Origin: Escherichia phage vB_EcoS_VAH1
Sequence record: MK373792.1
Strand: one strand, 5' to 3'
DNA: 64,000 bases
Shown: in pieces, positions 1-64,000 of the stretch
Position numbering within the stretch: the stretch's first letter is position 1
Layout of the letters: every line of letters starts with the position of its first letter
Position numbers and translations under genes: made by a program
Notes under the pieces: generated by a model
The model's input: only the letters and a program-made list of their open reading frames with translations
Databases searched by the model: none
What the model was told of the DNA's origin: nothing

Positions 1-17
1 GAAGAACCAAACAATAA

Positions 18-52
18 AGCCCCTAAGTCTTTCGACTAGGGGCTTTTCTTTT
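18..52 (+). terminator. Rho-independent terminator-like hairpin with T-run
   Basis: Stem AGCCCCTA/TAGGGGCT with inner GTC/GAC pairing, followed by TTTTCTTTT on the + strand. Confidence 0.45.
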
Positions 53-60
53 ATCTTAAA

Positions 61-99
61 TACAGAAAAGCCCTGCGCTCTCCAGGAAACGCAGGGCTT
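61..99 (-). terminator. Rho-independent terminator downstream of the SPFH gene
   Basis: Perfect 10-bp stem AAGCCCTGCG/CGCAGGGCTT; an A-run precedes it on + (a T-run on the - strand), just 3' of the CDS ending at 123. Confidence 0.5.
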
Positions 100-122
100 A
101 TTTCAGATGTTACATGCGGGTA

Positions 123-1070
123 TTATTTATTACGCATATCCATAATCATTTGGCCATCATAGCCAGTGCCAACCACAGTCTGCGGTACACCACCTTGGTA
201 TTTCTGAGCACGAATCATTTCAACTTCCAGTTGCTTCCAGCGAATCATCTCAGGAGTAATGGTACGTTGCAACGCGGCGTTAGCTTCAGCTTCTTTCTTA
301 GCTGCGTACAGTTTGGCATCTGCGTCACGCTCATTGGCAATAGCTTGGTTATTACGAGCTTCGCGATCTGCTTCTGCTTGTTTAACCTTCTGCTGTGCTT
401 CTTGTTCAACACGAGCCAGTTCAGCTTTCGCAGCATTAACTTGCTCTTCACGAACTTTGGTATTCTGTACCTGTTCCATGATTACCGGTGGCAAAGTAAT
501 ATCCTGAAGGAATACCTGCTTAACTGTATAACCATATGGGCGTGCATACTCTTCAACTTCCTGTTGAATTGCAGTTTGCAATTGAGCCTGAATTTTAGCA
601 TCAAACAAATCTTGTGCTTTAGGTACAGACTTACCAAACTCACGAATAGTAGACAGTAATTTTTCAGTTACATATTTATCTAGTGCTTGATCCTGGGTGC
701 CTGCGTTAATACGGTTAATCGGTGCCTTAGAACCATCAAATTGTAACATAACAGTCAGGTCAACAGTGGATTTAAACTTATCTTGGCTAGGAACCTGAAG
801 TTTATCTAATTTTACAGCAATATCTTTTGTACTAAAAGTATCGAAAGATGCAAATGGGTTTACAAGATGGAAACCAGGTAATACTGGGTTAGGATCTACT
901 TTACCTAGAAATGTTTGGGTTTTAACCGTACCATCAGAAACAATAGTATATGAATTAAAAGCTAGGATTAAACCTGCTAAACCAACTACAGCACCAATAC
1001 CCCAACGTTTAATAGTGCGAATTACTTTTTGCTCAGAAGTCAGTTCTTTCATATTTTTAGTATTAAACAT
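123..1070 (-). CDS. SPFH/band-7 (prohibitin/HflC-like) membrane protein
   Basis: 315 aa; N-terminal hydrophobic segment (IGAVVGLAGLILAF), band-7 core, then a Gln/Ala/Glu-rich coiled-coil tail; AAGGAA ribosome-binding site 5 nt before the ATG. Confidence 0.75.
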   Translation of the reverse strand: MFNTKNMKELTSEQKVIRTIKRWGIGAVVGLAGLILAFNSYTIVSDGTVKTQTFLGKVDPNPVLPGFHLVNPFASFDTFSTKDIAVKLDKLQVPSQDKFKSTVDLTVMLQFDGSKAPINRINAGTQDQALDKYVTEKLLSTIREFGKSVPKAQDLFDAKIQAQLQTAIQQEVEEYARPYGYTVKQVFLQDITLPPVIMEQVQNTKVREEQVNAAKAELARVEQEAQQKVKQAEADREARNNQAIANERDADAKLYAAKKEAEANAALQRTITPEMIRWKQLEVEMIRAQKYQGGVPQTVVGTGYDGQMIMDMRNK

Positions 1071-1104
1071 ATATTTCCTTTGTTTTAGTTACAGTTAATA
1101 AAAT

Positions 1105-1179
1105 TGGCCGAGGTGACAGGATTCGAACCTGCATAAAGGAATTTAGAAGACTCCTGCCTCTCCCTTAGACTACACCCCG
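1105..1179 (-). tRNA. tRNA-Arg (anticodon UCU), CCA encoded
   Basis: Hand-folded cloverleaf: acceptor CGGGGTG/CACCTCG, D-arm with GG, anticodon stem GGAGT/ATTCC with loop CUUCUAA, T-arm GCAGG-TTCGAAT-CCTGT, discriminator G plus CCA. Confidence 0.8.
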
Positions 1180-1682
1180 TTTAAGTATTTTTAAGAACTC
1201 TCGTAAAAACTCTTAAAAATACAGACGATACCGGGAGAGTCATAAGTCTCACTCATTAAGTATTTCAAGACAAAATACAGTAACGTCTATTATTTTCCAG
1301 TTTAAGTCAGGGTGACTTAGTGGTTATGTCCTGCGGTATATTGAGGACTCGGTTAGGCTTTGGGGTCATGACTTCCCGCCTTTTGCTGCTACTCAACAGG
1401 AGTTATCGCGAATTACCTGTGCTATTGTGCACCATTAGTGACATCTCTCATGTCAGCATTTCCCACTTTGTGGATAGCTTGAAAAACTACTCCGATATGG
1501 AGAAAGAACTTCACTATCCTAGAATACCTTCTAAAGTTCTTCTTTAGCCTGGACATAGTTAAATCGTAATAAAACTATTCAGCAGACTGGTTGGTTAGTC
1601 TGGAACCAACTACCGCGTGGTTTAGGCAGTGCGCAACTAACCTCGGAAGCTTTTACGTTAAAAGCATCAGTTATCCAGTTCT

Positions 1683-1754
1683 TACCGACCGTAGGATTCG
1701 AACCTACATCTTCCACCAGTTACGGCTTGATAATACCAATTATACTAGGACGGC
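1683..1754 (-). tRNA. tRNA-like element (possible pseudo-tRNA); anticodon arm not foldable by eye
   Basis: Canonical T-arm GTAGG-TTCGAAT-CCTAC, 6 of 7 acceptor pairs (GCCGTCC/GGTCGGT), D-loop AATTGGTA, but no 5-bp anticodon stem found. Confidence 0.35.
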
Positions 1755-1992
1755 AGTGTTACTACATAAGTGATTTCCACACCCCACTATCAGTAAATTA
1801 GAGAAGAGTTTAGGGGAGAGGTTTCAGACGCCTCATTTTACACGTTCTAGCCACTAACCGGGATTGCCGCCCCCTGTGTACTAGTTTTACAACTAACCCA
1901 CCGACTCTATTCAACGAATCTTAGTGCTCGACGCATCTTACATTAAGACAAGTTCAGCGTAATCGGCTCGCTGTTCCCTAATTTATGAATAT

Positions 1993-2021
1993 ATTATACA
2001 GAATTTAAAGGCATTTAGCAA
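1993..2021 (-). promoter_or_regulatory. T5-type early sigma70 promoter (TTGCTA-N17-TATAAT) reading leftward into the tRNA region
   Basis: On the - strand: TTGCTAAATGCCTTTAAATTCTGTATAAT with AT-rich flanks; one of a repeated promoter family. Confidence 0.6.
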
Positions 2022-2029
2022 ATAAATTT

Positions 2030-2473
2030 TTAATTAAATTCGCCAGCAATCTGAGCAGCAGTACCACCATCATAACGCCCAGGAAATTCTTCCTTAATCG
2101 CTTTCATCAGCATACCTTTTGTAATTCCAGGGTTTAGCTTAACTAATTCTGCAAAGTATTTACGAATCTCAGTATCAGATAACTGAGGAGGCAGATACTC
2201 CTGCAACCACTTATTTAGAATGTATTCATACTGAGCGGACTGCAAGCTATAACTATCAAGATCTTGACCATGAAGTTTAGCTTTCATCTGGTTAATGCTT
2301 TTTAGTTGAGCTTTGAGATAAGACACAAATTGTTCAGAAGTGATGAAATCTTTATCAATACGCTGAAGATCCCCGATTATGGTCTGATAGCTTTTAGCGA
2401 CTTCTTTATCAGAACCATTAAACTTAGAATCCTGCAAAGCTCTACGCAAAACATCTAAAATATTCTCTTCCAT
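2030..2473 (-). CDS. Hypothetical early protein
   Basis: 147-aa ORF; its ATG overlaps the stop of the upstream small ORF (TAATG), suggesting translational coupling. Confidence 0.6.
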   Translation of the reverse strand: MEENILDVLRRALQDSKFNGSDKEVAKSYQTIIGDLQRIDKDFITSEQFVSYLKAQLKSINQMKAKLHGQDLDSYSLQSAQYEYILNKWLQEYLPPQLSDTEIRKYFAELVKLNPGITKGMLMKAIKEEFPGRYDGGTAAQIAGEFN

Positions 2474-2643
2474 TATTTCATTCCTAACGCTTGGTTAAAA
2501 GATTGTTCCGTCATAACTGCTGAGACTTTGGCGAAATCAAACTTTTTAGGGTTCGTAGTGATCTCAGCAACGTTAGAAGTTTTAACAGTTTTCGTAGTAC
2601 GAATACCGCGAGTGTTAACACCAATAATTACAACTGATTTCAT
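2473..2643 (-). CDS. Small hypothetical protein (~56 aa), absent from the ORF track
   Basis: ATG at 2643 preceded by GAGAGGAAG and by the promoter at 2675-2703; stop overlaps the next gene's ATG. Confidence 0.45.
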   Translation of the reverse strand: MKSVVIIGVNTRGIRTTKTVKTSNVAEITTNPKKFDFAKVSAVMTEQSFNQALGMK

Positions 2644-2674
2644 ATTTCGCTTCCTCTCATTAATTTATGGAAGT

Positions 2675-2703
2675 ATTATACGGAAATTTAAGTATTTAAG
2701 CAA
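2675..2703 (-). promoter_or_regulatory. T5-type early promoter (TTGCTT-N17-TATAAT)
   Basis: The -35 and -10 hexamers are spaced 17 nt apart on the - strand, about 30 nt upstream of the ATG at 2643. Confidence 0.55.
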
Positions 2704-2711
2704 GTAAATTT

Positions 2712-3161
2712 TTAAGTTTTAGTGACAACAGGTTTATAAAACGTATGTCCCTTAATCTTAGTTGTTTTCTTAAACTTCTTTGTCCAGTAAGGTTTATCTT
2801 TACCACTATGGAAGTATAGTGCTCCATATGTAGGATCTTGTGGTAAATCAACGTAGTATATCACTCTAGCTAAATTCTTAGCGGTTTGCCAAGCCTCATC
2901 AGTTTTATCAACTTTTGGTCTCTTAGATACCCAAGAGAACTGGTTAGACTGATATACTACTTTACAGTAGGAATCTGGGAATTTACCGGAGTTTACACGG
3001 TTTTTAGTAACGTGTGCAATCGCCGTCATTCCCTTTATGCCCTCACCACGACTTTCGAAATAGATATTTTTAGCAATGCAATCTATTTCTTTTGCATCGT
3101 GCGATGCCTGACTACTAAAGCTGAAGGTAAGGGCAGCTACTAAAAGCAAAGCTGCCTTCAT
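2712..3161 (-). CDS. Secreted cell-wall hydrolase (SleB/Hydrolase_2-like) with signal peptide
   Basis: ORF-track frame 2712..3179; likely start is the ATG at 3161 (MKAALLLVAALTFSFSSQA signal peptide, AGGAG 8 nt upstream); mature region has the FESRGEG motif typical of SleB-type hydrolases. Confidence 0.65.
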   Translation of the reverse strand: MKAALLLVAALTFSFSSQASHDAKEIDCIAKNIYFESRGEGIKGMTAIAHVTKNRVNSGKFPDSYCKVVYQSNQFSWVSKRPKVDKTDEAWQTAKNLARVIYYVDLPQDPTYGALYFHSGKDKPYWTKKFKKTTKIKGHTFYKPVVTKT

Positions 3162-3166
3162 TCTTT

Positions 3167-3484
3167 TTACTCCTGCCAATCATATTCAACACGATTGGGA
3201 TTTTCTTTATACCCTAAGTCAAGCAAATCATTACGCATATTTTGCTTAGCTACTGGGTTCGAGGTTACTAGTACCACTTTCTTTGGTCTCTGCCCAAATT
3301 CTAAGAGTAAGCGAAGAATTTGATAACCTTCCATACCATCTACAGCCAAGTCATTATCCATATAAACGAAATGGCCTGTGGTATCAGTTTTATTCAGAAA
3401 CTCTACAGCGGCTTCTGGGGTTCGAATGATAATGTCCATTCCGTGAAGATTACGCACATCATCAATCAAAATATGAAAAGTCAT
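3167..3484 (-). CDS. Stand-alone receiver (CheY-like REC)-like small protein
   Basis: 105 aa; the pattern ILIDD...YMDNDL...VVLVTSNP resembles the acidic pocket, phospho-acceptor Asp and conserved Thr of receiver domains; weak, by eye. Confidence 0.45.
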   Translation of the reverse strand: MTFHILIDDVRNLHGMDIIIRTPEAAVEFLNKTDTTGHFVYMDNDLAVDGMEGYQILRLLLEFGQRPKKVVLVTSNPVAKQNMRNDLLDLGYKENPNRVEYDWQE

Positions 3485-3514
3485 AATAGCCTCGTTTCAT
3501 CAATTTAAAAATAT

Positions 3515-3543
3515 ATTATACAGATAACTTAGTAAATTAGCAA
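3515..3543 (-). promoter_or_regulatory. T5-type early promoter (TTGCTA-N17-TATAAT)
   Basis: Consensus hexamers with 17-nt spacer on the - strand, about 30 nt upstream of the start at 3484. Confidence 0.6.
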
Positions 3544-3926
3544 ATACATTTTTAAATTGTGAAACTAGTAAACCGATAAACAGCCTAGAGGCGCCACAGG
3601 CCATATCTTACGAGCCATGTACCTTTGATCTAGGGTTTGAATCATCAACGAATACTTTGCATCTTTTAGCTTTAGAAGTTTAGAAGTTTGAGTTCTTTAA
3701 ACTTTTCAGCTTTCATACTTAAATGTTGATCTTTGAAGTTGTGTCGGTAATATCAACGACGCTTTGTTTTTACGTGTCAGATTAAGTGTCTGATGTAATA
3801 AACATAATCTCCAATAGATTATACTTTATAGTATGGTCAGCGGTCTTATTTAACCTCGTATTTCAACCGCTGCTGCGAGGTAAGATGCTTGGGCTTTCGT
3901 CTACCGATTTACTAGCTTTTAAATTA

Positions 3927-4565
3927 TTACTCTACTTCAATGAAGGTAGAGGCGTTAGACTCGGACAGAACAAAGTCAACATTTGTTGCAAAGTCCTGGT
4001 ATTCCTCGTCATGCTGCTTAATCAGCTTTTCCAGTTCCAGCGGATCAATCAAGAATGGAGTATTCTTGAGTTCCAGCAGGTTGAGCTGCATTTTAACTTC
4101 ATCTTCGGAAGTTTTCTTATCGCGGGTAGCCATGCTATCCTGCAAACGCTCATATTTAGCATCAAACTGTGCTTTCTGCGTATTAAACTTAACCGTAGCG
4201 GCATGGAACTGCTTACGCATGTTAGCCAGCAGTTGGGCTTTAAGTTCCATAGAACGCTTAGCTTCAATTGCTTCCGCAACAGTCATCTTACGAGAGCCAA
4301 TCTCAACGATTGTTTCAGCATTGCTTTTAATCAGAGCAGCTTTGATACGATCACGCTGGGACATCATATCCAGGAGAGATTGGAAATCTGCCTTAATACG
4401 AGCGGACAGATCGTCTACTTCGATTGCAGCGCCAACTACAACCTTATTTTTATCCTTACCTTCACCAACAGCGATCAGAAGCTGTTGTTCAGTAGCTTTA
4501 CGGATTTTAGCTTCCAGAGATTTGATAGTTGCCAGAGCGCGAGTTTTAGAAATACGAGTAGTCAT
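3927..4565 (-). CDS. Hypothetical coiled-coil early protein
   Basis: 212-aa ORF with AAGGAA ribosome-binding site; charged, helical composition. Confidence 0.6.
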   Translation of the reverse strand: MTTRISKTRALATIKSLEAKIRKATEQQLLIAVGEGKDKNKVVVGAAIEVDDLSARIKADFQSLLDMMSQRDRIKAALIKSNAETIVEIGSRKMTVAEAIEAKRSMELKAQLLANMRKQFHAATVKFNTQKAQFDAKYERLQDSMATRDKKTSEDEVKMQLNLLELKNTPFLIDPLELEKLIKQHDEEYQDFATNVDFVLSESNASTFIEVE

Positions 4566-4618
4566 TATTTGCTTCCTTATATGAAGTTTGAGATTTGAAT
4601 TTGTTTAAACTTGGTTTA

Positions 4619-4801
4619 TTACAGACCAATTGCCAGCAGAGTGCGCAGAACAGTATCGTTACTGTTATCAATTTTAGGATTAGCACGATTTAGCAGATCA
4701 AAGATTTTCTGGACACCTGATTGACGTTCAGCCATACGACGGATACCCAGATTACGAGTAGCTTTCTTACCATTTTTACGAACATTTTTAGATACTGGCA
4801 T
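4619..4801 (-). CDS. Small basic hypothetical protein (60 aa)
   Basis: ATG with AAAGGAAA ribosome-binding site, directly downstream of the promoter at 4842-4870; Lys/Arg-rich. Confidence 0.5.
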   Translation of the reverse strand: MPVSKNVRKNGKKATRNLGIRRMAERQSGVQKIFDLLNRANPKIDNSNDTVLRTLLAIGL

Positions 4802-4841
4802 ATTTGTTTTCCTTTTATTGTTTTCTCAAATTTATGAATAT

Positions 4842-4870
4842 ATTATACAGAATTTTGGGGCCGGAAGCAA
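4842..4870 (-). promoter_or_regulatory. T5-type early promoter (TTGCTT-N17-TATAAT)
   Basis: Consensus -35/-10 on the - strand between the genes at 4801 and 4872. Confidence 0.6.
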
Positions 4871-4871
4871 A

Positions 4872-5573
4872 TCAAATTTTCATTTTTTCGATCATAGCTG
4901 CAACACAATAGCTTTCAACTAAGGCATCAAATGCAGGATCATGCTTAACCGGATAGATCCCATAACGAATAGTGTCCATCTTCTCCATTTTAGCTATTGC
5001 CCAGCTAATACCTTCGGTCTCTAGAGCCTTATAACTGTATCCAGCTTGCATCCAGAGATTACGAAGAGATCGAACATTACCCAAATTCCAGAATTTCCAC
5101 GGAACTACCTCTTCATTGGTTCCAGCATGGAACGTGTTTGCAGAGTAGATAGTCATATCAAACTCTGGACCATTGCCATAATACAAAGCATTTTCGCCTA
5201 GAGCCAACTCCATAATATTTTGAGCCATAGAGAAGGCAGCATAGTTAGAGCCGAGCTTATTAGTACAGTGATGTTTACCGTCTTGAAAAGCAATCAGCTT
5301 TGGATTGCATTCCCTCATAGCTTCCATAATATGTAGAGCTGATGGACTATTTTTAGCTTGATCCATCCAGAATGCTAGAGTAGATGCCGTAACTTTAGCT
5401 CCAGAATTAAGCTGATCTTGTACATCCAAAATAACAAACACTAGACCAGGATCTTTATCAATTCCGTGCATAGCCACAAAAGCGAAAGAAGGCATTACGA
5501 TATGAGTAGTACCACAATCTCCTGGAGTTCCTAAAGATTCAATATCTAGCATACCAAATGGTTTTACTTTCAT
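4872..5573 (-). CDS. DEDDh-type 3'-5' exonuclease-like protein
   Basis: 233 aa; Exo I-like DIESLG near the N-terminus and Exo III-like HDPAFDA near the C-terminus; AAAGGA ribosome-binding site. Confidence 0.5.
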   Translation of the reverse strand: MKVKPFGMLDIESLGTPGDCGTTHIVMPSFAFVAMHGIDKDPGLVFVILDVQDQLNSGAKVTASTLAFWMDQAKNSPSALHIMEAMRECNPKLIAFQDGKHHCTNKLGSNYAAFSMAQNIMELALGENALYYGNGPEFDMTIYSANTFHAGTNEEVVPWKFWNLGNVRSLRNLWMQAGYSYKALETEGISWAIAKMEKMDTIRYGIYPVKHDPAFDALVESYCVAAMIEKMKI

Positions 5574-5601
5574 AACTTATCCTTTATTGCGTAGAAAACT
5601 A

Positions 5602-5838
5602 TTAAAGAGCTGTCTCTTTAATAGACTCCCACTTCTTGGGGTCTTTAAAACCAGGAAGCATATCCTCACTGACATCCCAGTTCTCTTCCATAGAGAAGTC
5701 AGGCCATTCATTCCAGCTACCTTCCAATTCTTCATAACAGGTATCCATTACCTCATGACTAGAAAGTCGTGTATAATCTCTAGCGGACTTATGAGTGCTA
5801 GCACGGTTAAAATCATTCTTTGCTACAAAATTACGCAT
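5602..5838 (-). CDS. Hypothetical acidic small protein
   Basis: 78-aa ORF with GGAGAAACT ribosome-binding site; Trp/Glu/Asp-rich. Confidence 0.5.
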   Translation of the reverse strand: MRNFVAKNDFNRASTHKSARDYTRLSSHEVMDTCYEELEGSWNEWPDFSMEENWDVSEDMLPGFKDPKKWESIKETAL

Positions 5839-5852
5839 AGTTTCTCCAAACT

Positions 5853-5874
5853 AAGAGGGGCTTTCGCCCCTCTT
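5853..5874 (-). other. Intergenic GC-rich hairpin (attenuator or RNA-processing site) between two early genes
   Basis: Stem AAGAGGGGC/GCCCCTCTT with TTTC loop; no strong U-run, immediately followed by the ribosome-binding site of the next gene. Confidence 0.4.
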
Positions 5875-5879
5875 ATCTA

Positions 5880-6395
5880 TTACTTCGCTTTACATTTACG
5901 AGCTGGTTTAGCAGATTTATGAGCAGAATCGCCCGTGAATTTAATCCCTACACCGTAGCACAGAGCACGAACGTTATCTTTGCTATACTCTACACCGAAG
6001 ATATTTGGCTTAACAGAACCAAACTGTCCACGAGCATCACGCAGTACATCTGCCGTTGGTTTACGCTTCTGGTTAACTGCTTTCTCATAATCTTTCATGG
6101 CCATGCCATTACGAGAGAACAATTCAGCTCCAGCATTGAAACTCAGTGTTACTGGAACAGATTTGTGACCATAACCCTGTACATAGGTCACAAGGCGGGC
6201 TACAGAACGAGTAGCATTCTTAGCCTTCGGCTTTTGACGAATCGGAGCCGGACGATTCAGTGCCTGTGCAGCTTGAGCATCAGTAGGATGCTTGCGCAGG
6301 TGGCGTTCCAGACGAGCTTTGCGGTTAGCCTCAGTCTGCGGGAAAGTTTTAACTGTAGTAGCTGCTTGAGTTTTTGCGTTTTTCTGCTTAGCCAT
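5880..6395 (-). CDS. Hypothetical basic protein
   Basis: 171-aa ORF rich in Lys/Arg/Ala; preferred-codon usage; downstream of the promoter at 6434-6462. Confidence 0.55.
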   Translation of the reverse strand: MAKQKNAKTQAATTVKTFPQTEANRKARLERHLRKHPTDAQAAQALNRPAPIRQKPKAKNATRSVARLVTYVQGYGHKSVPVTLSFNAGAELFSRNGMAMKDYEKAVNQKRKPTADVLRDARGQFGSVKPNIFGVEYSKDNVRALCYGVGIKFTGDSAHKSAKPARKCKAK

Positions 6396-6433
6396 TATTT
6401 GTTTTCCTTTTTGTTTATCAATTTATGAAGTAT

Positions 6434-6462
6434 ATTATACGAGAATTTGAAGCGTTTAGCAA
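6434..6462 (-). promoter_or_regulatory. T5-type early promoter (TTGCTA-N17-TATAAT)
   Basis: Consensus hexamers on the - strand with AT-rich upstream element. Confidence 0.6.
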
Positions 6463-6478
6463 ATGAATTTTTTAAAAA

Positions 6479-6757
6479 TTATCTGCCGACCATCTTAGCT
6501 TGTTCTTCATCAGAAACGTATTGATATGCACCCTTGTTATACGCCGGAGCAGTGCACATCTTCTTACGCTCAATCTCTTCTTGAGCTTTTCTTTCGCGTT
6601 CAGCTAATTCTTCGTCCAGATAAACTAAACGTTGTTCTGGAGGGGGTGGAAGACGTGTTTCTGGCTCACCAATATTAGCCTTTCTTATTTGACGGGGTGA
6701 TTGTGCACGTTTTCTCAACGGTTTAAATCCTAATGAATTTGAGTTATAAATTCGCAT
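6479..6757 (-). CDS. Hypothetical protein
   Basis: 92-aa ORF with its own upstream promoter (6785-6813). Confidence 0.5.
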   Translation of the reverse strand: MRIYNSNSLGFKPLRKRAQSPRQIRKANIGEPETRLPPPPEQRLVYLDEELAERERKAQEEIERKKMCTAPAYNKGAYQYVSDEEQAKMVGR

Positions 6758-6784
6758 AAAGCCCTCCTCACTTTCAATACGAAT

Positions 6785-6813
6785 ATTATACTAAATTAGG
6801 GGGCTTTAAGCAA
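6785..6813 (-). promoter_or_regulatory. T5-type early promoter (TTGCTT-N17-TATAAT)
   Basis: Consensus hexamers on the - strand. Confidence 0.55.
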
Positions 6814-6833
6814 GAAGATTTTTAATTTATTTA

Positions 6834-7322
6834 TTACATCTCAGCCATTTCAGCTTCAGTAATAACTGTGTTACACAATGCATCTACAGCTTCATTACCA
6901 CTAATACCAGAATGTCCTTTAACCTTAATAAAGGTAGGATTAGTATTGTGAAAGTTGATATACTGCTGTGTTAATTTAAATGCTTCCTGCCAAAGTTCTA
7001 GATTAAGAGGGACTTCACCATCTGCTTTCTTCCAGCCTTTCCTTTGCCAAGAAAACATCCAACTTTCCATACCATTTTTGCAATAAGCAGAGTCAGTATA
7101 GATAGCAATTGGTCTATTATCTTTTTTAACAGACCAACGTAGGGCTTCTACGATAGCTGTGAGTTCCATCTCATTATTTGTAGTTTTAGGATTATAACCA
7201 GATTTAGAACCTAAACGATCGTCGTTATCATCATAGACAATAAAACCCCAAGCACCTGGACCTGGATTAGACTTACAAGCACCATCTGTGTAAATGTGGA
7301 AAACCGACATTATACCTCCCAA
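6834..7322 (-). CDS. rnhA: Ribonuclease HI
   Basis: 162 aa; the pattern TDGACKSNPGPGAWG...ELTAI...YTDS...VKGHSGISGNE matches the RNase H catalytic Asp/Glu/Asp/His motifs. Confidence 0.9.
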   Translation of the reverse strand: MGGIMSVFHIYTDGACKSNPGPGAWGFIVYDDNDDRLGSKSGYNPKTTNNEMELTAIVEALRWSVKKDNRPIAIYTDSAYCKNGMESWMFSWQRKGWKKADGEVPLNLELWQEAFKLTQQYINFHNTNPTFIKVKGHSGISGNEAVDALCNTVITEAEMAEM

Positions 7323-7591
7323 CTAATTTTAAGACCCATGTCTACAAAGGCGGCTTCTCGGTAGTATTGTGAGAGATGATACCCCTTATCCGATAAGGTT
7401 TTTAGTACCGATTTAGCTGCTCCTGGCATTTCTCTAGGATTATATAGCCACCTAGCGTAAGGATTATCTCGAATAATTACTTCTGTATTTCCAGACTTAG
7501 CAGCTTCTACAATCTTTTCTTCTATAAACTTTAGAAATGCGGGTACTTCTGTTAATCCTGCAAGTTCTTGGGCTTCTTTGGCTGAAATCAT
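7310..7591 (-). CDS. Hypothetical protein
   Basis: 93-aa ORF overlapping the RNase H start (operon-like), downstream of the promoter at 7617-7645. Confidence 0.5.
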   Translation of the reverse strand: MISAKEAQELAGLTEVPAFLKFIEEKIVEAAKSGNTEVIIRDNPYARWLYNPREMPGAAKSVLKTLSDKGYHLSQYYREAAFVDMGLKISWEV

Positions 7592-7616
7592 TGTATACCT
7601 CCAATTTATAAAATAT

Positions 7617-7645
7617 ATTATAGTTAAATTTCACTAAATAAGCAA
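7617..7645 (-). promoter_or_regulatory. T5-type early promoter (TTGCTT-N17-TATAAT)
   Basis: Consensus hexamers on the - strand. Confidence 0.55.
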
Positions 7646-7660
7646 ATGAAATTTAAATAT

Positions 7661-7680
7661 AATAGCCCCGAAGGGCTATT
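7661..7680 (-). terminator. Hairpin terminator after thyA
   Basis: Stem AATAGCCC/GGGCTATT with CGAA loop, immediately 3' of the thyA stop, AT-rich flank. Confidence 0.5.
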
Positions 7681-7684
7681 TAAG

Positions 7685-8524
7685 TTAAGAGGACATTTTA
7701 GCTTTAAGAGCCGGATGCGGATCATATCCTTCAAGCTGGAAGGACCAAGCTGCCGTATTATTTTCTAATAAATCGTAAAGATCTACAAACTCTGGCATTA
7801 CTAGAGTTGGTAAAGAGCGAGGTTTACGTTTTACCTGTTCTTCTACCTGTTCCATATGGTCATTATAGATATGAGTGTCACCACCACTAAAGATAAGATA
7901 GCGAGGTTTTAATCCTGTCAGTTTTGCTAATATATGCGTTAATAAAGCATAACTAGCGATATTGAAAGGTAAACCGAGGAAACAATCTACAGAACGTTGT
8001 GTCCATTTAAGATCTAGGTATCCATCGTTACTTACATAGCACTGGAAGCCGTAGTGACAGGGTGGTAATGCCATCTTATCCAGTTCAGCAACGTTCCATG
8101 CAGATACTAGATGTCTGCGGCCATGGGGGTTATTCTTGAGTCCTTCAATAAGTTCTAGAATCTGATCTCGTCCACCAAAGTTACGCCACTGTTTACCATA
8201 TACTGGTCCTAGATTACCCTTATCATACCCCATACTTATAGCTTGGTCTTCATAATTTGGAGTCCAGATGGTCCACTGTCCTTCGTCACGACCAAATGTG
8301 AATACACGTAGATCATGAAGATTTGTGGAACCAGACAAGAACCATAAAAGTTCTCCTACTACTGATTTCCAGGCTAGGCGTTTAGTAGTTACAGCCGGGA
8401 ACCCTTCACGTAGATCGAATTTAGCATAGGAATCAAAAATTGAAACTGTGCCTGTTCCTGTACGGTCATTACGGGGTTCACCTAGTAAAATTACATCTGT
8501 CAAAATTTTTAAGTATTGTTGCAT
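7685..8524 (-). CDS. thyA: Thymidylate synthase
   Basis: 279 aa; active-site region PPCHYGFQCYV and overall ThyA signature. Confidence 0.95.
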   Translation of the reverse strand: MQQYLKILTDVILLGEPRNDRTGTGTVSIFDSYAKFDLREGFPAVTTKRLAWKSVVGELLWFLSGSTNLHDLRVFTFGRDEGQWTIWTPNYEDQAISMGYDKGNLGPVYGKQWRNFGGRDQILELIEGLKNNPHGRRHLVSAWNVAELDKMALPPCHYGFQCYVSNDGYLDLKWTQRSVDCFLGLPFNIASYALLTHILAKLTGLKPRYLIFSGGDTHIYNDHMEQVEEQVKRKPRSLPTLVMPEFVDLYDLLENNTAAWSFQLEGYDPHPALKAKMSS

Positions 8525-9057
8525 TAATAAGTAACCAATTCCTGTACAAATCGCAGGCTGTTATCACTGTTTGCGCCAACTGCATAGACTAATCGAGTGG
8601 ATTCATAGTTATAATCCAGTATTATACTATCTAGGTGTATATCTGCCTCTAGCTTCTGTTCGCTAAAGATTGTAGATACAAAAGCACTTTCTATATGCCC
8701 ATGTTGGTACATTTCTAGAAGAAGATTAGCTCCGCCTAGAACTACTGTTTGCTGATCTTTTAGAAAGGTAGGTAATGTATCACCTATCATTGATATGGGA
8801 GTGTAAATATCATGTGTAATATCGTCTGGTAGTGGACGATCAGCACGAATAAATAGGTCAGAAGCTCCAATCATACGTTCCCTAACGGCATATGGAAGAG
8901 CTAAATAAGTACCTGCCCCAATAATAATATTATCAGGATTTAGTACATCTAATTGTGAATAAAAAGCATCTAGTTCTTCTTTAAAAGAACCCCAGGGAAG
9001 CTTACCTCGGAGGCCGAACTCCCCATTCGGCCCAACTGCATACATTGCTGTAATCAT
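8524..9057 (-). CDS. frd: Dihydrofolate reductase
   Basis: 177 aa; DHFR-like N-terminus (IGxxGxLPW pattern); stop/start overlaps with thyA and nrdB. Confidence 0.8.
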   Translation of the reverse strand: MITAMYAVGPNGEFGLRGKLPWGSFKEELDAFYSQLDVLNPDNIIIGAGTYLALPYAVRERMIGASDLFIRADRPLPDDITHDIYTPISMIGDTLPTFLKDQQTVVLGGANLLLEMYQHGHIESAFVSTIFSEQKLEADIHLDSIILDYNYESTRLVYAVGANSDNSLRFVQELVTY

Positions 9058-10199
9058 AGGAAATCTCCAAATTCATTGCCCAGATCTTTTAGAGTATCAG
9101 TAGAGGTCTCAGTTACCTGACCTACACGGTAGGCTGCACCAATCTGGATTTCTTGTGGAGCAGGCTGTAGAGAGGTAGTATCCAACCAGTTCATGATCCA
9201 CGGAATAGGGTTTTTAGTGATTACTGGTAAGTGACTAGGCCATTCTACGCCAATGTGCATAAACGCGTTGCGTCCCACAAAGTACAAGTATTCTTCTAGA
9301 AGTTCTGCATTCAAACCAATCAGACTACGACCTTTGAAGATGAAATGACCCCATTCAATTTCAGTTTTCAGAGTTTTCAGGAGCTGTGCTGGTGCTTTAG
9401 CCACTGCTTCATCTACCAGATCTTTGTCAAACTGCTGGAACATAATCTGGATGATTGTTTTAGACATCTGAGTATGTAGGGCTTCATCTTTAGCAATCAA
9501 TTGCAGATTTTTAGCAATACCTTGCAGAATATCGTTCTCTGCTAACGCAAAGGTACATGCAAAGGATGCGTAGAACTGCATTGCTTCCAGACCGTAGATT
9601 GCAAAATAAGCGTCTAATAACTTAGCCTGAGTTTCACGTTTAACTTCAGGAAACTCTGTTTCTGGGTAAGTATTATCACCACGATGATCGCGTACTGCGA
9701 TGAAATACTGACCTAACTGGTACAATTCATCGAACAGTTCAACAGAATCAGCGATACGTGCGAATGCTTCTTGGTTTTTAGTTACAGAATCAATAAATTC
9801 TGCCGGATCAGTCAGCACATTACGGATAATATTGCTATACGCACGACTATGCAGGTCTTCAAAATAGCTCCACTGCTTGAGCATACCTTCCAATTCTGGA
9901 CGACTTACAAGCGGCATAATAGCTGCTTCCGGGGCACGACTGATAAAGGAATCAGTTTGAGTCTGCCATGCTAAGTTCAGGAGTGTAATTTCCTGAATTT
10001 CACGTGGGAGATTAGGCCATTGTTTCTTATCTGCTTCCAGACTGATTTCAGTTTCAGTCCAAAATTGAGAGCGTTGCAGAAGTGCCAGACGTTCTAGTTC
10101 TGGATGTGCTACACGTACATAATCTGCGATACCGAGAGAATCTCCCAGGAAAAGGTCAGCGTTAGTATGATCCCAATTCAGGTTTAGTAAAGTAGTCAT
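9054..10199 (-). CDS. nrdB: Ribonucleotide reductase class Ia small (beta) subunit
   Basis: 381 aa with ferritin-like di-iron architecture; adjacent to nrdA. Confidence 0.85.
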   Translation of the reverse strand: MTTLLNLNWDHTNADLFLGDSLGIADYVRVAHPELERLALLQRSQFWTETEISLEADKKQWPNLPREIQEITLLNLAWQTQTDSFISRAPEAAIMPLVSRPELEGMLKQWSYFEDLHSRAYSNIIRNVLTDPAEFIDSVTKNQEAFARIADSVELFDELYQLGQYFIAVRDHRGDNTYPETEFPEVKRETQAKLLDAYFAIYGLEAMQFYASFACTFALAENDILQGIAKNLQLIAKDEALHTQMSKTIIQIMFQQFDKDLVDEAVAKAPAQLLKTLKTEIEWGHFIFKGRSLIGLNAELLEEYLYFVGRNAFMHIGVEWPSHLPVITKNPIPWIMNWLDTTSLQPAPQEIQIGAAYRVGQVTETSTDTLKDLGNEFGDFL

Positions 10200-10230
10200 T
10201 GATTTTCCTCTTTCTCACTATTTCAGGAAT

Positions 10231-10259
10231 ATTATAGCAAATCTGGTAGCGATTAGCAA
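10231..10259 (-). promoter_or_regulatory. T5-type early promoter (TTGCTA-N17-TATAAT) for nrdB
   Basis: Consensus hexamers on the - strand, about 30 nt upstream of the nrdB ATG. Confidence 0.6.
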
Positions 10260-10276
10260 GTAAAATTTCAAAGAAA

Positions 10277-10298
10277 AAGGAGACCCGAAGATCTCCTT
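10277..10298 (-). terminator. Hairpin terminator after nrdA
   Basis: Stem AAGGAGA/TCTCCTT; T-runs on both sides (GTTTTTATT on +, TTTCTTT on -). Confidence 0.5.
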
Positions 10299-10305
10299 GT
10301 TTTTA

Positions 10306-12636
10306 TTAAATAGTACAACCACCGGATGCACAACCGGCTGCTTCTTCTCCAGCACCTCCACCATTTGCGGTATTGAAGTTAGCATAATACCAAGTTTTCC
10401 ACCCATACTTAACAGCAGTCATGAAATCACGAACTACTACTGGGCCAGGAATTATTTCATTCTCAAACTTGGTGTAGTCATAGTACATATTCGTACTGAT
10501 AGACTGACTGAAGAATTTCTGCATAGTTGCTACCCACTTGATCCACTCGATACGATCTACATCATAAGCCAGTTTATAGCTCATTAACGTTTCCCAATCG
10601 GTTGCACCCGGAGCAATTGCAATTACTTTATTAACTGCACTACCCTTGATAGATACAATCTTACGAGGTGGTTCGATAGAGTTAGTAACGCCTAGCAGAA
10701 CAGAAGAGCTTTCTCCTGGCATCTGAGCAGTCAGAACAGAGTTCCGCATACCATATTTCAGAATATCTGCACGCAGAGACTCCCAATCCATTTCTAGACC
10801 TACGGATACCAGTTCATCAACAGTTTTCTTGTACGTGTCGATTACCAGAATTCCTTTAGATGGTTTAGTACGATCAAACCACTCACATGCACCCTGTTCT
10901 CTAGCTAGGCGTACAGAGGCTTTATGCAGGAAGTAGGACAGTTTTTCAGCCTCACGGTGAATCCAGTTACGGGCTTCAATACCTTCGTAAGCCAGACCTT
11001 CTGCTGCCATTGCACCTGCTGCGTTCATTAGGCCAATACCAACATTACGACGTTTCTTAGCTGTGTATTCCATAGTTGGGAACGGATAATCCTGAATTTC
11101 AATGATGGTATCAACGAATTTCAGAAGAATATAGCAAGTCTTTTCCCACTCAGCTAGAGATTCCATGCGTCCAAGTACAACACCACCTAAGTTACACAGA
11201 GATACTTCACCAATATCCTCCGGCTTCATTTGATCAAGCTGCTCTTTTGTCTTATACAGCTCTGTGATATGATGGAACGGGCGTGTAGGCTGAGTAATTT
11301 CAACACAAAGGTTTGTCATACGGATCGGATCAAGGAAATTACCATGACGATTAGATTCCCCAATGTGATGAGCATACATACGTCCTGTTTCCATTCGGAT
11401 ACGTAGCCAAGTATCTAGGATTTCTTTTGCAGAGACTTTAGGAGCTGCTGGAACTGTTTTTCCTTCGTGGTCGATCTTTGTAAGAGATGCCACACGTTTC
11501 TCCGCTGCCACATAGATTTCTTCAAATTTAGCCTCGTCATCACTATAAAACGCTTCATGAACTTCTGGAGCATAGAAGTATGACATTAGCGTAATATCTT
11601 CATTTTTCAGATAACGTTTTAACAAAAGATTGTTGAAGCTCAGAGAATAATCCATCTTATCGATTTTATTCTCATCTGTAGCACGTTGTTGCTTAACCTG
11701 CATCAATTGAATGATTTCAGGGTCAAAGTATGGATAAGACACTGTAGCAGAACCACCACGAGTTTGCTGAGTATTGGCCTTTACTGAGCGGTCAATGTGT
11801 CGATAATATGGCAGTTTTCCGGAATGCGGGAATGCCCCATTTCGCACCGGATCAGCAATTGATCTGCTTTCAAGATGATACCCGATTCCCGCTCTGGCTG
11901 CGACCATTTTGAAGACGATGTGCTCGGCGGTGTCGATTGAATCCAACGTGTCAGTGGAATCCACGAGGCAGCAACTAGCAAATCCACGGTCACTAGAGCG
12001 CAGGCCAACCAGTGGCGGCGTAGGAACGTTGATTTTGTGGAGTGACATTGCGTTGTAGAGGTCGATTGCATCTAGAATTGTCCAGTTAGGTTGAGATAGC
12101 ATCGCCATTGCCATACCCATGTAGGCAAACTGCGGAGTTTCATAAATTTCACCAGTGGCTATGTTACGCCGGGAATACTTATCAAAGAACTGCTTCAGTC
12201 CACCACTAGTAAAAAGACGGTCACGATCATGGTCGATAACCTGATTCAGAGCTTCAAATTGCTCATCGGTAATCCATGCACTCATGTCTTCCCATGCACC
12301 TACGCTAACCATATGGTCGTGGAAGAAGCGCAGAGAAGGCGGTTCGAAAGAGTCATAAAGGCGTTTACGCATTTGCGCAAGACGTAATTCCTTTGCTGGC
12401 ACATCGTATGCTGGGTTATCTTTGATAAGACTTTCAGCAGCTTTAATTAATGCGTCCATCAGAGTGTCGGAATCTACAACCCCTTTAGGTAGAGTTTTTT
12501 GAGCAGCCATAGTAATGGCTGACCAACTTACATCAACTGTTTTGCAACCATACTCTGCCCAACCATTGAGTTTTTCAGGAGCAAAGTCTTCTACAGTACC
12601 GTCACGTTTAATTACTTTTTCAATGCGATGGCTCAT
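10306..12636 (-). CDS. nrdA: Ribonucleotide reductase class Ia large (alpha) subunit
   Basis: Same frame as track ORF 10306..12741; likely start is the ATG at 12636 (MSHRIEKVIKRDGTVEDF, ATP-cone) with AAGGAAA ribosome-binding site and promoter at 12675-12703; Cys-rich C-terminal tail. Confidence 0.9.
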   Translation of the reverse strand: MSHRIEKVIKRDGTVEDFAPEKLNGWAEYGCKTVDVSWSAITMAAQKTLPKGVVDSDTLMDALIKAAESLIKDNPAYDVPAKELRLAQMRKRLYDSFEPPSLRFFHDHMVSVGAWEDMSAWITDEQFEALNQVIDHDRDRLFTSGGLKQFFDKYSRRNIATGEIYETPQFAYMGMAMAMLSQPNWTILDAIDLYNAMSLHKINVPTPPLVGLRSSDRGFASCCLVDSTDTLDSIDTAEHIVFKMVAARAGIGYHLESRSIADPVRNGAFPHSGKLPYYRHIDRSVKANTQQTRGGSATVSYPYFDPEIIQLMQVKQQRATDENKIDKMDYSLSFNNLLLKRYLKNEDITLMSYFYAPEVHEAFYSDDEAKFEEIYVAAEKRVASLTKIDHEGKTVPAAPKVSAKEILDTWLRIRMETGRMYAHHIGESNRHGNFLDPIRMTNLCVEITQPTRPFHHITELYKTKEQLDQMKPEDIGEVSLCNLGGVVLGRMESLAEWEKTCYILLKFVDTIIEIQDYPFPTMEYTAKKRRNVGIGLMNAAGAMAAEGLAYEGIEARNWIHREAEKLSYFLHKASVRLAREQGACEWFDRTKPSKGILVIDTYKKTVDELVSVGLEMDWESLRADILKYGMRNSVLTAQMPGESSSVLLGVTNSIEPPRKIVSIKGSAVNKVIAIAPGATDWETLMSYKLAYDVDRIEWIKWVATMQKFFSQSISTNMYYDYTKFENEIIPGPVVVRDFMTAVKYGWKTWYYANFNTANGGGAGEEAAGCASGGCTI

Positions 12637-12674
12637 TTGGCTTTCCTTTTTATAGTTATCAGGATTTAAGGAAT

Positions 12675-12703
12675 ATTCTACTTTATTATTGGTCATTAGG
12701 CAA
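12675..12703 (-). promoter_or_regulatory. Early promoter (TTGCCT-N17-TAGAAT) for nrdA
   Basis: Near-consensus hexamers on the - strand, about 35 nt upstream of the revised nrdA start. Confidence 0.45.
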
Positions 12704-12780
12704 ATAAAATTTTCTGATAGAAAAGGCCCGAGTATTTTCATACCCAGGCCCTGTATATTACCAGTCTAGTTTTTGGCCAC

Positions 12781-12978
12781 TTAAGTTCTCAGCAGAATAT
12801 CTATTGAGGTACTTAGTTCATTATAATTGAAGGGCCGATTTGGATTTGAGGTTACAATTTTCCACGCTAGGGTAGTCTTAGGACTTTCTTCCCCTTCCTT
12901 ACGTGTAATCATATTAGCAGCACTCAGTGAAGTACGATGTATTTTAGTTTTACGGTGTAGATGTACGACGTTTCCCAT
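12781..12978 (-). CDS. Small basic hypothetical protein (~65 aa)
   Basis: In-frame ATG at 12978 with GGAAGG ribosome-binding site directly after the phoH stop; the track ORF 12781..13047 starts at an upstream alternative codon inside phoH. Confidence 0.4.
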   Translation of the reverse strand: MGNVVHLHRKTKIHRTSLSAANMITRKEGEESPKTTLAWKIVTSNPNRPFNYNELSTSIDILLRT

Positions 12979-12979
12979 A

Positions 12980-13741
12980 TTACACCTTCCCCATGTCTTT
13001 AAAAATATCGTAGAATGCTTTAGACTCAGCAGAACGAACGTTATCAATCAATTCGATCATTGAGAATGGAGCATTTTCATATTTCTCATAAACTTCCATA
13101 AGAAGTGCTAGACCTGAGTCACCTTTAATGTCTTTCTGAGCTATATCTCCGCAGATAATTAAACGGCAGTCTTGTCCTACACGAGTTAGGAGACAAACCA
13201 TTGCCTCAACGGAAATATTCTGAGCTTCATCGACAATTACATAGGAGTTGTTGAAAGTTCTGCCACGAGCATGTTCTATAGCCAAAAATTTAATTTTCTG
13301 ACGTTCGACATATCCCTTATATGCATGATCACCGATGGCCCATTTCATACCATCAGCTATTGGCTCTAACCAAGGCTCTAGCTTTTCTGCTAGATCACCA
13401 GGAAGCATACCAAGAGACTTACCTAGAGGTTCATTAGGACGTACGAGAATTACTTGCTCAATATCTGAGTGAATGTCTACGAGTTCCTGAGCTGCAAGAA
13501 CAGACGGGATAAAGGTTTTACCAGTACCTGGCTCTCCGATACCCACAGTCACTGTGTTGTTCTTGATCATATTGATATATGATTTTTGCTCGCGGTTTTT
13601 ACCTACTAGGGATTTAGCAACTGGATTAGCGTAATCATTAGAAAAATCAGCCTGAATTACGTTATTCTCATATTTGTTGCCACGCTTTCTTGAACCATTG
13701 CGGTTCTCTCTTTTTTGACGTGCTTTTCCCATAAATAACAC
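12980..13741 (-). CDS. phoH: PhoH-like ATPase
   Basis: 253 aa; Walker A GEPGTGKT, Walker B VIVDEAQN. Confidence 0.85.
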   Translation of the reverse strand: MLFMGKARQKRENRNGSRKRGNKYENNVIQADFSNDYANPVAKSLVGKNREQKSYINMIKNNTVTVGIGEPGTGKTFIPSVLAAQELVDIHSDIEQVILVRPNEPLGKSLGMLPGDLAEKLEPWLEPIADGMKWAIGDHAYKGYVERQKIKFLAIEHARGRTFNNSYVIVDEAQNISVEAMVCLLTRVGQDCRLIICGDIAQKDIKGDSGLALLMEVYEKYENAPFSMIELIDNVRSAESKAFYDIFKDMGKV

Positions 13742-13808
13742 TCCTATAGTGTACTTCGCTTCTAACAGAGGATCAACAAAGAGATCTTGTTTATCAACTT
13801 ACAAATAT

Positions 13809-13837
13809 ATTATAACAAGGTTTACAGCAAAAAGCAA
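13809..13837 (-). promoter_or_regulatory. T5-type early promoter (TTGCTT-N17-TATAAT) for phoH
   Basis: Consensus hexamers on the - strand in an AT-rich divergent promoter region. Confidence 0.55.
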
Positions 13838-14009
13838 GTATAATTTTAAATAAACCTATGATATTGCTTTTAAGTAAAAAATTTACTTGCTTATAAAGGT
13901 AGAAATATGATACTAGATAATCATTTATTTATATGTAAAAATACTATGCTGTATAGCATCAATAAAAATTGATAAAAATCAAAAGTCAAATAGTATTAGA
14001 AAAATGTAG

Positions 14010-14038
14010 TTGACGTATGGGGTGGAATTATGTATAAT
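14010..14038 (+). promoter_or_regulatory. Sigma70 promoter (TTGACG-N17-TATAAT)
   Basis: Near-perfect consensus 21 nt upstream of the ATG at 14060. Confidence 0.65.
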
Positions 14039-14059
14039 ATGTGAATTAGGGAGAATTTA

Positions 14060-14731
14060 ATGGTAAGAAAGAAAATAACTACAGAAGATGTGAACTTAGC
14101 ACTTGCTCCCAGAGGAATAATTATGCTAAGCACGTATATATCAGCTAAATCCAATGCTATATTTAAGTGCTCTAATGGGCATAGTTGGGAGGCTAGAGTA
14201 GATAATGTAAAAGGTGGGAGAGGTTGCCCTTATTGTGCTAGTCGTACTTTAGATCTTAAAGAGGTAAATGAATCCTTAGCTGCTCGTGGAATAAAGATGG
14301 AAGGTAAATACATCAATTCTAAGAGTAAAATTATGTTCAGCTGTGAGAATAATCATAGGTGGGAGTCTACACTTGATAGTGTTAGAAACCATAGTTCTGG
14401 TTGTCCTATATGTTTATTAGAGAAGGATAATTATCCTACTAACGTATATATTTTAATAAGTAATGTGGGAACCAAAATAGGAGTGTCTAGCAGAACTAAA
14501 GATAGACTCAGAGATATTAAAACTTCTTCTAACATACATGATTTAAAAATATTTAAGGAATATAGCTTTTCAGATAGATCAAAAGCTATACGTATTGAAA
14601 GAGAGGTCCATTTACAGTTTAAGGAATATAATTGTCAGTACAAAGATTTTGATGGTGCTACAGAATTTTTTAATATTGAGCCAGAAGTAGTAGCAAGGTT
14701 TATTGAGGAAATAATTAATGACAGAGAATGA
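14060..14731 (+). CDS. T5orf172-domain (GIY-YIG-like) protein with two N-terminal zinc ribbons; putative homing or nicking endonuclease
   Basis: 223 aa; two repeats of C-x3-H...C-P-x-C, then a T5orf172-like C-terminal domain; sits between phoH and nrdD. Confidence 0.6.
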   Translation: MVRKKITTEDVNLALAPRGIIMLSTYISAKSNAIFKCSNGHSWEARVDNVKGGRGCPYCASRTLDLKEVNESLAARGIKMEGKYINSKSKIMFSCENNHRWESTLDSVRNHSSGCPICLLEKDNYPTNVYILISNVGTKIGVSSRTKDRLRDIKTSSNIHDLKIFKEYSFSDRSKAIRIEREVHLQFKEYNCQYKDFDGATEFFNIEPEVVARFIEEIINDRE

Positions 14732-16544
14732 ATTAATTGAGAATTGCAAAGGTCTGCTCACTCTAACTGCGGATAAGGACTTACAGCATAATAATGCTAA
14801 TAAGCCTAGTGAGATGTTCCATACTCAAAGAGACTTATTAGCTGGGGAAATTAACAAGTATTTAGTATCGCAAGAATTACCTAAACACCTGTTAGACGCA
14901 CATAATCTAGGTAAAATACACATTCATGACATGGACTACAGAGCACAAGGGTACACCAACTGTTGCTTAGTAGATCTAGGCGGTATGCTGAAAAATGGCA
15001 CTAAAATTGGTAACGCAAATATTGAAACTCCTAAATCCATAACTACTGCATGCGCGATTACTGCTCAGATTATTGCTCAAGTATCGGGTGCTCAGTATGG
15101 TGGCACTTCTATTGATCGTATCGATGAGGTTTTAGCCCCCTATGTCAGAAAGTCTTATGATAAGCACCTGGGTCGTGGTCTACGTTGGCTCAAGGATGAA
15201 AGGAAAGCTGCTGTATATGCTACTGAACTTACTGAAAAAGAGTGTTATGATGCATTCCAAGCCCTAGAGTATGAAACTAATTCATTATTTAACTCTAACG
15301 GACAGACTCCTTTTGTTACGCTTGGCTTTGGGCTAGGACAGGGGTGGGAGGAAAGGATGATTCAGAAAGCCATCCTCCAAAACCGTATTAAAGGTTTAGG
15401 TGCTGCTGAGTCAACCCCTATCTTCCCTAAACTAGTATTCTCAGTTAAAGAAGGGTTAAATAAAAATCCAGGCGATCCTAACTATGATATAAAACAGCTA
15501 GCACTTGAGTGTTCTGCTACCCGTATGTACCCGGACTATTTAAGTTACGAGAAAGTTGTAGCTGTTACTGGTGATTTTAAAGCACCTATGGGTTGTCGTA
15601 GTTTTTTATCCGCTATTCCTTCTGGGGAAACTGCCGGCCGTAATAATCTGGGTGTAGTGTCTATTAATCTACCTATGGTTGCTGCTGAGGCAGATGGGGT
15701 TTTTGAAGATTTCTGGGATATTCTGGACAAATATGTGGATGAGGCTTTTGAAGCTCATGATTTTTTCTTGGATAGACTTAAGAAAGTGAAGGCTAAACAA
15801 GCCCCTATTCTTTATATGCACGGTGGTTTTGGTGTGCGTTTAGATGGGGAAGAGTATGTATGGCCAATTTTTGAGGGTAGATCTTCTGTATCTCTTGGGT
15901 ATATTGGGGTCTATGAGATGTGCCAAATAATGTTTAGTTTACCGCAGACTCATAGGGACTGTATTGAATTTACAGAGGAAGTTCTTACTCACCTAAAAAA
16001 TCGTTGCGAAGTTAAAGCTAATGAGACTAATCTTGGGTTTAGCTTGTATGCTACTCCTAGTGAGTCTCTATGTAATCGCTTTAATAAACTACTGGAACGT
16101 AGGTTCCCTGAGTATTCTTGGCTAACAGATAAAGGCTATCTCACTAATAGTCATCATTTGGACGTAAGGGAGAAGGTAGCTCCGGATACTAAATTTGAGT
16201 ATGAAGCTCATTTCACCAAAATAGCTAATGGTGGTAATATATCGTTTGTGGAACTACCACAAATGAAAAAGTTCCATAAAGCTCTTGAATACGTAGTAGA
16301 TAAGGGATTAGAATGTAGCCATTATATTGGTGTTAATATACCAATTGATGAGTGCTTCAACTGTGGGTATATGGGTGAATCTGTTGCCTCTGAACGTGGG
16401 TTTGTATGTCCAAGTTGTGGGTCTGAAGAAATAGAGGTTACACGTAGGGTTTGCGGGTACCTGGGATCCCCGGGCAGTAGGCCTTTCAATTCTGGGAAAC
16501 AAAAAGAAGTGCTTGGTAGAGTAAAACACTTAAATCTTAAGTAA
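14718..16544 (+). CDS. nrdD: Anaerobic ribonucleoside-triphosphate reductase
   Basis: 608 aa; C-terminal glycyl-radical motif TRRVCGYLG and a Cys-rich zinc ribbon (CFNCGY...CPSCGS). Confidence 0.9.
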   Translation: MTENELIENCKGLLTLTADKDLQHNNANKPSEMFHTQRDLLAGEINKYLVSQELPKHLLDAHNLGKIHIHDMDYRAQGYTNCCLVDLGGMLKNGTKIGNANIETPKSITTACAITAQIIAQVSGAQYGGTSIDRIDEVLAPYVRKSYDKHLGRGLRWLKDERKAAVYATELTEKECYDAFQALEYETNSLFNSNGQTPFVTLGFGLGQGWEERMIQKAILQNRIKGLGAAESTPIFPKLVFSVKEGLNKNPGDPNYDIKQLALECSATRMYPDYLSYEKVVAVTGDFKAPMGCRSFLSAIPSGETAGRNNLGVVSINLPMVAAEADGVFEDFWDILDKYVDEAFEAHDFFLDRLKKVKAKQAPILYMHGGFGVRLDGEEYVWPIFEGRSSVSLGYIGVYEMCQIMFSLPQTHRDCIEFTEEVLTHLKNRCEVKANETNLGFSLYATPSESLCNRFNKLLERRFPEYSWLTDKGYLTNSHHLDVREKVAPDTKFEYEAHFTKIANGGNISFVELPQMKKFHKALEYVVDKGLECSHYIGVNIPIDECFNCGYMGESVASERGFVCPSCGSEEIEVTRRVCGYLGSPGSRPFNSGKQKEVLGRVKHLNLK

Positions 16545-16551
16545 GCTAATC

Positions 16552-16589
16552 AGCCGGGTTGCTAGTCGACCTGGCTTTTATTTTATTTG
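16552..16589 (+). terminator. Rho-independent terminator after nrdD
   Basis: Stem AGCCGGG/CCTGGCT followed by TTTTATTTTATTT; overlaps the -35 of the next promoter. Confidence 0.5.
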
Positions 16590-16615
16590 CTTTCAGCCAA
16601 AAATTTATATATAAT
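16587..16615 (+). promoter_or_regulatory. PN25-like strong early promoter (TTGCTT-N17-TATAAT, then AGATTTATAAATTTGAGAGGAG)
   Basis: Resembles the T5 N25 promoter as I recall it, including the downstream CATAAAT-like region and GAGAGGAG ribosome-binding site. Confidence 0.65.
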
Positions 16616-16643
16616 AGATTTATAAATTTGAGAGGAGAAAGCT

Positions 16644-16925
16644 ATGAGCGAATTGCTTCCTAAAGTAGATGTCTCCCATCTTGGGGAGCCTAGTGAAGAA
16701 CGTAAGGCTCTAGATTGGTTGGGCGGATTTGATTATCGTCGTGTTGTTGCAACATGGAATGATAAGAAAGTTAAGAAGTTTCGGGTACATTATGTAGGTA
16801 AAGACAAGTGGCTCTGGATTGATTATGAAGAATCGAAGGGGTCTACTAAGGCTGTGAAAATTTATCGTATGTATGGGTATTATTATGCTCACTGTGATAA
16901 GAATGAATTTACAGTACAGAACTAA
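16644..16925 (+). CDS. Hypothetical protein
   Basis: 93-aa ORF with GAGAGGAG ribosome-binding site; first gene after the PN25-like promoter. Confidence 0.55.
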   Translation: MSELLPKVDVSHLGEPSEERKALDWLGGFDYRRVVATWNDKKVKKFRVHYVGKDKWLWIDYEESKGSTKAVKIYRMYGYYYAHCDKNEFTVQN

Positions 16926-16934
16926 GGAACAAGA

Positions 16935-17138
16935 ATGAAAAACGTAAAACATCTTAAATATCGCTTAATTTACAACGGACGTATGGAAACAGAAGATCTG
17001 GCCCAGTTAGCTATTAATTCTAATGAGGTTACAGTGCGTGCGCTGGCAATTGAAAAGTTGCGTGCCTCTTATGAAAATCGTGTTATGGAACTAGAGGAGA
17101 AACTTTATGGCATTCTCGAAGCCGATGCTACCAGATAA
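16935..17138 (+). CDS. Hypothetical protein
   Basis: 67-aa ORF with AAGGAA ribosome-binding site. Confidence 0.5.
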   Translation: MKNVKHLKYRLIYNGRMETEDLAQLAINSNEVTVRALAIEKLRASYENRVMELEEKLYGILEADATR

Positions 17139-17328
17139 GGGTTTAAACGCCGCTTTGGAAAACGCATTAATGCAGCACTGGGAAACTGGCTATAAGGATG
17201 GTGTTGAATCCTGCGCTACTATGCTAGAAGTTATTGCTAATACCTTAATGGAGAAAGGCAATAAAGAATTAGCTGAGCTATTAGACAGTATTGGGCAAAA
17301 CTTCAGAGAACAGGTGAAAAATGCGTAG
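17107..17328 (+). CDS. Hypothetical protein
   Basis: 73-aa ORF with GGAG ribosome-binding site; overlaps both neighbours. Confidence 0.5.
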   Translation: MAFSKPMLPDKGLNAALENALMQHWETGYKDGVESCATMLEVIANTLMEKGNKELAELLDSIGQNFREQVKNA

Positions 17329-18136
17329 ATTAATTGTTATTAGCGGTGCAGGTTTGAGTGTTGAAAGTGGTGTACGAGCTTTTCGTACTGATACTGCTAG
17401 TGGTAAAGCATTGTGGGATGATTATGACTTAGAAGAGGTATGTAATATTCATGCCTTTCGTGGTAATTTTTATCATAAAACCCACACGTTTTACAACAAA
17501 CGTCGTGAAGAGTTAGAAACTGTTGAACCCAATCTTGCACACTTGCGTATTGGTGAATGGTATAAGAAATATCCAGGTCAAGTAGTAAACTTGACTACCA
17601 ACGTTGATGACCTTATTGAGCGTGCTGGCGTTCCACATAGTGACATTCTGCACATTCATGGGTATTTAAAAGAGGTTGTTGTAGCTGATAGCTACAATAG
17701 TAGTAATAAACGAATTATTGATGTTGGGTATAGCTCTATTGACCCAGATGATTATAAATGGGTTAAACCTAATGTAATCTTCTTCGGGGAACATGCTCCA
17801 GCATATGCAGAAATGTACAATGTTTTTGATGGTATTACCAGTCAAGATATGATCATTGTGGTTGGTTGCTCTAACCAAGTAATTAACTTCTACTGGGAAT
17901 TATTTCCTGTTCTTAATCTGACTGCTGCAAAACTTATGGTAGTTAACTACTATGATAGTGCTCTAGCGGTGGAACCAGGCTATCAAGGTATGACTCGTAG
18001 TGAGATGTACCAGCTGGAAGAACGTGGTATCCCTTACTGGAGTAAAGGTGCGATAGATGCTTTCAATGATCCTGATTTTATTGCTCGTGTAGAAGCTCAT
18101 TTAGAGGGTAGACCTTATGTGTCGGGAAATAAGTAA
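17321..18136 (+). CDS. Sir2-family (sirtuin-like) NAD-dependent protein lacking the zinc-ribbon module
   Basis: 271 aa; GAGLSVESGVRAFR (NAD-binding), TTNVDDLIERAG, catalytic HIHG, PNVIFFGE, VVGCS; no CxxC...CxxC. Confidence 0.8.
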   Translation: MRRLIVISGAGLSVESGVRAFRTDTASGKALWDDYDLEEVCNIHAFRGNFYHKTHTFYNKRREELETVEPNLAHLRIGEWYKKYPGQVVNLTTNVDDLIERAGVPHSDILHIHGYLKEVVVADSYNSSNKRIIDVGYSSIDPDDYKWVKPNVIFFGEHAPAYAEMYNVFDGITSQDMIIVVGCSNQVINFYWELFPVLNLTAAKLMVVNYYDSALAVEPGYQGMTRSEMYQLEERGIPYWSKGAIDAFNDPDFIARVEAHLEGRPYVSGNK

Positions 18137-18629
18137 TACTCCAATTATTTTTCTAGATATTGATGGGGTGCTCAATTCGAGCATCTCCCACCATCATGCG
18201 CCTGATGATGAAAAGATTTTCTTTGGAAGTGACTGGGTTTTCAAACCGCTTCTCAAGGCTTTTCAGGACTTTATTCGTCCTTCTCCAATAATGATTGTTG
18301 GGGTATCTTCATGGTTCTCTGTCAGGAATGAGATGGAGAACGTTCAGATTATGACCGGATTAGATCTTATCGATCGTTTTCTAGGTACAACGGATTTTAC
18401 TGGTGGTGGGCTATCTAGGGGTAATTCTGTTCTTCGCTTCGTTGAAAAGCATAAGCTCAAACATTGGTGTGTGCTGGATGACGCTGGTGCTATGATGTAT
18501 CAGTATCCAACGGTTATAGTCAACGGTAGAACTGGAATAAATCTTCAAGATTTAAGAGCTGTTAGCTATATGTTAGAATTTAGTCCAGATCTTGAAATGT
18601 GTAAAGCCCTACAACAATTTAAGGTATAA
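18117..18629 (+). CDS. HAD-superfamily phosphatase-like protein
   Basis: 170 aa; N-terminal FLDIDGVLN (HAD motif I, DxDG); start overlaps the Sir2 gene end. Confidence 0.55.
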   Translation: MCREISNTPIIFLDIDGVLNSSISHHHAPDDEKIFFGSDWVFKPLLKAFQDFIRPSPIMIVGVSSWFSVRNEMENVQIMTGLDLIDRFLGTTDFTGGGLSRGNSVLRFVEKHKLKHWCVLDDAGAMMYQYPTVIVNGRTGINLQDLRAVSYMLEFSPDLEMCKALQQFKV

Positions 18630-18631
18630 AT

Positions 18632-19060
18632 ATGTTCAATAATGTATTCTCTAAAGAAGCTAACCCAATATTGGTTAATTTTTGGCGTACTCTTCCAGCC
18701 AACCTGTACAATGAGGCTATTAATGCTCTGAAAATATGGTGTGAGAATAATGAAATCTCCTTTGCTTTTAAGGGTGAGATTGAAGAAGCTCCCTGTATTG
18801 GTTTAATTGTGCAGGTAGAGGATGGTCTGGAAGAGATTGTCGGCTGGAAAGAGTTGGATGAAATGGGGTTGGTTTTTGCATTAAACTATAAGCTATTTAT
18901 GCCCAATAAACACCGTATTGTTGTTAATTATAAAACCAGTGAATCTCCGGGCTTTCAAGTTAATGAACATTACGGTTGGTCTTACTCACCGGAAGAAGTA
19001 AATGATGGTATCCAGAAACTTCGTCGTTTTGGTTATCAAATTCCTGGTTTAACCGCCTAA
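18632..19060 (+). CDS. Hypothetical protein, paralog A of a tandem pair
   Basis: 142 aa; shares the motif PCIG...W.EL..MGL..ALN..LF...PGL with the next ORF. Confidence 0.6.
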   Translation: MFNNVFSKEANPILVNFWRTLPANLYNEAINALKIWCENNEISFAFKGEIEEAPCIGLIVQVEDGLEEIVGWKELDEMGLVFALNYKLFMPNKHRIVVNYKTSESPGFQVNEHYGWSYSPEEVNDGIQKLRRFGYQIPGLTA

Positions 19061-19069
19061 GGGGGCACA

Positions 19070-19462
19070 ATGGAACAAGTATATTGGCGTCAGATTGATC
19101 CTAGTTTGGTGAAGCGTGCGGAGAAGCTGCTACAACGTTGGTTGGGGGTAAGACAAGCTTCCTTCACTTTTCCGGAGCAGCAAATAGACGATCCCTGTAT
19201 TGGTGTTTTCCTATCAGGCTACGCTAGGGAATGGGAACTGGATTGGAATGAATTGTCTGCTATGGGTTTAATTGTTGCACTAAATTTCTCTTTGTTCCAT
19301 CCACGTGGTTTTGCCATATGTTGTGTGCCTGATGATGGTTGTTCGCCCCATCTTTTACAGGTGGAAGATGATATTTGGGAGTACACTCCAGATATTCTCA
19401 AAGAAGCTAAAGAACAATTAAATCGTGTTGGGATTTATGTTCCAGGCCTGAATGATGAATGA
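19070..19462 (+). CDS. Hypothetical protein, paralog B of a tandem pair
   Basis: 130 aa; AGGGGG ribosome-binding site; alignable by eye with 18632..19060. Confidence 0.6.
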   Translation: MEQVYWRQIDPSLVKRAEKLLQRWLGVRQASFTFPEQQIDDPCIGVFLSGYAREWELDWNELSAMGLIVALNFSLFHPRGFAICCVPDDGCSPHLLQVEDDIWEYTPDILKEAKEQLNRVGIYVPGLNDE

Positions 19463-19553
19463 TTTTTATTAGCTGAAGTTTGTAATCCGGGCTATTAGTG
19501 CTCGGATTATTACATAATCTTTCTAGTCGATTGACAGTCAAAATAAATTGTCG

Positions 19554-19584
19554 TTGACAATTTGGATGGATTATGTAATAATAT
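19554..19584 (+). promoter_or_regulatory. Putative promoter (TTGACA with AT-rich -10) upstream of the HNH gene
   Basis: Two TTGACA hexamers (about 19531 and 19554); the -10 is imperfect (TAATAA/TAATAT). Confidence 0.35.
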
Positions 19585-19601
19585 ATGTATTGGAGGTGAG
19601 G

Positions 19602-20054
19602 ATGTCATTCACACAGCAAGAACTTTTAGATAACTTCCGATATGAAGATGGTAAGTTATTTAGAACTACAGGAAGAAATGCAGGGAAAGAATGTTGTGTC
19701 TCTACTGGTAACGGATATTATCGTATATCTCTAGGGAATAGGACTATGCTTCGGCATAGAGCAATATTTTTAATGCATCATGGATACTTACCTGATTTAG
19801 TAGATCATGTGAATACTGTAAAAGGTGATGATCGTATTGAAAATCTTAGAGAGCAGACAGTATCCGGTAATCTAAGAAATATCAAATATAAGAAAGGAAT
19901 GCATGTTTACCCTTCTGGTAGTAATAACTGGCAAGTAGTATTTACTATTAACCGTAAACGTATAGTTAAAGGAACATATGACAACTATGAGGTTGCATGT
20001 TCTATGGCCAAGATGTTTAGAGGTCAACTATACGGTAGGGAATCAATCCAGTAA
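19602..20054 (+). CDS. HNH homing endonuclease (HNH_3/AP2-like)
   Basis: Start moved to the ATG at 19602 (GGAGGT ribosome-binding site); HNH region RHRAIFLMHHGYLPDLVDHVN. Confidence 0.8.
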   Translation: MSFTQQELLDNFRYEDGKLFRTTGRNAGKECCVSTGNGYYRISLGNRTMLRHRAIFLMHHGYLPDLVDHVNTVKGDDRIENLREQTVSGNLRNIKYKKGMHVYPSGSNNWQVVFTINRKRIVKGTYDNYEVACSMAKMFRGQLYGRESIQ

Positions 20055-20059
20055 AATTT

Positions 20060-20589
20060 CATTTGCAAGGGAGTATTATTTTATAGTATAATATTCCCAT
20101 AAATGAGAGACATTAGTAAAAATTGATTTTGCTAATTTTTCTTGTTTACAATCCGCGATACGGAACAGTTAGGCTGCCCCATTAAGGGTTGTTTTAACTG
20201 TTACGTGTTAGTTTTTAAACAAATAGTTAATAGAATACTTAGCGATCTGCGTCCCGTAGGAACCCTGGTAAGGCCTCGAAGCAACCTAGATAGAGGTGGT
20301 TGTGAAGTGAGACGGGAGGAGTGAAAAACTCCGAGACGTGATTCTGTAAGTTATATTGCATCTAGTATGAGCTAGTATATGAAGCATTAGGTGAGCAAAT
20401 CTGGCTTAGCGGCCATCCTCAAGGATTTGTGCGGTATAGCAAAGCAGCAGCGCAGCGTGAGAGTGGAAGTTGCCACCCCACTTCAGTATTTGAGATTAAT
20501 TTGTTGAGAAATTGACAGTAACAGTTGTTCTATTCTTTCTGAATAGTCCTAAAGAAAACTTATTTCATTTCCAACACAGGAGTATTGTT
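20060..20589 (+). other. ORF-free, GC-richer structured region (promoter plus long leader; candidate ncRNA, origin or intron remnant)
   Basis: About 520 bp without a credible ORF; promoter-like TTGCAA...TATAAT near 20075-20110; hairpins AACAGTTA/TAACTGTT, GGAGT-GAAAA-ACTCC, GAAGT/ACTTC; direct repeat GAGACG. Confidence 0.4.
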
Positions 20590-23379
20590 GTGTTTTCAAT
20601 CCTACAAGGTCATGCAGGATTTCATCGCGATTTAGCCACGGGCAATTGGCGAGAAGTTAAAGCAGAAGACTATCTTTTTGCTAAAAGATTTTCCTCAAAG
20701 CATCCTGAAGGTAAACCAGCTTCAATGCCCTTCAAGTTTGATGTAATTGATGAAGTTGATCCTCAAACCCTAGTAGAAATGCTTCCTCTTATGAGACGTT
20801 TAACGTCTGACCCTCATATCGTTGCGGTACGAGGTCGATGTCTTGCACCTAAAAATAATGTGCGACGTAAGAAGGGCAACTTTAATGTATCTAACCCAAG
20901 TCATATAATTGCAATGGACGTGGATGGTATTGTAGATACAGGTGGTTGTAACAAGTTTGATCTTGTTGGCATGGCTCGACACATTATTAGAATGTTAAAT
21001 AGTATTAGTGAGGATATGTTTCCTCTTGATGCAGGGTTTATCGCTCATGCATCGTCTTCGGCTGGGCTAAAACCAGGTATCCGAATGCACTTAATACTAG
21101 AATCTAATGTTAAAGTAACTCAGGGTCAAATCAAGTTCTTATTTACATCTATCAATGAAAGTAGTAGACAAAAGTATGGCTTTGATATTGCCGACTTAGC
21201 TTATTACTCTTCCGTACAGCTCCATTACTTTGCAGATCCTTTATTTATTGATGGTATAGTCGATCCGTTTAAAGCGGAGGGTGCTTCACGTCTGGTATTT
21301 GTTAAAGGCTCAAAAGTAAATTTACCTAATAATCTAGTTGACTATGAAACAACTAGAGGAGAGTTTAAAGAGGAATTCTACTCTTTACTCGATCAAATTA
21401 AAGGTAAAAAAGCTGCCTCTGATAAAGTAGAAGAAACTATCAGCGAACTAGAAGAAGCTGAGGATGGAGTGTATCTACGTATTATTCCTAAACTCTATCA
21501 CAGGGCTTTAGAGGATGGTGTTGATTTTGCATGGCTAGAAAAAGAAATCCGTCCAGCCTTATCAGAATATATTGCAACTAAAGATAATAGTCGTAATATT
21601 CAAGACTACTTTAATAACGGTCGTAAACAGGCTCTAAAAGCGTTTGTTAATAATTCTAAGCGTGAGATCCCTGAAGTATTAAAAGGTATCCCCCTTAAAA
21701 AGCTAGAAACTAATTCACTAGAGACCGACAACTTCTTGAAATTAAATACTGTACCACCAGAAGGCTATATGACTTTTGTAAAAGCAAGTCTAGGCACAGG
21801 TAAAACCACGGCGGTTGTGCGTTGGTTAGATTCAGGGGTTATTAAAGGTAATTTCTTAGCAATTACCAATACTAGAGCACTGGTATCTTCAAATGCTAAG
21901 AAATTTAGTGCAGGACAATATGATAAGTCTGTAGATATGCTTAATTTTAAGCGTGGTGCTATTGACCGTATGTCCACAACTATTCACTCTTTGCATAAAT
22001 TCAAGAGTTTTATTGGTCAAATTGATGCAATCTTTATCGATGAATGTGATGCAGTAATGAATGACCTATTATTCGCCCCGGTTGTTAAGCAACGTCGTGA
22101 ATGTATTCAGGTTCTTCGGGATATTCTTGCAACTGCAAAAATCATTATATTATCTGATGGTGATATTAGTGCAGAAACAATTGAAGCATATGGTTCTTTG
22201 ATTGAGTTTGATAAACCGGTCGCATTTTATAATCATCATCGTAAGATGTTGTCAAAAGCTCATGCTTATGAGTTCCCTGATGAATCTAGTATTTGGGTTG
22301 CACTTCAAACATCACTAGAGATGGGTGAGAAATCTATTCTAGTATCTGATTGCGGCCCAGATGAGCTGAATGAGAAAGGTATGGCATTACGTCGTAATAC
22401 GGGTGCATTAGTTAAAGAAATCCATTCAAACTCTACATCTGATGTGGATATTAGACGTATTCTGGATTACACAACTAATGAGCTAATTGATCAACAAATT
22501 GATTGCTTATTATGTAGTCCATCCGTAACGAGTGGTGTTGACTTCAACTATTTTGATAACGTATTCGTTATTACTAGAACCAGTAACCAGGCGCCGAACA
22601 TGCGTTTTCAAGCAATCAGGCGCGACCGTGGTGCTCAGAATATCTATTATTTTATTGATAAATCCACTAGTGGATTCTCCGCAGGTTCTGAGCAATATAA
22701 CATTGATGAAGGTTGGCTCGAATTAGCACAGCAGTTATATGCACGTCGTAGGGAATTAGAGTCTAGGAACTATACTAGTACCTTACGCTATTACTTGCTT
22801 GATCAGGGAGCAACTATTGATATTTTCAGTGAAAGCTGGGGAACTATTGAAGGTGCTGGTAAAGAGTACACAGAAGAGCGAATCAAAGCTATTCTGCACT
22901 CAACTCCTGATTATTGTGCTCCACGTCATGCGGATGCGTATGAAGCTAAACTACTTCTTGTTCGCTATTATCATCTTGAGTCTATTAAAGATGTAACAGT
23001 TGAGCATGTTGAACAATATATCAAAGATAAGCCGAATGATCGAGCTGCATTCTTCCATAAGATGCACGAGATGTTCTGGGAAGATATTAAGAAGTGTTCA
23101 AATGTGACCATTAAACCATTCATAGAAGCTCTGAAAGGTAAGAAGAAGGACTTCTTCCTTAAAACAGGTCAGAGTGCTAACCCAAAATATGCTAGAATGT
23201 ATCTTGGTATGATGGGTATTGGTAAAGATATGAACACGGAGAATATCGTAGACTGGTACAGAACCTATTGTAAAATCGAATGTATGCCAATTCCTTTCAA
23301 ATTTATGACAGAGGAAGAGAAGGCTATGGCAGAAGAAGCAATGTCAGAGCTAGGTGCTAGAAATGACAGTGAAGAATAA
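20590..23379 (+). CDS. Large P-loop NTPase, putative replication origin-binding or helicase-like protein
   Basis: Track ORF 20512..23379; likely start is the in-frame GTG at 20590 (GGAG 7 nt upstream); Walker A SLGTGKTT about aa 420. Confidence 0.55.
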   Translation: MFSILQGHAGFHRDLATGNWREVKAEDYLFAKRFSSKHPEGKPASMPFKFDVIDEVDPQTLVEMLPLMRRLTSDPHIVAVRGRCLAPKNNVRRKKGNFNVSNPSHIIAMDVDGIVDTGGCNKFDLVGMARHIIRMLNSISEDMFPLDAGFIAHASSSAGLKPGIRMHLILESNVKVTQGQIKFLFTSINESSRQKYGFDIADLAYYSSVQLHYFADPLFIDGIVDPFKAEGASRLVFVKGSKVNLPNNLVDYETTRGEFKEEFYSLLDQIKGKKAASDKVEETISELEEAEDGVYLRIIPKLYHRALEDGVDFAWLEKEIRPALSEYIATKDNSRNIQDYFNNGRKQALKAFVNNSKREIPEVLKGIPLKKLETNSLETDNFLKLNTVPPEGYMTFVKASLGTGKTTAVVRWLDSGVIKGNFLAITNTRALVSSNAKKFSAGQYDKSVDMLNFKRGAIDRMSTTIHSLHKFKSFIGQIDAIFIDECDAVMNDLLFAPVVKQRRECIQVLRDILATAKIIILSDGDISAETIEAYGSLIEFDKPVAFYNHHRKMLSKAHAYEFPDESSIWVALQTSLEMGEKSILVSDCGPDELNEKGMALRRNTGALVKEIHSNSTSDVDIRRILDYTTNELIDQQIDCLLCSPSVTSGVDFNYFDNVFVITRTSNQAPNMRFQAIRRDRGAQNIYYFIDKSTSGFSAGSEQYNIDEGWLELAQQLYARRRELESRNYTSTLRYYLLDQGATIDIFSESWGTIEGAGKEYTEERIKAILHSTPDYCAPRHADAYEAKLLLVRYYHLESIKDVTVEHVEQYIKDKPNDRAAFFHKMHEMFWEDIKKCSNVTIKPFIEALKGKKKDFFLKTGQSANPKYARMYLGMMGIGKDMNTENIVDWYRTYCKIECMPIPFKFMTEEEKAMAEEAMSELGARNDSEE

Positions 23380-23595
23380 AAAATGGGAAACAAGGAAGTT
23401 TCCAGTAAAAGAACGTAAAGTTCCTATTTATGATACTTCGGAAAAGCTATGTAGGGTGGTACCATCTAGATTAGCTGGCATCCCTAACATATCCGAGTGG
23501 TTACTTAAACAACGGAGGACTAGCGTATCCCTTCGCATAGGGTTTGAGTTAGATAAAGTATATGCTGAACTTTCTTCTTTGCTCAAGGAACAATA

Positions 23596-24168
23596 ATGTT
23601 TATAAGAATTCCCGAATTTCCTGACTATGCAGTGAATGAAAATGGAGAGGTGTACTCTTTTCTCTCCTACAAGTTTCTTACTCCAGGTCAAAATACTGCT
23701 GGGTACTTACAAGTTAATTTAATGAAGGACGGCACCCCTATAAATGTGAGGGTGCATAGGTTAGTAGCTTATTGTTTTGGGCTACTTCCTGGGTTAGAAT
23801 CAGAATTGGTAGTAGACCATATAAACGATGATAAGTTAGATCCTAGACTATCTAACTTGCAGGTATTAACCTACAGAGCTAATGCAATAAAATTTCATAA
23901 TAAAAATTGGAGAGAACATCCAGATTTCCTAGTAGAAATTAAGAAATTAGAAAGTATGGGCATAACTAAAGCAGCTGCATCTTATAGGCGCAGGGCTATG
24001 TTTAAATATATTGTGGCTGTTCCCTCTAGTGATACTCTAACCTTAGAATTAATAGAATCTACATATCAGAAAACCAATTCTTGGGGAAAAACTGCTAGGG
24101 CTCTAGGCTTTAACAGTGCTCCTGCTATTAGATACAGGTATAATAAGCTGAAAGCAGCTTCTTTATAA
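23596..24168 (+). CDS. HNH homing endonuclease (NUMOD4 + HNH_3)
   Basis: 190 aa; N-terminal IPEFPDYAVNENGEVYS, HNH core VHRLVAYCF...VVDHINDDKLDPRLSNLQ. Confidence 0.8.
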   Translation: MFIRIPEFPDYAVNENGEVYSFLSYKFLTPGQNTAGYLQVNLMKDGTPINVRVHRLVAYCFGLLPGLESELVVDHINDDKLDPRLSNLQVLTYRANAIKFHNKNWREHPDFLVEIKKLESMGITKAAASYRRRAMFKYIVAVPSSDTLTLELIESTYQKTNSWGKTARALGFNSAPAIRYRYNKLKAASL

Positions 24169-24174
24169 ATTTTC

Positions 24175-24203
24175 TTGCTTTACGATGAATTTTTCTGTAT
24201 AAT
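24175..24203 (+). promoter_or_regulatory. PN25-like strong early promoter
   Basis: TTGCTTTACGATGAATTTTTCTGTATAATAGATTCATAAATTTGAGAGAGGAGTT; matches the T5 N25 promoter as I recall it. Confidence 0.7.
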
Positions 24204-24234
24204 AGATTCATAAATTTGAGAGAGGAGTTTAAAT

Positions 24235-24939
24235 ATGGCTGGTTCTCGCAGAAAGAAACATATCCATGAAATCCCGGATGAAGTCTTTAAAAAAGTTATA
24301 GAGCATCTGGAGAACGGTGGTACTAAGAAAGCAGCATGTGAAATGCTCGGCGTATCATCCAACCCAACTATGGAAAGGATGATAGAAGAGTGGCAAGACC
24401 GCCAGATCCAAGTTGCCGAGATGAAGAAAAAGAAACGTGGTACACTCATTGAAGGTATTGAGTTGGCCAACGTTATTGAACAGTATCTATCTGGTGATTC
24501 TTTTGAAGAGATTGCCGATCGTAATTACCGCTCTGTAGCAATGGTTAAATCTGTTCTGGAACGCTATGGTGCTCTGCTTCGTTTGAACGATATTGTAGAT
24601 CCATTGAATCCACCAATTATTCCTGATGATGCTGTAGCAGAAGAATTTGAGGTAGGTGAGCTTGTTTGGGTTCCTGGATACCAGTGTATCGGTGAAATCA
24701 AAAAAGCAATGGATAACCCTGTTGGTTGTTACCGTGTATGGCTTCTATCAGAAGGCAAACAACAGAATGTTCATTATATGAATTATGAATTAGCTTCTGT
24801 AAAGCATTTGGAAAAGCTAGGGGTAGACGTAAAATCTCTGGGGTATAAATGGTCCCGGGAAGAAGTTATCACACTGATTAACGAAGCTGTTAAGGCCGCC
24901 TTGAAACTTGATAAAGAAAAAGGAAAACGCCGTGAGTAG
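24235..24939 (+). CDS. Putative DNA-binding regulator with two helix-turn-helix-like segments
   Basis: 234 aa directly downstream of the PN25-like promoter; helix-turn-helix-like TKKAACEMLGVSSNPTMERMI and SFEEIADRNYRSVAMVKSVLERYG. Confidence 0.55.
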   Translation: MAGSRRKKHIHEIPDEVFKKVIEHLENGGTKKAACEMLGVSSNPTMERMIEEWQDRQIQVAEMKKKKRGTLIEGIELANVIEQYLSGDSFEEIADRNYRSVAMVKSVLERYGALLRLNDIVDPLNPPIIPDDAVAEEFEVGELVWVPGYQCIGEIKKAMDNPVGCYRVWLLSEGKQQNVHYMNYELASVKHLEKLGVDVKSLGYKWSREEVITLINEAVKAALKLDKEKGKRRE

Positions 24940-25183
24940 ACTAACTGATTTACTTAAAGATGGGGAAGTAAAAACACTATATCGTAGAAGCTGGGATAAC
25001 GATAATAACGGCTTAGTGTTACTAACTTTAGATGCTGACTCAGATGTAGCTACTCAGCATACCTGGGTAGCCGGTAACTATCCATATAGCGAGGTTGTTT
25101 CATTAACAGTATGCGAAGCTATTGCAGACGATTGGGAGGTTGCCAGCATCGATGATATGCTTGCTGTTGGCCTGGTGGAGTAA
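24932..25183 (+). CDS. Hypothetical protein
   Basis: Track ORF 24908..25183; more likely start is the GTG at about 24932 with AAGGAA ribosome-binding site. Confidence 0.4.
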   Translation: MSRLTDLLKDGEVKTLYRRSWDNDNNGLVLLTLDADSDVATQHTWVAGNYPYSEVVSLTVCEAIADDWEVASIDDMLAVGLVE

Positions 25184-25200
25184 CTACTTAAAAATTTCAG

Positions 25201-25229
25201 TTGCTTAATCCTACAATTCTTGATATAAT
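25201..25229 (+). promoter_or_regulatory. Sigma70 promoter (TTGCTT-N17-TATAAT)
   Basis: Consensus hexamers upstream of the gene at 25287. Confidence 0.55.
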
Positions 25230-25286
25230 ATTCTCATAGTTTGAAAGAACTATTCTGTTTAATTCTTAATTAAGGAAATATAAAAT

Positions 25287-25697
25287 ATGACTACTCCAAC
25301 TCAGTGGACTGATGAACTATTCGAAAAAATGTCTTCCGAATACGTTGCTCGTATGGAGCAATTCCCAGAGGATGAACGTCCGAATGTTAGCATGGAAATT
25401 GTTAGCGAAATTGCCCAGGAAAATGGTGTAACTCCGAACGGTTTTCGTATGAAGCTGACTAAAGCAGGTTTGTATATCAAGAAAGCTGCTGGCTCTGCTT
25501 CTAAATCTAGCGCATCTACTGGAGAAAAAGCTTCCGGTGGTTCTCGTACCTCCAAAGCTCAAGCCCATGCCGACCTTCGTTCAGCTTTCTCTGATGCTGG
25601 CTTAGCACCAGATTTTCTGGATGATGCAATTATCGACAAACTGACCGGTAAAGCGGCTGCTCATCTGGCAGAAGCAATCCGAGCTATCACTAAGTAA
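25287..25697 (+). CDS. Hypothetical protein
   Basis: 136-aa ORF with AAGGAAA ribosome-binding site; preferred-codon usage. Confidence 0.6.
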   Translation: MTTPTQWTDELFEKMSSEYVARMEQFPEDERPNVSMEIVSEIAQENGVTPNGFRMKLTKAGLYIKKAAGSASKSSASTGEKASGGSRTSKAQAHADLRSAFSDAGLAPDFLDDAIIDKLTGKAAAHLAEAIRAITK

Positions 25698-25734
25698 TAT
25701 TTAGATAAATCCACCAACAAAAGGAACTATAGCT

Positions 25735-26031
25735 ATGACTAAAGCTGAAATTATTGCACAGTGCGAAAAATTTGGTGAGTTTTATCTTCATTACGAGAAA
25801 CTTCGTCAGAAAGGAACCACGTACCTTCAGGGTACAATGGAATTTGATCCGGCCCAAGATAAATATCTGGCTGAGCGTATTAAACGTGAACGTATTCGTA
25901 AAGCGAAAGATGATGAAATCCTTGTCTTCTCTCGTACTAATGATAGCTTCCGTTTTATTCCTGTCGAGAAAGTTCGTCGTGTGACTAGCCTCCAATCAGA
26001 GTTAGATCGTGCTTCTCCAGTAGGCCGATAA
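25735..26031 (+). CDS. Hypothetical protein
   Basis: 98-aa ORF with AAGGAA ribosome-binding site. Confidence 0.55.
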   Translation: MTKAEIIAQCEKFGEFYLHYEKLRQKGTTYLQGTMEFDPAQDKYLAERIKRERIRKAKDDEILVFSRTNDSFRFIPVEKVRRVTSLQSELDRASPVGR

Positions 26032-26041
26032 GAAAACAATT

Positions 26042-26063
26042 AGCCCCTATATGGGGCTTTTTG
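26042..26063 (+). terminator. Rho-independent terminator
   Basis: Stem AGCCCC/GGGGCT with TATAT loop, followed by TTTTT. Confidence 0.6.
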
Positions 26064-26081
26064 TGTATTTGGGATATGTAA

Positions 26082-26390
26082 ATGAGCGAACAGGTAAATC
26101 AAAACTATGAAGGACACGTTGATGACCAGTCCATCATACTTTGGGAGAAGGAGGGAGAACAAGTAAGATTAACAGTATCTGAATTTCGTGGGAATCTATA
26201 CATGGGTATTCGTTACTGGCTTCTTGATATTAATGATGAATGGTTTCCAACGAAATCTGGCTTCTCTTTTCCTTACACCCTAGAAACAACATCACAGCTT
26301 TTCTATGCGTTTACACAGATTCTTAGCGAATCTGAGGTTTTACATGAAGTACAGAAACGAGCTGAAGAACTCAAAGCCAAGAATGCCTAG
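26082..26390 (+). CDS. PC4-like ssDNA-binding protein
   Basis: 102 aa; VRLTVSEFRGNLYMGIRYWLLD...PTKSGFSF resembles the PC4/Sub1 fold. Confidence 0.65.
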   Translation: MSEQVNQNYEGHVDDQSIILWEKEGEQVRLTVSEFRGNLYMGIRYWLLDINDEWFPTKSGFSFPYTLETTSQLFYAFTQILSESEVLHEVQKRAEELKAKNA

Positions 26391-26407
26391 TTCTTGGCTT
26401 TTTCTTT
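26376..26407 (+). terminator. Rho-independent terminator overlapping the gene 3' end
   Basis: Stem GCCAAGAA/TTCTTGGC followed by TTTTTCTTT. Confidence 0.55.
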
Positions 26408-26417
26408 ATAAATGTAT

Positions 26418-26446
26418 TTGCTTTCAACTCAGTTTTGTTATATAAT
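26418..26446 (+). promoter_or_regulatory. Sigma70 promoter (TTGCTT-N17-TATAAT) for the ligase N-terminal ORF
   Basis: Consensus hexamers about 30 nt upstream of the ATG at 26478. Confidence 0.6.
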
Positions 26447-26477
26447 ATTTATATAAATTAATGAGAGATATAAATAA

Positions 26478-26747
26478 ATGACCAATGTAAAAGAATTTAT
26501 TAAACGCTGTCAAGAAGCATATTATCAAGGTATGTCTTTAATCTCTGATGAGGAATATGATTGCCTAGTAAAACGCTTCCCGTTAGAGGAAGAGATCGGG
26601 CCTAAGGGTGATATTCCACATCTGTATCGTATGTATTCTTTACAGAAAGTTTACTATAACCGTGGAGATAAACCACCATTCAATCCTTTAGGTCAGGTGG
26701 AAACCGATAAGTTAGATGGTTGTGCAATTTCTCTGCTATATATTTAA
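26478..26747 (+). CDS. lig: NAD-dependent DNA ligase, N-terminal fragment (ends just after the KxDG adenylation motif)
   Basis: 89 aa ending ...KLDGCAISLLYI*; the ligase continues in another frame from about 26746. Confidence 0.7.
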   Translation: MTNVKEFIKRCQEAYYQGMSLISDEEYDCLVKRFPLEEEIGPKGDIPHLYRMYSLQKVYYNRGDKPPFNPLGQVETDKLDGCAISLLYI

Positions 26748-27303
26748 TGGCGAATTTGTTCAAGCACTAACTCGTGGTAATGGTATTCTGGGGAATGATG
26801 TCACAAGCAACGTAAGATTGCTGAACATCCCTAAAAAGATTTCCCAAAAAGTACCTACTCAAATCACTGGTGAAGTTCTAATTACAAAAGAAGTAGAAAA
26901 TAAACGTAACTTTGCCTCTGGTGCTATTAACCTCAAAGATAGTGATGCTTTTGTACAACGTATCGGGGAAGGTGGTTTAATCTTCGTTGCATACGGTATC
27001 CAGTGTTCTGCTGAATCTGTAGGTATTACAGAAGCGTATTTAAAAGATATGCTTTGGCTAGAGAATGAGAACTTCTTAACAGTTGTTATGTGCGTTCCTC
27101 CTTTAAAATGGATTCCGACGGACGGTAAAGTTGTTCGTATTAATGACAACAACAAATTCTTCCGGGAAGGCTGGACTAATAAATTCCCTCGTGGGGCATT
27201 CGCTATTAAAGAGGATGAAGAAGGCGAGATTACAACTCTTACTAAAGTTGAATGGCAGGTAGGGGCTTCTGGTAAAGTTCCAGTTGGTTATTTCGAACCG
27301 TAA
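26716..27303 (+). CDS. lig: NAD-dependent DNA ligase, adenylation-domain fragment
   Basis: Frame contains NGEFVQALTRGNG... directly continuing the KLDG motif of the previous ORF; ends at tandem TAA TAA. Confidence 0.7.
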   Translation: MVVQFLCYIFNGEFVQALTRGNGILGNDVTSNVRLLNIPKKISQKVPTQITGEVLITKEVENKRNFASGAINLKDSDAFVQRIGEGGLIFVAYGIQCSAESVGITEAYLKDMLWLENENFLTVVMCVPPLKWIPTDGKVVRINDNNKFFREGWTNKFPRGAFAIKEDEEGEITTLTKVEWQVGASGKVPVGYFEP

Positions 27304-27306
27304 TAA

Positions 27307-27453
27307 TTGATTGATGCCACAATTGTTAAAGCGACTCTTAATAACGTTGATTATATTAACTCTCTCGATCTAGAGATCGGTTGCCAGATTCGAGTGATTC
27401 GTGCTGGTGGTGTAATCCCGTGCATAGTAGAGCGAGTATACGATTATACATAA
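27307..27453 (+). pseudogene. lig: NAD-dependent DNA ligase OB-fold segment lacking its own start
   Basis: Same frame as the previous fragment, right after TAA TAA; encodes [13 protein letters not shown]...[16 protein letters not shown] (compare ligase ATLHN...RAGDVIP). Confidence 0.5.
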
Positions 27454-27585
27454 CCCTTTGCTACCCATCTACCGTATCGGAATTATGGTTATTGACATTT
27501 CGCCGCTTAGGTATATATACTATTATCATTCAGTTGAGGGATAGAAAGTTATGGCGAGGGTAAGCAAAGTTAGTTAAAATTGTAG

Positions 27586-27614
27586 TTGCTAAATGCTTAA
27601 ATACTTGCTATAAT
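27586..27614 (+). promoter_or_regulatory. Sigma70 promoter (TTGCTA-N17-TATAAT) for the ligase C-terminal ORF
   Basis: Consensus hexamers in the 190-bp gap between the ligase parts. Confidence 0.6.
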
Positions 27615-27644
27615 ATTTATATAAATTGATAAGGAAGAAATTTG

Positions 27645-28424
27645 ATGAAAATCGAAATTCCAACACAATGTCCCTCTTGTGGTTCTAAGCTAGATCTTGT
27701 CAACGGACAATTATTCTGTCGTAATAAGTCCAACTGTCCAGCGCAATCAAGTAAGTTAATTGAGAACTTCTGTACAAAAATGAAGTTAAAGGGCTTTGGC
27801 CCGAAAACTATTGAGAAGCTGGAGCTGACGAAGATTTCAGAACTATTTTACCTAACCGAAGAAGATTTGGTTAGAGCAGTGGGTAGCAAGGTTGCCGCTA
27901 AATTAATTAGCGAATTAAATACTAAAGTTCGCGGAGACATTGACTTTGGTTCAGTTCTCGGTTCTTTAGGAATCCCTCTAATTGGAGAGGTTGCAGCAAA
28001 GAAATTATCCCAAAATTGCACTAGCTTCCACGATGTGAAGGCTGACGGCAAGGCTGGAGAAAACTATAAAGCCTGGCTAAATTCCCCACAAGGCAAGGAT
28101 GTTATCGAATTACCGTGGAAATTCACAACTGGTGTTAAAGGTGCTAAAGCTGAGGTCATCATTACTGATGGTCTAGTAGCCCAACCAAACGGAATAACGG
28201 TATGTATTACCGGATCTTTGCAAGATTTTGCAAATAGAACGGATGCAACAAACTATCTAGAAGGTCTAGGGTATACTGTTAAAAAATCAGTTACCAAAGA
28301 CGTTAAATACCTAATCTGTGAGGATGAATCTAAGCGTTCTTCCTCATCTTATAAGAAAGCCGAAACGAATGGGATAGAAATCCTGTCGATTAAAGAACTA
28401 TTGGAGAAAAATAATAATGTCTAA
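27645..28424 (+). CDS. lig: NAD-dependent DNA ligase, C-terminal part (Zn finger, HhH, BRCT)
   Basis: Track ORF 27642..28424; ATG at 27645 with AAGGAAG ribosome-binding site; CPSCGS...C...C zinc finger and BRCT-like C-terminus. Confidence 0.75.
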   Translation: MKIEIPTQCPSCGSKLDLVNGQLFCRNKSNCPAQSSKLIENFCTKMKLKGFGPKTIEKLELTKISELFYLTEEDLVRAVGSKVAAKLISELNTKVRGDIDFGSVLGSLGIPLIGEVAAKKLSQNCTSFHDVKADGKAGENYKAWLNSPQGKDVIELPWKFTTGVKGAKAEVIITDGLVAQPNGITVCITGSLQDFANRTDATNYLEGLGYTVKKSVTKDVKYLICEDESKRSSSSYKKAETNGIEILSIKELLEKNNNV

Positions 28425-29184
28425 ACTGAACTGGAACGTAGAAGGTGTAACCGAGTCTCTGAAAGCAAAAGCCACTGCTCTGGGTGTTGCTGTAATCTCT
28501 CAAGAACAAGTAGCTGCTATCGCTGCTGAACTGGCTGCTGAGACTGGCAAAGACGTTACCGCTCGCTCTGTTGGCTCTAAGCTGCGTAAAGAAGGTTTCG
28601 AAGTACAGAAAGCTAACGAAGTACAGAAATCTCCGTGGACTCCTGAGCAGGAAGCTGAACTGGTTGATTTCCTGAACGCTCATGCTGGTCAGTATACCTA
28701 TGCTGAAATCGCTGCTGCTGTAGCTGGTGGTCAGTTCGGTGCTAAACAGGTACAGGGTAAGATCCTGAGTCTGGAAATGACCGCTTCTGTTAAACCAACC
28801 GAAAAAGCTGCTGCTGTTCGTTCCTTCACTCCGGATGAAGAAACTGATTTTGTTAATCAGGTTGTTGCTGGGGCTACTATTGAAGCTATCGCTGCTCACT
28901 TCGGTCGTAATATCAAACAGATCCGTGGTAAAGCTCTGAGTCTGCTTCGTGAAGGTCGTATCGCTGCTATGCCGGTACAGGAAACTTCAAGTGCTAAAAC
29001 TCGTGAAGATCTGCTAGAAGGTCTGGATCTGGTTAACATGACCGTTGCTGAGATCGCTGAGAAAACTGGTAAATCTGAGCGCGGTGTTAAATCTATGCTG
29101 TCTCGTCGTGGTCTGGTTGCTAAGGACTATGATGGTGCCGCTAAGCGTGCTAAACTGGATGCAAAAGCTGCGGCTGCTGAATAA
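28417..29184 (+). CDS. Abundant DNA-binding-like protein with three internal helix-turn-helix-like repeats
   Basis: 255 aa; repeated modules (YAEIAAAVAGG...KQVQGKILSL; IEAIAAHFGRNIKQIRGKALSL; VAEIAEKTGKSERGVKSMLSRRG); strongly preferred codons. Confidence 0.55.
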   Translation: MSKLNWNVEGVTESLKAKATALGVAVISQEQVAAIAAELAAETGKDVTARSVGSKLRKEGFEVQKANEVQKSPWTPEQEAELVDFLNAHAGQYTYAEIAAAVAGGQFGAKQVQGKILSLEMTASVKPTEKAAAVRSFTPDEETDFVNQVVAGATIEAIAAHFGRNIKQIRGKALSLLREGRIAAMPVQETSSAKTREDLLEGLDLVNMTVAEIAEKTGKSERGVKSMLSRRGLVAKDYDGAAKRAKLDAKAAAAE

Positions 29185-29201
29185 TCTGGTAAATTAAACC
29201 T

Positions 29202-29235
29202 AAGGGGAGGGGGCTATGCTCCTTCCCCTTTTTGC
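29202..29235 (+). terminator. Rho-independent terminator
   Basis: Stem AAGGGGAGGG/CCTTCCCCTT (one mismatch) followed by a U-run; the track ORF's ATG at 29216 lies in the loop. Confidence 0.6.
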
Positions 29236-30739
29236 ATTTAGAAGGCACGAAAGCGTGCAAAGGAGAATGACCTTGTTTAACGTGCAAGCTGTAGTGTTGA
29301 AGATGCTTCTAGCTTCCGAACAGAAGCAAATAGCATTGGAAACATTCTCAAAACTGCATAAAGATCATTTTAATGACGCTTTCTCCTCAATTTACCAAGC
29401 CGTCCAGAATTATTATAAAAAATATAACACAATGCCGTCCATTGACGCACTTATGCTTGAAGCTAATAGGAACGCCCGCCTTTCTCAAGCTCTAGTCGTC
29501 TTAGCTAACACTCAAATTCCAGAAGTGAGCATGGAACAGGCACTTGAAGTCCTAGAGGCCGAATATACACAGGATTTATTCCTGAAGCTTCTAGAAACAG
29601 ACGTGCTTCAAGATTTAACAATGCTGGATCAGGGAGAAATTCTCAACCGAGTTGCCTCCCTTCACTTAAAATTAGAAGAGAAAGTAACGAATACTGGAAA
29701 AGTATTCAACGCAGATAACATGCGTATTTTCCAGAGAGAAGAAGATACCAAACTGAACTTAATCGCTCTTGGTATTTGTAATGAGTTCGACGCTCAAATC
29801 GGTTTAGCTCGCACAGAAACGTTACTGCTTGGTGGTTGGCGTGGTACTGGTAAATCCATTATCTGTTCAAACATACAGGTTCAGCAATATTTGAATGGGG
29901 ATATTGCTCCATACTTCTCAATTGAGATGAAAGAACATGAAGTATTTAGACGTAATCTAGCCATGTTAGCTGGTGTATCAGCATTAGCAATGCGTAATAA
30001 TACTCTAGAAGGTGCAGCTCTGTTGAGATTAGCCAGAACTAGAGCTAGAATGTTTAATGGTGGTGAAGAGCTTTTCGACAACTTCGTTAAACAGTATACA
30101 ATGGCTAAGATGAGTGATTTCTACGATATGGAGAGTAAGCTAATAGAGGGATATGAACTACATACTCCTATGATTATCGTTTATGACCCTGAACTGTCCA
30201 TTACAACAGTTGACGTAGAATTAAATAAATTAGTTGCTAGATATGGTGATAAAGTTACAGTAGCTCTACTTGACTATATTAACCAAACCCGACTTCCAGA
30301 CTCTAAAACCATTGATATGTATGACTGGAAAGAACAGATGGTTGTTAGCTCGTCTTTCAAATCTATCTGCCAGAAACATAACGTGGCTGGTGTAGCTCCT
30401 TACCAGATCGATCAAGATGGTAGAACACGTATGTCAAAGGGTATTCTTGATTCCGCAGATATGGCTGCTAATCTTAATGCTGCAAAAGCTGATAATGGTC
30501 AAGGTGCTATTATGTTTGACTTCGTTAAGACTCGTTCTTCTGATAGCGTGAAGTTTATGCCTAAAATGAACTGGGAAACCTTGCGGATGGATAACACTAC
30601 CAACCTAGCAATGGAAGATATATCTCAAATGGAAGCTGAGTTCATTATCCCTATTGAGAAGGATAAGCCGGCTCAACCTAAACGTGCTAAGAAAGACAAA
30701 ACTGAAAATTCAACAGGTGAACAGGCCAGCGATATATGA
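29216..30739 (+). CDS. DnaB/RecA-like P-loop ATPase, putative replicative helicase
   Basis: 507-aa frame; Walker A GGWRGTGKS; true start uncertain because 29216 is inside the terminator hairpin (alternatives near 29267-29273). Confidence 0.55.
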   Translation: MLLPLFAFRRHESVQRRMTLFNVQAVVLKMLLASEQKQIALETFSKLHKDHFNDAFSSIYQAVQNYYKKYNTMPSIDALMLEANRNARLSQALVVLANTQIPEVSMEQALEVLEAEYTQDLFLKLLETDVLQDLTMLDQGEILNRVASLHLKLEEKVTNTGKVFNADNMRIFQREEDTKLNLIALGICNEFDAQIGLARTETLLLGGWRGTGKSIICSNIQVQQYLNGDIAPYFSIEMKEHEVFRRNLAMLAGVSALAMRNNTLEGAALLRLARTRARMFNGGEELFDNFVKQYTMAKMSDFYDMESKLIEGYELHTPMIIVYDPELSITTVDVELNKLVARYGDKVTVALLDYINQTRLPDSKTIDMYDWKEQMVVSSSFKSICQKHNVAGVAPYQIDQDGRTRMSKGILDSADMAANLNAAKADNGQGAIMFDFVKTRSSDSVKFMPKMNWETLRMDNTTNLAMEDISQMEAEFIIPIEKDKPAQPKRAKKDKTENSTGEQASDI

Positions 30740-31269
30740 TAACACAGGAAAGGCTAAAAGAGTTATTTGATTACTCCCCAGGAACTGGGGAGTTTACTAG
30801 AAAAGTATCTAGAGGTAATCAGAAAGCTGGTAGTATAGCTGGTTCTTTAAGAAAAGATGATTATATATGTATATGGGTAGATGGAAAGCCTTACTATGCG
30901 CATCAACTAGCTTTTCTCTATATGGAAGGTTATTTACCTGAAGAAGTAGACCATATAAACCGTATACGAAGTGATAATCGTTGGGTTAACCTTAAAGATT
31001 CTTCTCACCAAGAGAATAGCAGGAATAAAGCAGCTAAAAGTAAATCAGGGTATATAGGAGTTAGTTGGAATAAACAAAGGCAAAAATGGCAAGTTCAACT
31101 AAGAGATACCAATAAAAAGAAAATATTCGGTGGATATTTTGAGTACCAGAATTTAGAATCAGCCGTAGATAAGATTAATAAGCTACGATTACAATTTCAT
31201 GGGGAAAATGCTATTCAAGAAATATTCGACCCGTCTAATTATCCTGCATTAGAGGAGATAAATTCATGA
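30736..31269 (+). CDS. HNH homing endonuclease (HNH_3 + AP2)
   Basis: 177 aa; N-terminus MITQERLKEL shared with the ORF at 38324; HQLAFLYMEGYLPEEVDHINR. Confidence 0.8.
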   Translation: MITQERLKELFDYSPGTGEFTRKVSRGNQKAGSIAGSLRKDDYICIWVDGKPYYAHQLAFLYMEGYLPEEVDHINRIRSDNRWVNLKDSSHQENSRNKAAKSKSGYIGVSWNKQRQKWQVQLRDTNKKKIFGGYFEYQNLESAVDKINKLRLQFHGENAIQEIFDPSNYPALEEINS

Positions 31270-32156
31270 GTAGAATAACAGAATTACTTGATCTTAAGGG
31301 AATTGAGTATAAAGATACTGGTGGAGATATTTTAATCTGTTGCTTAAATCCAGATCATGATGATAAACACCCAAGTTTGCGTATTGATCCTGAAACCGGG
31401 ATTATGCACTGCTTGAGTTGCGGGTTTGGCAAAGGTATACCTAGTATTTATCATTATTTTAATGAGACTCAATATAGACAATCTCCAAGACTATCCCAAG
31501 TACGTAAAAAGATTTCAGAGATTAGAAATGGATCTACGAATCTTGCAATCCCAGAATCTGCCTGCCTTTTCGAAGGTGATTTCCGAGGTATCAGTTCTAA
31601 GACCTTGAAGAAATATTTTGCTTTCCAACATCAAGAGAACTGGGAAGGCAGAATTGTATTCCCAATCACAGATGCTGTTGGACGCAATATCCTATTTTTG
31701 GGTCGTTCTATAAACAGTTCTGCCCCTCCTAAATACTTAGTAAAACCAAAACAAGTTTCACCACCGATTTTCCCTGTACGATATAATACTCCAGTTCTTG
31801 TTCTAGTTGAAGGTATCTTTGATATGCTGAACCTAGAGGATAATGGTATAGACTATGCTTCTTGCTGCTTTGGTACACATCAGTTTACCTCGGATAACAT
31901 TGCAGATAAGTTCAGTCCGTATATTATTGCTGGTGTTAAAGTTGTTGTTATCTTACTAGATAATGATGCTTCTGGTAATAAAGCCGCACAAGCACTGGCT
32001 AAGCTAATTCGTACAAAAACGCGTTTAACACCTGTAGTTGCTAACTTTCTTCTGCCTGAAGGTAAAGACCCAGGTGACTTAAATAAAGAAGAAATTGATA
32101 TGTTAGCAAAACGTATTGAAATTTTAGTTGCTGAATCGCTTAAAGATTTGGTATAA
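31266..32156 (+). CDS. DNA primase (DnaG-like, CHC2 zinc finger + Toprim)
   Basis: 296 aa; zinc finger CLNPDHDDKHPSLRI...CLSCGFGKG; Toprim-like EG..D region. Confidence 0.8.
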   Translation: MSRITELLDLKGIEYKDTGGDILICCLNPDHDDKHPSLRIDPETGIMHCLSCGFGKGIPSIYHYFNETQYRQSPRLSQVRKKISEIRNGSTNLAIPESACLFEGDFRGISSKTLKKYFAFQHQENWEGRIVFPITDAVGRNILFLGRSINSSAPPKYLVKPKQVSPPIFPVRYNTPVLVLVEGIFDMLNLEDNGIDYASCCFGTHQFTSDNIADKFSPYIIAGVKVVVILLDNDASGNKAAQALAKLIRTKTRLTPVVANFLLPEGKDPGDLNKEEIDMLAKRIEILVAESLKDLV

Positions 32157-32182
32157 TAGTCCTAAATAACTGAGGAGCTACT

Positions 32183-32512
32183 ATGGAATATGTATATATT
32201 TATGCGGATGTTCCAGTGTATGATAGTATAACACACAAAGAGGTTAAACTAGAGCGGTTTACAACACTGGAGTCCCTTAATAAACGAAAGAATTTCCATT
32301 TATTTGGTGATCCTAAATTACCTGCATCTTATATTTACTTTAAAGTAAAAGATACAGGTCAAGAGGTATACCTAACATATGATTGGGCTGTTGTAGAAAA
32401 TACTGAGCAATCTATGAAAGCGCTAGATGCTTTTCTGCGTATAGATGAAGAATTTCGGGTACTAGAAAAGCAGCGCAATGAAATGCGTAAATTACTACAT
32501 ACCTATAAATAG
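32183..32512 (+). CDS. Hypothetical protein
   Basis: 109-aa ORF with GAGGAG ribosome-binding site. Confidence 0.55.
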   Translation: MEYVYIYADVPVYDSITHKEVKLERFTTLESLNKRKNFHLFGDPKLPASYIYFKVKDTGQEVYLTYDWAVVENTEQSMKALDAFLRIDEEFRVLEKQRNEMRKLLHTYK

Positions 32513-32515
32513 TAT

Positions 32516-32544
32516 TTGCTATTATCCCAATATTTTGATATAAT
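32516..32544 (+). promoter_or_regulatory. Sigma70 promoter (TTGCTA-N17-TATAAT) upstream of the DNA polymerase gene
   Basis: Consensus hexamers about 60 nt upstream of the pol start. Confidence 0.6.
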
Positions 32545-32605
32545 ATATTGGTAAGTTAGAGAAGAAACACTGAAGTTATACTTACTTACCAAGAGGAGAT
32601 TAAAT

Positions 32606-35173
32606 TTGAAAATCGCAGTAGTTGATAAAGCTCTAAATAACACTCGTTATGATAAACATTTCCAGCTATACGGCGAGGAAGTTGATGTATTCCATATGTG
32701 TAACGAGAAGTTGTCCGGTCGTTTGCTCAAAAAGCATATTACTATAGGGACTCCGGAAAACCCATTTGACCCGAATGATTATGATTTTGTTATACTGGTA
32801 GGTGCCGAACCTTTCCTGTACTTTGCAGGTAAGAAAGGTATTGGTGATTATACTGGTAAACGTGTAGAGTATAATGGATATGCTAACTGGATTGCGAGTA
32901 TCAGCCCAGCCCAGTTACACTTTAAACCTGAAATGAAACCAGTTTTTGATGCAACAGTAGAGAATATCCACGATATTATCAATGGTCGTGAGAAGATTGC
33001 AAAAGCTGGTGATTACCGTCCTATTACTGACCCTGATGAGGCAGAAGAATATATCAAGATGGTGTATAATATGGTTATCGGACCTGTCGCATTCGACTCC
33101 GAAACCTCAGCACTATACTGTCGAGATGGTTATCTACTTGGTGTTTCTATATCTCACCAAGAGTATCAGGGTGTATATATCGATTCTGATTGCCTCACAG
33201 AGGTTGCAGTATATTACCTCCAGAAAATCCTGGATAGTGAAAACCACACTATTGTTTTTCACAACTTGAAGTTTGATATGCACTTTTATAAGTACCATCT
33301 GGGACTTACTTTTGATAAAGCACATAAAGAACGCAGGCTCCATGATACCATGTTGCAGCACTATGTTCTAGATGAACGTCGTGGTACTCATGGCTTGAAA
33401 TCTCTAGCAATGAAGTATACCGATATGGGTGACTATGACTTTGAACTAGATAAGTTCAAAGATGATTACTGCAAAGCACATAAAATCAAGAAAGAAGATT
33501 TCACCTATGATTTAATTCCGTTTGATATTATGTGGCCTTACGCTGCGAAAGATACAGATGCCACCATACGTTTGCACAACTTCTTCTTACCAAAGATTGA
33601 GAAGAATGAAAAACTTTGCAGTCTGTATTACGATGTTTTGATGCCTGGTTGCGTATTCTTGCAACGTGTTGAAGATCGTGGTGTACCTATTTCTATCGAT
33701 CGTTTAAAAGAAGCTCAGTATCAGTTAACCCATAATCTGAATAAAGCCCGTGAGAAACTGTACACTTATCCAGAAGTTAAACAGCTAGAACAAGATCAGA
33801 ATGAAGCGTTTAACCCGAACTCTGTTAAGCAGCTGCGCGTTCTTCTGTTTGATTACGTTGGCTTAACTCCAACAGGTAAACTGACGGATACTGGAGCAGA
33901 TTCTACAGATGCAGAAGCTCTGAATGAGCTGGCTACGCAGCATCCAATTGCTAAAACTCTACTAGAGATTCGTAAGCTGACTAAGCTGATCTCTACTTAT
34001 GTTGAGAAGATTCTACTGAGTATTGATGCAGATGGTTGCATTCGTACTGGTTTCCATGAACATATGACTACTTCTGGTCGTCTGAGTTCTTCTGGTAAAC
34101 TGAACCTGCAACAGCTACCTCGTGATGAATCTATTATCAAGGGTTGTGTAGTTGCACCACCTGGATACCGTGTAATCGCGTGGGACTTAACAACTGCGGA
34201 AGTTTACTATGCTGCTGTTCTATCTGGGGATAGAAATATGCAACAGGTATTTATCAACATGAGAAATGAACCCGATAAATACCCAGACTTCCACTCTAAC
34301 ATCGCCCACATGGTATTTAAATTGCAATGTGAACCTCGTGATGTTAAGAAGCTGTTCCCAGCTCTACGTCAGGCAGCTAAGGCAATTACCTTTGGTATTT
34401 TGTATGGTTCTGGCCCGGCTAAAGTAGCACATTCTGTTAACGAAGCATTGCTCGAACAAGCAGCCAAAACTGGGGAACCGTTTGTTGAATGTACTGTTGC
34501 AGATGCTAAAGAGTACATTGAGACTTACTTTGGTCAATTCCCACAGCTTAAGCGTTGGATTGATAAGTGCCACGATCAGATCAAGAATCATGGATTTATC
34601 TATAGTCACTTTGGTCGTAAACGTCGTCTGCATAATATCCATTCCGAAGACCGTGGTGTTCAGGGTGAAGAAATTCGTTCTGGATTTAACGCAATCATTC
34701 AGTCTGCTTCTTCTGATAGTCTCCTTTTAGGTGCTGTAGATGCAGATAATGAGATCATTTCTCTTGGTTTAGAACAAGAGATGAAGATTGTTATGTTGGT
34801 TCATGACTCCGTAGTTGCTATTGTTCGTGAGGATTTGATCGACCAATACAATGAAATCCTGATTCGTAATATTCAGAAAGACCGTGGTATCAGTATTCCT
34901 GGCTGTCCGATTGGTATTGATTCAGATTCTGAAGCCGGGGGTTCTCGTGACTATTCTTGTGGTAAGATGAAGAAACAGCACCCATCAATTGCTTGTATTG
35001 ATGATGATGAATATACTCGTTACGTTAAAGAAATGCTACTTGATGCAGATTTCGAGTATAAGAAACTAGCTGCGATGGATAAAGAGCATCCAGACCACAG
35101 CAAGTACAAGGATGATAAGTTTATTGCTGTATGTAAAGATCTGGATAACGTGAAAAGGATTCTCGGTGCTTAA
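32606..35173 (+). CDS. DNA polymerase, family A (T5-type, 855 aa), TTG start
   Basis: 855 aa from a TTG with AAGAGGAG ribosome-binding site; N-terminal 3'-5' exonuclease and C-terminal Pol I-like polymerase domains. Confidence 0.9.
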   Translation: MKIAVVDKALNNTRYDKHFQLYGEEVDVFHMCNEKLSGRLLKKHITIGTPENPFDPNDYDFVILVGAEPFLYFAGKKGIGDYTGKRVEYNGYANWIASISPAQLHFKPEMKPVFDATVENIHDIINGREKIAKAGDYRPITDPDEAEEYIKMVYNMVIGPVAFDSETSALYCRDGYLLGVSISHQEYQGVYIDSDCLTEVAVYYLQKILDSENHTIVFHNLKFDMHFYKYHLGLTFDKAHKERRLHDTMLQHYVLDERRGTHGLKSLAMKYTDMGDYDFELDKFKDDYCKAHKIKKEDFTYDLIPFDIMWPYAAKDTDATIRLHNFFLPKIEKNEKLCSLYYDVLMPGCVFLQRVEDRGVPISIDRLKEAQYQLTHNLNKAREKLYTYPEVKQLEQDQNEAFNPNSVKQLRVLLFDYVGLTPTGKLTDTGADSTDAEALNELATQHPIAKTLLEIRKLTKLISTYVEKILLSIDADGCIRTGFHEHMTTSGRLSSSGKLNLQQLPRDESIIKGCVVAPPGYRVIAWDLTTAEVYYAAVLSGDRNMQQVFINMRNEPDKYPDFHSNIAHMVFKLQCEPRDVKKLFPALRQAAKAITFGILYGSGPAKVAHSVNEALLEQAAKTGEPFVECTVADAKEYIETYFGQFPQLKRWIDKCHDQIKNHGFIYSHFGRKRRLHNIHSEDRGVQGEEIRSGFNAIIQSASSDSLLLGAVDADNEIISLGLEQEMKIVMLVHDSVVAIVREDLIDQYNEILIRNIQKDRGISIPGCPIGIDSDSEAGGSRDYSCGKMKKQHPSIACIDDDEYTRYVKEMLLDADFEYKKLAAMDKEHPDHSKYKDDKFIAVCKDLDNVKRILGA

Positions 35174-35181
35174 TTTCAAAT

Positions 35182-35208
35182 TGCCCGTATATGCTTTACG
35201 GGCATTTG
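35182..35208 (+). terminator. Terminator-like hairpin after the polymerase gene
   Basis: Stem TGCCCGTA/TACGGGCA followed by a weak TTTGTAT run. Confidence 0.4.
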
Positions 35209-35375
35209 TATCAATTGAGCAAGAAGGTGATTATTCCGTAATTACAACAAGATATAATAAATATGTGCTAGATAACAGGAAGTTGCCTGGTACTTTTTCT
35301 CAACGTAGGCTTATTCTATTTGAGAAACGGAAAGAATTACCATACAAGCTCTATCCTATTAGAGGTAGAATATCA

Positions 35376-35663
35376 ATGTTGTCTCAATTAGTTGGGTCAA
35401 AGCGTAGCCAATTTATAGATTCTGATGGAAATCTTATTAACTGGAAGAAAACTACGTTCTATGATGTTGTCACCTCTAAAGTTTTGCATTCAGCTAGAAT
35501 TTATAACGGAAAATACCAATGCTATGTAGCTAAAGTTCCATATCCATTTGTATTATCCTATGTTCCAGCTTATATAAGCTATATTCTGGTAAATAATAGC
35601 CCTGTTATTTATCAAGTCCATCAAGAGGAGCCTGAAATTCCTAGACTTAGAATAAAATTATGA
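35376..35663 (+). CDS. Hypothetical protein (start uncertain)
   Basis: Track ORF 35166..35663 begins over the terminator; the internal ATG at about 35376 has a GAGGT ribosome-binding site. Confidence 0.3.
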   Translation: MLSQLVGSKRSQFIDSDGNLINWKKTTFYDVVTSKVLHSARIYNGKYQCYVAKVPYPFVLSYVPAYISYILVNNSPVIYQVHQEEPEIPRLRIKL

Positions 35664-35812
35664 AGGTTGTTATATCTAATAAAGCCTATTTCAAGCCCGA
35701 TGATGAACTTTGGGATTATTGTAGTAAGCAAACCACTTATCACATAGAGACAATGACTAGTAAATACCCTATTATGTATAAGAATAGTGGTGTTGTTGCC
35801 CAAAGAGATTAA
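35660..35812 (+). CDS. DExH-box helicase, N-terminal fragment (about 50 aa; absent from the ORF track)
   Basis: ATG overlaps the upstream stop (ATGA); MKVVISNKAYFKPDDELWDYCSKQTTYHIETMTSKYPIMYKNSGVVAQRD*; the frame shifts at a GCCC run into the next fragment. Confidence 0.4.
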   Translation: MKVVISNKAYFKPDDELWDYCSKQTTYHIETMTSKYPIMYKNSGVVAQRD

Positions 35813-36239
35813 GTGGATTCCTATTACGCGTCTGGACTTATTAGATGCTAAAGGAATAAAATACGAATTAGTCGATAAACGCACATTAGCTCCAGTAGAT
35901 ATACCAAAACCTGAGTTCAAGCTGCGTGAAGAAGACCAGCTCCCAATATATAAAGAGTGTGATGATACCTGTATTATTAATGGTAAGCCTGGATTTGGTA
36001 AAACTATCCTAGCCCTTGCACTTGCGTATAAATTTGGCCAGAAAACTTTGGTAATCTGTACAAATACATCCATACGTGAAATGTGGGCGGCAGAAGTTCG
36101 TAAATGGTTTGGGTTTGAACCAGGCATCATAGGTTCTGGGAAGTACAATATTGATCCACCAATTGTAGTCAGCAATATTCAAACAGTAAATAAACATGCG
36201 AATAATCTTTCTAAAGTATTCGGTACTGTTTATAGTTGA
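35787..36239 (+). CDS. SF2 DExH-box helicase (D10-like), fragment with motif I
   Basis: No ribosome-binding site at the track start; Walker A GKPGFGKT; ends ...KVFGTVYS* at a GTTT run. Confidence 0.7.
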   Translation: MVLLPKEIKWIPITRLDLLDAKGIKYELVDKRTLAPVDIPKPEFKLREEDQLPIYKECDDTCIINGKPGFGKTILALALAYKFGQKTLVICTNTSIREMWAAEVRKWFGFEPGIIGSGKYNIDPPIVVSNIQTVNKHANNLSKVFGTVYS

Positions 36240-37014
36240 TGAAGTTCACCATTGTGTGGCTACAACTTTCACTAATTTCCTAGAAATATCATGTGCTCGC
36301 TATAAAATTGGACTATCCGGTACACTAAAACGAAAAGATGGTTTACAAGTTATGTTCAAAGATTTCTTTGGATATAAGATATTTAGCCCGCCGGTTAATA
36401 ATACTGTTGCACCTACAATCCATAGGTACTCCGTGCCTGTTGAGCTATCAGGAAACCAAAACGTGCCGTGGGCATTACGTGCTAACGATGTGTATAATCA
36501 TCCTGAATATCGAGAGACTATTATAAACCTAGCACATTTATATGTGAATATGGGGCATAAAGTACTCATTGTAAGTGATAGAACAGAGTTAATCCAAACA
36601 GTACTAGAAGCTCTTACGCAGCGGGGTGTTACAACATATGAAATTATAGGGGCAACCCACTTAGATGACCGATTAAAAATTCAGGAAGATATAGCAAAAG
36701 GTGGGCCTTGTGTACTTGCAGCAGCTCAAAGTATCTTCTCTGAAGGTATTTCTCTTAATGAGCTATCTTGTTTAATAATGGGAAGCCTCATTAATAATGA
36801 ATCTCTCATTGAACAGCTTGCAGGCCGTGTTCAACGTATTGTCGATGGTAAACTCGACCCTATTGTTGTAGATCTAATTATGAAAGGTGGCACTGGACTA
36901 AGACAGGCTTCTGGACGTATGGCAGTATATCGTAACAACGGGTGGAAAACTATTACTATGACCCCGGAGAAAGCAGTTCAATTAGCTAAAATTGCATTTG
37001 GCAACAGCTCATAA
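36196..37014 (+). CDS. SF2 DExH-box helicase (D10-like), fragment with motifs II-VI
   Basis: Begins ...FIVDEVHH (motif II), then SGT (motif III) and QLAGRVQR (motif VI); frame is +1 relative to the previous fragment. Confidence 0.7.
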   Translation: MRIIFLKYSVLFIVDEVHHCVATTFTNFLEISCARYKIGLSGTLKRKDGLQVMFKDFFGYKIFSPPVNNTVAPTIHRYSVPVELSGNQNVPWALRANDVYNHPEYRETIINLAHLYVNMGHKVLIVSDRTELIQTVLEALTQRGVTTYEIIGATHLDDRLKIQEDIAKGGPCVLAAAQSIFSEGISLNELSCLIMGSLINNESLIEQLAGRVQRIVDGKLDPIVVDLIMKGGTGLRQASGRMAVYRNNGWKTITMTPEKAVQLAKIAFGNSS

Positions 37015-37026
37015 ATGATGTATAAT
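36998..37026 (+). promoter_or_regulatory. Putative promoter (TTGGCA-N17-TATAAT) within the helicase 3' end
   Basis: Followed by CATAAATTTGAGAGAGAGAAAG, which resembles the PN25 downstream region. Confidence 0.45.
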
Positions 37027-37099
37027 ATATACATAAATTTGAGAGAGAGAAAGTTTCGGATTGATAAGAAAGTCCGAAGCAGAAAAATAAAAATTTTAG

Positions 37100-37129
37100 T
37101 TGCTAAATTCTCTCGAAATCTAGTATAAT
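37100..37129 (+). promoter_or_regulatory. Sigma70 promoter (TTGCTA-N18-TATAAT)
   Basis: Followed by CATAAATTCGAGGAG; upstream of the genes at 37237 and 37514. Confidence 0.55.
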
Positions 37130-37236
37130 ATATACATAAATTCGAGGAGAAAACAAAAATTAAATTCTTCGATTATGAAAAGCTATACTTACTAGCTAGA
37201 GGAAATTCCGACTTAATTATTAAGTTATTCAAAAGA

Positions 37237-37521
37237 ATGCTTACAGAGCCTGATGCTCACCAATTATTGGTCGGTTCCTCATTCATTTTGAATGAATCAA
37301 CAATAGTTGATAATCAAAATAAATTGTCTAATAGACAACTGGCAGAATATCTAGGAATTTTAAGTCTACGAAATTATGCCGAATACAAGTTTACAAACGA
37401 TCCTAGTTTGGACATACAATATGTTCCAGTATGGATACCTCGTTTAGTAATCGACACTAACCCACTAATCGCAATTAACAAATCGAAATTAATCTTTAAA
37501 GAGGAAATAAAATATGGCTAA
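37237..37521 (+). CDS. Hypothetical protein
   Basis: 94-aa ORF with a weak ribosome-binding site; overlaps the next gene's start. Confidence 0.35.
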   Translation: MLTEPDAHQLLVGSSFILNESTIVDNQNKLSNRQLAEYLGILSLRNYAEYKFTNDPSLDIQYVPVWIPRLVIDTNPLIAINKSKLIFKEEIKYG

Positions 37522-38287
37522 GTCTTGGGGCGAAACTACTGGCGGTTCTAACGATAAAATCGAATTCCTGAAGTTCAACAACGGTATCACTCATGTTCGT
37601 ATCGTTTCTGGTGTTCTTCCACGTTATGTCTACTGGCTGACTAATAAAGAGGGTAGCGTAGCTCCTTTCGAATGTCTCCGTTTTAACCGTGACAAAGAGA
37701 GCTTTGTTCGTGGTAAAGCTGATCCGGTTCATGAGATGGGCTTCTTTGAGAAAGAGCTGGATAAAGATGGTAATCGCGTTCCGCTGAAACCGAAGAAAAA
37801 CTATATCGCTTTTGTTATCGACCGTTCTGATAACAAACTGAAAGTAATGGAAGTCAAAGCTACTATTCTGAAAGGCATCCAGTCTATCATGAAGCAGTTG
37901 AGTCTGGCAACTCCGTTTGATATTGATATTTCTATCGAGAAAAAAGGTAAAGGTTTCGATACTGAGTATGATGTACAGCAGATTGCTGCTATGCAATTCC
38001 AGATTAAGCTGCAAGATCCTAACAGTGCAGAATCTAAGCAATATGCTGCGGATGTAGATCTGATTGGTGAAGCTATGTGTGATGAAGATGGCGACATCAT
38101 TAAGTTCGAGAAAGTTCCTTCTCTGGAGCAAACCTATCCGGTTCCTACCTATGAAGAGCAGAAAGAAGCAATTCAAGCCTTCATGGAAGGTCGTGAGAAT
38201 AAAGATGATGATGCCAAATCTGGTAACAGCAATGCTGGTTCCCAGAAAGGTATTGACCAAGAAGCTGCAAGCGATCTGGATGACTAA
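37514..38287 (+). CDS. Putative ssDNA-binding protein with acidic C-terminal tail
   Basis: 257 aa; strong AAAGAGGAAA ribosome-binding site; preferred codons; C-terminus ...QEAASDLDD is typical of SSB-type tails. Confidence 0.45.
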   Translation: MAKSWGETTGGSNDKIEFLKFNNGITHVRIVSGVLPRYVYWLTNKEGSVAPFECLRFNRDKESFVRGKADPVHEMGFFEKELDKDGNRVPLKPKKNYIAFVIDRSDNKLKVMEVKATILKGIQSIMKQLSLATPFDIDISIEKKGKGFDTEYDVQQIAAMQFQIKLQDPNSAESKQYAADVDLIGEAMCDEDGDIIKFEKVPSLEQTYPVPTYEEQKEAIQAFMEGRENKDDDAKSGNSNAGSQKGIDQEAASDLDD

Positions 38288-38294
38288 TAAATAG

Positions 38295-38318
38295 AGGGGC
38301 TTCGGCCCCTTTCTTTTT
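38295..38318 (+). terminator. Rho-independent terminator
   Basis: Stem AGGGGC/GCCCCT with TTCG loop, followed by TTCTTTTT. Confidence 0.7.
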
Positions 38319-38323
38319 AACCA

Positions 38324-38800
38324 ATGATTACACAAGAGCGATTAAAAGAGCTGTTAGATTATAATCCTGAGACTGGAGTATTTACCTGGAAAGTATCTCG
38401 TGGTAGAGTTTCAAAAGGATCTGTAGCTGGAACAGCAGTATCAGTAGGGAATAGGTACACCCGCTGGGAGATTCGAGTTGAAGGAAAAAGATATAAGGCG
38501 CATCAGTTAGCATTTCTATACGTTCATGGTTATATTCCACCTGAGATTGATCATGAAGATAGGAATCCATTGAATAATGCAATACTTAACCTAATAGACT
38601 CTTCAAAGTCTCGTAATCAATTAAATAAGAATAAAAACTTCGGTAAAGAAACACCAAAAGGAGTCTTTGTAAAAGCCTCTACTGGAAGATACTTCGTACA
38701 GATTCAAGGAAAGCACTACGGCTACTTTGATGACGTAGAACAGGCCAGAACTGTTGCTAATGAGGTATATGATAGGTTGTTAAATGAGAATACTGTTTAG
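38324..38800 (+). CDS. HNH homing endonuclease (paralog of 30736..31269)
   Basis: 158 aa; MITQERLKELLDY...HQLAFLYVHGYIPPEIDHEDRN. Confidence 0.8.
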   Translation: MITQERLKELLDYNPETGVFTWKVSRGRVSKGSVAGTAVSVGNRYTRWEIRVEGKRYKAHQLAFLYVHGYIPPEIDHEDRNPLNNAILNLIDSSKSRNQLNKNKNFGKETPKGVFVKASTGRYFVQIQGKHYGYFDDVEQARTVANEVYDRLLNENTV

Positions 38801-39761
38801 TGCTGATCACCATATCAAGCTAGGGCAGGATAAGGTACCTAAAGAGTTTCAGAAGCGTCGCTTCCTGATGCTAGGAGAACGGTTAAATGATATATTCCAT
38901 AATCATAACTGTGATCTTCATATTGCTGGTGGTGATATACTTGATGTTGCCGACCCGTCGTCAGAAGAAATAGAACTGCTTGAACAGTTCATGTCAAGAC
39001 TTGACCATCCAGGCAAAATCTTTACTGGAAATCATGAAATGTTAACTAAAACCATTTCATGTCTATACCATTATGCGGGAGTTATTAATAAAGTAACTAG
39101 TGGGAAGTGGGAAGTAATTACCAAACCATATCGTTCCCCTGAATTTGATATTGTTCCGTATGATGAGATTCATAAACCCAAGTGGAAACCTGCTGAATCA
39201 AAACTATGTTTCACGCATGTTCGTGGTGAAATCCCTCCACATGTAAAACCAGAAATTGATCTAACTAAGTACAACTGTTATGATACTGTAATTGCTGGCG
39301 ATTTACATTCTTATACTAATAGCCAGACTATCGGGTCTACTAGACTCCTTTACCCAGGGTCTCCATTAACTACATCGTTCCATAGAGAACGCACAAAAGG
39401 TACAAATGGTTGCTTTATCATTGATACCGACACATTAAAAGTAGAATGGATTGAACTAGGTGATTTACCACAACTGATTCGTAAAACAATCGGAGCTGGG
39501 GAAGAGATGGAACCTAGTGATTATGATCGTGTAGTCTACGAAGTTACTGGTGACGTTGTTCAATTAAAGTCTATCAAAGACTCTGATTTATTAGATAAGA
39601 AGATTAACCATCGAGTTACTAAAGATGCTAAGTTAAATCTTGTTGATCTTGATATGTTGGGCGAACTTGAACTTTACTTCCGTGAAGTCGAGAAGCTATC
39701 TCAAGGCGACATTGATAGAATCTTGGCTAGAGCTGCGAAATATGTCAAAGATTACAATTAA
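38784..39761 (+). CDS. SbcD/Mre11-like nuclease (D12-like)
   Basis: 325 aa; N-terminal calcineurin-like phosphoesterase motif ILFSADHH...GD. Confidence 0.75.
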   Translation: MRILFSADHHIKLGQDKVPKEFQKRRFLMLGERLNDIFHNHNCDLHIAGGDILDVADPSSEEIELLEQFMSRLDHPGKIFTGNHEMLTKTISCLYHYAGVINKVTSGKWEVITKPYRSPEFDIVPYDEIHKPKWKPAESKLCFTHVRGEIPPHVKPEIDLTKYNCYDTVIAGDLHSYTNSQTIGSTRLLYPGSPLTTSFHRERTKGTNGCFIIDTDTLKVEWIELGDLPQLIRKTIGAGEEMEPSDYDRVVYEVTGDVVQLKSIKDSDLLDKKINHRVTKDAKLNLVDLDMLGELELYFREVEKLSQGDIDRILARAAKYVKDYN

Positions 39762-41580
39762 GACACTAAAATTTAGTAACGTTATGTCTTACGGTAAGGA
39801 CATCGTAATTCATTTCGATAAGAATCCAGTTACTCAACTAATTGGTGGCAATGGGCTAGGGAAATCCACCATCGCTACTGTTATCGAGGAATTGTTTTAT
39901 AACAAGAACTCACGTGGTATTAAGAAGGATGCTCTATTCTCTTGGAATGCCCCTAAGAAAGAATATGATATGCACGCTTATTTCTCGAAAGATGATGATG
40001 AGTATGAGCTGCATAAAGTAGTTAAATCAACTGCTAAAGTAACGTTGATTAAGAATGGGGAAGATATTAGTGGACATACGGCAACCCAAACATATAAAAT
40101 GATTGAAGAGATTATGGGCGGTGACTTTCAAACGTTCACCAAACTGATTTATCAATCAGTGGGTTCCAACCTAGATTTTCTAAAAGCAACAGATGCAACA
40201 CGTAAGGCTTTTCTTGTCAACTTGTTTAATCAAGAACAATACAAAGAAATGTCGGAAACTATTAAGGCTGACCGTAAAGAAATAGCAAATACCTTAAATA
40301 ATTTGCAGGGCCAAATGGCTGTAATTACGAAAATCCTTAATGGAAAAAATAATCTAGGAACTTTGCAGGAACCTATAGAAGTACCGGAGTTTGATGAAGA
40401 GCCATTAGCACAAGAACTTACTGAATCGAAAATTAAGGCGGCATTAGCCAAGTCTCAAGAGGCTAATATTACTAAGTTGCGTAATTTGGACAAAGCTGTA
40501 CAAGTTGCCGAACAATCTTTCGAACCTTTCAAAAATTTGCCCGCGCCCACCGACCAAAGTGAAGAGATCTCGAGTGTTACGCGTGACCTAACGATTGTGA
40601 CCTCACGTGCGAGCGAAGTTAAGAAACGTTATCAGAAGTTCAAGCAAGAGGCTTCAAATACTGAATGCCCTACTTGTGGCACTCATCTGGATACAACTGC
40701 TGCTCAAAAAGCAATGGATATGGCTAGAATAGAATATGATCCTCTGTTCAAAGAGAAGCAATCTCTTGAAGCTAAGCTAGAACAGTTGAAGAAAGAACAA
40801 CTTGAGTACGTTGCGTATACTAGAGCAAAGGATGCTCTTGATAAAGCGGTGGTAGCTAGAGACGAGTTCAAAAATTCAATGAGTGATGCTTCTTTTGAAG
40901 AACTCAATGTGCAAATCCTACAGGTGCAAATACGACAATTAGAACAGGCAATCGCTGATGGACGTTCTAAGGTTGCAATTGCCAAAGAGCATAATGCAAA
41001 TGTCGAATTAGCCAATGCAAAATATAAAGCAAAGCTAGAACAGATTGAGAAAGCTGAAGCAGAAATGTCTGAGATTACTTCCAAACTGAATGGAGTATCT
41101 GAAGCTGTTGCTGATCTCGATATTCTGATTGCTGCATTGAAAAATCTGGTGGGATATAAGCTAGAACATAGTGTGAAAGTATTTGAAGAACTAATTAATA
41201 AATACCTTTCCATTATGACTGGTGGTAAATTCGCACTTGGATTCGAACTTGATGAAACGAAGTTACAAGTAGTAATCTTCAATGATGGAAACCGTACCAG
41301 TATGGAGAACTGCTCTACTGGTCAGCAAAGTCGAATTAATCTAGCAACCCTGTTAGCTATTCGAATGCTGTTAACATCTATTAGTAAAGTTAATATTAAT
41401 CTTCTATTCCTTGATGAAGTAATTAGCTTTATTGATACGAAAGGACTTGATACTCTCGTTGAATTATTAAATGAGGAAGAAAGTCTAAATTCTATCATTG
41501 TTTCTCATGGGCATACGCATCCATTAGCTCATAAGATTACTGTCAAAAAAGATGCAGAAGGATTTTCCTACTTAGAATAA
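39742..41580 (+). CDS. SbcC/Rad50-like ATPase (D13-like)
   Basis: Track ORF 39640..41580; likely start is the ATG at 39742 overlapping the SbcD stop; Walker A GGNGLGKST, long coiled coil, C-terminal LLFLDEV. Confidence 0.75.
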   Translation: MSKITIKTLKFSNVMSYGKDIVIHFDKNPVTQLIGGNGLGKSTIATVIEELFYNKNSRGIKKDALFSWNAPKKEYDMHAYFSKDDDEYELHKVVKSTAKVTLIKNGEDISGHTATQTYKMIEEIMGGDFQTFTKLIYQSVGSNLDFLKATDATRKAFLVNLFNQEQYKEMSETIKADRKEIANTLNNLQGQMAVITKILNGKNNLGTLQEPIEVPEFDEEPLAQELTESKIKAALAKSQEANITKLRNLDKAVQVAEQSFEPFKNLPAPTDQSEEISSVTRDLTIVTSRASEVKKRYQKFKQEASNTECPTCGTHLDTTAAQKAMDMARIEYDPLFKEKQSLEAKLEQLKKEQLEYVAYTRAKDALDKAVVARDEFKNSMSDASFEELNVQILQVQIRQLEQAIADGRSKVAIAKEHNANVELANAKYKAKLEQIEKAEAEMSEITSKLNGVSEAVADLDILIAALKNLVGYKLEHSVKVFEELINKYLSIMTGGKFALGFELDETKLQVVIFNDGNRTSMENCSTGQQSRINLATLLAIRMLLTSISKVNINLLFLDEVISFIDTKGLDTLVELLNEEESLNSIIVSHGHTHPLAHKITVKKDAEGFSYLE

Positions 41581-41583
41581 AAC

Positions 41584-42066
41584 ATGGCTGTAGATAGTAG
41601 AGAGAAAGGTAAACGTGGTGAATATCAGGTAAGAGATATTCTACGTGAGCGTACAGGTCTTGAGTGGGAACGTGTTCCTGGCTCTGGTGCTTTTGGCCAG
41701 AGCCACGGACTGAAGGGTGACATCTACCTTCCACCACAAAGCGGGCACATTAGTAAATACTGCTTCGAAGTTAAGTGGTATAAAGATGATAATATATCAA
41801 GTAATTTATTTAATGTTGGTGAATCCACTCTAGAGAAGTGGTGGCAGCAGTGCTCACGTGAAGGTGAGCAGATGAACTCCAAACCTGCATTAATATTCAA
41901 AAAAGACAGAGGACAGTGGTTAATAGCTTTGGATAGCTCAGACCCGATGGTTGACAACTTAATGAGTCGTACCCATATGGTGTTAAATAAGAAAGACATG
42001 GAAATCGTAATTGGTTTATTTGAGCCGTGGCTACATAATGCATCTGTTGAGGACTTAATTAAATAA
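41584..42066 (+). CDS. Putative Hjc-like / PD-(D/E)xK nuclease (D14-like)
   Basis: 160 aa; KGKRGEYQVRDIL...GSG...GDIY...EVKW resembles Holliday-junction-resolvase-type nuclease motifs. Confidence 0.4.
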   Translation: MAVDSREKGKRGEYQVRDILRERTGLEWERVPGSGAFGQSHGLKGDIYLPPQSGHISKYCFEVKWYKDDNISSNLFNVGESTLEKWWQQCSREGEQMNSKPALIFKKDRGQWLIALDSSDPMVDNLMSRTHMVLNKKDMEIVIGLFEPWLHNASVEDLIK

Positions 42067-42941
42067 TGAGTAAATCCTGGGGAAAATTTATTGAAGAAGA
42101 GGAAGCTGAAATGGCTTCTCGTCGTAACCTAATGATTGTCGATGGAACTAACTTAGGCTTTCGCTTCAAACATAACAATAGTAAAAAACCATTTGCCTCA
42201 AGTTATGTTTCCACTATTCAGTCTCTAGCAAAATCTTATTCTGCTAGAACTACAATAGTTTTAGGGGATAAAGGGAAGTCTGCATTCCGCTTAGAGCATC
42301 TCCCTGAGTATAAAGGGAATCGAGATGAGAAATACTCGCAGCGTACGGAAGAGGAGAAAGCGCTAGATGAGCAGTTCTTCGAGTATTTGAAAGATGCTTT
42401 CGAGCTGTGCGAAACCACATTCCCAACATTCACTATTCGTGGTGTAGAAGCAGATGATATGGCAGCTTATATTGTTAAGCTCATTGGTCATCTTTATGAT
42501 CACGTTTGGTTGATCTCTACTGATGGTGACTGGGATACTTTATTAACAGATAAAGTTTCTCGTTTCTCTTTCACAACACGTCGTGAATACCATCTTCGTG
42601 ATATGTATGAGCATCATAATGTTGACGATGTAGAGCAGTTTATCTCTCTAAAAGCAATTATGGGTGATTTAGGGGATAATATCCGTGGTGTTGAAGGTAT
42701 TGGGGCAAAACGCGGGTATAACATTATTCGTGAATTCGGTAACGTTCTGGATATTATTGATCAGCTTCCACTGCCTGGAAAACAGAAATATATACAGAAT
42801 TTAAATGCTTCGGAAGAATTGCTTTACCGAAACCTAATTCTGGTTGATTTACCTACCTACTGTGTGGATGCTATTGCTGCTGTAGGTCAAGACGTATTAG
42901 ATAAGTTTACAAAAGATATTTTGGAGATTGCAGAACAATGA
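42066..42941 (+). CDS. Flap endonuclease / 5'-3' exonuclease (T5 D15-type)
   Basis: 291 aa; the sequence closely matches my recollection of the T5 5'-exonuclease (MSKSWGKFIEEEEAEMASRRNLMIVDGTNLGFRF...). Confidence 0.9.
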   Translation: MSKSWGKFIEEEEAEMASRRNLMIVDGTNLGFRFKHNNSKKPFASSYVSTIQSLAKSYSARTTIVLGDKGKSAFRLEHLPEYKGNRDEKYSQRTEEEKALDEQFFEYLKDAFELCETTFPTFTIRGVEADDMAAYIVKLIGHLYDHVWLISTDGDWDTLLTDKVSRFSFTTRREYHLRDMYEHHNVDDVEQFISLKAIMGDLGDNIRGVEGIGAKRGYNIIREFGNVLDIIDQLPLPGKQKYIQNLNASEELLYRNLILVDLPTYCVDAIAAVGQDVLDKFTKDILEIAEQ

Positions 42942-43384
42942 TTAAAATTAAGTTAACTCATCCAGATTGTATGCCTAAGATTGGCTCTGAAGATGCCGCA
43001 GGTATGGATCTGCGAGCATTTTTTGGTACTAATCCTGCAGCGGATTTACGTGCTATTGCACCAGGCAAATCCCTAATGATTGACACCGGTGTCGCGGTAG
43101 AAATTCCACGAGGTTGGTTCGGTTTGGTGGTTCCGCGTAGTTCTTTAGGTAAGCGCCATCTGATGATTGCAAATACCGCAGGAGTGATCGACTCAGACTA
43201 TCGTGGGACTATTAAGATGAACCTCTATAACTACGGTTCTGAAATTCAAACTCTGGAGAATTTTGAAAGACTTTGTCAGCTAGTAGTAGTACCACACTAT
43301 TCAACTCATAATTTTGAAATCGTTGACGAACTAGAGGAGACTATTCGTGGAGAAGGTGGATTTGGAAGCTCAGGAAGCAAGTAA
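42938..43384 (+). CDS. dut: dUTPase
   Basis: 148 aa; dUTPase motifs AGMDLRA, RSSLG, GVIDSDYRG and the C-terminal RGEGGFGSSG. Confidence 0.9.
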   Translation: MIKIKLTHPDCMPKIGSEDAAGMDLRAFFGTNPAADLRAIAPGKSLMIDTGVAVEIPRGWFGLVVPRSSLGKRHLMIANTAGVIDSDYRGTIKMNLYNYGSEIQTLENFERLCQLVVVPHYSTHNFEIVDELEETIRGEGGFGSSGSK

Positions 43385-43610
43385 TTTTGTTGATCCTAAT
43401 ATGGTAGGTATTGATACTAATATGTCAACTTATCAGACTAAAACTACAGAACCAGAAACATTTGTGCTAAAAACAGACAAAGAAGGTAATGTTACTTTCT
43501 GGGATCCTGAAGGTTTTGTAGAACTTTGTACTAATACAGATAATGAGCAGTTAAAATTACTACTAACTATTTATAATCTTGGTATTATAGAAGGTTGTAG
43601 AAAAGAATAA
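43347..43610 (+). CDS. Hypothetical protein
   Basis: 87-aa ORF from a GTG with GAGGAG ribosome-binding site; overlaps the dut 3' end. Confidence 0.4.
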   Translation: MEKVDLEAQEASNFVDPNMVGIDTNMSTYQTKTTEPETFVLKTDKEGNVTFWDPEGFVELCTNTDNEQLKLLLTIYNLGIIEGCRKE

Positions 43611-43611
43611 C

Positions 43612-43653
43612 AGAAAAAACCCCAGTGGATTTTGTCCACTGGGGTTTCTTTTT
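43612..43653. terminator. Bidirectional rho-independent terminator between convergent early and late units
   Basis: A-run, stem CCCCAGTGG/CCACTGGGG with ATTTTGT loop, then TTTCTTTTT. Confidence 0.75.
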
Positions 43654-43654
43654 A

Positions 43655-46600
43655 CTATACCTTATTTGCTAGTAGAGAATTAACTACTAGGGTTAGGTCT
43701 GCAATTTGCTTTTTAAGATCAGATACTTCTGATTCTAGGGCTGAGATCCTGCTATCAGATTCTCTGCCTGCCTGTACTAATAGACCTGTTATAGCCGCAT
43801 AGTCAACAGAATAGAAACGTTCCTCACCAACTAGTTGCTCACCAGTAAGTGTAGGCCCTTCAAGATCTGTATATTTTGTAAACCCACTTACAGCTTCAGG
43901 TAGAGCTTCCATTACTTCCTGAGCTATAACACCAGCGTAAGGTAGCCCATTTTCCTTAAGGGTATAAGTATAGCCTTTCATTTTACGCAATGATTCAGTG
44001 GCGTTTTGGATTTCCTCAATATTATCCTTCAGATCTCTATCGGATGACTGGGTAATGTTTGTTGCTTCAACTTTTCCATTAACATTAAAAACACGGGATC
44101 CATCAGAGCTTTGCTGAGCATAAAACAAATAACCATCTGATAGCTTACATTCAACAACAGAGGGCCTCCCAGTAGTATTACCCCATAGCAAGATAGTAGC
44201 ACTTTTTGCGGCTGTCTGATTATTTTCGTAACTAAACGTCCTACCATTACCCCGCCGTACAACCACTGCAGATCCATCAGCAAATATACCCCCATTATAA
44301 TTAGGAGTTCTTAATGTGATATTATCGCTTACAGTTAGAGTACTGCTATTCATATCGTTATGTATGATAACATCCTTAGCAGCCCCACCTTTCCCCACAT
44401 ACCACAGTCTACCAGAATCTGTTCTACATGCTAAATAGCCAACTTGAGACGTATCGGTTCCGGTAAGTCTTATCGATAAGGCCTCACCAGCTTTAGTTAT
44501 CGAAACAGGCACACCAAAATCAGCAAATTTATCTGTAATTAATCTGTTCCATGCCCCAATAGTACCACCATCAATACTTCTAGCCCAGAATTTAGATCCA
44601 CGACCTGCAAACTGGGTAGCATAATTACCGCTAAACCCTACATGGATACCACCATATACAACATTGTTTTCCGGAGTATTAACTTGACCAGCAATACCAT
44701 AAAACTTATTGACAGTGTTATGTTGTGTATTCCAGTCTACACCAGTAGAAGATAGAATACCAGAAGGAGCTGAAAAAGTTCCTTCTTTATTGAAGTTAAA
44801 GAATTGATGGTTAATTCCTGCTGGATCTCTAACAATAACCTGACCAGCATTTTCACTAGCTCTAAACTCTGCACCATATATTGTATCTCCCACTCTATAC
44901 CTAGAATAGAAGGTGGCATTAGATACAGATATACCATCAGCAATAACACCATTACCAGCCGCTATAGTACCACTAAAAGTAATCTTAGGAGCATATAAAG
45001 ACAGTTCGTCCCCGACGTTCATACCGTTAGAAAGAACTATACGCTCACCATTTCCTATGTAATAGTTCCCTTCCGTTGTTGCTTGATAGAAACCTATACG
45101 GTTTAAAGAAAAATCAAACATAGTAAGAACATCAGTTGAATCTGTTGCAGGATTAGCGGTCCCCCATGCGTAAGTTGTATTTTTATACGTAAAGTTTGAC
45201 GTTGGTACAGTTACTTCACAGAATGCAGGAACACGTAGCTGAACAGGAAAACCACGGGCCTCAATATAAATTGCAACATATCTTTCAGCATCTTTGGAAG
45301 AAGAAAGAATACATTTCATTGCAATCTCACTTCTCGCATAGTTATTGAAGTACCCGTACCCACCATCTTTACGATCACTCCAGCCCCCGCACCTAATAAA
45401 GCCATTGAAGCTACAACAGTTCATAGGGTCATTGCCAGTAGAGGATCGTGTTTTTATATCAATAAAAGCACCAGAGGCATATAGTGAACGGTAAGCAAGA
45501 TCAATAATGACAGGATAATACTTTCCATCTTCAACACCAGCAGGTGCATTAAGTGTTACCCATTCACCACCACCTATAGAGGGTATCTGGAGGTTATTTT
45601 TTGCTTCTGATATAGAGCGGCCACCGGTACCTCCTTGTCCTACTGCAAGAGGTATATATGATCTATTCTCTATATCATAAGCTCCCCAAAGTTTACCACT
45701 AGTAATAATGATTTTAGCATTATTACCTGGGTTTAACAGTTGGGTCTCAGAGCTAAGCTGTACAAGCCTATTTACATCATCTATTCTAGCATTTTTTGTC
45801 CATAAAGGGCCGCTTTCTGGTCTCCAACGATATGAGTATATTGCTTTAGTGGACGAGCCTACAAATAAGCCTGCAAATGAAGGTACACCATCAGTACCTG
45901 AAATAAATCCTGTAAGAACTGTTTCACCTACTGCTATACTAGGAAAACCTGTAGCCGTTTCATATATTCTTAGAAACCCCAGGAAATTGGAGGGATTACC
46001 AGAAATATCTGGACAATCCCTTGGGGAATCCCCAAGACCGATAGAAGCTTTCATACCAGAAGCTACATTTTCAGCTTTAGTAGCAGATGCCGCCGCATTA
46101 GTTTCTGATGTTTTAGCATTGGTTTCTGATGCTTTAGCAGCATTAGCACTGTTAGCAGCAGCATTTTTACTATTATTAGCATTAGTTTCTGAAGTTTTAG
46201 CCGCAGCAGCCGAAGCACTGGCATTAGTTTCTGATGTTTTAGCTGCTGAAGCAGAAGCAGCCGCAGCAGTTTTGCTACTATTAGCATTGGTTTCTGAGGT
46301 TTTAGCTGCGGTTTCACTAGCCTTTGCTTTAGTTTCTGAAGTTTTAGCAGCAGTTTCACTAGCTTTTGCATTAGTTTCAGAAGTTTTTGCAGCTTTAGCG
46401 CTATTAGCAGAAGCAGTAGCAGAAGAAGCAGACTGAGTTGCAGACTGCTGAGAAGATGCCGCAGAAATTTCTGCTTCATTTTCAGAATCTTTGGCATTTA
46501 GCTCCGACTGTTTTGCATTAATTTCAGATTGCTTAGCTGCTGCAGCAGATGCTTTAGAAGACTCTATAGCAGAGACTAGCTCTCCTGCTGTAATAGAGCT

Positions 46601-46705
46601 GATTGTACTTCCCAGAACTATAGTATATTTAGGATATTTACTTGCAGTTATACTATTCTGGTCCATAGTGACCATTTGCTGTAAAATTATTTTAGTTATA
46701 GCCAT
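43655..46705 (-). CDS. L-shaped tail fibre protein (pb1-like) with C-terminal S74 intramolecular-chaperone domain
   Basis: 1016 aa; Ala/Thr/Ser/Glu-rich N-terminal repeats; C-terminus ...DLKDNIEEIQNATESLRKMKGYTYT... is typical of the auto-cleaving chaperone domain. Confidence 0.75.
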   Translation of the reverse strand: MAITKIILQQMVTMDQNSITASKYPKYTIVLGSTISSITAGELVSAIESSKASAAAAKQSEINAKQSELNAKDSENEAEISAASSQQSATQSASSATASANSAKAAKTSETNAKASETAAKTSETKAKASETAAKTSETNANSSKTAAAASASAAKTSETNASASAAAAKTSETNANNSKNAAANSANAAKASETNAKTSETNAAASATKAENVASGMKASIGLGDSPRDCPDISGNPSNFLGFLRIYETATGFPSIAVGETVLTGFISGTDGVPSFAGLFVGSSTKAIYSYRWRPESGPLWTKNARIDDVNRLVQLSSETQLLNPGNNAKIIITSGKLWGAYDIENRSYIPLAVGQGGTGGRSISEAKNNLQIPSIGGGEWVTLNAPAGVEDGKYYPVIIDLAYRSLYASGAFIDIKTRSSTGNDPMNCCSFNGFIRCGGWSDRKDGGYGYFNNYARSEIAMKCILSSSKDAERYVAIYIEARGFPVQLRVPAFCEVTVPTSNFTYKNTTYAWGTANPATDSTDVLTMFDFSLNRIGFYQATTEGNYYIGNGERIVLSNGMNVGDELSLYAPKITFSGTIAAGNGVIADGISVSNATFYSRYRVGDTIYGAEFRASENAGQVIVRDPAGINHQFFNFNKEGTFSAPSGILSSTGVDWNTQHNTVNKFYGIAGQVNTPENNVVYGGIHVGFSGNYATQFAGRGSKFWARSIDGGTIGAWNRLITDKFADFGVPVSITKAGEALSIRLTGTDTSQVGYLACRTDSGRLWYVGKGGAAKDVIIHNDMNSSTLTVSDNITLRTPNYNGGIFADGSAVVVRRGNGRTFSYENNQTAAKSATILLWGNTTGRPSVVECKLSDGYLFYAQQSSDGSRVFNVNGKVEATNITQSSDRDLKDNIEEIQNATESLRKMKGYTYTLKENGLPYAGVIAQEVMEALPEAVSGFTKYTDLEGPTLTGEQLVGEERFYSVDYAAITGLLVQAGRESDSRISALESEVSDLKKQIADLTLVVNSLLANKV
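46060..46480 (-). repeat. Tandem in-frame nucleotide repeats encoding the (AAKTSETNA)n-like low-complexity region of the tail fibre
   Basis: Repeated GCAGCAGTTTCACTAGC.../TTAGTTTCTGAAGTTTTAGC units; they also generate spurious ORFs on the + strand (45708..46436, 46063..46497). Confidence 0.6.
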
Positions 46706-47127
46706 TATTGAGTTACTCCATCACTAATATAAACTTTGCCTTCCATAATACGGAAAGAACTAGCAGCACTACCAACAGCTGTTCTAGTAATAATTACATC
46801 ATAGTATCCAGCTAATCTCTGTCTAGGATTATATCTATCCCTTTCTTTAGATGCTTTGGAAGCAATAGTTGTTACGGCACTAACAGGTAGACTTATAGAT
46901 GCTACACCTTGTGTAGCATCTACAATAGATGTAGTAAAAGATGCTAAAGTTTCAGCTCCATCTTCTAAACTACTTTTAATACTTCCTCTAAGAGAGAAGC
47001 CAGTAAGATCTACTGGCTTAGATGTAGCAGGATAAACACTATCATCTACATCCATAAATTGCATAAGTAAACCATAAGGTACGTTTTCGTCTACTACTAA
47101 ATCAATAACTCTATTTTCTGTACTCAT
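46705..47127 (-). CDS. Tail collar protein (p132-like)
   Basis: 140 aa, the same length as the T5 p132 collar protein as I recall it; positioned between the tail-fibre and pb4-like genes. Confidence 0.5.
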
Positions 47128-47132
47128 TATTT

Positions 47133-49235
47133 TTACCTTATATGGATATACCCGTTTTGCAGGTCTATCTTCATTTTGTAAGATCCCTCTGGATTAGAGG
47201 ATAGTGCTGCTGCACGATCATATATAATATTTACACCAATTTGTGATAAGAAAGCATTATTAGCAACAATTTTACTAGCAGTTACCGTACCATTAACTAT
47301 CATATCACCATGTAAAACCATTGCAGGGCTAGCCCATGCTGAACCATTCCACTGCCTAGTAAACGCTGTTCCTGGTGCTCCACTTTTATACTCGGTTAAT
47401 ACATCATATTTAACAGGGCCAGTACCAAAGTTAGATGTAAAGAATGAATTAGCTTGTGAATCATTCCATGCTGTTAAATTAGCGATAGCAAGAGAATACA
47501 TTCCAGGACCACGTTGTCCTGTATCTCCTGGCCTGCCATCGGCACCTGGTTTACCGTCTGCTCCAGGCCTACCATCAACACCTTCTGTACCGCTCCATTG
47601 AACCACGTCTGACCAACTAGTTCCAGATACTAACTGATTAGTAACAGGGTCTAAAGTACCTGTAGAACAGTAAATATTTTGAGTATTAGATGTTCTATTG
47701 GGTGGAGTCTTTGACCAACCTGAAGGTGGGTATGCAGGGCTTGTAGGTTTAGCAGGTAGTGAGGTTCCTAGAATATAGATAAATACTGTTTGCTTGCCCT
47801 GTATACCTGTCTGTATATCAATATCACCATTTGGTGTACCAATTACAACCCCGCTAGAAATCCTTAATGTATCTCCATCATAACGTATATACTGAGTAGC
47901 ATTACCAATATCTAGTTTTGGTTTAGCAGTAGCATTATCCATGCCCATCCAGATACCAGATTTTGTATCGCCCCAAGTTTTACCCTGAGTATAGATTGCT
48001 GGGTTATCTTGACCGGTTAAATTAGTCATGACAAAGTTAGCAGCGTTAATAGTTTTAGTTATTACACTTCCATCAACGTTAACTATCTTTTTAATAGGGT
48101 CGAAAGATATTGGTGCTTTTCCTTCAGCATCTAGAAGACCTATATTAATAGCACCGGTGGAGGCATCTATTAGGAAGGTTTGTTTCCAGGTAGATCCATC
48201 TTTAATTTTACCCTTAATGTACGCATAATTTACTTCGATACCAGTTTCATTAACAAAACTATTGTCTAACGGTGTGCTCTCATTTAATATAAATGTCTGT
48301 ACTGCGGAATCAGTAACATCTTGAGCGCCTGGTCCCCAGGCAATAGATGACACTTTAAATTTATGCTCTACTTTCCATGGGAATGATATAATTGTTGCCG
48401 ACTGAGCAGCCCCCACGTTGATTTTTTGTGCTTTAGTCCATCCAGTTCTTGCAAACTCTGCCGAATCTATATAAGATAGAACGAACTCACGAACATTAGC
48501 ACCTGCACCTCTATTCCAATCCCATTGTACACGCAAGTCATAGCGTTCTTTACCATCTGCAATACGCGCTGCTTTAAATTCAATATTAATAGGTGCAGTA
48601 GGGGGAACAAAATTATACTTAACTTCAAAAACAGTGGGATACTCATAGTATCCAGATGAATCAATAGTAACACCGTCTGGTAGGCTTATTTGACCAGAAA
48701 TTCTTACTTTATAGAACCCGATTGGCACACCACCAAACATAATAGTTGGCATTAGTGCACCAACGTAATATTTAACCCATGGATTATTGGCATTAGAATT
48801 ATTTTTTAATTCTATAGTGCAATAATCGGCCTCCCCTGTAGTATCTATATAAACTATTGGTGCTCCAACACCAACATCTACTAGTTCTGACTCGCATCTA
48901 GCACCCATGATTTTGGGTGCTGATTTCATTTTAAAGGTTTGCTTATCAGATAGGTTAATTCCTATCTGTGCATTAAGGAGTTCAGAGTCTATTATGGAAT
49001 CATAAAATGCACCCTGAACTTCATAAGTTGTTGTAGGTTTTAGATTATTAATAGTTACAGAGAAAGTATCAACACCCGTGAAGTCTCTACGAGTAATATT
49101 ACTACCTTCCTTTAGCCAAAAAGATCTGCCTATAACGTCATAATCTGAGTAAATAGAATGCTGGATATACGCCAACGTATACCCAGTTAAGACGCTATTT
49201 AGGACCATTTTAGCTGGTGCATTATTTGAAATCAT
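47133..49235 (-). CDS. Baseplate/tail-tip protein (pb4-like) with collagen-like Gly-X-Y repeat
   Basis: 700 aa; [27 protein letters not shown] segment. Confidence 0.6.
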
Positions 49236-52085
49236 TTAAATAGTAGCCCAACTAACAGATTGTTCTCCGCTTTCTCCTTCAGCCCGTATTCTAAATCGTA
49301 ATTTACGATTGATACCTAGAGCACTTGAGTTCAGCAAAGCAAAATCCGCCTTATTATATGTTAATAGGTAATCATAAGTATAGACATCTTCTATTCTAAC
49401 ACTACGAAGCATTCTATCTTGAGAATCATAAATTTCCAGAGTATAATAGATTTCAGGAATTATCTCCTCCTCTGGAATCTTATCCCAGGCAAGTTTGACA
49501 TCTGGACCAACAAATTCAGTCACATCTCCTGAAGCAGTATTAACAACTCTAAAGTTACTAACTACACTTAAGTTCTTAGCTGAATTAAGGTCTACAGATA
49601 GTGTAACTGGGGAACTACGTCTACCATTAATATCTACTGCGCGTAGCTCAAAAATAGCTAAACCAGCAGGCTCTCCTATAATCTCCTGAACCATTCTTTC
49701 ATTAGGATTATTTTCCAGTTGTTGAACTATATAGGGATCAACATGTCCAGAATGTGCAATAGAATAGTATACTACGTTATTTGTAAGACTAGGAAGCCAG
49801 GATAACTCACCATTCTTACCTATAGCACCAACTACGCCACCTGGAGTAGGGGTGTATTTAAAATCTCTAGGAGGTAGAACATTATTACTAATATCAGGAA
49901 TATCATTACCACTATTATCTACCTGTTCTGAATTAATAAATACATCTTCCCCATACTCTTGGAGAACTAGATTAATTTTACCATCACGAGTATTTTCTAC
50001 TTCGTCAACCAGGAAGAATTTGTCCTTCCAGCCATAACGTTCGTATGTGAAAGCAATAGGATCGTTAGGTTCTATACCTATAAATTTATATGGTACAGAA
50101 AAACTTAAAGTACGGGAGTATCTAGATTTCTTAAGTTCTCTATCTGCGTAACTCCTAGCGGTGTAGTAGTTAGTAATATTTGCAAAAGATAGCTGAAGTT
50201 TTTTGTCCAAACCCTTATCTTGTTCTTTAAACTTAGAGTTATAGAACGTAATAGAGTTTGTTTTCCAGCTTAGTGCAGGGTCTACTAGAGATGCTTGTAC
50301 TGAGTTAAACTTATTTCTACCAGTAGTATCAGATAAGTCTAAGTCCCCATAAGTATCTAGAAAACTTATCTTCAAAGGAGTTGTAGAATGTTTTTCTACT
50401 GTTATTCTATACTCACCTGATAGGTTATTTATAGCTCCGCCAAAAGAATCCAGTACTCCTTGAACATTTTTAAATACTGATTCGGAGGTATCTAATATAG
50501 TGTTTAACTGAACTACTTGGCGGTGTTCAGAGATAGAATCACTCCAACCAACATATCTCCAATATGGTTGCCAGCTAACCTGATAAGATTCATCAATTAT
50601 ATCTAGAATTTTTGCTTCTGATATAATCTTTTGTAGTGGGAACTGATCTAGAGTTATATTAGCTCCATAACGTTCAGAGGTTAGATAGTCCATAAGCTGC
50701 CAGATACCGTTAAGGCTAGTTTTATCAGCTTTAACAGACCCATCAGAACTATATACTTTGACTTTCTTACCTTGTACTTCAGCACTAATTTCTGGAATTT
50801 CAGTTCTATTCTCATTAATAGTAAATCTAACTACAGCGTAGGCTGTGTCTAAGAGCTTATAACGAGAATCCCAGTATTCTGGTCCATTGCCGTTTTGATT
50901 CTGTAAATAGAAACCTTTTCTTTTAGCAATATCCACTAATACTTGAGCTGCTGTCTGGTCTGGTTTGCCATGAAAGGTCCATATTCTTATGTCACCATTA
51001 CCATCATTATACTTATACTCCTGACCATGAACAGAAGGTTGAGAAGTGCTTGTACCCGCAGCTAATCTATGCATTGTATCACCCACTAGTTTCTTACGAC
51101 CGAAGCAGGTTCTAGCATTGGAATCCGTTTCATCGAAACAGATCATTGGGCTGTCCCCAATATAGAAATCTAGGAATCCGTCAATTTCTCCTTCCGAAAA
51201 AGCATAGACTACATACACTATATTAGGGTTATTTAGCTCAGTATCTGCAAAAATAGGGATACCAGGAATTTTCTGAACTCCATATACAACAGGTATAAAT
51301 TTAGCAGCTAAGTTAAAGTCTAAGTCAACTTCTTTAGTTACAGTCTCATAATACTTTTTAAGACTGTAACTTCTTGATAGACCAAAGAGTTTCTTCTTGG
51401 ACTGAAGTTTATAACGCTCTTCTTTTACTTGATACTTAGCTAAGATAGTGGTACTTTTATTAGAGTGGAAGAATCCATAGTCTTCTTGGTATTCAGGACG
51501 TTTAGCCCCATTAGAAGGCTGTAATTGCCCATTAACAACTTCAAGTCCTCGATGAGAAGCATCATCGGTATAACGACCATTCACCCTATCAAAGTCATAG
51601 AACTGGTTGGAACAGTTCCATGTGATAACAGAGGTTCCTATCCCTGAAGTAGTAACATTATCTTTTATTCCGCCTCCGGTAATTCTACCGCGGAAGAATA
51701 ATAAAGGCCCGTCTGTACTAGGATCTACGGGAAGAATATTTCCTTCTTCATCAATTATCGCTTGGTGTATAGTAATAGTTCTATCTAAGAAAGATACCCC
51801 ATTTTGAACTAGTTTTAACACTTCATCTTCTGCTGTACCAGTTATTGTAAAAGATAAGCTACCAATAGATAGTTGACGGTTCTGCTTATGGGAGCTTATA
51901 CTTTTTACTTTACCTGATCTGTACAAAATACCATTATATGTAACATCTCTAAAATAGTCTGTCAGGTAGATATAAGTAGCAGCAGAGCCAGATGAACTAG
52001 GAAGTTCTAAAGCTATAAGACAAGCTGTTTTTAGCTTGTCATGAGTATTAAGGTATGTTTTAGCACTATCGAGTATCTGCTTCAT
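49236..52085 (-). CDS. Baseplate hub protein (pb3-like)
   Basis: 949 aa, the same length as T5 pb3 as I recall it; precedes the pb4-like gene. Confidence 0.65.
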   Translation of the reverse strand: MKQILDSAKTYLNTHDKLKTACLIALELPSSSGSAATYIYLTDYFRDVTYNGILYRSGKVKSISSHKQNRQLSIGSLSFTITGTAEDEVLKLVQNGVSFLDRTITIHQAIIDEEGNILPVDPSTDGPLLFFRGRITGGGIKDNVTTSGIGTSVITWNCSNQFYDFDRVNGRYTDDASHRGLEVVNGQLQPSNGAKRPEYQEDYGFFHSNKSTTILAKYQVKEERYKLQSKKKLFGLSRSYSLKKYYETVTKEVDLDFNLAAKFIPVVYGVQKIPGIPIFADTELNNPNIVYVVYAFSEGEIDGFLDFYIGDSPMICFDETDSNARTCFGRKKLVGDTMHRLAAGTSTSQPSVHGQEYKYNDGNGDIRIWTFHGKPDQTAAQVLVDIAKRKGFYLQNQNGNGPEYWDSRYKLLDTAYAVVRFTINENRTEIPEISAEVQGKKVKVYSSDGSVKADKTSLNGIWQLMDYLTSERYGANITLDQFPLQKIISEAKILDIIDESYQVSWQPYWRYVGWSDSISEHRQVVQLNTILDTSESVFKNVQGVLDSFGGAINNLSGEYRITVEKHSTTPLKISFLDTYGDLDLSDTTGRNKFNSVQASLVDPALSWKTNSITFYNSKFKEQDKGLDKKLQLSFANITNYYTARSYADRELKKSRYSRTLSFSVPYKFIGIEPNDPIAFTYERYGWKDKFFLVDEVENTRDGKINLVLQEYGEDVFINSEQVDNSGNDIPDISNNVLPPRDFKYTPTPGGVVGAIGKNGELSWLPSLTNNVVYYSIAHSGHVDPYIVQQLENNPNERMVQEIIGEPAGLAIFELRAVDINGRRSSPVTLSVDLNSAKNLSVVSNFRVVNTASGDVTEFVGPDVKLAWDKIPEEEIIPEIYYTLEIYDSQDRMLRSVRIEDVYTYDYLLTYNKADFALLNSSALGINRKLRFRIRAEGESGEQSVSWATI

Positions 52086-52696
52086 AGACTTTCCCTCAAG
52101 GAAAGTGAAATACCAGAATAAGTACCATTGTTATTTAGGGTAGAACCGAAGGAATCTCCGTTCATTAGCTTAGTTCTAAATAAGATACCGTTAAAAACTG
52201 GTTTTTCACTACCCGTAGTAGTAATAAATAGATCAGGATACAGGGAAATATTCCATACGTTTCCTGAACTACTAAAATTTGTTATTTTATAAACTTTAGG
52301 ATGATTAGATAACTTAAATAAATCCCCAGCTTTTGGCTGCCCAGCTAATGTTCCATTAGTATTTAGTATAATTTGAGAACCTTTTTGACCGGCAGGTATG
52401 GTAACACTCTTAGTATCACCACGTACTCTAAATGCTTCATACTGAGGCAGGAGTACATCTAAATAATCTCCAGTTCTTTTATATTCTAAAAGCCTAGAGT
52501 CTAGAAATGCATATTCATCCGGGAAAAGTTCCGGGTATGAGATATTAATTCCCCAGTATTGAGCAGATATTTTAACCTCTTTGACTTTACCATTAGGTAA
52601 TTCATCACGAATCATAGGGTCGTTATCTACTAAATTGACGCTTTCAAAACCTAACCCTGGGTACTCTGGGTTCGTGTATGGATCTGGTAGTCTCAT
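52082..52696 (-). CDS. Distal tail protein (pb9-like)
   Basis: 204 aa, immediately downstream of the tape-measure gene; overlaps the pb3-like start. Confidence 0.6.
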   Translation of the reverse strand: MRLPDPYTNPEYPGLGFESVNLVDNDPMIRDELPNGKVKEVKISAQYWGINISYPELFPDEYAFLDSRLLEYKRTGDYLDVLLPQYEAFRVRGDTKSVTIPAGQKGSQIILNTNGTLAGQPKAGDLFKLSNHPKVYKITNFSSSGNVWNISLYPDLFITTTGSEKPVFNGILFRTKLMNGDSFGSTLNNNGTYSGISLSLRESL

Positions 52697-52779
52697 AGTT
52701 AATTTCTCCTCTTTAATAACAATATTATAATAGTATTGGAAAATTTTATCAAGAAATTTTTATTTTTCCATAAAGAAAA

Positions 52780-52798
52780 GGAGGACATAAAGTCCTCC
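52780..52798 (-). terminator. Hairpin terminator after the tape-measure gene
   Basis: Stem GGAGGAC/GTCCTCC; U-run on the - strand. Confidence 0.5.
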
Positions 52799-52805
52799 TC
52801 CAATA

Positions 52806-55800
52806 TTAAGAATTACCAAGAGATTTCAGGGTGGTTCCATTCTCATTAAGAGCCAGTTCCACGGCATCTCTGAAAGCAGTACTATTATTCGATGCAAAAT
52901 CTCTGAAGCTTGCTGCATCCATAGTGCTGATATTCAGGATAATAGGTCTACCAGAAGAGGACCTTGATCCTTCGGAAAGCTGATCATTAGGCGTAGCTTT
53001 CATAGGAACCATAGGAGTAATTACCTCGGTACCGTGCTCACCCATTTGATAGCTTACTCCAGGATACATCATACCGCCTTCCGCACGTGGAACAAAGGAG
53101 TTAGCATTACCGATACCTTTATCACCACGTAGATAGGATAATTCTCCTGAGCTAGCCTGCATAGATACATCAACGTTCTTCTGTCGTTCACCTAGGGTTA
53201 AATACTGAGTAGTATCTGCTCCAGAGTCAGCGATAGAAGACATACCAGATGCGGAAGATGCCTGAGCAAGAGCTAGTGCACCTGCCAAACCTGCCGCCAC
53301 CATTAGAGGAATAGAGAACGGATATGGTACAGCTGTTGCTGCTTGCATTACTGCTACTGCTGTCTGAATGATAATCTGTTTCTTAGCTGCATCCTGTTGA
53401 ATTTTAAGCTTTTCAGCTTCTAATTTCTTCAGTTTAGCTTTAGATGCCTCAGATTTACCATCACGCTTCTGTTCTGCGGCAATAGCCTGATCAATTGCAC
53501 TAACCTGCTGACTAGTACTGTATTGAATCATAGAAGCCACAGTTTGCATACCAGAAGCAATCATAGACGTAGTATCTAAAGATCCCTGAGAGAATTGAAT
53601 CATAGCATTAGTTAAATTACCCATGCTTTGAGCCACAGCGGTTGCTTCGGAATTTAATTCAGATAACTTAGAGATCGCCTGGTCATAAGAAGCCATTCTA
53701 TTTTGCATATCAGCAAAATCTTTATCTTCTCCGATTAACCCAGTAGTAGGAGTATAAGTAGCCCCAACAGAAGATCCTACCTGTTGCTGCATTTGACTTT
53801 CTCTCTGCTTTCTGAGTTGCTCTAGAGCAGCAACAGTTTTATAAATCTCATTACGATACTTAAGCTCTTCTTCCGTATTACCCTTAGATAGTTCCAGCTG
53901 TTGCTGCAGAATGGATAGTCTTTCCGTAAGAATTTGGGATTGGCCAGTAACATTTCTTTGTGTTTGGCTGACTTCTAGTGCATCCATGAGAGCTGATACA
54001 TGTGAGGCAGTTGCTTGTTTTTCTGCTTCCCATAGCTCTCTGCTTATTTGTGCTTGCGCACGTCTAGACTGTTCCGCCTCTTTTTGTTTATCTGCCTGTT
54101 TTGTATACCATTCGTACTTCTCTTTCTCTATAGTTAGTTCTAGTTTTAGCTGAGCTAATCTATATTGAGTAGTAGTCATAGTACGGTCATTCAGAAGAGC
54201 TATCTCACGATCTACACCAAGAATTTTATCTGTGTAATCCTTAACCTTCTTCTGAGCTTCCATACCCTGATTGGTAAGTTTAAGTTTCTCCAGCTGAATT
54301 TTTTCAATTTCTTTCTCAACAGCTTTATTTCCCTGGTTTGTTTGAAGAACACGTCGTAAAGCAGCTTCTTGCTCTTCTAACTGTTGCAACTCTAAACGTC
54401 TACCAGCTTCCTGAGCTTTTTCCTTATCCTTAGTTTGATTATACACATCAGCTATTTTCTGTTGAACTGCTAACTGATTTTTAGTTTCATTACCAGTTAG
54501 TTTAACATACTCAGATAGAGCCTGAGAAGCAGTTTTCATCTCAGATAACGTATTATAGCCTAAGTTAAGATTTTTAACGTACTCATCAGCACTTTTACCT
54601 GTTCCTATAGATAGGGACTCTATATTTTTTATAACAGCTACTAAAGTAGCGCTAGTTTTAGCCGCGGTATCTGTACTCTGAGCAACGTTCTGCATATCAT
54701 TAGCTAAGTCACCAGCTGTTTTCTTAGTTTGATTATACGCTTTCTGTTCTTCGGTTAGTCCTTTTAGTACTGCAGAGTTAAAATCATATACAGCACCAGG
54801 ATCAGTAGTATCCCTATGTAGGTTAATCTGTTTTTGGAATTCTGGGTTAGCTTTTGCAGCGGCAGCACCCGCAGCTTGATAGGCTGACTTCCAAGCATTA
54901 AGGTTTTCAGTAGAGTCATCAACTTCTTTGCTTAACCTTGCTATCTGTAGTCCCATAGCTGCGGTTTCCTCTACGAACTTTTTATTAGCTTCGGAAGAAC
55001 CTATGCGCATCCCTCCTACTTCAAATCCCCCAGCAGCTAACCCAACAGGCATTCCCTCACCCACCAACCTAATAGCGGCGGCAGTACTAGCGTCTGCTTG
55101 GGACATTCGTTTATCGAACTCAGATTTTAGCTTATTACGCTTATCAAGGGATTCCCTATACATATCTAGAGCTTTATTATACCCTTCTTCAGAAGCGGCT
55201 AAACTTAAAGCAACAGCACCAACGTTGGTAGGATCTATCTGTCTATTAGTCTTTTCTTGGGCTCTAGCTGCTTCAGCAGATACAGAAGCCTGAGAAGTAT
55301 AGAATACCGTATTGATGGCATCGATTACTGGTCCTAAATACTTAGCAGCAGCCTGCTGAATCTTTCTCAGTGCGGCATCAGCATTAGCGGCAAATTGCTC
55401 CCATGGAGTAGCTCGCAGAACTTCATCTAGATACCCAAAACGTCTGGTAGATTCTGCTATAACAGCATTGGCATACGCCTGCTGTTTCTGGAAAGTAGTA
55501 AGACTATTAATGTTATAAGTTATACCTGTGTTAGCAGCATTTAGCTGTTTAACATAGTCAGCATATGCGTCATTAAGACGAATAGTAACACCAAGTTCAT
55601 CCAGAAGTTCTATTTCCTGTTTTGATACACCCTTGATTACACGATTAAGCGCATCAGTCATATCAACACCAAGAACAGCAGCAGCACGACGAGCTACTAG
55701 ACCAAATTTATTAAGTTGTTCAGCATCAAATCCGTACGCAGAAGCAGAGGATGCTTGTCTCATTGCTTCTTCAAAGGAGATAGCATATCCGGCAGCTTCT

Positions 55801-56513
55801 TGTAGTGATCTAGCAAGAGACTGAACAGGAGTACCCGTCTGAGTACCTACTATAACACCAAATTTTTCTAGACGATTTAGCTGATCACCTAACTTAAGTT
55901 GCTCGAATGCAGATTGCAAAACGAAGATGTTGGAAGCAAGAGCTGCATACATAATAGGTAAACTACCACCGATCTTAGCCATTGCTGCAAAATCACGGGT
56001 AGCCCCACGTGCCGAACCAGAAGTATTACCAATAGCTCTAGAAGCTCTACCAGCGGCACTAGCAGTATCATTAAAACCTCTAGCTGTACCACCTAAAACT
56101 CTATTGGTGTCATACAATCTATCTTGAACTTTCTCTGTTGCAGCTGCAACATCATTACCCATTGCTTTAACAGATCTAGAAACTCCATCGAATCCAATTT
56201 CTAGTTTATCTGTTACTTCAATAAGTTGGATAGCCAGGTAATCTAGCTTATCACCAATACCATCAATGGATTTAGTGATACCAGCCATACCCCTACTAGC
56301 CTGCATTTTAGTAAGACTTCTTGCTGCTCTATCTGCTGCCCTCTCAATGGAGTATAGAGTTTTGGGCATTTTACCTAACTGTTCGTTTGTTAGTTCAGAA
56401 GCAGCAGCAGCGTTCTCTAATGCATCAGCTACGTTTTCAATAGACTTTGCAGTACGGGTTGCCCCCTTCTGTTTAACGTCTATTAATAATTCTCGTATTA
56501 GCTTATCAGTCAT
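52806..56513 (-). CDS. Tail tape measure protein (pb2-like)
   Basis: 1235 aa, largely alpha-helical and coiled-coil, with hydrophobic segments. Confidence 0.85.
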   Translation of the reverse strand: MTDKLIRELLIDVKQKGATRTAKSIENVADALENAAAASELTNEQLGKMPKTLYSIERAADRAARSLTKMQASRGMAGITKSIDGIGDKLDYLAIQLIEVTDKLEIGFDGVSRSVKAMGNDVAAATEKVQDRLYDTNRVLGGTARGFNDTASAAGRASRAIGNTSGSARGATRDFAAMAKIGGSLPIMYAALASNIFVLQSAFEQLKLGDQLNRLEKFGVIVGTQTGTPVQSLARSLQEAAGYAISFEEAMRQASSASAYGFDAEQLNKFGLVARRAAAVLGVDMTDALNRVIKGVSKQEIELLDELGVTIRLNDAYADYVKQLNAANTGITYNINSLTTFQKQQAYANAVIAESTRRFGYLDEVLRATPWEQFAANADAALRKIQQAAAKYLGPVIDAINTVFYTSQASVSAEAARAQEKTNRQIDPTNVGAVALSLAASEEGYNKALDMYRESLDKRNKLKSEFDKRMSQADASTAAAIRLVGEGMPVGLAAGGFEVGGMRIGSSEANKKFVEETAAMGLQIARLSKEVDDSTENLNAWKSAYQAAGAAAAKANPEFQKQINLHRDTTDPGAVYDFNSAVLKGLTEEQKAYNQTKKTAGDLANDMQNVAQSTDTAAKTSATLVAVIKNIESLSIGTGKSADEYVKNLNLGYNTLSEMKTASQALSEYVKLTGNETKNQLAVQQKIADVYNQTKDKEKAQEAGRRLELQQLEEQEAALRRVLQTNQGNKAVEKEIEKIQLEKLKLTNQGMEAQKKVKDYTDKILGVDREIALLNDRTMTTTQYRLAQLKLELTIEKEKYEWYTKQADKQKEAEQSRRAQAQISRELWEAEKQATASHVSALMDALEVSQTQRNVTGQSQILTERLSILQQQLELSKGNTEEELKYRNEIYKTVAALEQLRKQRESQMQQQVGSSVGATYTPTTGLIGEDKDFADMQNRMASYDQAISKLSELNSEATAVAQSMGNLTNAMIQFSQGSLDTTSMIASGMQTVASMIQYSTSQQVSAIDQAIAAEQKRDGKSEASKAKLKKLEAEKLKIQQDAAKKQIIIQTAVAVMQAATAVPYPFSIPLMVAAGLAGALALAQASSASGMSSIADSGADTTQYLTLGERQKNVDVSMQASSGELSYLRGDKGIGNANSFVPRAEGGMMYPGVSYQMGEHGTEVITPMVPMKATPNDQLSEGSRSSSGRPIILNISTMDAASFRDFASNNSTAFRDAVELALNENGTTLKSLGNS

Positions 56514-56530
56514 ATTTTATTTTTCCCAAT

Positions 56531-56561
56531 AAAAAAGGCTCTGGGCAAATCACCCAGAGCC
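56531..56561 (-). terminator. Rho-independent terminator upstream of the tape-measure gene
   Basis: Stem GGCTCTGGG/CCCAGAGCC, then TTTTTT on the - strand; part of a motif repeated at 61519-61558. Confidence 0.6.
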
Positions 56562-56596
56562 AAGCCTCATCGTGGAACGCCCATTGGAGGAAACTT

Positions 56597-56965
56597 TTAC
56601 CGTGCTCGAGATTTGGCGTGCGGCTTAACGTTAGGTATTCTACCGTTTTGCGGCTTATGCTTCTCAGCACGTTTACGTGCAGCGTCTACAGCTTTAGCAT
56701 CAAATATATTGATGATGTGTAGAACAAATTCTTTTTCTATAGGATCGGTAATCCCATAAATATCGAATAAAACACCTAAAGCAGCTTTGTCTTTACCTAT
56801 AAATATAGGAAAGTCGCCAGGTATGAAACAGTCAACTAGACTATTATAAATATTCATACTAATAGCTACAATAGGTGGAAAATCTTCAAGTTCAACAGGC
56901 ATAGCCTTAGGATCAGGTTCTATACCCATTGATTCACAAAGTATTAAATATTGTTGTTTAGTCAT
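56597..56965 (-). CDS. Putative tail assembly chaperone (second ORF)
   Basis: 122 aa; this frame is open for about 87 nt upstream of its ATG and overlaps the 3' end of the ORF at 57027..57431 in the +1 frame. Confidence 0.4.
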   Translation of the reverse strand: MTKQQYLILCESMGIEPDPKAMPVELEDFPPIVAISMNIYNSLVDCFIPGDFPIFIGKDKAALGVLFDIYGITDPIEKEFVLHIINIFDAKAVDAARKRAEKHKPQNGRIPNVKPHAKSRAR

Positions 56966-57026
56966 TTTAGATGCTGAGCTTTTAATACACTTATCTGCAA
57001 AATCAGCAACAGCATCTAGTAATTCT

Positions 57027-57431
57027 TTACGCTTTTGAGCTACGAAAAGTGTCTAAATGGAACACTGTCTGGTTGATCCAAGAATCAAACGCAGCAGAGT
57101 TCTGCATAAGCATTACAGCATTATCACGACTAAATGGAACTTCAGTAGCAGGATCAGCATCTGTTTCAATCAGCATCAGTTTTTCAACGTCACCTACAGT
57201 CAAACCAGTCCAACCTTTAATCGCAGCATCAACGAAAGCTTCAATAAACTTATCATCATCTTGTACCTGAATCAAAGTACCATTAACCCACTCGTCACGC
57301 TTAGCAGAGGTGATAACTCGTTTAGAAGTAGCACGAGACATATAATTAAGCTCTAGCTTAAAGTTCGGCATACCTGGGTATGAAAGAGTGACAGTACGAG
57401 TTTCTAGAGTAATATCTTTTAAGTTAATCAT
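57027..57431 (-). CDS. Putative tail assembly chaperone (first ORF)
   Basis: 134 aa, acidic, in the canonical position between the tail tube and tape-measure genes. Confidence 0.45.
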   Translation of the reverse strand: MINLKDITLETRTVTLSYPGMPNFKLELNYMSRATSKRVITSAKRDEWVNGTLIQVQDDDKFIEAFVDAAIKGWTGLTVGDVEKLMLIETDADPATEVPFSRDNAVMLMQNSAAFDSWINQTVFHLDTFRSSKA

Positions 57432-58327
57432 TATTTTCTTTCTCCAAAGAAGTTTATTTCTACAGGATCTGAATCAGCAGTAGGAATTACATCATACTCT
57501 ACCTGATACAAATCTGAGAAGTTTAGGCGTTTTGAAATACGTGCTAAAGGGAATGTTATAGAAACATACTTATTTTTAATAATTAGTGGAGTTCTTGTTT
57601 CAGGGTCTAGATTCAAGAACTTATCTCCTACCAATCTCTTAACGTAATAGAAAGCTAGTGTTGCGGAAGCATTCATTTCATTGACATAAGCTCGTTTATT
57701 AGTATAAACTTTGTTTATATCAAATATACTTCTATCTTCTCTCCAAGAACATTGTTGTTGGAAGGACATAGATGCTGAAATTAATGCCGGCAGCGGCGCG
57801 CTATTAGTATACACAGCTGGAGGACTATACGGAAGTACTTCACCTTGTGTAATTGTATATCCATCACGGAAAGTAGATACTTCAGAGAATTTTCCAGACT
57901 CAATACCAACATTTAGAATTGGTACACTCTTATCTAGAGAAAAATCAACTGTTGATACATAACAGTTTTCGAAATAAATACAGCTATTATTATAATTAAT
58001 AATATACATATTGAACATAATAGGTTCAATATTAGGAGTATTTCTTGGCAAAAATAAAGAATTTCCCTCACGCGTGAATCCCATCCAATCAAAGAAATTA
58101 GACTCAATAAGCGTAGTACTGAAATTTATTGCCAATGAAATAGATGAAGGATCTTGAGCATTAATAATAGAGTCTGCATAGTTAGTACGATTATGGATAG
58201 TACGTCTAAGAGTCTTAAACTCTTGAAAAGACGTACTAGCATCATAGTTAGAGAGGGCATCGAAATGATACCCCCTACCATCGTACTCAATAACTATTTT
58301 AGACTCTCGCATGAGAGAATAAAACAT
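57431..58327 (-). CDS. Tail tube-associated protein (p140-like)
   Basis: 298 aa, immediately downstream of the tail-tube gene. Confidence 0.5.
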   Translation of the reverse strand: MFYSLMRESKIVIEYDGRGYHFDALSNYDASTSFQEFKTLRRTIHNRTNYADSIINAQDPSSISLAINFSTTLIESNFFDWMGFTREGNSLFLPRNTPNIEPIMFNMYIINYNNSCIYFENCYVSTVDFSLDKSVPILNVGIESGKFSEVSTFRDGYTITQGEVLPYSPPAVYTNSAPLPALISASMSFQQQCSWREDRSIFDINKVYTNKRAYVNEMNASATLAFYYVKRLVGDKFLNLDPETRTPLIIKNKYVSITFPLARISKRLNFSDLYQVEYDVIPTADSDPVEINFFGERK

Positions 58328-58331
58328 TTAA

Positions 58332-59723
58332 TTAACCACCTGTTACAGTAATCTGTTTAGTACCTTTAACTCCAGAACCATCTTTAGCAGTAGCTTCTAC
58401 AGTTACTGCACCAGTTTTACTAGCATGTGCTGTTAATAGTCCTGTTGCACTGATAGTAGCTGCATCGCCAGCAGTAATAGCCCAGGTAACATCCTTATTC
58501 CTTGCGGAAGAAGGAGTAACTTCAACGCTCATCTGAAGAGTTTGTCCAGTCCGAACAGAAGTAGCATCACCGGCAGATTTAACAGTAATTGCGGTTACAG
58601 CATCAATAGCACCATCACCATTAACAATCAAATTATTAATAGTTGTTTTGGTATATTTACTAGAGAAGCCCAAGTAACCCTCATCACCAGCATCCAGATC
58701 TGACGGAATAGCCTTAAATTCTACCGAAGTACCAAGTACATCATCAGTCTCAATAGTAGGAATATTAACGTGTGCCTGTTTAGCTACCAGAATAGCGGCA
58801 GGACGTTCATCATCGTATTCACCACCAAGTACCAGAGCGATTTCGAAGCGGTTAACTACTTTCAGAGTTTTGATAAGATCTTTATACAGTTCCATAGAAC
58901 CAAGAGATTTATCATTCAGATAGGCAGTTAATGAACCAGTTAATTCAAAAGCACCAGTAAAGGAACCAATTGGAATAGTAACACGGGACATTACATTAGG
59001 TGTTAGGTAAGTAATGTTGTTGTTAATAGTAAAAGTACCACCGGTAATTGGTATGTCATAAGACTTATTGGTATCCATATCCTTGATCTTCAAGACGGTT
59101 AGTTTGTTCTTAATGTAAGAACCCTGGATAGTCATATAAGTTTCATCATCAATACCTATTTCATCCGGATCAAATGGTTGCTCATCCAGCGGGATTAACT
59201 GGTTACCATTACCAGACCAAGTTACACGACCAATATCTTCGATATCAACGTTAACTTCTGCCTGATTAATCTGACAGGAATCAATATAACTCCATGCTTT
59301 ATCAGTCAGAATATAAATATGTAACATTGCTAACTCATGATAGGAGTTATCTTTGAAGTTAACCATGAAGTTAGTTGCGTTATTGTGTGCCCCTGTATTA
59401 CCTTCTAAGTTAATAGCTTTACCACTAGAAAGTGCATGCCATAACATATAGTCAGGAACAATTTGTTTGCTAGTAGTTTTATCTTTATACGGTAGGATGT
59501 AAGTAGAGAAACTCCACTCAGCTGCGTTTAAAGAATCGTTAAAACGTTTAGAACCACGAGTTGGACGCGGACCAGCTTCATTAACAGTAATATCTGTTGA
59601 GTTACTGTCCTGACCCCAAGAAATATCATCCTGAACTAGAATCTCTTGCGTGTTGGTCTTATTATGACCAGTCTTAACCGTAGACACGAAGATTCGAGTA
59701 TTACGTAATAGTTGTAAAGACAT
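58332..59723 (-). CDS. Major tail tube protein (pb6-like) with C-terminal Ig-like domain
   Basis: 463 aa; C-terminal Big_2-like segment (...VTWAITAGDAATISATGLLTAHASKTGAVTVEATAKDG...). Confidence 0.75.
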   Translation of the reverse strand: MSLQLLRNTRIFVSTVKTGHNKTNTQEILVQDDISWGQDSNSTDITVNEAGPRPTRGSKRFNDSLNAAEWSFSTYILPYKDKTTSKQIVPDYMLWHALSSGKAINLEGNTGAHNNATNFMVNFKDNSYHELAMLHIYILTDKAWSYIDSCQINQAEVNVDIEDIGRVTWSGNGNQLIPLDEQPFDPDEIGIDDETYMTIQGSYIKNKLTVLKIKDMDTNKSYDIPITGGTFTINNNITYLTPNVMSRVTIPIGSFTGAFELTGSLTAYLNDKSLGSMELYKDLIKTLKVVNRFEIALVLGGEYDDERPAAILVAKQAHVNIPTIETDDVLGTSVEFKAIPSDLDAGDEGYLGFSSKYTKTTINNLIVNGDGAIDAVTAITVKSAGDATSVRTGQTLQMSVEVTPSSARNKDVTWAITAGDAATISATGLLTAHASKTGAVTVEATAKDGSGVKGTKQITVTGG

Positions 59724-59749
59724 TTAATTATTTTCTCCTAATCTGTAAC

Positions 59750-60235
59750 TTATCTGCGAAGTGACCTACGTGGAGGCTGATACCTCACTGTTACATTTAT
59801 TTCTGCTAAACCATATGGGGCCAGTAGACCCTCATCTGTACTAACTGATGTAATGATCATATCAGTTACCTCACATGGGAAGGTCGATCCATTAGGTTTA
59901 CTAACAGTATATTCTAAATTTCCACCTGTGTCAATAACGGTTTTTATATCCGCTACGAGTTTTTCAAGTTGCTCTTGAATGTCTGTTTTCTCTTTATCGT
60001 ACACCAGGATTGGAAGTTCTAAAAACATCCACTGTTGGCCTGAAGGAAGATACTGCCCAGTTTCAGTTCCGATATGAACTGCTACATAAGGAAACTCTCG
60101 TATTTCCTCAAATTTATAAGTTTGACGAGAAACGTTTCCATATAGGTTATTAAAATATTCGTCAGGTTGAGAACCATCCATTTGTTTAGAGATTCGGTCA
60201 ACCATAGCTTGTGCAATACTTGTTCTATGGTCCAT
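59750..60235 (-). CDS. Tail terminator / tail completion protein
   Basis: 161 aa, between the neck genes and the tail tube gene. Confidence 0.45.
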   Translation of the reverse strand: MDHRTSIAQAMVDRISKQMDGSQPDEYFNNLYGNVSRQTYKFEEIREFPYVAVHIGTETGQYLPSGQQWMFLELPILVYDKEKTDIQEQLEKLVADIKTVIDTGGNLEYTVSKPNGSTFPCEVTDMIITSVSTDEGLLAPYGLAEINVTVRYQPPRRSLRR

Positions 60236-60238
60236 TTA

Positions 60239-61006
60239 CTAGGTTCCTTGATTAACCTTAATTTTATATCTGGAGTGAATTAGGTCTCTTGCAGCTTTTG
60301 CTATAGCCTCACCAATAAGTTTTTGTGGGTTTCTAGCGCCAGGATAAGGTCGTAGGGATAATCTTCTGTATGTAGATACTGCCGGATTGAACACAGAATA
60401 TGGACGAGTCATATAATTATATGTTACGTTTAGTTCAGGAGAGCCTTTACTAGTTTCAGAATCACGAAGCATAACATCTTTAATTTTTAAAGAGTTTGCA
60501 AAGCGACCGGTTCTAAACTTTAATGGTGCTCCAGCTTTTTTCATATCCTTTATTAAGTATTCTTTAGCAACTATCTCTAGTATAATCTTCATATTGCTGT
60601 TAGACACGAAACGTCCAGAAGCACCTGTTACTGCACCAGAATATCCATCTTCAACATCACTAGGATCACCAAAGTTTACCTGCACTCTACCAGTAGAACG
60701 TTTTTTACCTACTGAGGATTTTTTACCAGCGGTTGCTTGTATTAGATTCTCCAGAGCACCTAAATCTCCAGAAAGATCTAAACTAGAGGATACAGCTTTT
60801 AATATAGAAGCTGTTCTAATATTAAGGAGATCTTGTGATACAGGTTTTGAAAACTTAAAAGATACTTGAGCAACAGTACCATCTCGGGTAGGATCTTTTA
60901 ACCCTGTTTCAACAGAATATACAACGGTATTCTTATTGTTTTCAGATCGGCTTGCAGTATCTAGCTGCTCTTTAATAATTTGTCTAGCTAGATCAGAAAG
61001 AGACAT
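60239..61006 (-). CDS. Putative neck / head-tail joining protein
   Basis: 255-aa ORF in the head-tail junction module. Confidence 0.45.
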   Translation of the reverse strand: MSLSDLARQIIKEQLDTASRSENNKNTVVYSVETGLKDPTRDGTVAQVSFKFSKPVSQDLLNIRTASILKAVSSSLDLSGDLGALENLIQATAGKKSSVGKKRSTGRVQVNFGDPSDVEDGYSGAVTGASGRFVSNSNMKIILEIVAKEYLIKDMKKAGAPLKFRTGRFANSLKIKDVMLRDSETSKGSPELNVTYNYMTRPYSVFNPAVSTYRRLSLRPYPGARNPQKLIGEAIAKAARDLIHSRYKIKVNQGT

Positions 61007-61518
61007 TATACTCTCCTATATACTTCAATAATAGTACGAATATGCTCTGGAATACCAGATTTAGTGTTATTGAAGGTTACTGTTTCACCACCAATTGTTC
61101 TAGCTTGGCGATAATCTTGTTTGTGCCAATGATCTACTAGCATACATGCTGCAAGTTTGAGATCTTCAGGAATTGGGTTAAATCCACCTTGTGTGTACTC
61201 TACATCCATATAACCTTCTGGAGGACTAAATTTAAGAAGTATAACCCCATCAGAGTATAACTTATACTGTTCGGGATCTATCTCCTTATCATTAATAGTC
61301 ATTTTGGTTACTGAAGTAGCTGAGGGAGAACTTAAAAAATATTTTTTTCTAGTAGGTTTTGTATTGATTAACTGGTCTACCGCATCAGCATCATCCATAC
61401 CTAAAAGGCTAGTAATCAGCGCATTGGCAGCAGTAATCATCATCTCTACTCCAGATTCTAGTTCAGGTCGTTTTAACCCGCCGTATAATCTATAGTCTTC
61501 AGCTGTGATTATTTGCAT
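61006..61518 (-). CDS. Putative head completion / head-tail connector protein
   Basis: 170-aa ORF directly downstream of the capsid gene. Confidence 0.45.
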   Translation of the reverse strand: MQIITAEDYRLYGGLKRPELESGVEMMITAANALITSLLGMDDADAVDQLINTKPTRKKYFLSSPSATSVTKMTINDKEIDPEQYKLYSDGVILLKFSPPEGYMDVEYTQGGFNPIPEDLKLAACMLVDHWHKQDYRQARTIGGETVTFNNTKSGIPEHIRTIIEVYRRV

Positions 61519-61532
61519 TTATTTTTCCCAAT

Positions 61533-61558
61533 AAAAAAGGAGAGCCGAAGCTCTCCTT
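61533..61558 (-). terminator. Rho-independent terminator after the major capsid gene
   Basis: Stem AAGGAGAGC/GCTCTCCTT with CGAA loop, then TTTTTT on the - strand. Confidence 0.6.
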
Positions 61559-61577
61559 ATCGGCTGAAAAGCCTGTA

Positions 61578-62954
61578 TTAAACGGAAGCGTAAGCACCAG
61601 ATACAACGCCATTATTAAAGTAACGTTGCAGGTTAACACGCTGAGTAACGTAGTATGCGTCACGCTGTTTACCAGCTTGGCGCTCACGTTCAACAGTAAC
61701 AGCACGCTGACGTGGCATTACGAAGTTATCTTTATAAACAATAACTGCGAACTCTTTATCAGCCGCTTTAGCTGGGAAGTACTCAGAAACTACAACCGGC
61801 AGACCGTAAATACGACCAACTTGACCTTGCAGTTTAACAGCATCATTACCAACCTGGGAAACATCCTGCCATTCTTCATCTTCCAGCAGATCGTAGTAAG
61901 CATCCATAGATACAATCAGTACCAGTTTGCTTAGCTTCAGACCATGACGGCCCAGTTTACGACGCAGTTTAGAGATAGTTTTAGCAGTTACCAGAACAGA
62001 ACCATCAGCTTTAGCTTCGGTAGTAACTTTAGCACTATCTTCACTAGCAAGAGTCAGCAGACCTTTCGGTTTACCAGAACCATCACCAGTCATGAAAGCT
62101 TCTTCGATAGAAACAGCATGTGCTTCAATCAGACGCTTACGCAGCAGCGGCAGCAGGGAGAAGATTGCATCTTCTTCAGTTTCATCAGTAATAAAGGACT
62201 TAGCAGCCAGTTTATAGGTCTTAAACTGGATTTCTTTAAGAGCGCCTTTAACTTCGTTACCAGTAGTTGTATCATTACCATAAGTAGAAGCATCTACCCA
62301 AGTAGCTTTACCAGCTTCTGGTTCAACCAGCATAGTAAGAATCTTACTGGACATCGGCAGTTCTTCGAACAGTGCACCAACTACCAGCTCTTTCTGCAGG
62401 TCACGAATGATACGCTGAGAGAAGATAGTTTCATAGCTTTCACTAGAAACTTCTACAGAAGAAGAGTTATTTACTGCCTTAAGATGATTCTGACCGTGTT
62501 CGGTTTCGAATACACCTTTTTCCATTACGTAAGACAACAGAACCAGTTTTTCTACTTCATCTTCAAAGTTTTCCTGAGTACCATACAGTGCTTTAGCTAC
62601 GCTATCACCGACGAAGGAACGACCTTCACGAGCTGTCAGCAGGGATTTGATTTCATCCTGAAGACCAACAATAGTTTCCTGCTGTTTTTCTACGGTTTGT
62701 GCAAACAGTTCTGCACTCTTCTTAGATTTCTCATCCAGCGACTTAACCAGTTCCAGAGCCTCTTCCAGACGCTTACGGTCTTCGCCAACTGCTTTAGAAA
62801 CCAGGTCATTCATACGAGCCAGTTCTTTTTCTTCCTGCTCTTTACGCATACGTTCAGCTTCCTGAGCTTTCTGAGCAGCGGTCAGACCTTCCAGAGATTT
62901 AGCCAGATCACCCAGACCAAGTTCTTCTTTCAGCTTATTAATATCAATAGTCAT
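61578..62954 (-). CDS. Major capsid protein (HK97 fold, pb8-like) with N-terminal scaffold domain
   Basis: 458 aa; N-terminal coiled-coil delta-like domain of about 150 aa, then an HK97-like capsid region. Confidence 0.85.
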   Translation of the reverse strand: MTIDINKLKEELGLGDLAKSLEGLTAAQKAQEAERMRKEQEEKELARMNDLVSKAVGEDRKRLEEALELVKSLDEKSKKSAELFAQTVEKQQETIVGLQDEIKSLLTAREGRSFVGDSVAKALYGTQENFEDEVEKLVLLSYVMEKGVFETEHGQNHLKAVNNSSSVEVSSESYETIFSQRIIRDLQKELVVGALFEELPMSSKILTMLVEPEAGKATWVDASTYGNDTTTGNEVKGALKEIQFKTYKLAAKSFITDETEEDAIFSLLPLLRKRLIEAHAVSIEEAFMTGDGSGKPKGLLTLASEDSAKVTTEAKADGSVLVTAKTISKLRRKLGRHGLKLSKLVLIVSMDAYYDLLEDEEWQDVSQVGNDAVKLQGQVGRIYGLPVVVSEYFPAKAADKEFAVIVYKDNFVMPRQRAVTVERERQAGKQRDAYYVTQRVNLQRYFNNGVVSGAYASV

Positions 62955-62971
62955 TTTTAAATAATTCTCCG

Positions 62972-63604
62972 TTATTCTTTAACGTAGCCTAAAGCTATCG
63001 CAAGTTTTTCTAGTTCAGAAAGATTACGTTCTTGAGCTGGGACAGCTTTAGAACTTATTGCAGTAAAAGATTTACGCCATTCAGTATAATCATGACCATT
63101 CATGCTCTTAGCGAGATTGAACGTTGAGTCCTGATTACAAGGTACAGAAACTACCGAAACTTCGTATAGTTCTAAATCTTTAATAATAAATATATCAGTA
63201 GCTTCATCCCACTCTGCATCTAGGCAGCGGAATCCGATACTAAAAGTTTTCAGTACACCGTTTTTAATTAGTGAAAAGATAGCCGGGTCAGAACTTTCAT
63301 AGATCTCGCATTCGATTTCGAGACCCATTTCAGTAGGGTTAAGATCAATACACTTGCCGATTGGACGACGATGATCGTGTCCGAAAAGAATAATCGGGTT
63401 TTTCATGTAGTTAGCAAGTGCATTAGATGTTTTCCACGCAGAAGCAGGAATTACATCACCAGCGCGATCTTTACTAATTGTGTTAGCGAATCCACGGATT
63501 TTTACAACACCTTCTTTGGATTCGCTATCAATAGATTTAATATAAGCATCTAAATGAACGGGTGCTGATTTTAACTTGTTATAGTCAATAGCAGCTTGTG
63601 TCAT
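62972..63604 (-). CDS. Prohead protease (HK97-family, pb11-like)
   Basis: 210 aa; ILFGHDH active-site region; upstream of the capsid gene. Confidence 0.8.
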   Translation of the reverse strand: MTQAAIDYNKLKSAPVHLDAYIKSIDSESKEGVVKIRGFANTISKDRAGDVIPASAWKTSNALANYMKNPIILFGHDHRRPIGKCIDLNPTEMGLEIECEIYESSDPAIFSLIKNGVLKTFSIGFRCLDAEWDEATDIFIIKDLELYEVSVVSVPCNQDSTFNLAKSMNGHDYTEWRKSFTAISSKAVPAQERNLSELEKLAIALGYVKE

Positions 63605-63607
63605 TTA

Positions 63608-64000
63608 TTAGCCTCCAACACCAGGATTAACTGTAGTTACACACTCGTTAGAGGTTAAACTAGCTTGTTTACTATCAGTAACTACTACTTTATAAGTACC
63701 AGCGTCATCCTCAGCAGCACTAGCCTTAGTAAAGTTAGGTCCTGATGCTTCTTCTAGAGGGGAACCATCCTTAGTCCAAGCATACGTATATGGGGCTGTA
63801 CCGCCACTAACTGTTACGCTTAGATTAATTGCCGCTCCAGTATCAACTGCCAAAGTTTTCTCTAGATTCTTGGTAAAAGCCAGCGGAGGGGTAGGAGGAG
63901 CAGGAGGAACTGCTTTACCATAAGCCTCTACAAATTTCTTCCATACTTTACGGTTAGTATGCGCAGATGAAAGCCCTAGTTCTCTACGCAGAAAAGCATA
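63608..64000 (-). CDS. Capsid decoration protein (pb10-like), 5' end beyond the window
   Basis: The frame is open to the window edge; Pro-rich linker PPAPPTPP then an Ig-like C-terminal domain; the track's start at 63853 is a TTG. Confidence 0.65.
   Translation of the reverse strand, partial: YAFLRRELGLSSAHTNRKVWKKFVEAYGKAVPPAPPTPPLAFTKNLEKTLAVDTGAAINLSVTVSGGTAPYTYAWTKDGSPLEEASGPNFTKASAAEDDAGTYKVVVTDSKQASLTSNECVTTVNPGVGG

What the first reader, a model, noticed from the sequence alone, without database searches (positions are those of the whole stretch)
35660..37014. D10-like DExH helicase gene is interrupted by two apparent +1 frameshifts at short homopolymers
Three consecutive frames carry one helicase: an N-terminal piece (35660..35812, translationally coupled to the upstream ORF), the motif-I piece (35787..36239, no start or ribosome-binding site of its own), and the motif II-VI piece (36196..37014). 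Removing a single C at the GCCC run (about 35800) and a single T at the GTTT run (about 36228) restores one ORF (...NSGVVAKEIKW... and ...GTVIVDEVHH...). The ligase has the same kind of lesion, so there may be a common cause: sequencing chemistry, transcriptional slippage, or genuine gene decay.
Basis: partly seen in the sequence, partly recalled or inferred. Interest (0 to 1): 0.55.

Follow-up and report, generated by a model that had tools for sequence, protein, structure and literature searches.

The report
Two stray bases split D10 helicase
An ordinary, otherwise well-conserved T5-type D10 helicase gene is cut into three reading frames by two single extra bases found in no other known genome, most likely uncorrected errors in the deposited assembly rather than biology.

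Summary
The window comes from Escherichia phage vB_EcoS_VAH1 (MK373792), a T5-like phage. Positions 35660-37014 are the ortholog of T5 gene D10, a UvsW-like SF2 helicase. It is 1355 nt instead of 1353 because of one extra C (CC>CCC, 35799-35801) and one extra T (TT>TTT, 36229-36231). Each shifts the frame by +1. Removing both gives a clean 450-aa ORF with all helicase motifs.

Neither insertion occurs in any of 425 and 224 matching phage records, or in 17 and 27 IMG/VR contigs, or in two sister phages from the same study. Differences from relatives in the repaired gene are overwhelmingly synonymous, so long-term decay is excluded. There is no slippery codon, no long homopolymer and no conservation, so programmed recoding and transcriptional slippage are not supported.

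Only one other gene in the 64-kb window is broken: ligA. It has 10 unique indels within 776 bp but only 8 unique substitutions, a ratio no ordinary evolutionary process gives. The other 44.9 kb of aligned coding sequence has no indels.

Best explanation: local, uncorrected indel errors in the assembly (about 0.68). Main rival: real, very recent mutations in the sequenced stock (about 0.25). Only the reads or resequencing can settle it. Interest is low.

The parts
35166..35663 (+). Upstream ORF (homolog of T5.123, 165 aa). Its TGA stop overlaps the D10 ATG as ATGA.
   Evidence: 98.8% aa identity to T5.123; T5 has the same 4-nt overlap
35660..35812 (+). D10 piece 1: codons 1-47 of D10, then 3 out-of-frame codons (Q R D) and TAA
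   Evidence: exact match to QBQ80745.1 (VAH1_00138)
35799..35801 (+). CCC run containing one extra C relative to all relatives (CC). First +1 frame break.
   Evidence: absent from 425 phage records and 17 IMG/VR contigs
35787..36239 (+). D10 piece 2 (frame +1). Encodes D10 residues 48-190 from 35802 onward, including Walker A GKPGFGKT at 35982-36005. No start codon with an RBS of its own.
   Evidence: (ResIII profile positions 23-117)
36229..36231 (+). TTT run containing one extra T relative to all relatives (TT). Second +1 frame break, 2 codons upstream of motif II.
   Evidence: absent from 224 phage records and 27 IMG/VR contigs
36196..37014 (+). D10 piece 3: residues 191-450, with motif II DEVH at 36238-36249, motif III SGT at 36316-36324, and motif VI QLAGRVQR (Arg finger R389) at 36814-36837
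   Evidence: (end of ResIII plus Helicase_C); exact match to QBQ80747.1 'putative helicase' of vB_EcoS_VAH1
26478..27447 (+). ligA (NAD-dependent DNA ligase subunit A), the only other broken gene in the window. Lesions: +T 26745 (TAA after Ile89); -A 27089 with +A 27108; -AAC 27279; -G 27301 with +T 27312 (creates TAA TAA); -A 27447.
26745..27520 (.). 776-bp patch holding 10 of the 20 window-specific indels but only 8 window-specific substitutions. Covers the ligA 3' part and the ligA-ligB spacer.
   Evidence: Fisher p = 8e-5 against other non-coding DNA; not shared by any of about 435-443 relatives
27645..28424 (+). ligB (ligase subunit B), intact. The ligA/ligB division is native to T5-like phages.
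   Evidence: 98.5% aa identity to T5 LigB

Best explanation
The region is the ordinary, functional-type D10 helicase gene of a T5-like phage (vB_EcoS_VAH1). The two extra bases are most likely residual single-base insertion errors in the deposited consensus. They would belong to a small number of local low-quality patches, the other being the 3' part of ligA about 8.5 kb upstream. On this reading the phage itself makes a normal 450-aa D10 protein, and the three-ORF structure exists only in the database record.

Shown: the lesions are unique to this genome, the gene is otherwise under purifying selection, and the ligA patch has an indel excess unlike any other part of the window.

Inferred: that the cause is technical. 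The study used PacBio RSII/HGAP3 for some genomes and Illumina/SPAdes for others, and I could not find out which was used for VAH1.
For: 1. Uniqueness. Neither insertion is found in 425 and 224 matching phage records; the best hits are 98.8% and span 80 of 81 nt. Neither is in 17 and 27 IMG/VR contigs. All 19 full-length IMG/VR D10 genes, six GenBank orthologs and the sister phages HdH2 and EASG3 from the same study have intact 1353-nt genes.

2. No decay. The repaired ORF differs from relatives by 30-39 synonymous against 3-8 nonsynonymous codons, mostly at third positions. Against 23 distinct relatives it has only 3 unique codons.

3. Multiple hits confined to two genes. Of about 70 genes, only ligA and D10 are read in more than one frame. 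The other 44.9 kb of aligned coding DNA has 810 unique substitutions and no indels.

4. The ligA patch. It has 10 unique indels against 8 unique substitutions in 776 bp, compared with 8 against 70 in other non-coding DNA (p = 8e-5). Its substitution density is below average, and one of its two -1/+1 pairs creates tandem stop codons. This is an error-like pattern, not a mutation-and-selection pattern, and it shows that the assembly contains local indel-rich stretches.

5. Source. The window is MK373792. The paper states that genomes were sequenced with either PacBio RSII/HGAP3 or Illumina/SPAdes, and lists 208 CDS for VAH1 against 178-179 for its three sister T5-like phages.

6. Selection for an intact D10. 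When T5 is selected to escape a retron triggered by D10, only missense D10 alleles are recovered, whereas T4 escapers carry uvsW frameshifts (PMC12746101). In Kenya-K44-type phages the only natural interruption seen is a group-I-intron-like insert, which would splice out.
Against: - Reported mean coverage is about 850x. At that depth a polished PacBio or an Illumina consensus should be nearly free of indels, so a local assembly problem has to be assumed.
- The insertions sit in 2-nt runs, while the longer runs in the same gene (GGGG x3, AAAAA, CCCC) are clean. That is not the classic length-dependent homopolymer error profile.
- If VAH1 was an Illumina/SPAdes assembly, such indels would most likely be real.
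- For D10 alone, the indel-to-substitution ratio (2:9) does not differ significantly from intergenic DNA (p = 0.6).
- No reads were available.
Confidence: 0.68

Rival explanations
1. The insertions are real, very recent mutations in the sequenced VAH1 stock, arising during isolation or laboratory propagation or present in the dominant genotype. D10 (and ligA) would then be fresh null alleles, and the phage would grow without them, relying on host functions such as LigA, RecG or RuvAB.
For: - The sequence as deposited has them, coverage is high (about 850x), and the rest of the window is frame-perfect.
- The insertions are not at the longest homopolymers.
- D10's role in T5 replication is described as unclear (PMC5180179). 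Its T4 counterpart UvsW can be lost: T4 escapers of the retron carry uvsW frameshifts.
- D10 is a trigger of retron Eco11, so loss could in principle be selected.
Against: - One frameshift is enough to inactivate a gene, yet D10 has two and ligA has seven, with almost no unique substitutions alongside them.
- No known mutational process gives 10 indels to 8 substitutions in 776 bp.
- D10 is intact in every other T5-like genome examined, several hundred in all.
- T5 retron escapers were all missense, which suggests null alleles are not viable or are strongly counter-selected.
- From my own knowledge: the T5 'D' genes were originally defined by conditional-lethal mutants.
Confidence: 0.25
2. Long-term pseudogenisation: D10 has been decaying in the VAH1 lineage.
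For: Two frame-breaking lesions in one gene, and a second damaged DNA-metabolism gene nearby.
Against: - Differences from relatives are about 10:1 synonymous to nonsynonymous along the whole gene, including downstream of both breaks.
- There are only 3 unique codons.
- Unique substitution density is lower than in other genes: 9 in 1.36 kb against about 18 per kb.
- No stop codons, deletions or rearrangements are present other than the two insertions.
Confidence: 0.03
3. Programmed recoding: two +1 ribosomal frameshifts, or transcriptional slippage, yield full-length D10 from the interrupted gene.
For: - Each overlap between the incoming and outgoing frames is short and ends at a stop codon (35757-35809 and 36190-36236).
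- At site 1 the rare Arg codon AGA follows CAA, so a hungry-codon +1 shift can at least be imagined.
Against: - No conservation: the sites do not exist in any relative.
- No P-site codon can re-pair in the +1 frame (GCC>CCC, CAA>AAA, GAU>AUU; GUU>UUU, AGU>GUU), and there is no prfB-like CUU UGA context.
- Two independent efficient events would be needed in one gene.
- The runs are 3 nt long, against roughly 7 or more A/T for known transcriptional slippage (my own knowledge).
- Recoding cannot explain the ligA lesions, which include tandem in-frame stops.
Confidence: 0.02

Closest known systems
Bacteriophage T5 D10 helicase (T5.124, AAS77170.1; Wong, Sayers & Sanders 2016, PMC5180179)
   Same: - Same position: pol, T5.123, D10, T5.125, D11.
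- About 97% nucleotide identity. The three tblastn pieces are 96.6-99.2% identical to T5 D10 at the amino-acid level.
- Same length once repaired (450 aa).
- Same SF2 motifs, including Walker A, DEVH and the Arg finger R389.
- Same ATGA overlap with the upstream gene.
   Different: Two extra bases (C at 35799-35801, T at 36229-36231) split the ORF into three frames. The repaired protein has two unique substitutions, K85E and E98K.
T4 UvsW (structural and functional homolog of D10; branch-migration SF2 helicase)
   Same: Same helicase class. Both trigger type III-A3 retron Eco11 (PMC12746101).
   Different: Only distantly related in sequence (the paper reports 20-30% identity). uvsW frameshift alleles were recovered in T4 retron escapers, whereas T5 escapers carried only missense D10 alleles.
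Intron-interrupted D10 of Salmonella phages Kenya-K44, phA11 and phC11
   Same: D10 is annotated there as separate 'DNA helicase' pieces as well (112 aa and 340 aa).
   Different: In those phages a ~1-kb insert at the Walker A motif carries a 238-aa ORF and matches the group I intron model RF00028 (E = 1.5e-8, 40.8 bits, below the 50-bit gathering score). That is a mobile element expected to splice out. The window has no insert, only +2 nt.
Native ligA/ligB split ligase of T5-like phages
   Same: One enzyme encoded as separate ORFs in the same replication-gene block.
   Different: The ligase split is conserved in all relatives, has a ~200-bp spacer with promoters, and each part has its own start. 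The D10 pieces overlap out of frame, lack their own RBS, and are unique to this record.
prfB-type programmed +1 ribosomal frameshifting
   Same: A +1 shift would be needed close to an in-frame stop codon.
   Different: No slippery CUU-type codon, no upstream Shine-Dalgarno stimulator of the prfB kind, no conservation, and two sites would be required.

Membership tests
T5 D10 / UvsW-like SF2 branch-migration helicase | N-terminal RecA-like domain (ResIII/DEAD) plus Helicase_C domain | tested here: met
   On the repaired translation: ResIII 101-224 (E = 1.1e-19) and Helicase_C 292-393 (E = 5.3e-10)
T5 D10 / UvsW-like SF2 branch-migration helicase | Walker A (GxGKT), motif II DExH, motif VI arginine finger (R389 in T5 D10) | tested here: met
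   GKPGFGKT at aa 108-115, DEVH at 193-196, QLAGRVQR at 385-392 with R389
T5 D10 / UvsW-like SF2 branch-migration helicase | Orthologous position between pol/T5.123 and T5.125/D11, with high identity to T5 D10 | tested here: met
T5 D10 / UvsW-like SF2 branch-migration helicase | Single uninterrupted ORF of about 450 aa | tested here: not met
   Three ORFs in three frames; 1355 nt against 1353 nt
T5 D10 / UvsW-like SF2 branch-migration helicase | DNA-dependent ATPase and branch-migration activity | not testable with these tools
   Biochemistry is known only for T5 D10 (PMC5180179)
Programmed +1 ribosomal frameshift | Frameshift site conserved among orthologs | tested here: not met
   0 of 425 and 0 of 224 phage records, and 0 of 17 and 0 of 27 IMG/VR contigs, carry the insertions
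Programmed +1 ribosomal frameshift | P-site codon able to re-pair in the +1 frame, next to a slow or stop codon | tested here: not met
   Codon contexts GCC CAA AGA GAT TAA and GTT TAT AGT TGA offer no good +1 re-pairing
Programmed transcriptional slippage | Long A or T homopolymer (roughly 7 nt or more; from my own knowledge) | tested here: not met
   The runs are CCC and TTT, 3 nt each
Evolutionary (unitary) pseudogene | Relaxed selection: raised nonsynonymous and total substitution rate, with further lesions | tested here: not met
   33 synonymous to 3 nonsynonymous codons against the closest relative; 3 unique codons; unique substitution density below the window mean
Intron- or homing-endonuclease-interrupted D10 (Kenya-K44 type) | Insert of about 1 kb with intron-like RNA and an ORF inside the gene | tested here: not met
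   The window gene is only 2 nt longer than T5 D10. The insert is seen in L037.
Sequencing or assembly indel artefact | Lesions absent from the reads or from an independent resequencing | not testable with these tools
   No reads and no independent assembly: the cluster look-up shows a single contig from NCBI only, and MK373792 is not in the annotated collection
Sequencing or assembly indel artefact | Singleton run-length changes, indel excess without substitution excess, and multiple hits in otherwise conserved genes | tested here: met

The most novel reading that the evidence does not exclude
The two insertions (and the ligA lesions) are real, and VAH1 is a naturally viable T5-like phage lacking intact D10 helicase and LigA. 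That would show both to be dispensable on its host. It would also raise the possibility that D10 loss is a way to escape helicase-sensing defences such as the type III-A3 retron Eco11, which D10 triggers.
Probability: 0.12. Interest if true: 0.45.

Novelty: not a real feature. Interest (0 to 1): 0.1.

Why it matters
There is little biological significance. If the lesions are an artefact, the practical value is curation. MK373792 carries fragmented annotations (VAH1_00138, VAH1_00139 and QBQ80747.1 for D10, plus fragments for ligA) that have spread into UniRef and protein clusters as 'hypothetical protein' and a truncated 'putative helicase'. If the lesions were real, they would show that D10, which is universally conserved in T5-like phages and triggers a retron defence, can be lost. 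That would be of moderate interest for T5 replication and for phage-defence escape.

Tried and rejected
I replaced them with N{0,1} gap patterns built from the window's own flanks.
- The source record MK373792 is not in the annotated phage collection. I could not read its sequencing-technology comment or its annotation outside the window.
- I tried to reach the VAH1 flanks beyond the window, to test whether indispensable genes such as portal or terminase are also broken. Exact-protein look-ups failed: two proteins were not on record and two returned only other phages.
- The VAH1 paper and its supplement give coverage and CDS counts but not the platform used for each phage.
- I found no direct statement that D10 is essential. 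One search failed on a term that was too short. Essentiality therefore rests on conservation, on the missense-only retron escapers, and on my own recollection that the T5 D genes were defined by conditional-lethal mutants.
- I considered and rejected the idea that the -1/+1 indel pairs in ligA are functional compensations. One of the two pairs creates TAA TAA.
- I considered and rejected a -1 frameshift on the CCCAAAG heptamer created by the extra C. It is in the wrong register for ribosomes arriving in the D10 frame.

Full report
**What is there**

The window is a T5-like (Tequintavirus) genome. Positions 32606-35173 encode the DNA polymerase, 35166-35663 a homolog of T5.123, and 35660-37014 the ortholog of T5 gene D10. 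The first ATG overlaps the upstream stop as ATGA, as in T5.

In T5 (two records), vB_Sen_I1, OSYSP, IME178 and FGS029 the orthologous CDS is a single 1353-nt gene. The window version is 1355 nt. A multiple alignment places the two extra bases exactly (confirmed pairwise):
- a C in the run 35799-35801 (CC>CCC);
- a T in the run 36229-36231 (TT>TTT).

Removing one base at each site gives a 450-aa ORF reading ...NSGVVAKEIKW... and ...GTVIVDEVHH.... Its features are:
- ResIII (101-224) and Helicase_C (292-393) domains;
- Walker A GKPGFGKT, at 35982-36005;
- motif II DEVH, at 36238-36249;
- the arginine finger R389 in QLAGRVQR, at 36814-36837.

The second break falls two codons before motif II and cuts the first RecA-like domain in two.

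**Where the sequence comes from**

An exact-sequence look-up shows that the 50-aa and 272-aa pieces are QBQ80745.1 (VAH1_00138) and QBQ80747.1 ('putative helicase') of Escherichia phage vB_EcoS_VAH1, on a 124,537-bp contig. The middle piece is annotated there as QBQ80746.1 (149 aa). The three-piece structure is thus already in the public annotation.

The phage was described by Korf et al. 2019 (PMC6563267). It is accession MK373792, isolated from budgie droppings, with about 850x coverage. It has 208 CDS, against 178-179 for the three sister T5-like phages of the same study. Genomes were sequenced with 'either Illumina or PacBio RS II' and assembled with SPAdes or HGAP3. The platform for each phage is not given.

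**Are the insertions found anywhere else?**

No.
- With 81-nt queries centred on each site, 425 and 224 phage records match. None reaches 99% identity; the best are 98.8% and span 80 bases, which is the uninserted state.
- Exact k-mers containing the insertions have no hits in IMG/VR.
- Gap-tolerant patterns find 17 and 27 contigs, all with the uninserted length.
- All 19 full-length D10 genes in those loci are intact 1353-nt ORFs.
- The sister phages HdH2 and EASG3, from the same laboratory and study, have intact D10 and ligA.
- The 90% protein cluster has 447 members, and those listed are mostly 448-450 aa.

**Is the gene decaying?**

No. After repair, the gene differs from relatives by 30-39 synonymous and 3-8 nonsynonymous codons, and the changed bases are mostly at third positions. 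This holds along the whole gene, including downstream of both breaks. Against 23 distinct relatives only three codons are unique: K85E at a variable site, E98K, and one synonymous change. Window-specific substitutions are less dense in D10 (9 in 1.36 kb) than in the rest of the coding sequence (about 18 per kb). The lesions are therefore either extremely recent or not biological.

**Is it recoding?**

There is no support for this.
- The sites do not exist in any relative.
- At neither site can the P-site codon re-pair in the +1 frame. The contexts are GCC CAA AGA GAT TAA and GTT TAT AGT TGA TGA.
- Two efficient shifts would be needed in one gene.
- The homopolymers are 3 nt long, far too short for transcriptional slippage (the length requirement is from my own knowledge).
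- The CCCAAAG heptamer created by the extra C is in the wrong register for a -1 event.
- Pieces 2 and 3 have no Shine-Dalgarno sequence. Splitting a RecA-like domain between motifs Ib and II is unlikely to leave activity (inference).

**The wider window: a common cause?**

I translated every annotated CDS of T5 and of the closest relative FGS029 in the syntenic region and searched them against the window. Of about 70 genes, only ligA and D10 are read in more than one frame. The others are intact, mostly at 94-100% identity.

ligA (26478-27447) carries these lesions:
- +T at 26745, giving TAA after Ile89;
- -A at 27089 paired with +A at 27108, which garbles 6 residues;
- -AAC at 27279;
- -G at 27301 paired with +T at 27312, which gives E P * * L I D;
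- -A at 27447;
- three more indels in the ligA-ligB spacer.

None of about 440 relatives shares these. Projecting both references onto the window gives 20 window-specific indels, 10 of them inside 26745-27520. The counts per region are:

| Region | Size | Unique substitutions | Unique indels |
|---|---|---|---|
| ligA patch | 776 bp | 8 | 10 |
| D10 | 1355 bp | 9 | 2 |
| Other coding | 44.9 kb | 810 | 0 |
| Other non-coding | 4.0 kb | 70 | 8 |

The ligA patch differs from non-coding DNA with p = 8e-5. At D10's indel rate, about 66 frameshifts would be expected in the other coding DNA, and there are none.

The assembly is therefore excellent overall, with two local stretches that have single-base length changes and no matching excess of substitutions. 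Mutation and selection do not produce that pattern. A local consensus problem does: for example a low-coverage or poorly polished stretch, or a manual join.

ligA is damaged. But the ligA/ligB division, with its promoters, is the normal T5 arrangement, and ligB is intact here.

**Weighing error against real mutation**

For error:
- The lesions are singletons.
- There are multiple hits per gene (two in D10, seven in ligA) when one would be enough to inactivate.
- The ligA patch has an indel-only signature.
- D10 is intact in every other T5-like genome examined.
- T5 escapers from the D10-triggered retron Eco11 were all missense, while T4 escapers carried uvsW frameshifts (PMC12746101).
- The only natural D10 interruption I found (Kenya-K44, phA11, phC11) is a ~1-kb insert at Walker A that matches the group I intron model (E = 1.5e-8, below the gathering score). 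Such an element should splice out.
- The study used PacBio RSII for part of its genomes.

Against error:
- Mean coverage is about 850x.
- The insertions are in 2-nt runs, while the longer runs in the gene are clean.
- The platform is unknown. If it was Illumina/SPAdes, the indels are probably real.
- For D10 alone, the indel-to-substitution ratio does not differ significantly from intergenic DNA (p = 0.6).

My estimates are about 0.68 for artefact, 0.25 for real recent mutations in the stock, 0.03 for long-term decay and 0.02 for recoding.

**Comparison with what is known, and novelty**

In every testable respect except ORF continuity, the gene is a member of the T5 D10 / UvsW-like SF2 helicase family (Wong et al. 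2016, PMC5180179). The interruption matches no known biological class of interrupted gene: not programmed frameshifting, transcriptional slippage, an intron or homing-endonuclease insertion, or a native split like ligA/ligB. I classify the 'interrupted helicase' as most likely not a real feature.

If the lesions were real, the result would be a viable T5-like phage without D10 and LigA, with a possible link to escape from helicase-sensing retrons. That would be of moderate interest and has low probability.

**What would settle it**

The read pile-ups, or Sanger resequencing of the DSMZ stock at 35700-36300 and 26600-27600. Also useful are the technology line of the GenBank record and a scan of the rest of the genome for breaks in indispensable structural genes. 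None of these could be done here.

Noticed in passing
window 26478-27520: ligA (NAD-dependent ligase subunit A) is the only other broken gene in the window. It has seven indels, including an early TAA and a TAA TAA pair, plus three more in the ligA-ligB spacer. All are unique to this genome, and there is no excess of substitutions. Each of the two -1/+1 pairs also encloses one substitution.
   Followed up: yes
L037 (Salmonella phage Kenya-K44, OQ291036.1) 2030-4398; also phA11/phC11 proteins: D10 is split into 112-aa and 340-aa pieces by a ~1-kb insert at the Walker A motif. The insert carries a 238-aa ORF with a weak TnsA-like endonuclease hit. It matches the group I intron model RF00028 (E = 1.5e-8, 40.8 bits, below the 50-bit gathering score). 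The 112-aa fragment is seen on 14 contigs. This looks like an unannotated intron in a phage helicase gene.
   Followed up: partly
window 38324-38800: A 158-aa ORF between D11 and D12 resembles the T5 HNH homing endonucleases hegH and hegI at about 30-35% identity. T5 has no gene in this position. FGS029 has an HNH gene in the same slot, but that protein found no match at this position in the window; its only hit was the HNH gene at 30727-31212 (31% identity).
   Followed up: no
window 14000-17300 and 43660-46700: Mosaic regions. The nrdD region is only 57-61% identical at protein level to T5 and FGS029. The L-shaped tail fibre gene is largely replaced: it covers 15% of T5 Ltf, and 55-82% identity to parts of the FGS029 fibre.
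   Followed up: no
cluster (Klebsiella phage vB_Kpn_3, QXN67547.1 and QXN67548.1): Another deposited T5-like genome has D10 fragments: 186 aa named 'helicase' and 40 aa named 'recombination-related endonuclease'. This suggests similar frameshift problems in other records.
   Followed up: no
Korf et al. 2019, supplementary Table S4: VAH1 is listed under genus Dhillonvirus in the table although the text assigns it to Tequintavirus. It has 208 CDS against 178-179 in its sister phages with only about 4 kb more DNA, which hints at further fragmented or over-called genes outside this window.
   Followed up: no
window 37015-37140: The intergenic region after D10 holds two copies of a TATAATATATACATAAATT-type element, corresponding to T5 promoters P31A and P31B. 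It also has a (GA)n run one repeat unit longer (+GA at 37041) than in T5 and FGS029.
   Followed up: no
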